In this document: piece after piece, positions 1 through 34,951 of the stretch
How positions within the stretch are numbered: the first letter of the stretch is position 1
How the letters are laid out: each line of letters begins with the position of its first letter
Virus record (IMG/VR): IMGVR_UViG_3300032213_001453
Source of the DNA: an uncultured virus (IMG/VR IMGVR_UViG_3300032213_001453)
Lineage: Duplodnaviria; Heunggongvirae; Uroviricota; Caudoviricetes
Strand: one strand, 5' to 3'
DNA: 34,951 nt
Notes under the pieces: model-generated
Database searches by the model: none
Told to the model about the DNA's origin: nothing
What the model saw: the letters and a program-made list of their open reading frames with translations, nothing else
Position numbers and translations under genes: made by a program

Positions 1-2
1 TT

Positions 3-1172
3 CCACCTAAGAAAGAGACAACCATAAAGCCACCTGCTGCGCTTAAGCCTAGCGTTGATTGGGATGGAGAAGAGGTTCAAGTTACCTCAGAAGTTTATAG
101 CGAGCCTGTGAAGGATTGGGACGAGCTTCTTGCGGAACTTGGATACGATCCTCAGATGTATGAAGTTATTGAGCCTGTCAAGATTTCTTCTTGGGATGCT
201 AATGCTGGTGAGGGAGAAGTCAAGAGACTTTATTCTTATAAGATAGGCATTAGGGCTAAGAGGGAAACTCAGTATCGTGACGAAGATTACAAAGATCTTG
301 TGACTCTCATTAAGAAGCATCGTCCTTTGACAGAAAAGAATGCTGATGGTGACTCAACTTTTGTTGTGTGCCTTTCAGATTGGCAGCTTGGAAAGGCTGA
401 TGGGGATGGAACTGACGGAACTATCACGCGCATCTTAGATATGATTGATGGTGTGACTGAGCGTATCCGCGAACTCCAGAAGTCAGGGCGAAAGATGAAA
501 ACGCTAGTTGTCGCCGGTATCGGTGATATGGTGGAGAACTGCGAAGGACATTACGCTAGTCAGACGTTCACCGTCCAGTTGAATCGTAGACAGCAGATCC
601 GTGTCCTTCGCCGTCTTTTGACTAAGGCGGTTACTACTTGGTCAAAGATGTTCCCCGAAGTTCTGATTGTCTCAGTTCCGGGCAATCATGGGGAGAATCG
701 AAATAGCTCAGGAAAAGCCTTCACAACTAGGGGAGATAACGATGATGTCGCTGTCTTCGAAATGGTTGCAGAGATCCTCTCCGCCAACCCCGAGGCTTAT
801 GGCCATGTTAAATTTATTATTCCTGAGGATGAAATTTCTTTGGTGATAGAAACTAATGGAACCTATTTGGGCTTTGCTCATGGTCATGTAACTAGCAATG
901 GCGCTGATCCTCAGAAAAAGGTTAAGGAGTGGTGGAAGGCGCAGACGTTTGCGAATAATCCGATTGGCCATGTAAATATTCTTATAACTGGACATTATCA
1001 TCATTTTTCTATTATTGAACATGATAGAACTAAGATCCATATGCAGTGTCCGGCTATGGACGGCGGGAGTGAGTGGTTCAAAGATTTGACTGGTGTTGAC
1101 TCTAGAACTGGTACACTTACTTTCGTTGTAGATAAAACTAATCGTCCCTATCGGGACTTGGAAATCATCTGA
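3..1172 (+). CDS. Calcineurin-like metallophosphoesterase / nuclease (MRE11 or DNA pol II small-subunit-like), 5'-truncated by the window
   Basis: Motifs SDWQ, GDMVE, GNHGE, FAHGH and TGHYH in canonical order. The frame is open from base 3 (PPKKETTIKPP...), so the true start is probably upstream of the window, not at GTG 108. Confidence 0.85.
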   Translation, partial: PPKKETTIKPPAALKPSVDWDGEEVQVTSEVYSEPVKDWDELLAELGYDPQMYEVIEPVKISSWDANAGEGEVKRLYSYKIGIRAKRETQYRDEDYKDLVTLIKKHRPLTEKNADGDSTFVVCLSDWQLGKADGDGTDGTITRILDMIDGVTERIRELQKSGRKMKTLVVAGIGDMVENCEGHYASQTFTVQLNRRQQIRVLRRLLTKAVTTWSKMFPEVLIVSVPGNHGENRNSSGKAFTTRGDNDDVAVFEMVAEILSANPEAYGHVKFIIPEDEISLVIETNGTYLGFAHGHVTSNGADPQKKVKEWWKAQTFANNPIGHVNILITGHYHHFSIIEHDRTKIHMQCPAMDGGSEWFKDLTGVDSRTGTLTFVVDKTNRPYRDLEII

Positions 1173-1185
1173 GGAGGTGAATTAT

Positions 1186-1479
1186 ATGAATACTTTAGGC
1201 GTAGCAGCACTTGCAGGCTTTGTTGTTCCTTTCATTGTTTCTTATCTTAAGAACACCGATTGGTCAGCACAGGCGAAGCAGGGCGTTTCGGTGGTTATTT
1301 CACTGGTTGTTGCCTTTGGCATTACCGCAATTGACAATGGTGTCGATCTTGGGAACTGGAAGGATCTTCTTCTTAATCTTGGTGTCGTCTTCACTGTCGC
1401 TCAGGTTTTCTACCAGCAGTACTTCGGTGGAACTTCTCTCAACAGTAAGCTTGAATCGATTGGAGTTGGATCTAAGTGA
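1186..1479 (+). CDS. Holin-like small membrane protein
   Basis: About 97 aa with 2-3 hydrophobic segments and a LKxxxWS motif. The SD GAGGAGG (1171-1177) fits ATG 1186 better than GTG 1177. Confidence 0.55.
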   Translation: MNTLGVAALAGFVVPFIVSYLKNTDWSAQAKQGVSVVISLVVAFGITAIDNGVDLGNWKDLLLNLGVVFTVAQVFYQQYFGGTSLNSKLESIGVGSK

Positions 1480-1679
1480 ATCTCACTTATCAACTTAAAT
1501 GTAAAAGATGTGGAGGCTTTATCTATGAAGAAGAAGACTTCTATGATGAAAACGACACAAGAATAATGCAACTCGGATGTTATATTTGTTCCCACAAGGG
1601 ATATATCAAATATAAGAAATGGGAAGTCTTCAAGCAGAGATTGACAGAAGCGGTTATCAGAAGTGCATCACGAAGTTGA
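1476..1679 (+). CDS. Small zinc-ribbon protein
   Basis: CKRCGG...CYICSH Cys pairs; GTGA overlap with the previous stop. Confidence 0.65.
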   Translation: MNLTYQLKCKRCGGFIYEEEDFYDENDTRIMQLGCYICSHKGYIKYKKWEVFKQRLTEAVIRSASRS

Positions 1680-2130
1680 TCTTGTAAAGATAAAGGTAGG
1701 CAAACTTTATAGGATGCCTAATAGAAATGCTGTGAGAGTGATAAGAGTAGATTGGATGAAGAATCTTGTCATCGTTCGAAATTATCACTCTCATAGCAAT
1801 GAAGTTATTGAGTATGAAAATGCTCCTAGTTTACTTGTGCCTCTTCTGAAGATAGGAGATGTCGCTAGGATTGTTGGCAGAAAACCTGCTACTATTCGCA
1901 AGTATGAGAACAATGGTCTTTTGCCACAGGTAGAAAAAATTGCTCTAAATCACGACGGTAAGACGTGGACTAGGATATACTCTCCTGAAGACATTGAAGT
2001 TGTGGCCGAATTCTTTAACAGAAGGAAGCCTGTAGGAAGGCCTGCAGACACAAATGTTGCGGGCATAAACAAATCCACAGTTAAGCGAAAGCTTGACTCT
2101 ATGTATATAAGAGGTAATGATAATGGCTAA
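1663..2130 (+). CDS. MerR-type helix-turn-helix DNA-binding protein
   Basis: LKIGDVARIVGRKPATIRKYENNGLLP...RIYSPEDI matches the MerR HTH pattern. Confidence 0.8.
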   Translation: MHHEVDLVKIKVGKLYRMPNRNAVRVIRVDWMKNLVIVRNYHSHSNEVIEYENAPSLLVPLLKIGDVARIVGRKPATIRKYENNGLLPQVEKIALNHDGKTWTRIYSPEDIEVVAEFFNRRKPVGRPADTNVAGINKSTVKRKLDSMYIRGNDNG

Positions 2131-2350
2131 TTTAACGCCCGAAAAAGATGATGAGAATACCATTTGGTGCTCCGTAGGTATTACACGGAATCTTGGTAAT
2201 TATGAGTCTCTGAGAATTGATGCCGGTGCTCGTTATACTGTTAGTCCTGAACAAACTAAAGATGAGGCTTGGAAGAGCCTTTGGGAAGAAGTTCAGGCTC
2301 AGATTGAAGCACAGTTGCTTGAGGCTGACAGAGGTCTGGCTGAGAGCTGA
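2123..2350 (+). CDS. Hypothetical phage protein
   Basis: Coupled ORF with a TRNLGNYESLRIDAG motif; GAGG SD upstream; start 2123 or 2117. Confidence 0.7.
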   Translation: MANLTPEKDDENTIWCSVGITRNLGNYESLRIDAGARYTVSPEQTKDEAWKSLWEEVQAQIEAQLLEADRGLAES

Positions 2351-2676
2351 TGTCTGCGAATCTTAAAAAGGTTCACTGGACTAAGGAAGCACTCTGCAAG
2401 TTTGACAAGAAGTTTACTTCTTTTCATATTGACGATATACAAGAAGCAAAGTTAATATGCGAAGGTTGTCGGGTGCAGGTAGAGTGTATAGTGGCAACTG
2501 CTGAGACGGACGGTTCGTTCATTTCCGCAGGTATGTCTAAATATGATAGGTTACTTCTACAATGGAAGCGAGTTGAAAGCGCAAATGAAGCCAGCTTCAG
2601 AGACAGTTCTGCGTATGTTTCAGTCGTATTGCAACGAGTTCGGGAAGCTATTTCTTCCGGAACCTCGTCAGAATGA
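2350..2676 (+). CDS. Divergent WhiB-family (Fe-S) transcription factor
   Basis: W..EALC...AKLICEGCRVQVEC gives four Cys in WhiB spacing. The G(V/L)WGG turn is replaced by FISAG. Confidence 0.6.
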   Translation: MSANLKKVHWTKEALCKFDKKFTSFHIDDIQEAKLICEGCRVQVECIVATAETDGSFISAGMSKYDRLLLQWKRVESANEASFRDSSAYVSVVLQRVREAISSGTSSE

Positions 2677-2908
2677 TATTATCGATAGTTTAACCGGATA
2701 TTACTCTAAGTATTATTCACTTGATGTATTAGAAAAGTGTGTCCGGGAGTATGTAAAGACAAGCCCAGATCCTATTCTCGTTTATAATTTTGCGTTGGAT
2801 AGTAGCAAGATTAGAGATAAGGTTGTGGAGCTTGAGAAGTCCAATAAAAATTTCGAACGTCTTGTGAAAGAGACGGAGCAGAGGATGCGTGAGTTTGATG
2901 AATTATGA
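2543..2908 (+). CDS. Hypothetical protein upstream of the helicase (start uncertain, probably later than 2543)
   Basis: Open frame overlapping the helicase start, with a coiled-coil-like C-terminus. Confidence 0.6.
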   Translation: MIGYFYNGSELKAQMKPASETVLRMFQSYCNEFGKLFLPEPRQNDIIDSLTGYYSKYYSLDVLEKCVREYVKTSPDPILVYNFALDSSKIRDKVVELEKSNKNFERLVKETEQRMREFDEL

Positions 2909-4124
2909 GCTTAATTTGCTCAATAGCATCATCAAGACGGGTGATGTTGCTTCCTGTATTGAGCAGGGAGTGGATCATGTTTTTGCTGAGTATGGCGATG
3001 TATGGAATTTCATTGTGGAGTTTAATAATGAGTATGGACAATCTCCATCGAAAGATGTTGTAAAGTCAAACTTTAAAAGCTTTGAGTTCTTTACAGCAGA
3101 ATCGCCGTTGCAGTTCTATATAGATGATGCGAAGAAGCAGAGTCTTGGCCGTGGTGTTCGTGGGGCGCTCTTTAAGGCTTCTGAGGCGCTAAAGAGTGGT
3201 GATGATCCTGCAAAGATTCTTACTCTTATTCAGAATGAGTCGGCGCAACTTATCCGTGATTCGGGAAGACTTAAGGATTCCAATATTGCTGATTGGTCTG
3301 AGCGTGCAGATATTCTGCGGGATCGCATTGAGAACCCTGAAAACAAGGCTATCGGTGTAACCAGTGGAATCAAGGTTATTGATGCACATTTTGGCGGTTT
3401 TCAGCCGGGAGACTTTGTTGTTGTTATTGGCTGGACTGGTGTAGGTAAATCTGCGCTTACCAGATTGATGGCTGCTAACGCTTGGCGTGCAGGCTATGTG
3501 CCTCTTATCATTTCTCTTGAGATGGATCGTCTTCAGGAAGAGTTCCGGATGGATACTATCCTGAATGCTGGCGAGGTTTTTACTAACACTCAGCTTAACA
3601 ATGGCAAGGGTGTTAGTAGTGATCGTTATGAGGGATGGGCTAAGGAGATGTTTGATGGTAAGCCTCCGTTCCATCTTGTAACGTCAGATGGTATTGAGAC
3701 TGCCGATCAGCACTTTGTTCAATCCAAAATTGAGCAATATAAGCCTGATCTTGTGATCCTTGATTATCACACTCTCTTCGATGATGCCAACAAGGGCGGA
3801 TCTGAAACTGAGAGGGCTAAGAATTTGTCTAAGGCCTTCAAGAGAATTGCTGTACGCAATCGTGTCCCTGTAATTGATGTTTCAGGTGTTACTATGGATG
3901 ATGGCCATGATGAGCGTCCTCCGGAACTTAGTGAGATCGCTTGGAGTAAGCAGCTTTCTTATGATGCAGATATGGTGCTTGCTGTGCATCGTTCTGTTGG
4001 TAGTGATATTTTTCAGGTAGTTACTCGCAAAACGAGACGCTGTGCTCCTTTTGCTTTCTATCTTCGTTGGAATCTAGATTCTGGTCAATGGAAGGAAATT
4101 TATGAACACGAAGCGCAAGAATAA
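2898..4124 (+). CDS. dnaB: DnaB-like replicative helicase
   Basis: GVTSGIKVID, Walker A GWTGVGKS, ISLEM, Walker B LVILDY, and the YDADMVL motif. Confidence 0.93.
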   Translation: MNYELNLLNSIIKTGDVASCIEQGVDHVFAEYGDVWNFIVEFNNEYGQSPSKDVVKSNFKSFEFFTAESPLQFYIDDAKKQSLGRGVRGALFKASEALKSGDDPAKILTLIQNESAQLIRDSGRLKDSNIADWSERADILRDRIENPENKAIGVTSGIKVIDAHFGGFQPGDFVVVIGWTGVGKSALTRLMAANAWRAGYVPLIISLEMDRLQEEFRMDTILNAGEVFTNTQLNNGKGVSSDRYEGWAKEMFDGKPPFHLVTSDGIETADQHFVQSKIEQYKPDLVILDYHTLFDDANKGGSETERAKNLSKAFKRIAVRNRVPVIDVSGVTMDDGHDERPPELSEIAWSKQLSYDADMVLAVHRSVGSDIFQVVTRKTRRCAPFAFYLRWNLDSGQWKEIYEHEAQE

Positions 4125-4302
4125 GAGGCCCATCTATACAATTACTGGAGAGGCGATTGATCAGGAAACTATCATCCGTCAGCGTCCGATGATTGAGGAC
4201 TTCGTTAGAGAGAATACTAAGAAGCATTTTCGCAAGACTTCTGTGAAGTGGAGTATGAATAGTAAAGGTAACTTTAACTTTACTGTAGAATTCTATGCTT
4301 GA
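4102..4302 (+). CDS. Hypothetical protein
   Basis: 66-aa ORF bridging helicase and primase, with an AAGGA SD. Confidence 0.6.
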   Translation: MNTKRKNKRPIYTITGEAIDQETIIRQRPMIEDFVRENTKKHFRKTSVKWSMNSKGNFNFTVEFYA

Positions 4303-5215
4303 TATTTTTGAGTACATAGAGAGTCGGGGTATTCAGGTAATCCGTGATGATGGATCGGAACTTGCTTGCTATTGTCCATTTCATTCCAACATGGATACTC
4401 CGGCTTTCTATGTAAATAAGACAACTGGACTGTGGATTTGCTTTAATCCATCTTGCGGTAAAACCGGATCTATCAGAGATCTGATGGAGTTCTTTGGTGA
4501 TCATGGAAAGATCGTCAGAGATTATTCTCTTGATGAGATTCAGAAGAATCTTGTTTATACCGAAGATGCGAAGGAAGACAATTCGTGGGACGAAGCTCTT
4601 GATTCTATTAGGCTCACATATCCCGAGGATTTAGATAAGGTTAAATACCTTGTCGATAGAGGCTTCTCTGAAGACACTATCTCCTACTTTGACATCGCTT
4701 ATTCTCCTTCTAAGAGGCGTCTAGTTATTCCGGCGAGGAATGAGCGCCATAAGGTGATAGGCTTTATTGGGAGAACTACGGAGGCTGATGTTCAGCCGAA
4801 GTATCTTTATTCGAAGGGTTTTCCTAGAAAAGATATATTGTTTAATCTGAACAATGCTAAGAAGTATAATACCTGCATTGTGGTCGAAGGAAGTCTTGAT
4901 GCGTTGAGAATACATCAGGCCGGATTTCCGAATGTTGTAGCATCTCTTGGTGCTACAATTACAGATGGCCATATATCTTTGTTGAACAAGTACTTCGATA
5001 ATATCGTTATCTTTTCTGATAATGATAGCGCTGGCCATGCCATGAGGGATCAGATAGTTTCCAAATGTTTTGGTAAAGATATCAAGATTGTCAATTTCTC
5101 TGATTCTGGATTGAAAGATCCGGGCGAGATGACTGATGACCAGATATCTACCTATTTAGGTGCAGCGCAAGACTATTTCACATGGAGGTTTGACGATGTA
5201 CTTTCGTCTTACTAA
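4295..5215 (+). CDS. dnaG: DNA primase (CHC2 zinc finger + TOPRIM)
   Basis: CPFH...WICFNPSC, GFIGR, PKYLYS, VVEGSLD, ASLGA and FSDNDSAG motifs. Confidence 0.93.
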   Translation: MLDIFEYIESRGIQVIRDDGSELACYCPFHSNMDTPAFYVNKTTGLWICFNPSCGKTGSIRDLMEFFGDHGKIVRDYSLDEIQKNLVYTEDAKEDNSWDEALDSIRLTYPEDLDKVKYLVDRGFSEDTISYFDIAYSPSKRRLVIPARNERHKVIGFIGRTTEADVQPKYLYSKGFPRKDILFNLNNAKKYNTCIVVEGSLDALRIHQAGFPNVVASLGATITDGHISLLNKYFDNIVIFSDNDSAGHAMRDQIVSKCFGKDIKIVNFSDSGLKDPGEMTDDQISTYLGAAQDYFTWRFDDVLSSY

Positions 5216-5372
5216 GCTTACGGAAGATATTTTTGAGCTACAAGTCAACGATGAGATCATCACCTCATCCATGCTACTTAGCGAGCAGGACTTGTGTATG
5301 CTAGAGGAGGTGCTTGAGGCTTCCTCCACGTTGGGGTTGTCGCAGTCCACCGATAGATGGTATAATGACTAG
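5196..5372 (+). CDS. Small acidic hypothetical protein
   Basis: GGAGG SD upstream of ATG 5196; fills the gap before the next promoter. Confidence 0.45.
   Translation: MYFRLTKLTEDIFELQVNDEIITSSMLLSEQDLCMLEEVLEASSTLGLSQSTDRWYND
5337..5366 (+). promoter_or_regulatory. Sigma70/SigA-type promoter upstream of the SSB-like gene
   Basis: TTGTCG-N18-TATAAT with an extended -10 (TGg-TATAAT). Confidence 0.65.
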
Positions 5373-5439
5373 TGCGCCAGAGTGCGCCTAATCACCAAAT
5401 ATAATACGTTTATAACGTCGAAAGGTAAAGGTAAAAATT

Positions 5440-6105
5440 ATGAGTATGTTTAAGACCTTGAGCGATCTCAAGAAAAATACAATCGAAAACAAGGGTTCAG
5501 GTGGCCCGCAGGATGGAGAGCGTGTTCAACGCTATTTCACCGTGAAGTCCGGTGAATCCTTCCTCATTCGATTCCGTCAGGAACTGACTGAAGATTCTCA
5601 GAACTATTCTGATGAGTCTGGGCTTGCCCATGTTGTTTCTGTACACACCAATCCTAATGATTTCCGCAAGAGTGCAATTTGCACCGGAGATCAGGAAGAG
5701 TTTGGTTATCGTTGTTTCGGTTGCGAGCAGGTTGTTCGTGATCGTGGTTGGAAAGCTAAGCAGCATCTTCTTCTTAATGTTGCTGTGTTTAATGCTGAGG
5801 ACGGTGTTTGGGAACCTCGGGTTCTTGATCAGAAGTTCACAGGCGCTCACGTTGCAGAAACAATTGTGACGTTTGCATCTGAGTATGGTACGATTCTTGA
5901 TCGTGATTTCAAGATTTCTCGTACTGGTCAGAAGCAGCAGACAAAGTACAACCTTATTCCTCTTGCTCCGAAGGACGCCGATCCTAGTATCGCAAGTCTT
6001 CCTGTGCATGATCTTACTCGCGTTTACAAGTTGATGAATCCTGCTGAACAGGCTGGGTTCTACATTGCTGAGGACGACTCCTCAAGCTCTAACGACTGGA
6101 AGTGA
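5440..6105 (+). CDS. Phage single-stranded DNA-binding protein (gp32-like)
   Basis: Sits between primase and polymerase; H..C...CFGC zinc ligands, DFKISRTG..TKYNL motif and an acidic/aromatic C-tail (EDDSSSSNDWK). Confidence 0.7.
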   Translation: MSMFKTLSDLKKNTIENKGSGGPQDGERVQRYFTVKSGESFLIRFRQELTEDSQNYSDESGLAHVVSVHTNPNDFRKSAICTGDQEEFGYRCFGCEQVVRDRGWKAKQHLLLNVAVFNAEDGVWEPRVLDQKFTGAHVAETIVTFASEYGTILDRDFKISRTGQKQQTKYNLIPLAPKDADPSIASLPVHDLTRVYKLMNPAEQAGFYIAEDDSSSSNDWK

Positions 6106-6110
6106 AAATT

Positions 6111-6140
6111 TGGGGGCCGGGAAACCGGCCCCCACTTTCA
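6111..6140 (+). terminator. GC-rich hairpin, probable terminator or processing site
   Basis: TGGGGGCCGG-GAAA-CCGGCCCCCA perfect 10-bp stem with a GNRA loop, right after the stop; short U tract. Confidence 0.7.
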
Positions 6141-6174
6141 CCAAAGTTATTGTAATCGACTGAGGAAAAGGTAA

Positions 6175-6702
6175 ATGATAGTACTTGACATCGACGGTGT
6201 TGTAGCAGACTTTTTTGAAGAGTTGAAGATTACTCTCAATAAGTGTGGACATGATTTTAAACATTGGATGGAGTGGCCTAGTTATGATTGGGAAGATATC
6301 TGCCCTGATATTCCTAGAGATACTCTGAATTCTTTTTTGATTGATCCACTTGTTGTTAAAAACTCTAAAGCTTTTGGTGATGCATGGCATTGGGTCAATC
6401 ACTATAGCTCTAGATATGATGTCATGTATTTGACGGCAAGAGATATCAGCCTTAGTCCTGAGACTTGGGATTGGTTCTTTGAGTGGGATATCCCTGCAGA
6501 CTTTGTGGTTTTTGAGAAAAACAAGCCGGAGTTTGTTAGTCAGATCGAAGTGAGCGTTTATGTTGACGATCATCCTGATATGGCTCAGGGTGCTAAGGAT
6601 CTTGGAGTAAACGCTTTTCTTCTCAATCGCCCTTACAATATTAACGCTGATGTTGATCCTAGTATCAGAATTGATTCTTTGTGGGAAATCGAATTGCCAT
6701 GA
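6175..6702 (+). CDS. HAD-superfamily 5'(3')-deoxyribonucleotidase-like phosphatase
   Basis: Motif I LDIDGVVADF, motif II YLTAR, motif IV YVDDHP, and a C-terminal RPYN. Confidence 0.85.
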   Translation: MIVLDIDGVVADFFEELKITLNKCGHDFKHWMEWPSYDWEDICPDIPRDTLNSFLIDPLVVKNSKAFGDAWHWVNHYSSRYDVMYLTARDISLSPETWDWFFEWDIPADFVVFEKNKPEFVSQIEVSVYVDDHPDMAQGAKDLGVNAFLLNRPYNINADVDPSIRIDSLWEIELP

Positions 6703-7058
6703 GGGTTTTAGTTTCTGGCTCTGATCACGCCAAGATAAATGTTGTTGCTGTCAAAACATTTCTTGATGGTCTTTATGTTTCTTATAAAGATAACTTGTAT
6801 GTTATTTATACTGGAAGTGGCCATGTTTCTGACATTGTGGAGGATTGGGTCAAGAAGACTTGGCCTTCTTCTACAAAAAATTCATTCAATATGGAGTGGC
6901 TAATAAAGCATTGGTCGGATGAATACGAGGGCGTAGGCTATGCTATGATTGAAGAGTCGAAACCAGATCTTTTGTTTTTATTTGGTTATGATTCATATGA
7001 GACAAAGAGAGCCGCGAATTACAATGATATTCCGGCGTTTATAGTGGAGAAAATATGA
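6699..7058 (+). CDS. Degenerate SLOG/YspA (DUF2493)-like protein
   Basis: MRVLVSGS...LDGL...VIYTG...W...MIEESKPDLLFLF...A...IP follows the DUF2493 layout; ATGA overlaps on both sides. Confidence 0.45.
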   Translation: MRVLVSGSDHAKINVVAVKTFLDGLYVSYKDNLYVIYTGSGHVSDIVEDWVKKTWPSSTKNSFNMEWLIKHWSDEYEGVGYAMIEESKPDLLFLFGYDSYETKRAANYNDIPAFIVEKI

Positions 7059-7537
7059 GTGAGCTTATTCCAAATCGTCCCTCTTGGGATGAATATTTTT
7101 TAAATCTTGCGAAGGCAACAGCGCAGAGATCGACGTGTCCTAGTCGGAAGGTTGGTAGCGTAATTGTCAATCCTGATACTAATCAGGTCATATCTATGGG
7201 ATACAATGGCTCTGCAAGACAGACTTCACATTGTACCGAAGATTGCCTGACTAGAGAGTCGGGTAAAAGTTGGAGGAAGTGCAAGGCGATTCACGCAGAA
7301 CTTAATGCGATTATTTCGGCAGCGATGAATGGTGTCAGCACAAATGGTGCTACTATGTATCTGACAACGACTCCTTGTGTTTTTTGTTCAAGGACTCTGA
7401 TTAATGCAGGTATCAAGAAGGTTATTGCCTTAACTTATTATCCGCAGAATGAAGCGATTGAGTTGCTTCAGGAAGGCGGAGTTGATGTTTACGTTGTTAA
7501 TAGTGATTCTATCCCGCCTATCTTTTTGGAGAAATGA
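7055..7537 (+). CDS. dCMP deaminase (ComEB-like)
   Basis: RPSWDEYF, RSTC, GYNG, HAELNAI and PCVFC zinc-deaminase motifs. Confidence 0.93.
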   Translation: MSELIPNRPSWDEYFLNLAKATAQRSTCPSRKVGSVIVNPDTNQVISMGYNGSARQTSHCTEDCLTRESGKSWRKCKAIHAELNAIISAAMNGVSTNGATMYLTTTPCVFCSRTLINAGIKKVIALTYYPQNEAIELLQEGGVDVYVVNSDSIPPIFLEK

Positions 7538-7749
7538 TGTATAAAGCAAGATTTCAGCGTTTCCAGTATCTAGATGTTTCTTTTACAGAAGAAGATTATG
7601 CACTGTGGAAGAAAAGCAATCCTCATTCTATTCATACCCATGAAAATTATTCTAAAGAGTTATGCGATTTCATGTCGGAAGATGACGACTGCTGGAGCAC
7701 TATGGAGTTAGATCTGATCTGCATTATCTCCGGATCAGACAGGGAATAA
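7534..7749 (+). CDS. Hypothetical protein
   Basis: ATGA-coupled 71-aa ORF filling the gap before dnaE. Confidence 0.55.
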   Translation: MMYKARFQRFQYLDVSFTEEDYALWKKSNPHSIHTHENYSKELCDFMSEDDDCWSTMELDLICIISGSDRE

Positions 7750-7751
7750 TC

Positions 7752-10700
7752 TTGCCACAATTTACGCATCTACATAATCATAGCGAATACTCTTTGCTTG
7801 ATGGAATGACTACGCCCGAAGAGATGGCTAGCATTGTCAGCACTAATGGTCAGGTTGCAGCAGCAATTACTGATCACGGAACTATGGGCGGATTTATTCG
7901 CTTCCAGAAGGCCTGTAAGCAGCAGAATGTAAAGCCCATCTTTGGCGTTGAGGCATATTTTGTCGATGACGTTTCTATGGATGATGAGACTAATAAGGCT
8001 GAGCGCTTCCACCTTATTCTTCTTGCCAAGAACGATAAGGGTCTTGAGAATCTTTTCAGGATCAATAACGTAGCTTGGACTGAGCAGTTTTACTATAAAC
8101 CTCGTATCGACTTCTCTAACCTTGAGCAGTTTGGCGAAGGTCTTATTTGTCTTTCCGGCTGCATGGGTAGCGCTTTGTCTCAGGCTATCCTTAATGACGA
8201 AGAAGAGCGTGCCGAGAAGTTGCTTGGACGTTTTCAGGGTATCTTCAAGGATGACTATTATCTTGAGGTACAGCCTCATAATCCCCCTAAGCTGAATGCG
8301 AAGCTTATTGATTATGGTGACTCTTACAATATTCCCATTGTGGGAACTCTTGATTGTCACTTTCCCACCAAACAAGATTGGGGTGTTGAAGAAGTCCTTC
8401 TTGCTATTGGCCAGAACTCTTCAATGAATGCTAGCCAGAAGCGTCACGCTAAGGATAATTATGATCATGCTTGCGGTGTTCATGATTTGATTGAGAAGAT
8501 GGATATTCTTTATCCTGAGAGACGACTTTCGTTCAAGGATCTTCCGCTGTACCTTATGGATGCGAATGATGTCCTCCAGCATTTCTCTGATGTGGGCATA
8601 ACTCGCCTTGATATTCTTGAGAATACTATGGAGATTGCGGAGAAGTGTAACGCAGAGATCAAGATGAACAATATGCTCCTTCCTTCTTACACGAAGGATA
8701 TCAAGGTGGATATGTCATCTAATGATTATCTCCGTGACATTTCTTTCTTCATGCTTCAGCAGAAGGGCTTCGGTTCAAATCAGGAGTATATTGATCGACT
8801 TGAGGAGGAGCTTAATGTTATTGCGGGAAAGAATTTCTCCGACTATTTTCTGGTCCTTTGGGATCTTATTAGTTGGGCTGATAGTGACGGCATTGCCCGT
8901 GGGCCTGCCCGTGGTAGCGCTGGTGGATCTTTATTGTCTTATGTTCTTGGTATTACGAATATCGATCCGGTCAAGCATGGACTTCTCTTTTTTCGGTTTA
9001 TCAATCCTGAGAGAGATGACTTCCCGGATATTGATCTTGACTTCGAAGATCGCAGGCGTGATGAGGCGAAAGAGTATCTGAGAAATCGTTGGGGTCATGA
9101 GAATGTTGCTGGCATTTCCGCTTACGGCACTTTTCAGCCTAAGGGATCTATCAAAGCCGTGTCCAGTGCCTTTGCTGTCCCTTATACTGAGGCTAACGCA
9201 ATATCGCCAATGTTTGAGACGTTTGATGAGTATAAGACTAAGGATAGTTTGGCGAAGTTCAGAAAGAAGAACCCTGACGTAATAAAGGTTGCCGAGAGGC
9301 TCTCAGGGCGATATAAGAACGCCTCAGCGCACGCTGCTGGTGTTGTGGTGTCCAGTGTTCCCCTTGAAACAATCGTTCCGATTGAAGTTCGGGAGGAAGC
9401 GGGGACAAAACGTAAGATCAATGTTGTTGCCTACGATAAGGATGAAACTGGTGAATTTGGCCTCATTAAATTTGACGCTCTTGGGGTTCGTGCAATCACG
9501 GTCATTAAGGATTGTATTCGATCAATCGAAGAGAGAACGGGCAGAGATGTCACAAAAGATAGTGTTGATATTGACAACCCTGATCCAAGAGTCTTTGCCG
9601 AGTTTACAGCAGGTAACGTCGTCGGAATCTTCCAAGCGGAAGGCGCTGGCTATGCATCTCTCATTGCTGAGATGGGCATTTCTAGTTTCAATGATTTGGC
9701 CGTTTCGAACGCTCTAGTCCGTCCGGGTTCATATGTGACTCAGGGCAAGAGATATCTTGCTCGTCGTGATGGTACTGAGACATTTGTTTATGATCATGAG
9801 ATCCTTGAGGGAATTCTTGGAGAAACTTATGGCACGTTTATCTTCGAAGAGCAGGTTATGAAGATTGCTGTTGAGCTTGCTGGTTTTTCGTGGGCAGGCG
9901 CTGATCGTCTTCGTAAGATTATCTCTAAGAAGAAGGACGCTGCTGAGTTCGATAAGTACAAGAAAGAGTTTGTGGACGGAGCTTCTAAGCATATTAGTGT
10001 CTCCAAGGCTAAGGCTCTTTGGGCTGATATTGAGAAGGCTTCTCTTTATATGTTCAATAAGTCTCATGCTACTGCATACTCTGTTGTGTCATATCAGACG
10101 ATGTGGCTGAAGGTTAATTATCCTACTGAGTTTATTTGGGCTACATTGTCCAACGAGACTGAGGGTGAGAAGATCACAACTTATTTGTTTGAGGCTCAGC
10201 GCATCGGCATTGAGATCCTTGGCCCTGATGTGAATAAGTCTGAACCATCTTTCTCGCTTGATGGAGACGCTCTTCGCTTTGGTATTTCCAATATCGCTGG
10301 CTGTGGTGCTTCTACTGTTACCGAGATTATAGCTAAGCGTCCGTTTGAGGATTATGATCACTTCATCAATACTGTTGCTCGCTCTAAGGTTAAGGTAAAT
10401 AATCTTGAAGCTTTGCAGAAGGTTGGTGCTCTTGACAGTATAGGTTATGACTCTCCTTATGAGTCTCGCAGATACTTCGGTCCACTTTTAAATTATCCTG
10501 TAACAATGAGTGATAAGTCTCCGTTTGATGACATCATTATGCCGTGTAATTTGGCTCAGGATAATAAGGAGGATATCAATCTTTATATTGTTCGTGGCGT
10601 TGTGAAGTCTACGAAGAGGACTCCTCGTTATTTCCGGGCTGAGATTGAGGATTCGACTGGCGTTGTGTCTTCGTTTGCTGATTCTAATGCTGTGATCAAT

Positions 10701-11198
10701 AAGCGGGATTATGTGATCGCTATTGTTGGTGATCAGACGATTCATCACATTGAGGACTTCAATGATATTGAGACTGGTAAGTCTGATTCAAAGTTCTCTA
10801 AGTTCCTTCGTGGTCAGATTGATGGCGATGGTGCGTTGAGCGAGTACGATTTCTTGTATGACATTGGTATCAAGAGGAACATGGTTCCTGATGGTAAGTC
10901 GATTACTTTGGCCTATCTTATGAATACTGTTCAGTTCAAGACTCGTACTGATCGTGATATGAGTTCTTCGTATTTCTATATTCCTGATTCTGGCTGGCTT
11001 AAGGCTACGATGTTTGGTGAAAGTGTTTTGGGTAATCAGACCGAGTTGAGGCGCTCGTTTGAGTGGAAGATTATTAAGACTATTCGTGGAAAGAATGGTC
11101 AAATTACTCTTTCGAATGTTGTTTCGGCTGAGAAGTGGTGTAAGATGAACTTGATAGATATTGACGCAGAAAGGGCAAAATCTAATGTTAATTGTTAA
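7752..11198 (+). CDS. dnaE: DNA polymerase III alpha subunit (family C)
   Basis: PHP domain HLHNHSEYSLLDG/ITDHG/GVEAY, RGSAGGSL, PDIDLDF, HAAGVV, KFDALG, FNKSHA and HhH LRFG motifs. No intein-sized insertion. Confidence 0.97.
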   Translation: MPQFTHLHNHSEYSLLDGMTTPEEMASIVSTNGQVAAAITDHGTMGGFIRFQKACKQQNVKPIFGVEAYFVDDVSMDDETNKAERFHLILLAKNDKGLENLFRINNVAWTEQFYYKPRIDFSNLEQFGEGLICLSGCMGSALSQAILNDEEERAEKLLGRFQGIFKDDYYLEVQPHNPPKLNAKLIDYGDSYNIPIVGTLDCHFPTKQDWGVEEVLLAIGQNSSMNASQKRHAKDNYDHACGVHDLIEKMDILYPERRLSFKDLPLYLMDANDVLQHFSDVGITRLDILENTMEIAEKCNAEIKMNNMLLPSYTKDIKVDMSSNDYLRDISFFMLQQKGFGSNQEYIDRLEEELNVIAGKNFSDYFLVLWDLISWADSDGIARGPARGSAGGSLLSYVLGITNIDPVKHGLLFFRFINPERDDFPDIDLDFEDRRRDEAKEYLRNRWGHENVAGISAYGTFQPKGSIKAVSSAFAVPYTEANAISPMFETFDEYKTKDSLAKFRKKNPDVIKVAERLSGRYKNASAHAAGVVVSSVPLETIVPIEVREEAGTKRKINVVAYDKDETGEFGLIKFDALGVRAITVIKDCIRSIEERTGRDVTKDSVDIDNPDPRVFAEFTAGNVVGIFQAEGAGYASLIAEMGISSFNDLAVSNALVRPGSYVTQGKRYLARRDGTETFVYDHEILEGILGETYGTFIFEEQVMKIAVELAGFSWAGADRLRKIISKKKDAAEFDKYKKEFVDGASKHISVSKAKALWADIEKASLYMFNKSHATAYSVVSYQTMWLKVNYPTEFIWATLSNETEGEKITTYLFEAQRIGIEILGPDVNKSEPSFSLDGDALRFGISNIAGCGASTVTEIIAKRPFEDYDHFINTVARSKVKVNNLEALQKVGALDSIGYDSPYESRRYFGPLLNYPVTMSDKSPFDDIIMPCNLAQDNKEDINLYIVRGVVKSTKRTPRYFRAEIEDSTGVVSSFADSNAVINKRDYVIAIVGDQTIHHIEDFNDIETGKSDSKFSKFLRGQIDGDGALSEYDFLYDIGIKRNMVPDGKSITLAYLMNTVQFKTRTDRDMSSSYFYIPDSGWLKATMFGESVLGNQTELRRSFEWKIIKTIRGKNGQITLSNVVSAEKWCKMNLIDIDAERAKSNVNC

Positions 11199-12147
11199 AG
11201 GTGGGGAGCGAATTCCTACTCCGGAGATTATTCCGACTCCTTCGTTTGGTTTGAACTATATTTTAGGCGGTGGAATTTGGTCTGGCCGTTATAATATTGT
11301 TTGGGGCAATCCGCAGGCCGGTAAGTCTACGATGTGTTTTCATGCTGCTGCGGAGGCGCAGAAGCTTGGTTACACGCCGGTTATTGTTGATGCTGAGGGT
11401 TCGTCTACTGATGAGTGGATGGAGCATTGCGGTATCAATCTTGATAATCGGATTGTTATTCGTTCGACTATCCTTGAGGATATTCTGAATGTGATCATGC
11501 CGATGTTCCGGGAGAAGGATTCAAAGTACTTCTTTATCTTTGACTCTATCAATACTATTGTCATGGAGCAGTTTTATAAGAATGATGATGGTATGGGTGG
11601 CATTGGTATCTATGCTCGTTCTCAGGGTGTTCTGATTCAGAAGATTGCTGACGAACTTATTTCTGGTGTGAATCATTGTGTGATCTTTATTGCTCAGCAG
11701 ACGATTGCTGCGAAGGGTCAGTATTTTGTTACACAAGGTAAGTACGGTAATTCTGCTTATCATTGGGCTACGAATATCATCCGTCTTAATGCTGGTGAAG
11801 CTTCAGCGGATTTGGATCGGGATTCTGATGAACGCATTATTAGTCGCAAGGTAACTTGGCGTATTGATAAGTCTAAGCAGAAGCCGGTTCAGGGAACTAA
11901 GGGTGATTATTGGTTCTCTCCGACTAGCGCTGAGATTGAACATAAGAAGGAAGCTTTCCATCTTGCTGTTCGTCATGGCGTTGTAATTAAGAAGGGCGCT
12001 TGGTTTGAGTGGAAGGGCGAGCGTTATCATGGAGCAGACAAACTTATTGCTGTTCTGACTGAAAAGGATATGGATGAAATCTTTTCCGCTCTTGAGAATA
12101 TTGACCTCATTTTTGATACAGAGGATGTATCATCTAATGAGGGGTGA
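11185..12147 (+). CDS. recA: RecA/UvsX-like recombinase
   Basis: IPTPSFGLNYILGGG, Walker A GNPQAGKST, VDAEG, Walker B IFDSI, IFIAQ, and a C-terminal KKGAWF motif. Confidence 0.9.
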   Translation: MLIVKGGERIPTPEIIPTPSFGLNYILGGGIWSGRYNIVWGNPQAGKSTMCFHAAAEAQKLGYTPVIVDAEGSSTDEWMEHCGINLDNRIVIRSTILEDILNVIMPMFREKDSKYFFIFDSINTIVMEQFYKNDDGMGGIGIYARSQGVLIQKIADELISGVNHCVIFIAQQTIAAKGQYFVTQGKYGNSAYHWATNIIRLNAGEASADLDRDSDERIISRKVTWRIDKSKQKPVQGTKGDYWFSPTSAEIEHKKEAFHLAVRHGVVIKKGAWFEWKGERYHGADKLIAVLTEKDMDEIFSALENIDLIFDTEDVSSNEG

Positions 12148-12418
12148 GAAGAGAGAGGCTGCATTAGATGGAGCAAAACTTGTCAAAAATAGCGGAAGAG
12201 GCTTCAAGAAGGGCGATGCAGTTCTTGACGGAGACTGGCTCATTGATTATAAACATAATGAGTTATCTTTCACTCTCAAGTCTACAGCTTGGGCTAAACA
12301 TTGTAAGGATGCTTGGAATGACGGCCAATATAACCCCGCAATCAAAGTCGTCTTTGGAGACGGAAGAATGGTTGCAATTATCGATTGGGACGATTTCGTC
12401 GGACTTAAGGACGGATAG
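12137..12418 (+). CDS. PD-(D/E)XK Holliday-junction-resolvase-like nuclease
   Basis: E...A......NSGRG..KGD......IDYK....SF pattern; located directly after recA. Confidence 0.65.
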   Translation: MRGEKREAALDGAKLVKNSGRGFKKGDAVLDGDWLIDYKHNELSFTLKSTAWAKHCKDAWNDGQYNPAIKVVFGDGRMVAIIDWDDFVGLKDG

Positions 12419-12455
12419 TAATTCTAAGGTTGTTGATAGCGATATTTCTTTTTGT

Positions 12456-12668
12456 ATGGCTTCTGATAATGACGAAGATTTTTGTGGAGAGTTTGCTCGT
12501 AAAAAACTATTAATGCCATTTGATCTGCCTGAAATGTATCTGTGCGATAGGCACGCTGATATGTTTAGCGAGTGGACTGATGACGACACTATAAGAGAGC
12601 TTGTCGATCTTATGACCGATGAGGAAGGAATTGAATTGTTTAAGGAAGGTTTCGATGACGATATCTAG
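12456..12668 (+). CDS. Acidic hypothetical protein, possibly metal-binding (start uncertain, may be as early as TTG 12372)
   Basis: 3' part of the 12168..12668 frame fills the gap; C...C...CDRH ligands. Confidence 0.5.
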   Translation: MASDNDEDFCGEFARKKLLMPFDLPEMYLCDRHADMFSEWTDDDTIRELVDLMTDEEGIELFKEGFDDDI

Positions 12669-13017
12669 ATTGCGTGAAGTTGAAGAGAGCAATGTTGAGG
12701 TTAATCTTGACGAGGTTGCCGGTGCTCTTAGTTCCGATGAGTTTAAGGAGTTCTCAGATTGCATGGCTATTGTTCAGCGTATTCTTGATCAGCCAAATGC
12801 TATGATGGGTTCTGAGGCTTTGATTGCTGCTGCTAAGCTTGCTGCGCTTAGAACGAAGTTGGGTGCGCGCGCCCAGTATTACAAGACTTCTGAGAAGTCT
12901 ATTCTTCAGCGTAGAAGGAAGGATCTGCTTATGCTTATGTTTACTGCTTTGGAGGAAAATATCAATACACTTAAGTTGCTTGGGCGTGTTGAGGTTGGAA
13001 TGACGGGTATGCGATGA
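12655..13017 (+). CDS. Hypothetical helical protein
   Basis: AAGGAAGG SD before ATG 12655; ATGA overlap with the Cas4-like gene. Confidence 0.7.
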   Translation: MTISRLREVEESNVEVNLDEVAGALSSDEFKEFSDCMAIVQRILDQPNAMMGSEALIAAAKLAALRTKLGARAQYYKTSEKSILQRRRKDLLMLMFTALEENINTLKLLGRVEVGMTGMR

Positions 13018-13802
13018 AGGGGCTTATAAAGAACCTGAAGGCTGCTCAGCCGGAGCCTAAGAAGCCAAAGACTGTTCCTGAAGTTGTTTCTGATGATGTT
13101 GCTGATCTTGAGAGATCTCTTGTCAGCGCTATTGGCGAGAAGCTTGAGGCGTCTAATGGGAGCTTTTGGAAGCAGAGCGATAGTTTTGCTCCTTCTAGCA
13201 CTAACCAGTGTGCGAGATTTGCTGTGTACAGGTTCCGGGGATATCAGCAGGAAATTTCTATTCTTGGCCAAACTAGGCGAATTTTTGATCTTGGTAATCG
13301 CATTGAGGATGCTGTAGGAGATCTTTTCAAAGATCTTGGTGTTCTTGTTAGCGAGCAGATTGAGATGAAAATCGAAGAGCCTGCTCCTGTTCGTGGTTAT
13401 ATCGACTTTATTATCGACTGGAATGGTGAAAAGGTAGTTGAGTGTAAGTCTATCAATGAGGCTGGCTTTGCTTATCGCAAGGTTTATCACAAGCCAAAAG
13501 ACGAGCATTTTCGACAGATTCAGTTCTATCTTCATGCTATGAACCATGATTCTGGCTTTGTTTTCTATTATTGTAAGAATGATTCCGCCATCCTTCCCCT
13601 GCTTGTTAAGCGGGATGACAAATTTATTGAAACAACACTCAATAAGTATGCTAGAATATATAAAGTCTTTAAGGATGGAAATCTTCCGGAGAGGCCCTAC
13701 AAGAAAACTTCACAAAACTGTACCAGATGTGACGCTTTCACCCATTGTTGGGCTGATCAAGAGCAAGGGATTCCAGTTAACTTAAGGAAGAAGGAATCAT
13801 GA
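13014..13802 (+). CDS. Cas4-family / PD-(D/E)XK exonuclease
   Basis: N-terminal Cys (NQCAR), GYID..VECKS, QIQFY, and a C-terminal CTRC.....C Fe-S motif. Confidence 0.85.
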   Translation: MKGLIKNLKAAQPEPKKPKTVPEVVSDDVADLERSLVSAIGEKLEASNGSFWKQSDSFAPSSTNQCARFAVYRFRGYQQEISILGQTRRIFDLGNRIEDAVGDLFKDLGVLVSEQIEMKIEEPAPVRGYIDFIIDWNGEKVVECKSINEAGFAYRKVYHKPKDEHFRQIQFYLHAMNHDSGFVFYYCKNDSAILPLLVKRDDKFIETTLNKYARIYKVFKDGNLPERPYKKTSQNCTRCDAFTHCWADQEQGIPVNLRKKES

Positions 13803-13805
13803 TCA

Positions 13806-14120
13806 GTGGATTTACAATCAAAGATTTGCGCCAATCCAGATTGCCTTTCCTTATTTGAACCACAGGTTCATAATGCGATCTATTGTAGTACAGATTGTCG
13901 TAAAGTTATAACAAATAAAAATGTTCTAGATCGTTATTATAAGAAAAAAGAGCGACGAGCCAATAAGAAAAGGGTTTGCAGCAATACTGATTGTAATACA
14001 ATATTATCAATGTATAATGATGAAAATATTTGCGAGGCTTGTAAGACAAATAGATTAATTGATCGTCTTGCTAGTTGGGGATGGGATAAAGATAAACTTA
14101 TAGAAGATTGGTCATTCTAA
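13806..14120 (+). CDS. Cys-rich zinc-binding protein
   Basis: CANPDC, YCSTDC, CSNTDC and CEAC. Confidence 0.7.
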   Translation: MDLQSKICANPDCLSLFEPQVHNAIYCSTDCRKVITNKNVLDRYYKKKERRANKKRVCSNTDCNTILSMYNDENICEACKTNRLIDRLASWGWDKDKLIEDWSF

Positions 14121-14719
14121 TGCGTGTTGTTAAGATGATGAAGCATAAAGACCCAATCCCAGCAGTGATTATGGCCGTAGATGCCTCGTCTACGGCCATA
14201 GCTATTTCTATTTTTGATCAAAAGAAAGATAAGACTCTTTTGAAAGAAGTTGGCAAACTTAAGTTAGAAAGAATGCCAATGAATATGAAGCTAAAGATTA
14301 TTACGTCTTTCTTTAAAGAGTTTTTTGATAAATATAAAATTGACTATGTTTTTGTTGAGCAGCCTATTTACATACAAAATCCTGCTACTAGCAGAGTTTT
14401 GTCTCAGGTTTCGGGACACGTTATTGGAACCTGCCTAAATTATTGCGATAATGTATCTGAAGTAACTATCGCCAATTGGAAAAGTTTTATTGGGTATAAG
14501 AATGTAAGTAAAGCTGAGAAAGAAAGCTGGACTAGACAATTTGGCGAAAAAGAGTCAAAGAAGATGGCGGCTTCAGAAAGAAAGCAAAGAACTATTAGAA
14601 TTGTTCATGAGAAAATATCTGGCATAGATCATATAAATGACAACGATATTTGCGATTCAATTGGAATTGGATTGTATTCTTTAGACTTAATCAATAAGGA
14701 GGACTACGATGGCACTTGA
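14120..14719 (+). CDS. ruvC: RuvC-like resolvase/nuclease (RNase H fold)
   Basis: MAVDASST, VFVEQP, WKSFIG...K and NDICDSIGIG catalytic motifs. Confidence 0.8.
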   Translation: MRVVKMMKHKDPIPAVIMAVDASSTAIAISIFDQKKDKTLLKEVGKLKLERMPMNMKLKIITSFFKEFFDKYKIDYVFVEQPIYIQNPATSRVLSQVSGHVIGTCLNYCDNVSEVTIANWKSFIGYKNVSKAEKESWTRQFGEKESKKMAASERKQRTIRIVHEKISGIDHINDNDICDSIGIGLYSLDLINKEDYDGT

Positions 14720-15005
14720 ACCTTATAAAGATAGAGAATGGCTCTATCATCATTATGTAAAGAAGCGCATGAACTTGAAAGATATCTGCGAACTTCTTGA
14801 AAAGAAATACAATATTCGCATCACCACTCAGGCTGTATATAACTGGGCGGTGAAGTTTGACTTGCTCAAGTATAGAGGCAAGGGCCGGAAGATTGGCGCT
14901 AATACGCAAGGTCCAAAGAAGGCTAGCTCTATGGGCAAAAGGCCGGGACGAGAGCGTGAGGAACGTATGCGGGCAATGGCGAAGGCCAGAAAAAGAAATA
15001 AATAA
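14709..15005 (+). CDS. Basic HTH DNA-binding protein
   Basis: YKDREWLYHHYV..RMNLKDICE...ITTQAVYNW HTH-like pattern; GGAGG SD. Confidence 0.65.
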   Translation: MALEPYKDREWLYHHYVKKRMNLKDICELLEKKYNIRITTQAVYNWAVKFDLLKYRGKGRKIGANTQGPKKASSMGKRPGREREERMRAMAKARKRNK

Positions 15006-15030
15006 AAACTGAGGCGTGGCGTCGTTGCGA

Positions 15031-15039
15031 TGCTATACT
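15031..15039 (+). promoter_or_regulatory. Extended -10 promoter element
   Basis: TGc-TATACT in the intergenic gap, followed by a leader hairpin and a GAAAGGA SD. Confidence 0.55.
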
Positions 15040-15079
15040 GTCGATGTCCCCAAGTTGGGGGCATACGAAAGGAAGCAAA

Positions 15080-16081
15080 ATGACTGCTACTCTTGCTCCT
15101 GATCTTTCTTTCGAAGAAAAACTTCGAAATAGATCTGAGAACACTCAGCACCTTGATTTTCAGGTAGGAGATCTTTCCTTTAACGCTGGCAAACGTCCAA
15201 GCGTTAGTATTTCCGGGGAAGATTATTTTCTTACCGATGGGTCTTTTCGGCAGATTGCCGAGGAGATGAAGATTCCAGTTCCTTATGCTAGACGCATTCC
15301 TGATGATCTTCTTTCTTATACTGTGAATTATTTTATCAATAATAATAGATCGAATCATATTGCCGCTCTTTCTGAGGACGGACATATTCGCTCTTTTATG
15401 AAGACTAATACTCCTTATGTTTCGAACACTGAGATGTTTGATGCTGTTCTTGAGGCAACTGGTGGCGATTATGATCTTCGTTATGCGAAGATGAGCGATA
15501 CCATTACTTCTTTTTCAATCCTTCCATCAAGTTATCGTGAGTCAGTTGATGGCTCAAATCTTTTTGGTGGCGTTAAGGTTGTTTTCTCAGATGCTTGGGA
15601 TAGGCATCCTTCGATTGATTCTTACATTTGGCGTGAACTTTGCTCCAATGGAATGATCAATGAACTTGAGAGTCGCAAGTTCCGTGTCGCTGGTTCATCG
15701 CACGACGATGTTCTTCGTCAGATTAGAGATTTCTCTGTTATTGCCATTGAGAAGCTGCCTGATCTATTTGATAACTTCAATAAGCTCCTTGAGGAAGAAG
15801 TCAAGGATTATGTGAAGATTATCCGCCAAGTTGTTCTTGAGTATAAGCTTCCCAATAAGGTTCAGACTCGCCTGCTTTTTTGGGCTGTGAACCCTGATTT
15901 CCTTGCGACTATCAGCAATGATAAGATTGAGAATATGCATGATGTTGTCAATCTTATTACTTATACCGGAAGTCATGATGGAGAACTCAGTCAGGATATG
16001 CGTGAGCGTCTCCTTCAGATCGGCGGAAATCTTACGCTGAACCATCAGGAACGCTGCAATTCTTGTGGAAGTTCTTACTGA
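15080..16081 (+). CDS. DUF932-like domain protein
   Basis: GGVKVVFSD...IWRELCSNGMI resembles the DUF932 RxxCxNG motif; C-terminal CNSCG; GAAAGGA SD supports ATG 15080. Confidence 0.6.
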   Translation: MTATLAPDLSFEEKLRNRSENTQHLDFQVGDLSFNAGKRPSVSISGEDYFLTDGSFRQIAEEMKIPVPYARRIPDDLLSYTVNYFINNNRSNHIAALSEDGHIRSFMKTNTPYVSNTEMFDAVLEATGGDYDLRYAKMSDTITSFSILPSSYRESVDGSNLFGGVKVVFSDAWDRHPSIDSYIWRELCSNGMINELESRKFRVAGSSHDDVLRQIRDFSVIAIEKLPDLFDNFNKLLEEEVKDYVKIIRQVVLEYKLPNKVQTRLLFWAVNPDFLATISNDKIENMHDVVNLITYTGSHDGELSQDMRERLLQIGGNLTLNHQERCNSCGSSY

Positions 16082-16113
16082 AATACGTTTGTTTCTCCTT
16101 TTTATCCGATACA

Positions 16114-16148
16114 ATGTGCGTGCGGGGCAGAAACCCCGCACGCATACA
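16114..16148 (+). terminator. Strong intergenic hairpin (no U tract)
   Basis: TGCGTGCGGGG-CAGAAA-CCCCGCACGCA perfect 11-bp stem. Confidence 0.55.
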
Positions 16149-16162
16149 TCGACAAAAGATAG

Positions 16163-16501
16163 GTGAGTATGTCTAACACAAGTAAAGATGCGTTCAAGAT
16201 TGTGGAGAAAGAACTAATCAAGTTCGGTTCCTATGAGAACGCAAAGAAGATTCTTTCTAAGTACATGATCGGGTCATCTTATGATCAAGAGATGGTAGAG
16301 AAGATCCTCGTCATTCTAGTTGCCGAATTTAGACGAGAGATTGAACGACTTAATGGCAATCTTCCTGAGGATGATGCTGAGGCTGCTCTTGTGATTGAGC
16401 GTAAGGCTTCAAGCAAACCTCGCCAAAAGAAGGGCAGTAGTAAGATTGTAATTGAGTCTGCCGGTGATATTGATATTGATGACTTAGAAGAATCTGATTA
16501 A
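16163..16501 (+). CDS. Hypothetical protein
   Basis: 112-aa ORF with an acidic tail; start GTG 16163 or ATG 16169. Confidence 0.7.
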   Translation: MSMSNTSKDAFKIVEKELIKFGSYENAKKILSKYMIGSSYDQEMVEKILVILVAEFRREIERLNGNLPEDDAEAALVIERKASSKPRQKKGSSKIVIESAGDIDIDDLEESD

Positions 16502-16505
16502 TATA

Positions 16506-16514
16506 TGGTATAAT
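16506..16514 (+). promoter_or_regulatory. Extended -10 promoter, probably yielding a leaderless mRNA
   Basis: TGg-TATAAT followed 6 nt later by ATG 16521, with no SD. Confidence 0.65.
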
Positions 16515-16520
16515 TAGCAT

Positions 16521-17126
16521 ATGTCCGAAGAACTTGAAAAAGTTGAAACTATTTTTGATAAAGCCAAGAAGGTTGAGCAAGTAGGTCTGCTCAGCCTTAA
16601 GGGTTATTCTGTCTCCGATATAGCGGAACTTGAACAGGTATCTCCAAATACCGTTAGAGATTACGTTACTCAATACAAGACTTTCTTAGAGGGTCGTGCT
16701 GAAGATGATCCGTACTTTCTGGAGAAGGTCCAGTTTAATACGATTAAGGCTTTGGCTGAGTTTGATGAGATTTCAAAAGAATCTTGGGAGACTGTCGAAA
16801 TAGCTACAAGAGAGGGTATGGTTTCTGCAAGAAATCAGGCTCTTAAGTTGTGTCTGGATATTGCTACGAAGAAAGCCCAGCTTCATCAGTTGATGGGAGG
16901 AACAAAGAGTGATGGCGAATATATCGCCCGAATGCAGAAGGCCGAAACTGTAAACCAAATTATCTCTAAGGTTATCAAAGACATTGTTGCTGATTGTGAT
17001 GCTTGTAAGCCGAAGGCTCGCATTGCTTTGCAGGAGGCGTTCAATATGATGAATACCGAGGGCTATAGCTCTCCCCAAGAAGCCAGCGATGATCTCAACA
17101 TTGAAGATGCAGAAGTCGTGGAATAG
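16521..17126 (+). CDS. Probable terminase small subunit (N-terminal HTH + helical domain)
   Basis: LKGYSVSDIAELEQVSPNTVRDY HTH; lies just upstream of the large subunit. Confidence 0.6.
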   Translation: MSEELEKVETIFDKAKKVEQVGLLSLKGYSVSDIAELEQVSPNTVRDYVTQYKTFLEGRAEDDPYFLEKVQFNTIKALAEFDEISKESWETVEIATREGMVSARNQALKLCLDIATKKAQLHQLMGGTKSDGEYIARMQKAETVNQIISKVIKDIVADCDACKPKARIALQEAFNMMNTEGYSSPQEASDDLNIEDAEVVE

Positions 17127-17421
17127 ATCGTTCCCTAGACGATCAACTGTCGCTTGGGTAGTGCTGGCATTGTATATTCTTATATACGATGTAATCGCAA
17201 TGATCTTAAACGATAGAAATAAATCTAGGGGGTCCAATGTTAAGTACGAAACATTTTCTGATGGTTGTTGGAGAGGTGTGTATCATCCTGTTGCTCGCTG
17301 GCCTATTTGGGCTTGTATTTTGATTATAGTTAAGCACCTTGCTGCTCCAAATTTTTTGCACGAATACGATCCTTTGAAGATCGTTGGCAAGACTATTAGA
17401 TTTATTAGGAAGAGGTTATAG
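17107..17421 (+). CDS. Small membrane protein (start uncertain)
   Basis: Two hydrophobic segments (VAWVVLALYILIYDVIAMIL; WPIWACILIIV) and a basic C-terminus. Confidence 0.65.
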   Translation: MQKSWNRSFPRRSTVAWVVLALYILIYDVIAMILNDRNKSRGSNVKYETFSDGCWRGVYHPVARWPIWACILIIVKHLAAPNFLHEYDPLKIVGKTIRFIRKRL

Positions 17422-17422
17422 G

Positions 17423-19213
17423 ATGGGCGAAGATTTTTATGGTGCCAATTTAGACTTTGATGATTTTGATAGACTTTTAAAGAATGAAGATCTAAATGAA
17501 GAGCCTGTTCCTATTCAGAGATTTGTGACTGATAAGAAGTATCTTGGTCTTCCTCCGCTTAGCGATATTCAGCTTGAAATCGCAAGGCACATTACTCAGA
17601 TTTTTAAGCCGGAAACTCTCTCAATGCTAATGGGGGAGCAAGAGGGCATCGATTACTACAATAGGTATACTGTCAATGAAGTAATTTGTCAGTTAGGAAA
17701 GGGATCTGGTAAGGATCACGTTTCCAGAGTTTCTCTCGCTTACATTAGTTACCTTCTTCATTGTCTTCGTGATCCTCTTGAGTATTTCGGAAAAGCCTCT
17801 GGTGTTTATATCGACTTGGTTAACTTGGCTGTAAACGCCAAGCAGGCTCAGCAGGTTTTCTTTGATCCTTTGAAAAACCTTTTGCTCGCTTCCCCTTGGG
17901 CTAATGATGTCGGCTTTGAGCCGCGTGTTCAAGAAATCTTTTGGTTTGATCGTCCTGTTCGAATGTTCTCCGGCCACTCTGAGGCGGAAGGCTGGGAGGG
18001 TTATGAAGTTCTGACAGTTGTGCTTGATGAGATCTCTGCTTTCAAAACAGACGGAGAACTTAAGGGGCAACTTAGAAATAAAGGATCTGCCTCCGAGATT
18101 TACGAGATGGCTAGAGCTTCAATTACTTCACGCTTTCCAAGTGTCGGAAAGGTTGTTCTTCTTTCTTTCCCAAGATTCAGGGGAGACTTCATTCAGCAGA
18201 GATATAAGTCTGTTATTGACGACTTAGTTGAGCAGGGTGGTATCGTACTTGATGAGAAGATGGGCAACCGTGGAGGCTATCGTGAGGCCCAGTCTTGGGC
18301 GCTTAAGGCTTCGACGTGGGAAGTCAATCCCACCCGCCATAAAGAGGAGTTTGAGAACGAGTTCAGGCGCGATCCTATCATGGCTCGCGCTAGGTTCATG
18401 TGCGAACCCCCAGAGATGGTGGACGCCTACTTCAGAGATCCGGAATCTGTTCGTGCTGCGTTTAGATACAAGCAGACTCCCGTCGATGAAGAAGGCAGAT
18501 TTGCTGAGTGGTTTTTGGGTAGTGATACTCATGCGAGATATATCCATGTTGATCTTGGTCTTAAACGAGATCGTGCTGCTGTTTGCATGGTTCATTCGCC
18601 GGGGTTTAAGCAGATCAAAACTCTTGGCGGTGTAGAAAATCTTCCTATCATTGAAATGGATTATATCCAGTCTTGGAAGGCAGAAGATAACTCCGAAATT
18701 CCTTTTGCAGCGATTAGAACAACGATTGCCGAATTGACTAGGCGCTTTACTGTTGTATCGGTTACTTTCGATCAATGGAACAGTGCTGATATGATTCAGT
18801 CTCTTAGATCTCTTGGTATCAATGCAGATCTCCATACAGTAGCGAAAAAGGATTACGATACTTTATCTACTGCTATCTATGATGGAAGATTGCGTGGCTA
18901 TTGGAATGATATCTTGGTGGAAGATGAGCTTCTTAAACTTAAGCTTATCAATAACACTAAGGTTGACCATCCGACAACTGGCTCCAAGGATTTGGCTGAC
19001 TCAGTTGCTGGCGCTACGTTTATGTGCATTTCTAATATGTCATCAGATTTTGAGATTGATATTGAAATATTAGATGCTGTCGATTTCACCACTCTTGAAG
19101 GTGAAGAAGCAGATGGCGCTATCAAGAGAACTTTGACATCCAAGGGTGTAATTGAAACAGAAAAACCAAAAGAACTGCCAGATGATATTAAAAGCTGGCT
19201 TGAGATTATCTAG
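17423..19213 (+). CDS. terL: Terminase large subunit
   Basis: LSDIQ Q-motif, Walker A GKGSGKD, Walker B VVLDE, LLSFP coupling motif, nuclease IHVDLG / TFDQW / KVDHP..GSKDLADS. Confidence 0.92.
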   Translation: MGEDFYGANLDFDDFDRLLKNEDLNEEPVPIQRFVTDKKYLGLPPLSDIQLEIARHITQIFKPETLSMLMGEQEGIDYYNRYTVNEVICQLGKGSGKDHVSRVSLAYISYLLHCLRDPLEYFGKASGVYIDLVNLAVNAKQAQQVFFDPLKNLLLASPWANDVGFEPRVQEIFWFDRPVRMFSGHSEAEGWEGYEVLTVVLDEISAFKTDGELKGQLRNKGSASEIYEMARASITSRFPSVGKVVLLSFPRFRGDFIQQRYKSVIDDLVEQGGIVLDEKMGNRGGYREAQSWALKASTWEVNPTRHKEEFENEFRRDPIMARARFMCEPPEMVDAYFRDPESVRAAFRYKQTPVDEEGRFAEWFLGSDTHARYIHVDLGLKRDRAAVCMVHSPGFKQIKTLGGVENLPIIEMDYIQSWKAEDNSEIPFAAIRTTIAELTRRFTVVSVTFDQWNSADMIQSLRSLGINADLHTVAKKDYDTLSTAIYDGRLRGYWNDILVEDELLKLKLINNTKVDHPTTGSKDLADSVAGATFMCISNMSSDFEIDIEILDAVDFTTLEGEEADGAIKRTLTSKGVIETEKPKELPDDIKSWLEII

Positions 19214-19221
19214 GAGATAAT

Positions 19222-19500
19222 TTGAATATTAGTGATCTTAATAAAGCCCTTTGCAGAAAGAGGGGCATGAATACTTCGTTGTTCTTTGAGGACTTCGAAC
19301 AGATGACTCCGAAGAAGAAGTTTGAAATCATCTCTATCTGTGAGAGGTGCGAAGTAAAGAATGAGTGTAGGGAAGCAGGCGCTGCTCAGAAGGACGGTTA
19401 TGGCCTTTGGGGAGGAGTCTTCTTTAAGAAGGGTCGTATCCTTAAGACAAATTCGTCTCGCAGAACATCACCAAAAGCCTCTCCAAATAGCGTCAGATAA
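19222..19500 (+). CDS. whiB: WhiB-family transcription factor
   Basis: ALC...LFF...ICERCEVKNEC...YGLWGG; GGAG SD before TTG. Confidence 0.9.
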   Translation: MNISDLNKALCRKRGMNTSLFFEDFEQMTPKKKFEIISICERCEVKNECREAGAAQKDGYGLWGGVFFKKGRILKTNSSRRTSPKASPNSVR

Positions 19501-19655
19501 ATTTTGCTGTTAGATTTGTTGAATAGAAAAAAATCCTGATTGACGTAGGTTTCGCCTGATGGTCCGCTATACTGATCCCAGAGGCACCCGGGCCTGCAAA
19601 ACGTCCCTCATAAAGCCTCTACCAAATAAAAATTCCGATATAAATAGGAGATATA

Positions 19656-20003
19656 ATGCTTAATATTGAAGTCACTGATTCCCTTCCTACAGTTCGTCGT
19701 GGTGGAGGTCGTCCTTCTGAAGAGCGTAAGCAGATTCAGGAAGCGCTTAAGAGTGGTGAAGTTCAGGTTGTTAAGAACATTGAAGCCGGTAATAAGTACA
19801 ATGCACTTCAGCAGCGTATTCGTCAGGCTGCACTTCAGATGGGTCTGAAGGTTAAGATTGTTTATCGCAAGCATGACGACAATGATGCTATTGGAGATCT
19901 TTACTTCCACGGATACTCCGATGTTGAGGTTGAGGTTATTGAGGAAAACAAGATTGCGAAGACTTCGGTTCGTCGCAATGTTAAGGATAAGGTCACTGCT
20001 TGA
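19656..20003 (+). CDS. Small protein, possible nucleic-acid binder
   Basis: AGGAG SD; RRGGGRP motif; flanked by a TATACT element (19568) and a terminator-like hairpin. Confidence 0.7.
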   Translation: MLNIEVTDSLPTVRRGGGRPSEERKQIQEALKSGEVQVVKNIEAGNKYNALQQRIRQAALQMGLKVKIVYRKHDDNDAIGDLYFHGYSDVEVEVIEENKIAKTSVRRNVKDKVTA

Positions 20004-20191
20004 ATGCTTTAGCAGATGGCAAGGAGAAGCTCCCTGCAGATTTCTGCAGGGAGCTTTTTCTTCATATTGATAGTTTTCTTGCTTCAATTAGTCAGCAAAG
20101 TTTGGTTGATAGCAATCAGGCTCAAGATTTTTGTCTTGATCTTCGACTTGTTGTCAAAGATTACGAAAATGAGGATGATATAGATGTCTAA
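20000..20191 (+). CDS. Hypothetical protein
   Basis: TTGA-coupled 63-aa ORF overlapping the next start. Confidence 0.5.
   Translation: MNALADGKEKLPADFCRELFLHIDSFLASISQQSLVDSNQAQDFCLDLRLVVKDYENEDDIDV
20027..20063 (+). terminator. Intrinsic terminator-like hairpin inside the next ORF
   Basis: AAGCTCCCTGCAG-ATTT-CTGCAGGGAGCTT perfect 13-bp stem followed by TTTCTTC. Confidence 0.65.
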
Positions 20192-20489
20192 TATGTCAAA
20201 TATTGATGCGAATATTCAGATGGTCAGGGAGCAGCTGAGTGGCCTTGTTGGCTGCACAATTGTTCAGGTAGACGCTAGTTCTGCTACTGAGACTGGATCT
20301 GACGCTGTTTGGCCTGTTATTTTAGTCAAAGATGCGAATGATAACATTTTTCAGCTTGAGATCGCTTGTGATGCCGAAGGCAATGGACCCGGGCATATTT
20401 TTCTGGGCCTTATAAGCGGTAAAAATTTCGATGACTACACCCCGATTTCCAACAAAAAAAGCTGGGAATTGCTTTGGAATGGATTGTAG
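20184..20489 (+). CDS. Hypothetical protein
   Basis: GAGGA SD; LVGCTI...DAEGNGPG motif. Confidence 0.7.
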   Translation: MSNMSNIDANIQMVREQLSGLVGCTIVQVDASSATETGSDAVWPVILVKDANDNIFQLEIACDAEGNGPGHIFLGLISGKNFDDYTPISNKKSWELLWNGL

Positions 20490-20492
20490 ACT

Positions 20493-20520
20493 TTGAAAAT
20501 AACCCATTATTTGATATAAT
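20493..20520 (+). promoter_or_regulatory. Sigma70/SigA-type promoter
   Basis: TTGAAA-N16-TATAAT with an extended -10 (TGa-TATAAT); GAGGT SD downstream. Confidence 0.7.
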
Positions 20521-20540
20521 GGTACACCGAGGTATTCGAT

Positions 20541-20765
20541 ATGTGGAAAAATCAGATTGAGTACTTCGATGAGCTTGTTGAGAAACAAGTAGAAGTAAAA
20601 ATAAATCTCCTCCATACAAACAAGGTATACATAGGGTATATACGAGCTATCTGTAGTGATGGCGTATTTGTAACTAGGCAGACGGGCTTTAGATATAGTG
20701 TCGATATCCGGGAAGTTGTTTATATCCCTTATAAAGCCATATCCTGCGTAGAGAGAGGACTGTAG
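20541..20765 (+). CDS. Hfq/Sm-like fold protein
   Basis: Q..YFDEL..KQVEVKINL.....IGYI......VFV ... VYIPYKAISCV aligns by eye with the Hfq helix, Sm1 and Sm2 (VYKHAISTV). Confidence 0.55.
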   Translation: MWKNQIEYFDELVEKQVEVKINLLHTNKVYIGYIRAICSDGVFVTRQTGFRYSVDIREVVYIPYKAISCVERGL

Positions 20766-20777
20766 AGATGAGGTTAT

Positions 20778-21314
20778 ATGAATGTTTTTACGAAGTCTAT
20801 GATTGTAGTTGCAATTTCTGTAGTTATTGCTATTAGTGCAATTGCTACAACTGTTGCTTCTGCTGGTACGGGAAGTTTTAGTAATGATTATAGCATTGTT
20901 TTTGTAGAAGAAGTTTCGCCGGTAGTTGTGGAAGAAGTTACTACTACTACAACTATTGATTTAAGTTGGTTGAATACTACTACGACAACGGTTTATGTAG
21001 CTCCAGTTGTTGTAGTAGAAGCTCCTCCTGTTATTGAGACTTCAGTTAGCTCTGATGGTTCAGTTTGGGATGCTATCGCGCAGTGTGAGTCTGGCGGTAA
21101 TTGGGCAATTAATACGGGTAACGGGTTTGGTGGTGGACTTCAGTTCATGCATCAACGTAGTTATTCGACGTGGCTTTCTTTTGGTGGTGGAGAGTTTTCT
21201 CCAAATCCTTGGGAAGCTTCTAGAGAGCAGCAAATAATAGTCGCTGAGAAAGTTTTGGCTTCTTCCGGTTGGGGTGCTTGGCCGGGTTGTTCTAGTAAGT
21301 TAGGTCTGCGTTAG
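20778..21314 (+). CDS. rpf: Resuscitation-promoting factor (Rpf)-type lytic transglycosylase, secreted
   Basis: N-terminal signal peptide/TM, T/V/E/P-rich linker, then [28 protein letters not shown]...TW...GG...ASREQQI.VAEKVL...GWGAWPGC. Confidence 0.93.
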
Positions 21315-21353
21315 ATCTTTCTTTAAAGTAAAACTGAATACTTTTTCAAAAAG

Positions 21354-21385
21354 AATGGAGGCTCAATTAGAGCCTCCATTTTTTT
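21354..21385 (+). terminator. Intrinsic terminator (possibly bidirectional)
   Basis: AATGGAGGCTC-AATTA-GAGCCTCCATT with a T run after and an A run before. Confidence 0.85.
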
Positions 21386-21397
21386 GTATTAAATTCA

Positions 21398-21564
21398 AGC
21401 CTAATTATGTACCTAATTTGCTGGGCGCATGATTAGGTAGATAATTATGTTCGCCCGAAAATCTTTTCGAAACATAAATCGAAACCCTAATCAAGAACTT
21501 TGTGAGTGCCGGTTAAATATCTATCTCAGACAGGTAACGACTGCTAAGATAGTATCAGTTAATC
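21398..21564 (+). repeat. Conserved intergenic element, copy 1 (promoter/regulatory or structured RNA)
   Basis: Four colinear blocks shared with 26426-26576; contains TGc-TAAGAT (21542-21550). Confidence 0.8.
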
Positions 21565-21601
21565 GAAACAGTTTATCTGACCTTATATAAGGAGCGTTTA
21601 G

Positions 21602-22975
21602 ATGTCGTACATTAGAATTGCGAATAAGGCAGACGATGTTAATCGTTTGTTTTTGGAAAAGTTAGGTCTTTCGACAAAGCGTGAGAATGAGAATACAATT
21701 GGCCAATTTGGTTCGGGTTCTAAATTCGCTCCAATTGCTGCTTTGCGTAATGGTTGGGATTGGATTAATGTTGGCCGAGATAGTCTTGGCGAGTATAAAA
21801 TGCAGTATGTTGTTCAGGATGAGGGTGGTATTGAGTGTGTCTATTATTTGTATAATGATGAGGTATTGAAACCTTCTTCTTTTACTGTTGATGCCGGTGT
21901 TCTTTCTTGGGATTCTGAGTTTCAGATTTTTCGTGAAGCTTTTTGCAATGCTTTGGATGAGTTCACTGATAGCGGCAAAGAGTATTCGATTGAAGTTGTT
22001 GATGAGGTAAAGTTCGTTGATGGAGAGTTTGCTGTTTATCTGAGTGCAGTCAAGCCTCTGCTTGATATTATCGAAGACTTTGATAAGTATTTCTCTATCA
22101 AGCGTACTCCGCTTTCCAGCAATGATTATTCTGGAAAGATTTTCAAGTCCTTTGATCATGAGCCTAATTTCTACTACAAGGGTGTTCTTGTTCATTCAGA
22201 ATCAAGTTCTGATCTTTCAATCTTTGATTATGAGTTCAATAACATTACGCTTAACGAAGAACGTAGAGTTCGTAATACTTATGAACTTGGTACTAAGGTT
22301 ACGTCAATGTTGTATCAGCTTAATGGTAATGATGCTAATCATGTTGATATTGCAAAGCAGATGATTTATTGTGCAAATAAGAAGCGCTGGGAGTGGAGTA
22401 TTCCTTCCTACAATATTGAATCATGGTTTGGCAATAAGACTGATAGTGCATTTCTTTCAGCTTGGAATGAGATTCATGGTGACGCTATTGCTGTAAGTTC
22501 AGATTTGATGCGGTTTAAGACACAGTTTTCTATTCGCAATCAGTCTGTTGTGGAAATCAAGAGTGATTATTTGTATAAGATTCTTGGTCGCTGTGGTGTT
22601 CCGACTGCGGAAGATATTCTTGGTGATGAAGTTGAGTATGAGTTTATGACTCTTACTGGTAAGAATCGTAATCTGTATGAAGAGTCTCTTGATATGGTTA
22701 AGTCTTTTCTTCCTGACTATGATTTCCATGTTAGGGATACTAAGTTCTTTGTCCCTCAGGGTGAACAAGATTCTGTTCTTGGTGTTGCAAATATGCAAAC
22801 ATCCAATGTTTATATCTCTATCAATTCCTTTAGAGATCAGAGTACGTTGATTGGCACTCTTGTTCATGAATACGATCATCTTAAGAGTAAGCTTCATGAT
22901 GATGATCTCGGTTTTAGAGCAGAAGCTGACAATCATATCGCCAATCTTATTCTTAAGTTGAATGGGAAAGGATGA
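21602..22975 (+). CDS. GHKL/HATPase-like protein with permuted motif order and a C-terminal HEXXH motif
   Basis: LGLSTKR...IGQFGSGSK (aa 21-41), FREAFCNALDE (aa 110-120), and TLVHEYDH near the C-terminus; AAGGAG SD. Confidence 0.7.
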   Translation: MSYIRIANKADDVNRLFLEKLGLSTKRENENTIGQFGSGSKFAPIAALRNGWDWINVGRDSLGEYKMQYVVQDEGGIECVYYLYNDEVLKPSSFTVDAGVLSWDSEFQIFREAFCNALDEFTDSGKEYSIEVVDEVKFVDGEFAVYLSAVKPLLDIIEDFDKYFSIKRTPLSSNDYSGKIFKSFDHEPNFYYKGVLVHSESSSDLSIFDYEFNNITLNEERRVRNTYELGTKVTSMLYQLNGNDANHVDIAKQMIYCANKKRWEWSIPSYNIESWFGNKTDSAFLSAWNEIHGDAIAVSSDLMRFKTQFSIRNQSVVEIKSDYLYKILGRCGVPTAEDILGDEVEYEFMTLTGKNRNLYEESLDMVKSFLPDYDFHVRDTKFFVPQGEQDSVLGVANMQTSNVYISINSFRDQSTLIGTLVHEYDHLKSKLHDDDLGFRAEADNHIANLILKLNGKG

Positions 22976-23014
22976 TGCTTAGTGCTACAATAATGTAGAG
23001 ACGAGGGAGATTAT

Positions 23015-23155
23015 GTGTATTTTTCTGACTTTATCCGTTTTACAATTTTTGTGTTATTGGTTGCTTTCTTTGGAATGGCGATCTTCAGCGTATTTGGAAT
23101 TTTCCTGATCCTGTTTATTGCTGCTCCAATTATCTTTTTTATTGCTCTATTGTGA
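23015..23155 (+). CDS. 46-aa hydrophobic membrane peptide (not in ORF track)
   Basis: GAGGGAG SD, GTG start, MYFSDFIRFTIFVLLVAFFGMAIFSVFGIFLILFIAAPIIFFIALL; TGc-TACAAT at 22983. Confidence 0.6.
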   Translation: MYFSDFIRFTIFVLLVAFFGMAIFSVFGIFLILFIAAPIIFFIALL

Positions 23156-23162
23156 GGTTAAA

Positions 23163-23459
23163 GTGGCAAATGAAAATTATTATGTAGTAGAGGCTAGAGT
23201 TGCAGTTCAAATTACTGAAGCTCTTTCTGTAGATGAAGCTGCTAGGAAAGCGGCAAGGATTATTGAAAATCAGTATGGAGTTAATCTTAGCAATTGGTAT
23301 CTTCGTGTTTTCGAGTATGGTGCCGGTGAAGATATAGGTCCTATTGCTGAGTATTTTTCTAATCCTTCCGGTTCTAAGTTTCGTAAGATTGATAAGAATA
23401 TCGAACAACATGAGGAGTTGATTAAGAATGAGCAGTCAGATGGAGTTGGAAGAGCCTGA
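23163..23459 (+). CDS. Hypothetical protein
   Basis: GAGGT SD before GTG 23163. Confidence 0.7.
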   Translation: MANENYYVVEARVAVQITEALSVDEAARKAARIIENQYGVNLSNWYLRVFEYGAGEDIGPIAEYFSNPSGSKFRKIDKNIEQHEELIKNEQSDGVGRA

Positions 23460-23658
23460 TTTTGATGCTCCAGATTTTCTTGGAGAGTTTGAAGATAGGC
23501 CTAGTGATAAATATTGTGGCACTCCTTATTGTAGCGGTGCTAGTTATTTTGATCCTATGTGGCAAGGCTTTTGGGTTACTGGTTTTCAGTGCCCTTGTGG
23601 TTGTTCTGAAGAGCTTTATATTTGTGATGATCCAGATGAAGGTTGGTGGAAAGCATGA
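23428..23658 (+). CDS. Acidic Cys/Trp-rich hypothetical protein
   Basis: GAGGAG SD; CGTPYC...CPCGC. Confidence 0.65.
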   Translation: MSSQMELEEPDFDAPDFLGEFEDRPSDKYCGTPYCSGASYFDPMWQGFWVTGFQCPCGCSEELYICDDPDEGWWKA

Positions 23659-23891
23659 ATTATGAATTCAAAAGAATGCTTGCTAATAGTTACAAGCCTT
23701 TAGAATCTCCTCCCGACAATCCTTATGAAGATGTTGATCTTTGTTATCATGATTTTGATGATGAGGGTGAACATTGCATTGAGAATTGTGGACTTCCCAC
23801 TTGGGATGAGTATGATGCAGAAATGCAAGATCGGGCTGATGATTTTGCTATTGACCAATATATTAGCTCTAGAGAGGATTATAATTACTAA
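23655..23891 (+). CDS. Acidic hypothetical protein
   Basis: ATGA overlap; CYH...CIENC; very D/E-rich. Confidence 0.65.
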   Translation: MNYEFKRMLANSYKPLESPPDNPYEDVDLCYHDFDDEGEHCIENCGLPTWDEYDAEMQDRADDFAIDQYISSREDYNY

Positions 23892-24295
23892 TGACTGTTA
23901 TTGATATGTCGAATGACTATGTAGGAGAAATTATGACTACATATAAGATTACTGGTGAGATGGTTGACAATATTCTTTGCACAGCCCTTGAAGGTGGTAT
24001 TAATTATTGGTGTAGTTATGTAGAACCTCGTCATAATGTTTGGCCTGAGGGTGCTGGTTGTGCAAGTGAATGTCTTAGTCGTGGTTGTGATCTTTCTATC
24101 TTTGATTCTGAAGAAGAGGATGACAATGGTAATCCGGTTGAGTATGTTCTTACACTTTCAGCTTTTATTCATGGTGTTGAGAAAGCTGCAATTTGGGCTA
24201 GTATGAGTGTCAATGATTTTTATGAGAATCATGATGCTTCAGATGCAGATAATGTTATTCAGTTTGCTCTATTTGGAAGGCTTGTTTATGGATGA
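23891..24295 (+). CDS. Hypothetical phage protein
   Basis: ALEGGINYW...DASDADNVIQFALFG.LVYG; start could be the second ATG, after AGGAG. Confidence 0.75.
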   Translation: MTVIDMSNDYVGEIMTTYKITGEMVDNILCTALEGGINYWCSYVEPRHNVWPEGAGCASECLSRGCDLSIFDSEEEDDNGNPVEYVLTLSAFIHGVEKAAIWASMSVNDFYENHDASDADNVIQFALFGRLVYG

Positions 24296-24494
24296 ATATA
24301 CTGTTTCTTTAAGCAATACGTTCGAAGCTGATAGTTTCTTAGATGCTGTTCAGCAGATGATTGCTTGGGTTTCTGATTATGCATATTCTGCTGGGTATAG
24401 AATTAGCTGGACAGAAAGTATTGTTGATGGTGTTCGTAATGATAAAAGTGTATTTGTAGATGCTGAGAGACTTCTTGGAGATATCTATGGGTAA
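24288..24494 (+). CDS. Hypothetical protein
   Basis: Start overlaps the previous stop; tight gene packing. Confidence 0.6.
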   Translation: MDEYTVSLSNTFEADSFLDAVQQMIAWVSDYAYSAGYRISWTESIVDGVRNDKSVFVDAERLLGDIYG

Positions 24495-24636
24495 AAAACT
24501 TAGAGATAAAGATTATCGTACTGGATACGAGCAGGGCTTTAAAGACGCTGTTAATGTCGCTATGATGATTGTCAATAAAGAATTTGATCTACACAATGAG
24601 AAAGCGAAAAATGAGAAAGAACACAGCAGTCGCTGA
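24487..24636 (+). CDS. 49-aa hypothetical protein (not in ORF track)
   Basis: GGAG SD; MGKKLRDKDYRTGYEQGFKDAV... Confidence 0.55.
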   Translation: MGKKLRDKDYRTGYEQGFKDAVNVAMMIVNKEFDLHNEKAKNEKEHSSR

Positions 24637-24793
24637 TTTCAAAGCTTTTATTCTTCCCGGAGTAATTAAATGGTTCGGGAAAGATGATAAGGTTGCTATT
24701 AGAACTGCGTGGAATGATTGGACTGACTCTTTGTGTAAGAGCGGTCAGATTACTTTGCGCCAATATGAAACATGGACTAGTCCATTTAACTAA
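24611..24793 (+). CDS. Hypothetical phage protein
   Basis: DKVAIRTAWNDWTDSLCKSGQIT..QYETW motif. Confidence 0.65.
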   Translation: MRKNTAVADFKAFILPGVIKWFGKDDKVAIRTAWNDWTDSLCKSGQITLRQYETWTSPFN

Positions 24794-24807
24794 GAAAGAG
24801 TGTTATT

Positions 24808-24954
24808 ATGAAAAGTCAGTATGTTGTTATTGAAGTTACGTATGATCCAGAAGTTATCGACGCTCCCAATGTTTGGGATTGGAGTTTGCTTTTTGGTGAA
24901 GATATCGAAGTTCTTTTTGCTAGCGATTTTTTCGATTCAGATAAGGATGAGTGA
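24808..24954 (+). CDS. 48-aa acidic protein, paralog A (not in ORF track)
   Basis: MKSQYVVIEVTYDPEVIDAPNVWDWSLLFGEDIEVLFASDFFDSDKDE; similar to the next ORF. Confidence 0.7.
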   Translation: MKSQYVVIEVTYDPEVIDAPNVWDWSLLFGEDIEVLFASDFFDSDKDE

Positions 24955-24956
24955 TC

Positions 24957-25115
24957 ATGGGCGTTAAAGCTCAGTATGTAACTTTGAGATTGGAATTTGA
25001 TTCAGAGTATTCCTCCAAACCTTCCGATTGGAATTGGGATAGTTTGTTGGAAGAAAATGTAATGGTTATTTATGCCGGAGATGTATTCGATCCTAAGGAG
25101 ATTGAACGTGACTAA
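24957..25115 (+). CDS. 52-aa acidic protein, paralog B (not in ORF track)
   Basis: MGVKAQYVTLRLEFDSEYSSKPSDWNWDSLLEENVMVIYAGDVFDPKEIERD; AAGGA SD. Confidence 0.7.
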   Translation: MGVKAQYVTLRLEFDSEYSSKPSDWNWDSLLEENVMVIYAGDVFDPKEIERD

Positions 25116-25323
25116 AACTAAAACTACTACGTATTATGTTGAAATTCCCACTTCTGTAACTATTAAGATGTCTGCTGAAGAATTTGATAGGCTTACTATG
25201 TTTAACTTTGAAGATGTTATTGAGAAGCGACTTCGTGAGCAAGTTCCATTGTTTAATGATCATGTTCATATTCCGGTAGACTTCTTTGATTTCTCTAATT
25301 CTTCCGTTGTGGATAAGTATTGA
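25108..25323 (+). CDS. Hypothetical protein
   Basis: AAGGAG SD before GTG 25108. Confidence 0.6.
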   Translation: MTKTKTTTYYVEIPTSVTIKMSAEEFDRLTMFNFEDVIEKRLREQVPLFNDHVHIPVDFFDFSNSSVVDKY

Positions 25324-25324
25324 T

Positions 25325-25549
25325 ATGGCTACTTTTGCTATTCCAATGTTTATTCATGTAGAAGTGGATGATGAAAAAATCAATGCGATTAGTGAAGATA
25401 TTGTTTTTAACAATGAGCTTTTTGATTTGGCTATTACTAATCTCATCAAAGATGAGCTTCAGTCTTATTGTAAGAATACGCCTAATATGGTTGAGCTTAG
25501 TATCTTTATTAAAGATATTCCCTATGAAGATTATGTCTACGAGGATTGA
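25325..25549 (+). CDS. Hypothetical acidic protein
   Basis: ATG one base after the previous stop. Confidence 0.6.
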   Translation: MATFAIPMFIHVEVDDEKINAISEDIVFNNELFDLAITNLIKDELQSYCKNTPNMVELSIFIKDIPYEDYVYED

Positions 25550-25552
25550 GTT

Positions 25553-25924
25553 ATGACTGAAAAATTGATTGGTTATATCGGAGTTGATTCGGGTCAGATG
25601 ATGTTGTGTGATCCTTGTTATATCGATAGCATTTGGGAAAAGACAGAACCAGATTTTAATAATCTTGTAGATTATGAATCTCAGTTTAATTATGGTGGAG
25701 CAGCACACGCAACTCTTTCAGATAAGAACTCCGGTATTCTTATGGATGGAGTTGGTGCTGTTTGTTCTACTGGATGGGGTGATGGTTCATATCCTGTTTA
25801 TGTTACTTATGAAGGTAATCGTATTAGCCAAATGCGTATTGAATTTATTTCCGACAAGGAAGAATGTTTTTATTGCTGTCACATTGATTGTGACGGGGAA
25901 TGTCAAGAAGATGAAGATATCTGA
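25553..25924 (+). CDS. DUF4241-like protein
   Basis: IGVDSGQMMLCDP...STGWGDGSYPVY motifs; Cys/acidic tail. Confidence 0.7.
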   Translation: MTEKLIGYIGVDSGQMMLCDPCYIDSIWEKTEPDFNNLVDYESQFNYGGAAHATLSDKNSGILMDGVGAVCSTGWGDGSYPVYVTYEGNRISQMRIEFISDKEECFYCCHIDCDGECQEDEDI

Positions 25925-25930
25925 TATACT
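25922..25930 (+). promoter_or_regulatory. Extended -10 promoter, probably leaderless
   Basis: TGa-TATACT followed 6 nt later by ATG 25937, with no SD. Confidence 0.55.
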
Positions 25931-25936
25931 GTCACT

Positions 25937-26164
25937 ATGAATTTTAAACCGTTTACTCTTTATGAGTTTTATCTTGAAGGTAACTCAGTCCCGCAAACTG
26001 GGGTTGTAACTGATGTTCAGGGAGATAAGATTTTGATGAAAATTGAGCATGGAGATCGTCATGGAGATTTAGTATTTGTAAATGCCTCCGATATTGTTGA
26101 TGATTCTTTTGACAGATACGATACAGCCGACGAAAAGCTTTATGCTTGGTATGATGGAGAATGA
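25937..26164 (+). CDS. Hypothetical protein (possible small beta-barrel)
   Basis: TGVVTDVQGDKILMKI...VFV pattern. Confidence 0.65.
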   Translation: MNFKPFTLYEFYLEGNSVPQTGVVTDVQGDKILMKIEHGDRHGDLVFVNASDIVDDSFDRYDTADEKLYAWYDGE

Positions 26165-26165
26165 T

Positions 26166-26387
26166 ATGAAACTAATTGCTCCACTTACCGCTATTGCTAT
26201 TCTAGTGTTTTTCTTTTTTATATCCATTGTGATTAGTGGTCTTGCTATTAGTACCGCTAATTCTTGGGTTTTGGGTGGCAACTTTTCTGATGCTTGGTCT
26301 ATTGTTTGGCAGAAGAAGCTGGTTGTTTTTGGTTGGAGTCTGTTGTTCTTTTCTCTGCCTGCACTTTCGAGAAATGTTAAGAAGTAA
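26166..26387 (+). CDS. Small membrane protein
   Basis: GGAG SD before ATG 26166; two hydrophobic segments. Confidence 0.65.
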   Translation: MKLIAPLTAIAILVFFFFISIVISGLAISTANSWVLGGNFSDAWSIVWQKKLVVFGWSLLFFSLPALSRNVKK

Positions 26388-26425
26388 GTTTTTTTGTATT
26401 TCAAGTTTTCCACATACTAAAGACG

Positions 26426-26576
26426 AGCCTAATTAGCAACCTAAATTGCTGGCCGCAATTATTCGGCAATTTATTCATCCACCGATATCGAACCGATTCC
26501 GAAAACTTAATCGCCACATTTGACTCAGACAGGTTACTCCGACTAAATTGGTGCTATCAAAGCAACACAGTTAATC
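26426..26576 (+). repeat. Conserved intergenic element, copy 2, containing a promoter
   Basis: Shares four blocks with 21398-21564; TTGACT(26520)-N18-TAAATT(26544). Confidence 0.8.
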
Positions 26577-26588
26577 AATCGGAAAGAG

Positions 26589-26837
26589 ATGAATGTTATG
26601 CGACAAGTAAATGTAGATAACTTTATTGAAGGTATCGATAATATTAGTCTTTCGTATAATCATGAAACTAGGAACTTTGATTTCCTAATTGGAAAGACTG
26701 TTCGTGGTAGAAATATGTTTAAGATTGGAGTGATAGTTTCTATTGATTATTACAAAGATTACTATGGACATAGCAATGTTGTTGCTGTATTGGATAATGG
26801 CCGGAGAATGAATTGCAGAAAGATGGGGCTTAAGTAA
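26589..26837 (+). CDS. Hypothetical protein
   Basis: First ORF after element copy 2. Confidence 0.65.
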   Translation: MNVMRQVNVDNFIEGIDNISLSYNHETRNFDFLIGKTVRGRNMFKIGVIVSIDYYKDYYGHSNVVAVLDNGRRMNCRKMGLK

Positions 26838-27052
26838 TGACTGATATTGATTTGAGTATGCCTATTATTTGTGAGCGAGATACTTACAAAGGTGAGGCTT
26901 ATTGTATTGATTGCTTTAGTCCTAGAGCAAAGCGATTCTTTTATTTCTACAATAGTCATGGTCCGTTTTGTTCTAAGAAGTGTTATGCGAATTTTATTTG
27001 TGTAGATTATGAATTGCTCCCTAAACTAGACTTTCGAGGTTCAATTAGATGA
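26837..27052 (+). CDS. Cys-rich zinc-finger-like protein
   Basis: CIDC...FCSKKC; TAATG coupling. Confidence 0.65.
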   Translation: MTDIDLSMPIICERDTYKGEAYCIDCFSPRAKRFFYFYNSHGPFCSKKCYANFICVDYELLPKLDFRGSIR

Positions 27053-27291
27053 CTATTTCTTATGATCGTGTGTGTGATGTGTTTGATTCTAAGAATGTAG
27101 AAAGTATTGCATTCTGTTTTAAAGAAAAAGTTATGCTTGTAGTTTTCAAGACTTCTGCTTCTTATCGTTATTACAATGTTCCTGATCATATCTTTGGCGC
27201 AATTCTTGCTTCCAAGAATATTGGTTCAACATTGCATCATCTTGTTTCGAAAGATCCTTCTACTTTTCCTTATGAGAAAGTTGGTGAGTAA
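27049..27291 (+). CDS. KTSC-domain protein
   Basis: SKNVESIAF......LVVFK....YRYYNVP..IF..IL.SK.IG pattern. Confidence 0.8.
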   Translation: MTISYDRVCDVFDSKNVESIAFCFKEKVMLVVFKTSASYRYYNVPDHIFGAILASKNIGSTLHHLVSKDPSTFPYEKVGE

Positions 27292-27683
27292 TGAATAGCT
27301 CAAAGTTTATTGCTGAGATTCAACTTATGTATCCAGATATTGAGTGGAATAAGTTCTTTGACGCAGATCGTGCTTTAAATTGGGAACTTTGGCATGGTGT
27401 TTTGCCTGAGGGTTATTGGACAGAAGCAGAGCCACTTGAATTTTATGAGTGGAAAGATTGGGAGAAAGCTCAAACAGATATCATTGAGATTCTTTCAGAT
27501 CTTCCGGCATTTGTTTATTATGAATGTGACACTGATTGTATTCTTCTTTCTAATCCCGAAGATGATGAAGCAAATTGGTATGAAGATATGTATGGTAATT
27601 GGGAATGGTGTGGATATGATTATGAGAAAGTTGATCCACGCAAAGTTGTTATGCATGATGAATCCTATAAGCAAATCTTTTGA
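27291..27683 (+). CDS. Acidic Trp-rich hypothetical protein
   Basis: TAATG coupling; 130 aa. Confidence 0.7.
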   Translation: MNSSKFIAEIQLMYPDIEWNKFFDADRALNWELWHGVLPEGYWTEAEPLEFYEWKDWEKAQTDIIEILSDLPAFVYYECDTDCILLSNPEDDEANWYEDMYGNWEWCGYDYEKVDPRKVVMHDESYKQIF

Positions 27684-27943
27684 TTGGAGATATTGTGGAA
27701 ACTAATATTGAAGTTGTTGTTGATATCCCAGATTGGTTGACTTGTCTTACTCTTAATGAGTTGGAAAGTATTGAGACTATTGAGATAGGTCATACTGATG
27801 ATCTTAAAATTAATGACAATGGTTTTAAAGTTTGGCTTTGCCGTTGTGATACTTATGATGGTATGCCATATGATAATGCTGTAACTATTGAGAAGTATAT
27901 TGAGAATCGTTGGGTTGAAGTTCTAATGTATGAGGCTAACTGA
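27680..27943 (+). CDS. Hypothetical protein
   Basis: TTGA overlap; GHTDDLKI...VWLCRC..DG PY..VTIE motif. Confidence 0.65.
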   Translation: MIGDIVETNIEVVVDIPDWLTCLTLNELESIETIEIGHTDDLKINDNGFKVWLCRCDTYDGMPYDNAVTIEKYIENRWVEVLMYEAN

Positions 27944-27956
27944 AAGGTATAATGAT

Positions 27957-28355
27957 ATGTCATTGAATTGGAATCTCACTAATATTAAGAATTACGAAGA
28001 GCTTTGTTGGCAGAAGAATGAAGACGATACTGTTAAACTTAATGTTGTTACAGAGTCTTTGATCTTTATCGGTATGGCTATCGGTATTGGAAAGATTACT
28101 GAAGATAATGCTTCTGAAGTATTCGGACGTATTTCTATGTATGAGAAGTTGTTTGGTGCAACTATGTGTGTCTTTAATGATAAGGGTAAGGAACAAGTTT
28201 TCATTACTCCTGAGGATGTTAATGCTCATATTGGTTTGTCTACAAATGTGAGTAAAGAAACAGAAGCATCTTTTCGTAAGCGTATGACAGATAATTTTAT
28301 GCGTGACAAGAAGCGTCAGTTTGAGTATGCAGTTAAGTCTGAAGAAAGTGAGTAG
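27957..28355 (+). CDS. Hypothetical phage protein
   Basis: GAAAGGT SD before ATG 27957; HIGLSTNV motif. Confidence 0.7.
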   Translation: MSLNWNLTNIKNYEELCWQKNEDDTVKLNVVTESLIFIGMAIGIGKITEDNASEVFGRISMYEKLFGATMCVFNDKGKEQVFITPEDVNAHIGLSTNVSKETEASFRKRMTDNFMRDKKRQFEYAVKSEESE

Positions 28356-28518
28356 AGGTATGTTGCAGTTTCCTTTTGATTATATTGCAGATATTGATAA
28401 GCAGAATGAGAGTAATAATGAGTCTCTGCTTGTCGGTATGATGTATTTACATTCTGCTCTTGAAACTCTTTCTGAGCAGATTACAGAGTTGATTGCGAGA
28501 GTTAGGGAGATTGGGTAA
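28348..28518 (+). CDS. Small hypothetical protein (start 28348 or 28360)
   Basis: Fills the gap; TAATG-coupled to the next gene. Confidence 0.5.
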   Translation: MSRGMLQFPFDYIADIDKQNESNNESLLVGMMYLHSALETLSEQITELIARVREIG

Positions 28519-28736
28519 TGGAAGATTACATTCAGTTTGAGCCGGAAGTATTAGATAATAATGTGTCTATTAGTATTGATACTTCTTTGAGAAATGTTCT
28601 TACTTTGCTTAGCCTTCTTCGTTTCGATAACGCTTTGAATGAGGATACAGATTCCGATCTTGTTTATCTGTATTCAGATATCTTTGATCAAGTTAAGATT
28701 TATGGAACTTCTATCAATGGAGATGATAATGAGTGA
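28518..28736 (+). CDS. Acidic hypothetical protein
   Basis: AGGGAG SD; TAATG coupling. Confidence 0.6.
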   Translation: MEDYIQFEPEVLDNNVSISIDTSLRNVLTLLSLLRFDNALNEDTDSDLVYLYSDIFDQVKIYGTSINGDDNE

Positions 28737-29463
28737 GTATGTTGATCTTGCAAAGCAATCCCTAAAGCATCCTAGTGATTTTGGCTGGTTTGGTTTCGAA
28801 GAGATGTTTGTTACTTGGGGTTTTGCTGGGATTAATAAGGACGCTAGAGATAACATTGCTGATATTTCTAATTGGCATTGCACTATCGAAGAAATGAAGC
28901 GTCTTTTTCCAGATACTTATGATGAGTGTTTTTATGAAGTTGGTCTAAAGCATTGGCTTGTTGGTCATGCTGATCAACTTTGTGTTAAAGTTTTGAAGTC
29001 TGAGATTCCTCATTCTTTGATTACTGACGAAGATATTACTGATGAGTTCAAGGCTGTTGTTGATATTGCGACTTATCTTGCGTATGAGTATCCTATTCTT
29101 GATGATTCAGATTATTCTGAACGTCAATGGGCTGCGACTAATGCTGATATCGAAGATATGGCTAATTGTTCTTGGGTTCCTTTTGGACAGAAGTGTATTG
29201 TCGAAGATGGGTTCGGAGAGACAATTCAGTCTTGGTTGTTGAATAATGATTGTTATGAGGCTGGTCATCATGATGATGGTACTCCTTATTTTGATGAGAA
29301 AGATATGATCGAAGCCATTTACGATTGTTGGTTAGATGATCGTGAAGATGAAGATTCAAATATCTTTTGGTCTGAATGGGAAGAAGCAAATATTAGTGCT
29401 AAGAGTCGTCGTATTAATCGACGTAATGAAGAGAATGGTCAATTGACATTGGAGCTTGCATGA
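28729..29463 (+). CDS. Acidic hypothetical phage protein
   Basis: GGAG SD before ATG 28729; HWLVGH...YPILDDSDYSE motif. Confidence 0.75.
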   Translation: MSEYVDLAKQSLKHPSDFGWFGFEEMFVTWGFAGINKDARDNIADISNWHCTIEEMKRLFPDTYDECFYEVGLKHWLVGHADQLCVKVLKSEIPHSLITDEDITDEFKAVVDIATYLAYEYPILDDSDYSERQWAATNADIEDMANCSWVPFGQKCIVEDGFGETIQSWLLNNDCYEAGHHDDGTPYFDEKDMIEAIYDCWLDDREDEDSNIFWSEWEEANISAKSRRINRRNEENGQLTLELA

Positions 29464-29696
29464 GTATTACAGAAGTAGTTCCGCATATTGTTGAAGATAT
29501 TAATGAGAACCTAGATTTCGAGGAACCTAAGGTTGCTCATATTGTGTCTAAAGATGAAGTTATGAATGGCTATATCAATGGGGTTGAAGTTGTTGCTCTT
29601 TGTGGCCATCGTTTTATTCCTACTAGAGATCCAAATAAGTTTCCTAATTGTGAATCGTGCAAAGATATGCTTCAGCATATGATCGGAGATTTGTGA
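29460..29696 (+). CDS. DUF3039-like zinc-binding protein
   Basis: AHIV.K..V....ING..VVALCG..FIP.RDP.KFP.C..CK matches the actinobacterial DUF3039 pattern. Confidence 0.75.
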   Translation: MSITEVVPHIVEDINENLDFEEPKVAHIVSKDEVMNGYINGVEVVALCGHRFIPTRDPNKFPNCESCKDMLQHMIGDL

Positions 29697-30148
29697 ATTC
29701 AAAAGATTATCGACAAGAGCTTAAGTCTTTTATTGAGAGTGGGCGTGATAATGATCATCGTAGAATCTCTCACGCTACTTATGCGATAAAGACTGAAGAT
29801 ATGTTTGGCCAAGAAATTTATGGTATTCAGTATCATAAGACTGTTGTGTTTGGTATTCGTGATGACGGCGAGTATTTCTTTAACAATGGTGGTTATCTTA
29901 CTGTTACAACTAAGAAGCGTATCAATGACGCTCTGAAGAAGTGTGGGGTTGGAGATTCTATTTACCAGAAGAATAAGGTTTGGCATCTAGGTACATATAG
30001 ATTTGAACTTAATGCCCGGCTTTTGTTTAATCCCGATAATAGTGTTATTGAGGATTGTGATATTGTCGATTTTTGGTGTCAGCCTAATATCGAAGTTATT
30101 AAGAAGATTGATAAGTTGCCAAAATTTAATCATTTGCTGGAGGACTAA
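29693..30148 (+). CDS. Hypothetical phage protein
   Basis: GGAG SD and GTGA overlap; YHKTVV...GGYLTVTTKKRIN motif. Confidence 0.7.
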   Translation: MNSKDYRQELKSFIESGRDNDHRRISHATYAIKTEDMFGQEIYGIQYHKTVVFGIRDDGEYFFNNGGYLTVTTKKRINDALKKCGVGDSIYQKNKVWHLGTYRFELNARLLFNPDNSVIEDCDIVDFWCQPNIEVIKKIDKLPKFNHLLED

Positions 30149-30327
30149 TGCGAAGCAAAGAGAATTCATATTATGTAGTTGTTAGAAAATCTTGTGATGT
30201 TACTTACAAGGTATCTGCTTATTCATTTCAGCAAGCTTCAGTTATTTGGGAGCAAGAAGGTGATGAGCAAGATATTGATCCAATCAGTCCTATTGTTATT
30301 AGTATTAGCTTAGATGAGGAATCATGA
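30148..30327 (+). CDS. 59-aa hypothetical protein (not in ORF track)
   Basis: GGAGG SD; TAATG and ATGA coupling; YYVVVRKSCDVTYKVSAYSFQQA. Confidence 0.65.
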   Translation: MRSKENSYYVVVRKSCDVTYKVSAYSFQQASVIWEQEGDEQDIDPISPIVISISLDEES

Positions 30328-30563
30328 CTAAAGTTAGCTTTATTGTTCCAAAGTATAATGATGAGTTGGCTCAGACTTTAACTAATCTTTATGATGAAGG
30401 TGGTCAATCTGCTATTTATGATTATGTGAATGAGCATTATCCAAATTGGGATTGGGATTTTTGTGAGCCTTGTGATTGCGATTCTCCTGTCTATAAGTAT
30501 GAATCTTACCGTATTTGTGCAGTTTGTTTCTCAGATTTCGACTTCGGAAAGGTTGCTAAGTAA
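30324..30563 (+). CDS. Zinc-ribbon hypothetical protein
   Basis: CEPC...CAVC. Confidence 0.65.
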   Translation: MTKVSFIVPKYNDELAQTLTNLYDEGGQSAIYDYVNEHYPNWDWDFCEPCDCDSPVYKYESYRICAVCFSDFDFGKVAK

Positions 30564-30922
30564 TGGGTGCTGTTGATTTTTATTGTTCCGTTGATATTGA
30601 AACTGTAAGTGAAGCTTTTCAATCTGCTGTTGATGATGCTTTTTATTGGCATGGTCATTCAGGATATAGTGGAACTATTTGTGAAAAGCCCGGATATATT
30701 GTTTTAGATTTTGGCAAAAAGTTGTCTCTTGCTGAAGCGGAAGAAGTTGGACAAGAACTTAATATGTCTTGGCAAGTTTCGACTCCTAGATTGATTGAAT
30801 TAATTGGTAGTGAGGAAAGAGCAACAAAATTTGCAAATATCTTCAATGATAAGTGGAATGAAGCTATTGCTATCGAATTGATTGGTAATAGTTGGTATTT
30901 TTGTGGTTTAGCATCCGAGTAA
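30563..30922 (+). CDS. Hypothetical phage protein
   Basis: MGA..F...EAF..AV..A...HGH.GYSGTI.EK...DKW..A...WYF.G.A motif. Confidence 0.75.
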   Translation: MGAVDFYCSVDIETVSEAFQSAVDDAFYWHGHSGYSGTICEKPGYIVLDFGKKLSLAEAEEVGQELNMSWQVSTPRLIELIGSEERATKFANIFNDKWNEAIAIELIGNSWYFCGLASE

Positions 30923-30950
30923 TTAACTAACAATAGATAAGGAAAATAAA

Positions 30951-31397
30951 ATGACTTTTGAAGCTACTATCCGTTTTGATGATGATGATATGAATGAGAC
31001 TATTTCTCGAATTGTCAAAGAAGCAATCTTCGAGAATTCTTCTTTCGCTTCAGATATTGCTGAAGAGATTGACAAAGATGAAGTTGCTCAACTTGTTGCT
31101 GACAATACTGATTGGGATTCTATCTCTGATGCTCTTTACGAGAATATCCGGGAAAATAATCTTGATGATATTGCTGAGCATCTTTCTTCTGATCTGTCTG
31201 ACTTTATGATGGAGAGTGAAGAGTTCGGTAATATTGTTGAGATGAAGGTCAAGAATTCTATTGACGAAACTCTGCTGAATCGTGTTGAGGAAATGAGTAA
31301 GACTATTAATAGTCAGGCTATTGCTATTTCGCAATTGACTAAGACTATCGATTCAATGCAGAGCAAGAAGTTTTGGAAGAAGTTGGTGAAGAAGTAA
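30951..31397 (+). CDS. Very acidic helical protein with a coiled coil and basic amphipathic tail
   Basis: AAGGA SD; D/E-rich body; ends KKFWKKLVKK. Confidence 0.75.
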   Translation: MTFEATIRFDDDDMNETISRIVKEAIFENSSFASDIAEEIDKDEVAQLVADNTDWDSISDALYENIRENNLDDIAEHLSSDLSDFMMESEEFGNIVEMKVKNSIDETLLNRVEEMSKTINSQAIAISQLTKTIDSMQSKKFWKKLVKK

Positions 31398-31399
31398 TT

Positions 31400-31759
31400 A
31401 TGGGTGCCGACTATATTTATACATATGTGGATACTGGTAGCGATCTTGCTACCTTTATCCACGATATTAGGTTCTTTGTCAATAACACTTCTGATGAAGT
31501 TATTGAGAAGCTTATGCATATTATTTATGATGATAATTATGATTATGAAGATGATAATCCTAGAGTAATTTTATTCAATCTTGTTGAAGCCTTCGAAGAA
31601 GTGTGTAATTATGCGAATGATATTGCGTTTCTGAAGGTGAAAGATTCTGCAGTAGTGTTTACTGGTGGGTTTTCGTGGGGAGATAGTCCTACGGATTCTT
31701 TTGATATTGTTATGTCTGTCAAGGAAATCACTATAGAAATGAGTAACTACAATGGATAA
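31400..31759 (+). CDS. Acidic hypothetical protein
   Basis: MGAD...TGGFSWGDSPTD motif. Confidence 0.7.
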   Translation: MGADYIYTYVDTGSDLATFIHDIRFFVNNTSDEVIEKLMHIIYDDNYDYEDDNPRVILFNLVEAFEEVCNYANDIAFLKVKDSAVVFTGGFSWGDSPTDSFDIVMSVKEITIEMSNYNG

Positions 31760-32135
31760 GGTTATTTACCCAGAAGATATTTACAAGATGATTGAGTTGC
31801 TTCCTGATGAACGTCAGAATCCAATGGAGGGTGAGGAATCAGATACTTGTGTATATACAAGTGAAGATGGAGAGCATTGTATTGCGGGTCAGATTCTGAC
31901 TATGCTTGGTCTTAAGGTTCCTGATTTCGAAGATTACAATAATGTTAGCCCTGTTCATCAGTTTATTTCTGAGGCTTATGAGCGTAAGTTTGATGAAGAT
32001 GCTATTGAGATGCTTCAGATTGGTCAAAACACTGCTGATAGTCTTACTCATATTGATGATCCTTTGGCTTGGGGTAATGCTAAAAAAGATATGATTGACT
32101 TCTATAACCGACAAATTTCTAAGGAGAATGAATAA
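31752..32135 (+). CDS. Hypothetical protein, tandem paralog 1
   Basis: DIYKMIELLPDE.QN...CVYT..DGEHCIAG; similar to the next ORF. Confidence 0.8.
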   Translation: MDKVIYPEDIYKMIELLPDERQNPMEGEESDTCVYTSEDGEHCIAGQILTMLGLKVPDFEDYNNVSPVHQFISEAYERKFDEDAIEMLQIGQNTADSLTHIDDPLAWGNAKKDMIDFYNRQISKENE

Positions 32136-32536
32136 TGGGTAAGATTATCTATATGGATGATATCTATAAGATGATTGAGTTGCTACCTGATGAGAAACAG
32201 AATGCAACAACAGAAGAAGGTGAATGTATTTATACGAATATCGATGGCGATCATTGTATTGCTGGGGAAATTATTCGTATGTTGGGATTTGATCTTCCTG
32301 ATGTAGATGATTATGATAATCGTCTTCCTGTTAGGACATTGCTTGATGTTCGTTATGAAGGTAAGTTTGATGAAGAGGCTGCTTTAATGCTTGCTGTTGG
32401 TCAAAGCACTGCTGATAAACTTACTCATAATGAAGATCGTCTTGCTTGGTGTTTCGCTAAGCGAGATATGATTAATTACTTTCGCAAGACTAGGAAAGTA
32501 GAAATTGATCAGCGTAATCTTCAAGCGGGGCATTGA
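32135..32536 (+). CDS. Hypothetical protein, tandem paralog 2
   Basis: DIYKMIELLPDE.QN...CIYT..DGDHCIAG; AAGGAG SD. Confidence 0.8.
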   Translation: MGKIIYMDDIYKMIELLPDEKQNATTEEGECIYTNIDGDHCIAGEIIRMLGFDLPDVDDYDNRLPVRTLLDVRYEGKFDEEAALMLAVGQSTADKLTHNEDRLAWCFAKRDMINYFRKTRKVEIDQRNLQAGH

Positions 32537-32769
32537 TGAATAAGTATGCTGTAGATGTTGTTCGCTCTGATTCTGTGACTATTGTAGTTGAGGCAGAAAA
32601 TGAGAATGATGCTATTGTTAAGGCTGGGGAGATTGCTTGGAATATCTCTAGTAGCGAATGGTCTAATTGTGATGACTACGAGATTGACATTTACGATGAG
32701 TTGAATGAACTAATTAGGTTGGGCTACACAGTTTCATATAGAGATGGAGTGGGGTTTTTGACGGTATGA
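32536..32769 (+). CDS. Small acidic protein (DpnD/PcfM-like pattern)
   Basis: MNKYAVDV.......VVEAENENDAI.KA. Confidence 0.65.
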   Translation: MNKYAVDVVRSDSVTIVVEAENENDAIVKAGEIAWNISSSEWSNCDDYEIDIYDELNELIRLGYTVSYRDGVGFLTV

Positions 32770-32948
32770 ATAAGTATGAAGTAACATATCAGGAGATTAG
32801 TGAGGCCAAGATTATTCTTGAGGCTAGGGATGAAGAGCATCTTGCTGATTTGATGGAAATTAGTGAGTTTGATCTTAAGTGGAAGAGTATTGGTTTCTAT
32901 TCGGAATATGATTTGATTGAGATTGATGAGGAGGATGAAGATGCCTAA
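32766..32948 (+). CDS. Small acidic protein (DpnD/PcfM-like pattern)
   Basis: MNKYEVTY.E.....ILEARDEE; ATGA overlap. Confidence 0.6.
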   Translation: MNKYEVTYQEISEAKIILEARDEEHLADLMEISEFDLKWKSIGFYSEYDLIEIDEEDEDA

Positions 32949-33195
32949 GTGGGGAGAATATGATAAGGTTGAGCCAACACCTGATGTTGAAGGTAATTGG
33001 GTTATCTTTAGTATGAAGTTTAACGGTGACAAGACTTATATTCTCAACAAGAATATTGATAGGAGTATTGAGGAGACTTTGGCTGGTGCCATTAGTTCTA
33101 ATCATAATCCACATCCTAGACTTATCACTATTTCTTATAGTGATGGTAGTGAGACTGTTCTTCGTTATGTTGAACAGGTGCCAGTCACGATTTAG
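32941..33195 (+). CDS. Hypothetical protein
   Basis: GAGGAGG SD before ATG 32941. Confidence 0.65.
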   Translation: MPKWGEYDKVEPTPDVEGNWVIFSMKFNGDKTYILNKNIDRSIEETLAGAISSNHNPHPRLITISYSDGSETVLRYVEQVPVTI

Positions 33196-33212
33196 AGTAA
33201 GGAGTAACTTTG

Positions 33213-33371
33213 ATGTTGTTGTCTAATATTCCTGATGGCGGGTATGATCCTGCTGATATTCCTGATGATGATGAGGTTGAGGATTGTGATGATTTTGATG
33301 AGCCGACTTATGTTGAGGATTCTGATTGGGAAGATCGTACAGAGAGATTTTGGTATCCGGGTCCAAAGTGA
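33213..33371 (+). CDS. 52-aa extremely acidic peptide (not in ORF track)
   Basis: AAGGAG SD; MLLSNIPDGGYDPADIPDDDEVEDCDDFDEPTYVEDSDWEDRTERFWYPGPK. Confidence 0.6.
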   Translation: MLLSNIPDGGYDPADIPDDDEVEDCDDFDEPTYVEDSDWEDRTERFWYPGPK

Positions 33372-33382
33372 GGGGTTGATTT

Positions 33383-33550
33383 ATGTCTGATAAGTTTTCA
33401 ATTGATGAGGTCAATATGCTTATTGATATTATGTTTGAACATTCTAGGAGTCTTGATGAGATTGGCTTTGAGGATGATGATTATTTGAAGATGCTTGAGT
33501 GTGTTTGGTTTAAGCTTATCAAGATTCAAGGGGAGATTGAAAATGGTTAA
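33383..33550 (+). CDS. 55-aa hypothetical protein (not in ORF track)
   Basis: GAGGGG SD; MSDKFSIDEVNMLIDIMFEH... Confidence 0.6.
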   Translation: MSDKFSIDEVNMLIDIMFEHSRSLDEIGFEDDDYLKMLECVWFKLIKIQGEIENG

Positions 33551-33746
33551 TGTTATGGATGATATTTTTGTTGAGCGGGTTCATGGGAGTGGGCATTATG
33601 TTTTGAGTGCCATTGTGAGTGATGGGTATGATTCTTTTCGTCATAGCCTGCAGTTTTACTTCTATGACTGGGATGAGATTGATGCAATGAAGGCAGCTTA
33701 TGTTACTTATCTGAAGAGTAATAATCTGACGATTTGTGTAGATTAA
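33543..33746 (+). CDS. Hypothetical protein
   Basis: GGGGAG SD before ATG 33543; overlaps the previous stop. Confidence 0.65.
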   Translation: MVNVMDDIFVERVHGSGHYVLSAIVSDGYDSFRHSLQFYFYDWDEIDAMKAAYVTYLKSNNLTICVD

Positions 33747-33837
33747 TTATCACGGTTTTGGGTATAATTATCCCAAGCTTTCGTACCAAACTATTGATCG
33801 ATTTTGAGAAAAATCGGGGTCTGAAAGGAATGTCCTT

Positions 33838-34020
33838 ATCAATACTTATGATGTAATAATATCTAGATCAGAATCAACAATTATTAGAGTTGAAGCAACA
33901 GATTACTTCGAAGCTATTAATAAAGCTGAGAACCAAGTATTCTTTCCAGATAACCCTATCGATATTACTTGGATAGATGATGAAGATTATCAATGGAATG
34001 TCCAATTAGTTCAAGAATAG
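33838..34020 (+). CDS. Paralog of 32536..32769 with ATC at the start position (non-canonical start or pseudogene)
   Basis: GAAAGGA SD, then ATC-AAT-ACT-TAT: (M)NTYDVIISRSESTIIRVEATDYFEAINKAE...; in-frame stop at 33805 and no ATG/GTG/TTG in between. Confidence 0.55.
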   Translation: MNTYDVIISRSESTIIRVEATDYFEAINKAENQVFFPDNPIDITWIDDEDYQWNVQLVQE

Positions 34021-34237
34021 AGATCAAAGTAGAGATTTATCGTGCGACGTGCGCTCAAAATATGCTCTGAGATATCTCCATGACATTGAAGAAGAGGTAT
34101 AAGTAGTCTTAAAAGAGACACGTCTGTTGCGCTCATTTACTAAGGAATAAAGTTTTGTTAGAAAACTAACAAATAAATTATATTTATTTATTCATTGGCG
34201 ATGTTTAGGAAGGAAACTGCGGGAAAAACACGATAAT

Positions 34238-34453
34238 ATGCCCAAACAAATGTCCTCCAATAAGGAGATAAATAAACTAGTGAAGAAAGCTCTCAAACAG
34301 AATTGGCGGGTAGAAAAAGGTAATGCTAATCACCTAATGTTTTATCCTCCAGATTCTACAGAAGGAATTGTGACAGTAAGTTCTACACCTAGTTCCCCCC
34401 GAAATCATAAGAATATGTTATCTCTATTGAAAGCTAAAGGATTGATCCTATGA
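34238..34453 (+). CDS. HicA-like (dsRBD-fold) protein
   Basis: KEINKLVKKALKQNWRVEK...NHLMFYPP....VTVSSTPS....KNM...LK..G, with the conserved His. Confidence 0.7.
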   Translation: MPKQMSSNKEINKLVKKALKQNWRVEKGNANHLMFYPPDSTEGIVTVSSTPSSPRNHKNMLSLLKAKGLIL

Positions 34454-34749
34454 AAAGATATTATTATGTGGAAACTTATCTTACTACTAATGAGTGGGAA
34501 GAGATGATTGTTTCTAAAGACGATCCAGAATTAACTATTGTTCCCCGCATTTTGATTTGGCCTGAAGGTGGGCTTAGTAATGTAGAAGAAAATGTTATGT
34601 ATCAGGTTCTGTATAGGAAATACTTTGGGGGATGGGAAAAGGTTCATTATTCCTATACTTATCTTCCAGAGCATATTATTGTTAATATTGAAGAGATTAG
34701 TTATACGAGTGTAACTGCTAAGTATCCCCCCGGATATAATGAGTTGTAA
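34450..34749 (+). CDS. Hypothetical protein
   Basis: ATGA-coupled to the HicA-like gene; AAAGGA SD. Confidence 0.65.
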   Translation: MKRYYYVETYLTTNEWEEMIVSKDDPELTIVPRILIWPEGGLSNVEENVMYQVLYRKYFGGWEKVHYSYTYLPEHIIVNIEEISYTSVTAKYPPGYNEL

Positions 34750-34776
34750 TAAATAAATTTTATTTGTTTTGATTAG

Positions 34777-34805
34777 AGGGAGGCCTTCGGGCCTCCCTTT
34801 TTTTT
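34777..34805 (+). terminator. Intrinsic terminator
   Basis: AGGGAGGCC-TTCG-GGCCTCCCT plus a T run; cUUCGg tetraloop. Confidence 0.9.
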
Positions 34806-34951
34806 CGCCTTATCCGGGCTTTTAAAAATGGGGCTTATAAGACCTATTTTAGAATTTCAAGTTTTTTATCTTTCACTCTATTACATCACTTCTATAGTGA
34901 ATGTATATAATGAAGTTATTATCTCTCATTCTAATCTAGAGATCTGAGATG

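Follow-up and report, generated by a model that had tools for sequence, protein, structure and literature searches.

Does a phage whose host phylum is poor in Hfq bring an Hfq of its own? The question arose from an initial annotation of the 34,951-nt stretch analysed here, which as a whole we call the window; it proposed that a 74-residue open reading frame encodes a phage RNA chaperone of the Hfq/Sm type. Actinomycetota are a large phylum without Hfq as found by sequence, and this bears on how small RNAs are chaperoned there. In that setting a phage-borne protein of Hfq fold with its own strong promoter would be a cheap and well-defined RNA-binding candidate. Our analysis partly supports the proposal: the Hfq-like fold and the Hfq-poor host phylum both hold, and a canonical RNA chaperone is disfavoured. 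At present the result is a model-based fold assignment rather than a functional one. The gene and the parts of its product, whose copy in this phage we call the window copy, are as follows.

20541..20765, + strand: coding sequence, 74 aa, protein of predicted Sm/Hfq-like fold from a phage-only family; ATG at 20541, stop codon TAG at 20763-20765
20589..20675, + strand: residues 17-45, predicted strands 1-3, Sm1-like segment (DSSP of the models, conservation and hhalign)
20676..20714, + strand: residues 46-58, long loop from strand 3 to strand 4 (models, with pLDDT about 70-83 here)
20715..20756, + strand: residues 59-72, predicted strands 4-5, Sm2-like segment I-P-Y-x-A-I-S-x-V-E (conservation and global hhalign)

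The reading frame lies where it had been annotated, start and stop codon included, and that it is a real gene is virtually certain. A profile search returned relatives in 34 clusters at 90% identity, each exactly 74 residues long. An all-against-all HMMER search against 1.84 billion representatives gave three true relatives, one of them the cluster of the window itself; another six hits, to long repeat proteins (P0004-P0009, of which P0005 was inspected), were judged spurious, as multi-stretch, low-complexity matches. The family set used below combines the clusters with loci from viral and metagenome contigs and comprises 36 sequences, 35 of them distinct, which are 45-65% identical to the window copy and form one clade (Neff 2.3). 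The contigs that carry family copies, with lengths up to about 100 kb, are all viral or metagenomic. None was present in the genomes of 185,579 prokaryote species (one genome each), and these genomes therefore provide no prophage or host link. The dN/dS ratios of the gene, 0.29-0.69 in 10 pairs from five loci, reflect purifying selection, though of a rather relaxed kind. Identity between these loci is 50-57% for the Sm-like protein and 82-84% for the terminase. The window copy has a 99% identical twin (P0001), and both depart from three nearly invariant positions, with C for N38, F for D50 and Y for Q52. A tblastn search of 50,697 phage records with the 74-aa protein gave nothing at E values up to 1, and searches of PHROGs and PADLOC matched no known family.

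AlphaFold2 predicts the protein with a pLDDT of 84.2 from five sequences and 86.6 from 36 sequences (pTM 0.74), all five models of the latter run lying at 83.8-86.6. The predicted topology is a helix (residues 5-15) followed by strands at 18-23, 29-37, 41-45, 60-63 and 67-72, so that the models contain the N-terminal helix and the five strongly bent antiparallel strands that characterize Hfq. The Sm1-like segment carries G32, N38 (C in the window copy), D40, G41 and F43, and in the Sm2-like segment A66, I67, V70 and E71 show no variation, with S68 conserved at 90% or more. In a Foldseek search against the PDB all 34 matches listed are Hfq entries, with TM scores of 0.64-0.86 and rmsd values mostly of 1.7-3.0; the best E value among these matches is 1.1e-3, and none is at or below 0.001. 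The structural matches that rank below Hfq are de novo SH3 barrels, LSm/SmAP, GerQ, YaeO (7.7-7.9), RimP and WYL domains. The ESM Atlas holds a model of its own (pLDDT 0.69), whose neighbours are the Hfq, Hfq_1, RimP C-terminal domain and DUF2642 clusters. The agreement of AlphaFold2, Foldseek and the ESM Atlas therefore supports the Sm fold well as a prediction, with Hfq as the nearest solved form, and we consider it very probable that the protein adopts this fold. The structural half of the initial annotation is thereby borne out with good confidence. Prediction of a four-copy oligomer gave a median of 0.36 against a mark of 0.42, with one control at 0.38, and provides no usable answer either way.

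Two other explanations bear on these models. The Sm fold could be a modelling artefact, the protein having another fold or none, given that the family alignment is shallow and confined to the single clade described above and that small barrels are easily over-predicted. However, two AlphaFold2 runs and the ESM Atlas model agree, the pattern of conservation is in line with the strands and with the Sm1 glycine, and an independent profile alignment gives the same register, all of which makes an artefact very unlikely. Alternatively, the protein might be a sensor of the WYL type for a ligand or single-stranded DNA, or some other nucleotide-binding Sm-like barrel. The structural scores of WYL domains are, however, well below those of Hfq, and no Pfam WYL match was obtained at E values up to 1. 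In addition, WYL proteins combine the Sm-like barrel, which bears a WYL triplet in strand 3, with DNA-binding domains (HTH/WCX), whereas the present protein has no such domains and stands alone. To this reading we likewise give little credence.

How close the protein is to Hfq in sequence is a separate matter. None of the 36 family members matches the Pfam Hfq, Hfq_1 or LSM profiles at E values up to 1, compared to 8.2e-30 for E. coli Hfq against Pfam Hfq as a positive control. The window protein matches no family in Pfam or NCBIfam, PDB sequence searches (phmmer and profile) returned no Sm protein and only chance-level rows, and the only BLASTP match to E. coli Hfq spans 11 residues and is out of register. 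Likewise, hhalign against the single E. coli Hfq sequence has a Prob of 0.25%. Profiles were compared with an Hfq alignment of seven sequences, five of them from Hfq loci in Actinomycetota-labelled genomes and the other two from E. coli and Proteus; a wider set sought with E. coli Hfq as query brought in only near-identical enterobacterial proteins. In one pre-chosen comparison, hhalign of the family against the Hfq alignment gave a Prob of 21.9% and a P value of 9.7e-4 over 46 columns, and with the seven-sequence alignment the Prob was 17.6%. The score in a local run was 20.1, compared to 10.5 and 9.6 for reversed controls. A score of 21.4 was reached by none of 200 column shuffles of the template (maximum 20.0) and by one of 200 shuffles of the query (maximum 22.5), the mean scores of the two sets being 10.1 and 10.5.

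In the hhalign register, N4-L23 lies on L7-L26 of Hfq and G32 on G34; global or low-mact runs additionally place P63-V70 on Y55-V62, so that A66, I67, S68 and V70 fall on A58, I59, S60 and V62. The three blocks that the initial annotation had matched by eye are thus reproduced in exactly the same register, though the similarity is weak, and the by-eye alignment is the best objective alignment as well. The Sm1 glycine (G32, on Hfq G34) is kept in 35 of the 36 members; the A-I-S-x-V core of strand 5, which aligns with A58-V62, is kept too. Judged by these alignments, the signal toward Hfq is real but weak, and distant homology to Hfq and convergence appear to us evenly balanced.

The expectation that the host phylum lacks Hfq can be assessed from the window itself and from genome samples. 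Apart from the Sm-like gene and its neighbours, the following features were annotated.

before the terminase gene, + strand: replication and recombination block, with exonuclease, WhiB, DnaB-type helicase, primase, SSB, dCMP deaminase, 1148-aa DNA polymerase, UvsX/RecA-like recombinase, Cas4-type exonuclease and RuvC
17384..19213, + strand: large terminase
19222..19500, + strand: second WhiB
between the second WhiB gene and the 74-aa reading frame, + strand: three small open reading frames
21602-22975, + strand: 457-aa conserved protein (phrog_8203, 1.7e-23)

All genes listed, from the replication block to the small open reading frames after the Rpf gene described below, are on the + strand. 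There are two WhiB genes, at 2350-2676 and 19222-19500. The Rpf domain encoded next to the Sm-like gene has 79 of its best 80 genomic relatives in genomes labelled Actinomycetota, and the terminase shares 42% identity with its counterparts in the Streptomyces phages LukeCage and Coruscant (Stanwilliamsviridae). The gene order of RecA-like protein, Cas4 exonuclease, RuvC, small genes and terminase is common to positions 1-17400 of the window and these Stanwilliamsviridae, at low identity (L093 being the Coruscant locus compared). This suggests that the window phage is a low-G+C aquatic relative of the 130-kb Streptomyces phages of the Stanwilliamsviridae. WhiB, Rpf and the Streptomyces-phage-like terminase together indicate an actinobacterial host, as far as gene content can tell.

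Pfam Hfq scores above its cut-off in five of the 401 Actinomycetota genomes sampled, and in six at E values up to 0.01; among genomes chosen from the Rpf matches it was found in none of three. PMC6789036 likewise reports that sequence searches found no Hfq homolog in actinobacteria, and a 2015 preprint proposes a remote Hfq candidate (10.1101/026195). The assumption of an Hfq-poor host phylum is accordingly sound. In three small (1.4-1.5 Mb) Actinomycetota-labelled genomes (G179, G205 and G153; loci L087, L088 and L090) the Hfq domain is C-terminal in proteins of ~200 aa that have a Cys-rich N-terminal region. A further genome of about 1.8 Mb (G330, locus L091) encodes an Sm-like protein of 71 aa that narrowly misses the Hfq cut-off (22 bits).

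With Hfq as the best structural match, a weak in-register profile similarity and Hfq in so few sampled genomes (consistent with PMC6789036), the protein might be a functional stand-in for Hfq, i.e. a hexameric matchmaker of sRNA and mRNA that works through proximal, distal and rim surfaces and is brought by the phage because the host has none. What speaks against this is the state of these surfaces. The columns that are invariant in the seven-sequence Hfq alignment are Q8, G34, D40, K56, H57 and I59, and only the equivalents of the Gly and the Ile are clearly kept in the family. Position 5, which lies under Q8, is mostly K, with some Q, T or R. According to the global alignment, which is of low confidence here, position 64 (under K56) is Y, F or H and position 65 (under H57) varies between K, S, A, L, G, R, V and I. 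In Hfq, R16, R17 and R19 form a basic patch on the rim and Y25 is the aromatic residue of the distal face. Their counterparts in the family are positions 13, 14 and 16, without conserved basic residues, and position 22, which is N, S, G or E and never aromatic.

The charge differs too. The family is acidic, with a median pI of 5.04, 30 of the 35 distinct members below 6 and net charges from -6 to +1, compared to a pI of 9.99 for the core of E. coli Hfq. The window copy is the most basic member and the only near-neutral one (pI 7.75). A third difference lies between the Sm1- and Sm2-like segments, where the loop had been described as longer than in Hfq. This is correct: in both AlphaFold2 models 13-14 residues separate strand 3 (41-45) from strand 4 (59/60-63), and in the global alignment the loop exceeds that of E. 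coli Hfq by an insertion of 10 residues (2 + 8). Its consensus, E-M-G-D-D-Q, is acidic. With G49, D50 and Q52 each at 90% conservation or above in the family alignment, the loop is not a random insert, and among the features peculiar to the family it is the best conserved one. In the window copy it reads R-Q-T-G-F-R-Y, with F50 and Y52 in place of the conserved D50 and Q52. Sm proteins carry an Arg, as part of an Arg-Gly motif, in the loop between strands 4 and 5, and in the family this loop has neither a conserved Arg nor an Arg-Gly. The uridine pocket of Sm/LSm proteins comprises an aromatic residue and an Asn of loop 3 together with an Arg of loop 5.

Compared to bacterial Hfq (PF17209; 6gwk, 4y91, 5szd, 3hfo and 1kq1), the family thus belongs to the same size class and shares the Sm1 glycine and the A-I-S-x-V of strand 5, but lacks a profile match, is acidic instead of basic, has an acidic loop between strands 3 and 4 that is 10 residues longer, and does not keep the equivalents of K56, H57, Y25 and the rim arginines, that of Q8 being mostly K. 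From archaeal and eukaryotic Sm/LSm proteins (PF01423) it is set apart by the missing LSM profile match and the missing Arg-Gly between strands 4 and 5. Because the RNA-contact residues of Hfq are missing, a simple "phage Hfq" is therefore unlikely. By residue comparison the protein is not a canonical Hfq, as it has none of the proximal, distal and rim contact residues and belongs to an acidic family. The step from fold to RNA chaperone that had been taken in the initial annotation is unsupported, in view of the profile searches, the changed contact positions and the acidic pI.

Phage proteins of Sm/LSm-like fold are already in print, namely GoF/MotB.1/Frd.2 of T4 (PMC12152347), and Adephagia gp39 appears as an "Hfq-like" actinophage protein in PMC11373665. 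BFVD also contains "Hfq-like domain-containing protein" entries of the Mycobacterium phages Phabba and Tonenili. The novelty of a phage Hfq-like protein is therefore smaller than had been assumed. When a characterised phage-encoded Hfq was sought in the literature covered, which includes few subscription journals, only the paper on the LSm-like proteins of T4 and the table with Adephagia gp39 came up. Like the T4 proteins, the present ones are small, confined to phages and without sequence relatives outside them; in both cases the Sm/LSm-like nature came to light only through structure prediction, no confident multimer model was obtained and a post-transcriptional role is suspected. The T4 proteins, which we set apart by description, differ in having 14-17 kDa and an extra C-terminal domain. 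Their five-strand motif is described without stress on an N-terminal helix, and their nearest structural neighbours include FeoA-type SH3 barrels as well as Hfq.

The best BFVD match, a protein of 65 aa, comes from Gordonia phage Waits (E 2.2e-3, TM 0.70/0.79). This protein, gp39 and those of Phabba and Tonenili resemble the present family in being encoded by phages of Actinomycetota and in being called Hfq-like from predicted structure; gp39 and the Phabba and Tonenili proteins, with 132-152 aa, are about twice as long. As a sequence relative gp39 was rejected, the hhalign Prob of 0.05% amounting to no detectable relation. The family is thus a new sequence family within a kind already known, and would add a third lineage of phage-encoded Sm/Hfq-fold proteins beside the T4 GoF family, compared by description, and the mycobacteriophage "Hfq-like" proteins.

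The gene is accompanied by conserved elements that bear on its expression, two of which, the ribosome-binding region and the hairpin, were read directly from the sequence.

20493..20520, + strand: promoter-like site with TTGAAA (20493-20498), 16 nt and a TG-extended -10 TATAAT (20515-20520); 11 of 12 consensus matches
20528..20536, + strand: ribosome-binding region CGAGGTATT, with GAGG 8 nt before the ATG; invariant in five of five loci
20778..21314, + strand: coding sequence, 178 aa, Rpf-type transglycosylase (PF06737, 8e-31)
21354..21386, + strand: intrinsic-terminator-like hairpin with an 11-bp stem and the loop AATTA, then a T run

The promoter-like site ends 20 nt upstream of the 74-aa reading frame. 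Its block, TTTGATATAAT, is kept together with the CGAGGTATT block in all five aligned loci, while the intergenic flanks diverge, and a similar promoter-like site precedes the Sm-like gene of locus L084. Promoter motifs are not enriched in the window as a whole (28 matches compared to 31.4 expected). We infer that 20493..20520 functions as a promoter, with a predicted transcription start near 20527. The near-consensus promoter and Shine-Dalgarno sequence that had been credited to this gene are thus confirmed as conserved sequence elements.

The Rpf-type gene follows the Sm-like gene directly in all five loci, and in three of them (L084, L003 and L085) its start overlaps the end of the Sm-like gene. 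The 178-aa protein consists of a hydrophobic N-terminal segment, a Thr-rich linker and the Rpf-type transglycosylase domain, and it scores below the cut-offs of the RpfC/Rpf NCBIfam models. It could be a lysin of the signal-anchor-release type or a secreted "resuscitation" factor. The N-terminal segment is only weakly hydrophobic and rich in Ala, Ser, Gly and Thr. The stem of the terminator-like hairpin differs in L001 and L003 yet still pairs, through compensatory changes, and the T7 tract is invariant; a motif scan also reported the palindrome 21354..21386 on the minus strand. Given the conserved promoter, ribosome-binding site, Rpf neighbour and terminator, it is therefore reasonable to regard the Sm-like and Rpf genes as a putative two-gene transcription unit. 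The conserved coupling to a cell-wall enzyme of the Rpf type would provide a concrete reporter for a regulatory role.

Some features around this unit vary between loci. In L084 (4797-4856) and L003 (4770-4900), but not in the window, the interval from the Rpf gene to the terminator contains repeated palindromes, with GGCCTTATAAGGCC and GGGC-AAA/TTT-TAAAAA as units. A 101-aa open reading frame directly upstream (20184-20489) also occurs in L003 (3586-3969) but in neither L001 nor L084; it matches no family and represents an indel of a whole small gene beside the promoter. Contig L048, from an Acidimicrobiales MAG, matches Rpf over its full length but was rejected as a further locus, having no Sm-like gene: its Rpf is cellular and of high G+C, and adjoins a superoxide dismutase-like gene, as judged from the translation of the open reading frame.

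What, then, could a conserved but non-canonical Sm protein do in such a unit? Stand-alone Sm proteins with a helix plus five strands (Hfq, SmAP and LSm) bind RNA, and we counted this as the prior for an RNA-binding function. Of the functions considered, an RNA-binding oligomer of the Sm type with a specificity other than that of Hfq ranks first, although we put it somewhat below an even chance. The absence of profile membership, the loss of the Hfq columns, the acidity of the family and the G-D-D-Q loop argue against RNA binding, as do the lack of a conserved Arg between strands 4 and 5 and the absence of any structured RNA family or tRNA from the window in Rfam and tRNA scans.

An alternative function is that of a protein-binding module or decoy of Sm fold, in which an acidic ring or monomer would bind a basic protein of the host or the phage, such as a nucleic-acid-binding factor, instead of RNA. 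Rof/YaeO, which is acidic and binds and blocks Rho, is an analogue. The acidic family, its conserved acidic G-D-D-Q loop and aromatic residues, and the missing Hfq RNA contacts are consistent with such a function, and so is the fast evolution of the gene relative to its neighbours (including dN/dS values up to 0.69). However, Hfq lies about 3 Z units above YaeO in the structure comparison, the window copy is near neutral and has lost the acidic loop motif, and the explanation comes without a named partner. We rank it second, as less likely than RNA binding, though clearly more probable than a stand-in for Hfq, which the missing contact surfaces, the acidity and the lack of profile membership make unlikely.

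A model for the RNA-binding oligomer can be outlined as follows. The gene would encode a phage-specific, highly diverged protein of Sm/Hfq fold, with an N-terminal helix, five strands and, from strand 3 to strand 4, a long loop peculiar to the family. Its own conserved promoter with the TG-extended -10 would transcribe it first in the two-gene unit, the gene for the Rpf-type muralytic enzyme being second and followed by the hairpin terminator. The protein may assemble into a ring through pairing of strand 4 with strand 5, and single-stranded RNA might be bound on the pore side of this ring, where the N38-x-D40-G41 loop would meet the I-P-Y64 loop. Judging by Sm topology rather than by coordinates, these two loops could form a pore-side pocket. 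The protein might thus regulate phage transcripts, perhaps that of its own operon, at the post-transcriptional level; we infer the ring, the RNA binding and the target, as opposed to the predicted fold and the observed gene pair.

A ring could also serve in virion assembly. According to PMC12929587, T4 borrows the Hfq of E. coli as a transient second "genome gate", which forms on gp14 at the neck. By analogy, a six-fold Sm ring might transiently cap the neck of the filled head, and would be phage-encoded here because the actinobacterial host has no Hfq; the Sm-like gene does lie 1.3 kb downstream of the terminase gene. If true, an assembly factor borrowed from the host in one phage lineage would be encoded by the phage in another. 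However, the T4 contact uses the positive face of Hfq (K31, Q33, T49, S65 and R19; PMC12929587), of which the acidic family keeps nothing, and the authors there consider the use of Hfq to be lineage-specific to T4-like phages. In addition, the conserved partner is the Rpf gene and not a neck gene, and the window contains no structural module. Of all the explanations considered, this is the least probable, and we regard it as extremely unlikely.

Downstream of the two-gene unit, the N-terminus of the 457-aa protein shows a weak match to the N-terminal region of the RIIA lysis inhibitor (E 0.0083). From 22000 to 34951 the G+C content of the window drops from about 0.42 to about 0.35, and this part is packed with small open reading frames on the + strand, mostly without family matches.

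Follow-up and report, generated by a model that had tools for sequence, protein, structure and literature searches.

The window, by which we mean the whole 34,951-bp stretch of viral DNA analysed here, has all of its long ORFs on one strand and encodes DnaB, primase, Pol III alpha, a UvsX-like recombinase, a Cas4-like exonuclease, RuvC, a TerL-like protein and WhiB. Capsid, tape-measure and tail genes are added by G001, a further IMG/VR record overlapping the window at 99.996%; together with the replication and TerL genes of the window these agree with the first-pass annotation, which had placed the locus in a phage. The relative G002 (97,486 bp; 94% by CheckV) matches 53 of the 74 window ORFs in a largely collinear order and carries rpf, a gene for a resuscitation-promoting factor (Rpf), in the equal slot. 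It is strongly supported that rpf sits in the non-structural part of an actinophage of roughly 100 kb. Megablast of window positions 17000-23000 against 50,697 phage records gave no match, nor did an exact 40-mer from the window's end in viral contigs, and no RNA runs were among the sequencing runs listed (6 DNA rows from 3 studies). The features of the locus are collected in Table 1.

Table 1. Coordinates of rpf, its parts and the neighbouring elements in the window
Feature	Position	Strand	Remarks
WhiB-like regulator	19222..19500	+	Context outside the cassette, 1.3 kb upstream; PF02467 E 5e-10, phrog_472 E 1e-12
Sigma70-like promoter	20493..20520	+	TTGAAA-16 nt-TATAAT, TG before the -10; in the gap upstream of ORF74; 11/12 consensus matches
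ORF74	20541..20765	+	74 aa, first gene of the cassette; stop 13 nt before the rpf start
rpf ORF	20778-21314	+	ATG start, TAG stop, 178 aa
rpf codons 1-29, predicted export signal	20778..20864	+	n-region with K6, h-region 8-26, ASA29/G30
rpf codons 30-92, V/E/T-rich linker	20865..21053	+	Predicted disordered
Linker motif, aa 55-71	20940..20990	+	Nearly invariant in alignment A1 (14 sequences)
rpf codons 93-178 and stop, Rpf (PF06737) catalytic domain	21054..21314	+
Cys103 codon	21084-21086	+
Presumed catalytic Glu104 codon	21087-21089	+
Cys171 codon	21288-21290	+
Intrinsic terminator	21354..21387	.	11-bp GC-rich palindromic stem, 5-nt loop, T7 on the + strand

The rpf gene is an intact reading frame in a probable transcription unit of its own

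The ATG of rpf is preceded by a Shine-Dalgarno sequence, GAGG, about 6 nt to its 5' side. Comparison with six relatives placed the synonymous sites of rpf near or at saturation (pS 0.66-0.94) with a pN of only 0.09-0.17, and on this ground the gene can be taken as real beyond chance. A dN/dS of 0.087 was obtained against L013, the other five relatives being too saturated for the ratio to be computed. We regard it as strongly supported at the sequence level that the rpf gene is intact, evolves under purifying selection and would encode an exported Rpf-type peptidoglycan glycosidase. Its GC3 is 0.25 over the whole gene and 0.34 over the domain, the domain value falling inside the spread of 16 other genes (0.385 +/- 0.054).

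On neither strand of the window does any site other than the promoter listed in Table 1 reach 11 of 12 consensus matches, and the TG-extended -10 of this promoter recurs at equal distance from the ORF74 start in the relatives L013, L021 and L054. Taken as a class, promoter-like sites show no enrichment in the region 16000-24000 (12 found vs 17.9 +/- 4.0 in shuffles). The terminator folds as RNA with a dG of -26.4 kcal/mol (z -5.15; none of 200 shuffles was as stable); A/T runs flank it on both sides and it is possibly bidirectional, the scan placing it on the - strand while TTTTTTT follows the stem on the + strand. A similar hairpin with a T-run lies 3' of rpf in L021 and L054 and not in L013. 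The best promoter match is thus kept in all four syntenic genomes and the terminator in three of them, and a two-gene cassette with a putative promoter and terminator of its own is strongly supported.

The first gene of this cassette, ORF74, is kept in the three syntenic relatives only, at 32-50% identity. It has no Pfam or PHROG match and no hydrophobic segment was seen in it. An export chaperone like Gp1 of Ms6 was considered for ORF74 and rejected, the gene having no linkage to rpf outside its own lineage. As in morons, the cassette has its own promoter and terminator, judged by consensus and by folding; the patchy presence or deviant composition expected of morons was not found, and rpf occupies the equal slot of all four syntenic genomes. 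Within that slot the rpf allele diverges strongly between relatives (56-86% identity vs 82-89% for TerL). The downstream neighbour, of 457 aa, was tried as a portal protein and set aside with no Pfam or PDB match; its look-alikes in the ESM atlas are GHKL-type ATP-binding proteins, which we note as a lead only.

A predicted export signal and a variable linker precede the Rpf domain

Residues 8-26 of the Rpf protein are strongly hydrophobic, with a 19-residue Kyte-Doolittle mean of 2.61, and no second segment of this kind is present. K6 precedes this h-region and A27-S28-A29 follows it with G30 next, in accordance with the -3/-1 rule. Diverged variants with a differing h-region still retain the VASAG(T) site, and residues 3-26 form a helix in the AlphaFold2 model. 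A hydrophobic segment lies N-terminal to the domain in 53 of 54 distinct viral homologues, the lone exception being cut by a contig end. By the rules for a hydrophobic N-terminus and an AXA site, the Rpf protein is predicted to be secreted or membrane-associated. Lipoprotein-type signals are found in several phage homologues (LSGC in L050, VAGC in L053, FASC in L051, FTAC in L055 and LQSC in L033), and at least seven carry lipobox-like signals, a count that takes only a Cys directly after the h-region, the regular expression itself over-calling sites such as an AAGC at the start of a TM segment.

The linker (residues 30-92) has a high content of V, E and T and includes T5 runs at aa 55-59 and aa 67-71, and AlphaFold2 models it without secondary structure at a pLDDT of 40-56. 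Its length and sequence vary among homologues with the exception of the motif [17 protein letters not shown], which occurs in 45 of the best 120 protein matches and in 5 of 63 viral loci and was absent from all 80 cellular loci checked.

The remainder of the 178-aa protein is accounted for by PF06737, the sole Pfam match above cut-off, which covers residues 93-171 with an E of 8e-31 and 107 bits against a cut-off of 27, over 75 of the 77 profile positions. The product also matches phrog_29757 (E 5.5e-34) and, by phmmer against the PDB, RpfB 3eo5 (E 7.5e-27). In alignment, AQCESGG (C103, E104) corresponds to AGCEAGG of M. tuberculosis RpfB and C171 to the second Cys; these three residues are invariant across 62 sequences. 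The Glu of the C-E-x-G-G motif is the residue that we take to be catalytic, from RpfB and M. luteus Rpf. “Two highly conserved cysteine residues” are described for the Rpf domain in the available portion of an earlier report (PMC1084345). The modelled domain superposes on RpfB 4emn with a TM of 0.90-0.91 and an rmsd of 1.7-1.8 A (Foldseek) and on RpfC and RpfE with a TM of 0.76-0.88, and all 15 Foldseek matches at E <= 0.001 are RpfB, RpfC or RpfE. Model confidence over the domain is 71-88 in pLDDT, but about 51 over residues 111-120. From the model, a compact helical lysozyme-like fold is predicted. The signal peptide, the T/V/E linker with poly-Thr runs and the complete Rpf domain of the first-pass annotation thus stand, on the Kyte-Doolittle profile, PF06737 and the alignment, as do the catalytic Glu and both Cys on the alignment to RpfB.

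Relative to RpfB the domain holds a 4-residue insertion ([11 protein letters not shown]). A first regular expression found it in the window and 44 viral sequences and in none of 80 cellular loci, suggesting that it might be exclusive to phages; this was dropped, same-length insertions with other letters being present in cellular L076 and L078.

The phage gene is related to a chromosomal rpfB locus

The nearest cellular relative of the phage gene is L076, on the Acidimicrobiales MAG contig JBILIB010000001.1, which lies in the chromosomal order metG-tatD-rpf-ksgA-ispE, the tatD-rpf-ksgA-ispE setting being that of M. tuberculosis RpfB. The domains are 72% identical, compared with 51-54% between the phage domain and RpfB in structure-based alignments. 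L076 encodes a TM segment, a polyThr linker and an Rpf domain, and has in common with the phage protein the Glu, the two Cys, the N-terminal membrane or export segment, the polyT linker and an insertion of equal length after QF. Unlike mycobacterial RpfB, the phage protein is without DUF348 and G5 domains (no such Pfam matches), and unlike the chromosomal genes phage rpf lies in a phage genome, has AT-rich codons and carries the linker motif that none of the 80 cellular loci showed. L076 groups with the phage clade (34 viral and 2 cellular rows) with an SH-aLRT of 92, in a tree of only 71 columns where the window itself is on no strongly supported (starred) branch.

Since its nearest cellular relative is chromosomal and of the same architecture, the phage gene was apparently captured from a host, and its descent from the lineage of an actinobacterial chromosomal rpfB-locus gene is strongly supported by these comparisons. 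The description of the protein as host-like is in accordance with this result, down to the layout of signal, polyThr linker and Rpf domain. Among sampled Actinomycetota genomes PF06737 was found in 147 of 401, a tally that includes nine genomes flagged as unpublished (G179, G023, G244, G087, G231, G053, G125, G396 and G006), which enter no other result given here.

Stand-alone exported Rpf genes are widespread in phages

Exported Rpf genes were found at 64 viral-contig loci in IMG/VR. Such genes are also annotated in cultured Rhodococcus, Streptomyces and Mycobacterium phages and have a PHROG family of their own, phrog_29757, so that the stand-alone exported phage Rpf is a kind already known and widespread, and not the rarity that had been implied. 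Rhodococcus phage Trina gp44, Streptomyces phage BRock gp43 and M. abscessus prophi79-1 gp102 resemble the window protein as small stand-alone products with a signal peptide and PF06737, outside the tape-measure protein, and are 54-62% identical to it over the domain. In these three the domain directly follows the signal and an extension, where present, lies at the C terminus (LysM-like in BRock gp43, by reading of the sequence, and Pro-rich in Trina gp44), whereas the window protein has its 63-residue linker first; they also fall in another part of the tree, where BRock is L063. In the literature searched we found no functional study of stand-alone phage Rpf genes.

We scanned the gene context of rpf at 13 representative loci of other lineages. 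The gene adjoins an exonuclease or primase in L011, L025, L033, L051 and L056, replication initiators in L043 and L053, and nucleotide-metabolism genes in L010 and L031, the latter with an integrase as well, which makes 9 of the 13 loci with neighbours from replication, recombination or nucleotide metabolism. Its neighbours in L055 are DNA methyltransferases, and in L034 it comes directly after the terminase genes. ORFs of 514-554 aa upstream of rpf in other lineages were at first taken for terminases and are in fact exonucleases (phrog_466). In the unrelated L011, L053 and L056, as in the window's own group, a WhiB gene is found upstream of rpf at no more than 3.5 kb. These neighbours would place rpf of the other lineages in an early or host-takeover context, and for the window gene its position and the consensus promoter suggest early expression.

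Rpf is separate from the tape-measure protein and probably from the endolysin

The tape-measure proteins of G001 and G002 (1988 and 2159 aa) match PhageMin_Tail/TMP families only, that of G001 having no PF06737 match, and PF06737 has a single match in each of the two genomes; the description of rpf as stand-alone, a separate ORF, therefore holds. This separates it from the Rpf motif 1 of mycobacteriophage tape-measure proteins (Barnyard, DrLupo), to which it is 50% identical over about 89 residues. Those motifs lie inside virion proteins of more than 1000 aa without a signal peptide and have a proposed role in entry, according to the accessible part of PMC1796659. The view that Rpf occurs in phages chiefly in tape-measure proteins was too narrow, as PF06737 is also the central domain of some Lysin A endolysins (PMC3314691, in the part available). 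Lysin A of Cluster A mycobacteriophages (Hammer gp13) directs this domain against host peptidoglycan, in the same portion of that report; it is a three-domain cytoplasmic protein with an N-terminal peptidase, TG and a C-terminal wall-binding domain, whereas the window protein has neither flank and has an export signal.

No recognised lysin besides Rpf was found in the window and G001, which jointly account for about 59.6 kb of a genome estimated at 100 kb. The collinear G002 encodes a 356-aa endolysin with Amidase_2 and two PG_binding_1 domains, about 31 kb away from rpf in a stretch past the end of the window, and for this reason rpf is probably not the main lysin: judged by this one near-complete relative, Rpf is probably separate from the Amidase_2 endolysin of the phage. 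A holin was identified nowhere, including beside the G002 amidase. Two findings that would count against the first-pass reading, that Rpf is the sole endolysin or a virion protein, are made unlikely by this separate endolysin and by the position of rpf outside the structural module with an export signal.

Possible role of the phage Rpf

That an intact, exported Rpf glycosidase of host lineage is encoded here in a cassette of its own, separate from both tape-measure protein and endolysin, is in our judgement highly probable as a whole. Our best reading of the sequence is that it would be an accessory muralytic enzyme acting on the wall of the infected cell. Starting at the sigma70-like promoter, host RNA polymerase would transcribe the cassette as a unit independent of the genes for the virion and for lysis, and the Sec system would export Rpf, with signal peptidase cutting after Ala29. 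C. glutamicum Rpf2 is reportedly glycosylated by Pmt, and the Thr-rich linker, possibly O-glycosylated in the same way, may keep the domain at the wall, where Glu104 would cleave MurNAc-GlcNAc bonds outside the membrane of the infected cell. The most likely purpose would be for the phage to supply Rpf activity to a slow-growing or dormant host, whose wall turnover and growth-like state would be kept up or restored in support of phage replication, with wall weakening that eases later lysis as a side benefit and spill-over onto neighbours possible. The sequence by itself does not separate the three functions of the first-pass annotation (waking neighbours, remodelling the infected wall, a secreted lysin); the gene context speaks more for an effect on the cell that makes Rpf than for a signal diffusing freely to its neighbours. 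For the complete explanation, purpose included, we see the case as evenly balanced.

The main rival, to which we give a real but minor share of belief, is an accessory lysin that is exported before lysis and speeds or completes it together with the cytoplasmic amidase endolysin. PF06737 serves as the catalytic domain of the Lysin A endolysin in 8 Cluster A mycobacteriophages (PMC3314691, in the part available), and a glycosidase would chemically complement an amidase. In Kayviruses, Tgl is a host-type secreted autolysin copy with a signal peptide and an early-type promoter for the host RNA polymerase that coexists and acts with the main endolysin LysK, as far as the available text of PMC7150955 goes; since this secreted protein with an early promoter acts as an extra lysin, the context of rpf fits a lysis role too. 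Tgl belongs to the IsaA/SceD-type fold family, has a Firmicute host and lies a few genes from the endolysin, which makes it an analogy only. In the unrelated lineages L041 and L050 rpf is 0.5-1 kb from a canonical endolysin, but on the opposite strand. The distance of rpf from the endolysin in the window's own lineage (G002), the replication, recombination and nucleotide genes around it at most of the other representative loci, the methyltransferases of L055 and the terminase genes of L034 speak against a lysin, as does the retention of a host-type linker in place of a phage wall-binding domain.

It is improbable that the protein works as the paracrine factor that had been the headline of the first-pass annotation, cleaved, soluble and diffusing to resuscitate dormant neighbours as new hosts. 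The signal of the window copy is predicted to be cleavable and not of the lipoprotein type, and the accessible part of PMC1084345 presents Rpf as a growth factor that is secreted and acts on dormant cells. Against this, a diffusible public good in dilute plankton would return little to its producer, the lipobox-like signals of phage homologues would tether the protein to the producing cell, and the long Thr-rich linker resembles wall-retained host forms.

Slightly less credible still is a main endolysin, SAR or secreted, that is triggered by membrane depolarisation. The 59.6 kb covered contain no other recognised wall hydrolase and no holin was found, and Gly, Ala, Ser and Thr make up 13 of the 24 residues from 7 to 30, which is SAR-like. 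A SAR endolysin has a weakly hydrophobic, uncleaved N-terminal TM segment able to leave the membrane; the h-region here is strongly hydrophobic with a conserved AXA cleavage site after it, lipoprotein-type signals replace it in several homologues, and the collinear G002 has its separate amidase. SAR endolysin genes usually stand beside a (pin)holin, and no small membrane protein adjoins rpf, ORF74 included. An entry enzyme in the virion that opens the wall at DNA injection is very improbable: mycobacteriophage tape-measure proteins carry Rpf and other hydrolase motifs, one of which aids infection of stationary-phase cells (PMC1796659, in the part available), and one cultured-phage match, Jflix2 gp4, is labelled “minor tail protein”, but virions assemble in the cytoplasm, from which a Sec-type signal would remove Rpf, the gene forms a promoter-terminator unit of its own outside the structural block, and the protein is without a tail-protein domain.

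Most environmental bacteria are slow-growing or dormant, and phage replication is generally poor in such cells. To our knowledge no actinobacterial protein family other than Rpf is known to reverse dormancy, and an exported phage Rpf acting on the infected wall would be a direct viral handle on the growth state of the host. We may further speculate, tentatively and with doubt outweighing belief, that actinophages have repeatedly captured host Rpf as a wake-up device, whose export, driven by its own host-type promoter early in infection or from a prophage, would force the dormant or near-dormant cell, and possibly its neighbours, into wall turnover and growth, the linker motif being a docking or glycosylation module that would bring the enzyme to the site of action of the host Rpf. 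If this were true, unproductive infections of non-growing cells would become productive ones. The wake-up idea is testable in cultured systems because the gene is widespread and present in several Rhodococcus and Streptomyces phages. If extra lysis were all that Rpf provides, it would be an ordinary accessory lysin, and would still record that phages repeatedly captured a wall enzyme from their hosts and swapped its alleles. Two reports speak for the host-growth purpose in our best reading. Infection by Rhodococcus phage WC1 keeps 4 of 6 host rpf genes up throughout, for which its authors suggested a phage-driven prevention of dormancy (PMC10986025, in the part available), and Rpf-deficient mycobacteria were infected less well according to the available part of a conference report (PMC12908700).

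The Rpf protein and its transcription unit

Our analysis shows that rpf, the resuscitation-promoting factor gene of the window, is an intact, selected and host-derived gene for a predicted-exported Rpf-type enzyme, and that it forms a small unit of its own outside the virion genes. Sequence rules predict an export signal in residues 1-29 (K6, hydrophobic residues 8-26, then A27-S28-A29 before G30); residues 8-26 have a mean Kyte-Doolittle value of 2.61 over 19 positions and no second such segment is present in the protein, and the VASAG(T) site is kept in variants with a diverged h-region. A V/E/T-rich linker that contains two T5 runs follows (residues 30-92); it is unstructured in our AlphaFold2 model (62-sequence alignment; pLDDT 40-56). 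The rest of the protein, residues 93-178, forms a complete Rpf domain (PF06737, E 8e-31). The RpfB structure 3eo5 was matched by phmmer (E 7.5e-27), with C103-E104 and C171 aligning with the Cys-Glu pair and second Cys of RpfB. The modelled domain superposes on RpfB 4emn with a TM score of 0.90-0.91 and an rmsd of 1.7-1.8 Å (Foldseek), and all 15 Foldseek matches at E ≤ 0.001 were RpfB, RpfC or RpfE. The signal, poly-Thr linker and complete domain with Glu and both Cys described by the first-pass annotation thus hold up, the signal as a rule-based prediction. A 4-residue insertion relative to RpfB sits in the central stretch, the portion of the domain that varies in length according to Ravagnani et al. 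(PMC1084345). Against six relatives the domain has pS of 0.66-0.94 (five saturated) and pN of 0.09-0.17, and dN/dS is 0.087 against the syntenic relative L013; judged from these substitutions, it is under purifying selection.

The predicted promoter is the sole site on either strand of the window with at least 11/12 consensus positions, and the three syntenic relatives (L013, L021, L054) each have a TG-extended -10 equally far from the start of ORF74. The region holds no overall excess of promoter-like sites (12 found vs 17.9 ± 4.0). A predicted terminator, an 11-bp GC-rich hairpin followed by T7, lies 40 bases past the rpf stop (dG -26.4 kcal/mol, z -5.15; 0/200 shuffles equally stable). L021 and L054 have an equivalent hairpin; L013 has, in its place (about 6355-6470), three tandem near-copies of a ~33-bp element, which also occurs once near the window's end.

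Coordinates of rpf, its surroundings and related loci (window positions unless prefixed)
Feature	Position	Strand	Remarks
Probable small terminase	16521-17126		HTH, weak Terminase_5
DUF7427 protein	17089-17421		
TerL	17384-19213		weak match; very divergent, best PHROG E 6e-6
WhiB	19222-19500		
Predicted promoter	20493-20520		TTGAAA-16-TG-TATAAT; gap before ORF74; 11/12 consensus positions
ORF74	20541-20765		directly before rpf
rpf	20778-21314	+	178 aa, ATG start, TAG stop, intact
Linker element	20940-20990		TTTTT-IDLS[W/F]LN-TTTTT; aa 55-71 of Rpf; near-invariant in a subfamily
457-aa protein, phrog_8203	21602-22975	+	adjoins rpf in all syntenic relatives
Element CCGGGCTTTTAAAAATGGGGCTTATAAG	34814-34841		~28-33 bp; one copy in window, tandem near-copies in L013
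rpf slot, relatives	L021:6001-6528; L054:5857-6384		vs window 20778-21314
Protease-like fusion	L007:4387-7404 (G001); L152:8327-11518 (G002)	-; +	~1000 aa, directly upstream of major capsid gene
Glycosyltransferase region, G002	83,624-90,037 (L156:3624-10037)		after Amidase_2 endolysin: five GT2-type glycosyltransferases, methyltransferase, hexapeptide acetyltransferase
Second region, G002	92,711-95,745 (L156:12711-15745)		GT4/GT1 glycosyltransferase, B12-type ribonucleotide reductase
L031 locus (86-kb viral contig)	L031:3880-5007; L031:5548-6315	-; +	rpf ~0.5 kb from tyrosine-integrase gene

Genomic context and separate endolysins

The window has ~40% GC and every long ORF on the + strand. 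It encodes an exonuclease, DnaB, primase, SSB, dCMP deaminase, Pol III alpha, a RecA/UvsX-like protein, a Cas4-like exonuclease, RuvC and an HTH protein; after WhiB come four small ORFs, rpf, the 457-aa protein and dozens of small ORFs. In reverse complement, the overlapping IMG/VR record G001 (49,652 bp, CheckV 48%) matches window 1-25012 at 99.996%. Its remaining 24.6 kb extend upstream of the window and carry tail-fibre-like genes as well as genes for a protease fusion, the major capsid protein, an adaptor, a tape-measure protein of 1988 aa and a tail protein of 1708 aa. The single PF06737 match in G001 is rpf itself, a separate 178-aa ORF, and no match to the domain came from the tape-measure protein or the other genes there, which bears out the stand-alone status proposed earlier.

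The probable terminase genes sit after the replication genes and before WhiB, a long way from those for the capsid. A portal was not recognised in the window, in G001 or in G002, a near-complete collinear relative. The protease fusion joins a prohead-protease-like N-terminus to Hva1_TUDOR and ferritin-like (PF00210) parts. The 457-aa protein has no Pfam or PDB match; in the ESM atlas it resembles ATP-binding proteins of GHKL type (HATPase_c_3 / MPN635_N), most of them viral, and it carries GQFGSGSKF near the N-terminus and HEYDH near the C-terminus.

G002 (97,486 bp, CheckV 94%) matches 53 of the 74 window ORFs, largely collinearly, the window corresponding to 32,360-65,816. Its one PF06737 gene occupies the same slot as rpf, and a 356-aa Amidase_2 protein with two PG_binding_1 domains and no signal peptide is encoded ~31 kb beyond (104 of 164 called ORFs scanned). 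As this region falls past the window's end, synteny suggests that the window phage would also have a separate Amidase_2 endolysin. In two unrelated lineages (L041, L050) a canonical endolysin gene lies 0.5-1 kb from rpf on the opposite strand, so that rpf and a separate endolysin coexist in three lineages. Peptide deformylase and ThyX genes lie just upstream of the G002 endolysin region.

Origin and possible allele exchange

The comparison with host Rpfs proposed in the first pass was run as a tree built on 71 columns, with SH-aLRT as the sole measure of support; its 129 distinct catalytic domains comprise 76 cellular ones and 53 viral ones, the window's among the latter, and many forks are unresolved. 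The window rpf belongs to a group of 29 rows, all of them viral (support 89), nested in a 36-row group (support 92), whose sole cellular members are L076 and L078. L076, from an Acidimicrobiales MAG, is chromosomal, with methionyl-tRNA synthetase, TatD, RrnaAD (KsgA) and GHMP kinase as neighbours, which is also the order around rpfB in M. tuberculosis. In layout the L076 protein resembles that of the window: its TM segment is followed by a Thr/Pro/Val linker that includes polyT runs, and its Rpf domain carries an insertion of equal length. The rpf-ksgA linkage itself has been noted (PMC1084345). Locus order, protein layout and tree grouping together support capture of the window rpf from a host rpfB-locus gene. 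The copy is thus host-like, as claimed earlier, L076 being its nearest relative among the best 80 of 510 confirmed cellular candidates; closer cellular relatives may exist.

In the same slot, rpf alleles are 86% (L013), 62% (L021) and 56% (L054) identical to that of the window, the latter two without the 4-residue insertion. This range of 56-86%, compared with 82-89% for TerL among the same relatives, suggests that rpf alleles have been replaced by recombination among closely syntenic phages. The domain is 82-90% identical to those of unrelated phages with 50-61% GC, and the codons are fully AT-adapted (GC3 0.25 for the gene and 0.34 for the domain, vs 0.385 ± 0.054 in 16 other genes).

Rpf genes in other phages

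A tblastn search of 50,697 phage records matched 199; among the 40 rows listed, 18 fell under tape-measure genes, 16 under non-TMP genes (of Rhodococcus, Streptomyces and Mycobacterium phages), 3 under other annotations and 3 in unannotated records. Three proteins checked, Trina gp44 (196 aa), BRock gp43 (188 aa) and prophi79-1 gp102 (102 aa, annotated RpfC), all have the domain directly after a signal peptide, whereas in the window Rpf the linker lies between. The prophi79-1 gene, in an M. abscessus prophage, stands between terminase and portal genes. No functional study of a stand-alone phage Rpf was found in the full-text literature, subscription-only papers being outside scope; the window rpf belongs to a kind already known yet functionally unstudied.

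A protein search limited to 97-312 aa gave 7,377 proteins at E ≤ 1e-5 among 8,000 scored candidates, and a scan of viral contigs gave 64 loci, on contigs of 35% to 69% GC. A hydrophobic segment precedes the domain in 53 of 54 distinct viral proteins, the lone exception being cut by a contig end, and some have a lipoprotein-type Cys directly past the h-region (LSGC in L050, VAGC in L053, FASC in L051, FTAC in L055, LQSC in L033, L047 and L052). Among 13 representative non-syntenic loci (76 of 160 called ORFs, ~100 aa or more; L015 and L049 left out), rpf adjoins exonuclease and primase/helicase genes in L011, L025, L033, L051 and L056, replication initiators in L043 and L053, and RNR, ThyX and dCMP-deaminase genes in L010 and L031; in L034 it lies just past the terminase genes, and L041 and L050 are the two loci with an adjoining endolysin gene. 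L011, L053 and L056 resemble the window's own group in that WhiB is encoded upstream of rpf at a distance of at most 3.5 kb. In L031 an integrase gene also adjoins rpf, so that some carriers are temperate.

Possible role during infection

We propose that host RNA polymerase would transcribe the rpf unit, that the protein would be exported by the Sec system with its signal cleaved after A29, and that it would then cut glycan strands in the wall of the infected cell. The purpose may be to keep the host in, or return it to, a growth state, and we give the whole reading an even chance. Several observations favour it: rpf has a non-lysis context across lineages, endolysins are encoded separately, the linker is of host type, and tethered (lipoprotein) forms exist. 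Published work on host Rpf in infected cells also counts for it, since Rhodococcus up-regulates its own rpf genes when infected by phage WC1 (PMC10986025) and mycobacteria deficient in Rpf are reported in a conference summary to be infected less (PMC12908700). This growth-state idea can be examined in cultured phage-host pairs.

Its main rival, an accessory lysin, is a possibility that we rate lower; Kayvirus Tgl is such a secreted extra lysin, made from an early promoter (PMC7150955), and PF06737 forms the central domain of eight Cluster A Lysin A proteins (PMC3314691). The non-lysis contexts of rpf favour the growth-state purpose. Of the earlier interpretation, the stand-alone, host-like and predicted-exported Rpf stands; the waking of dormant neighbours is not our preferred reading and seems improbable beside action on the infected cell. 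Slightly more improbable still is a main or SAR endolysin. In its favour, no wall hydrolase apart from Rpf was recognised in the ~59.6 kb that the window and G001 cover together, and no holin was identified; against it, G002 has its Amidase_2 protein. A virion enzyme, for which PF06737 as 'motif 1' of tape-measure proteins (PMC1796659) offers a precedent, is very improbable for a gene lying outside the virion genes.

A conserved element in the linker

Of the 120 best protein matches, 45 contain the linker element, as do 5 of 63 viral loci, against 0 of 80 cellular Rpf loci (best 80 of 510 confirmed candidates); no structure is predicted for the element. Within the phage subfamily its conservation exceeds that of parts of the catalytic domain, and an analogous [D/E]Lxx[F/Y/W]L...polyT element is present in other phage Rpfs.
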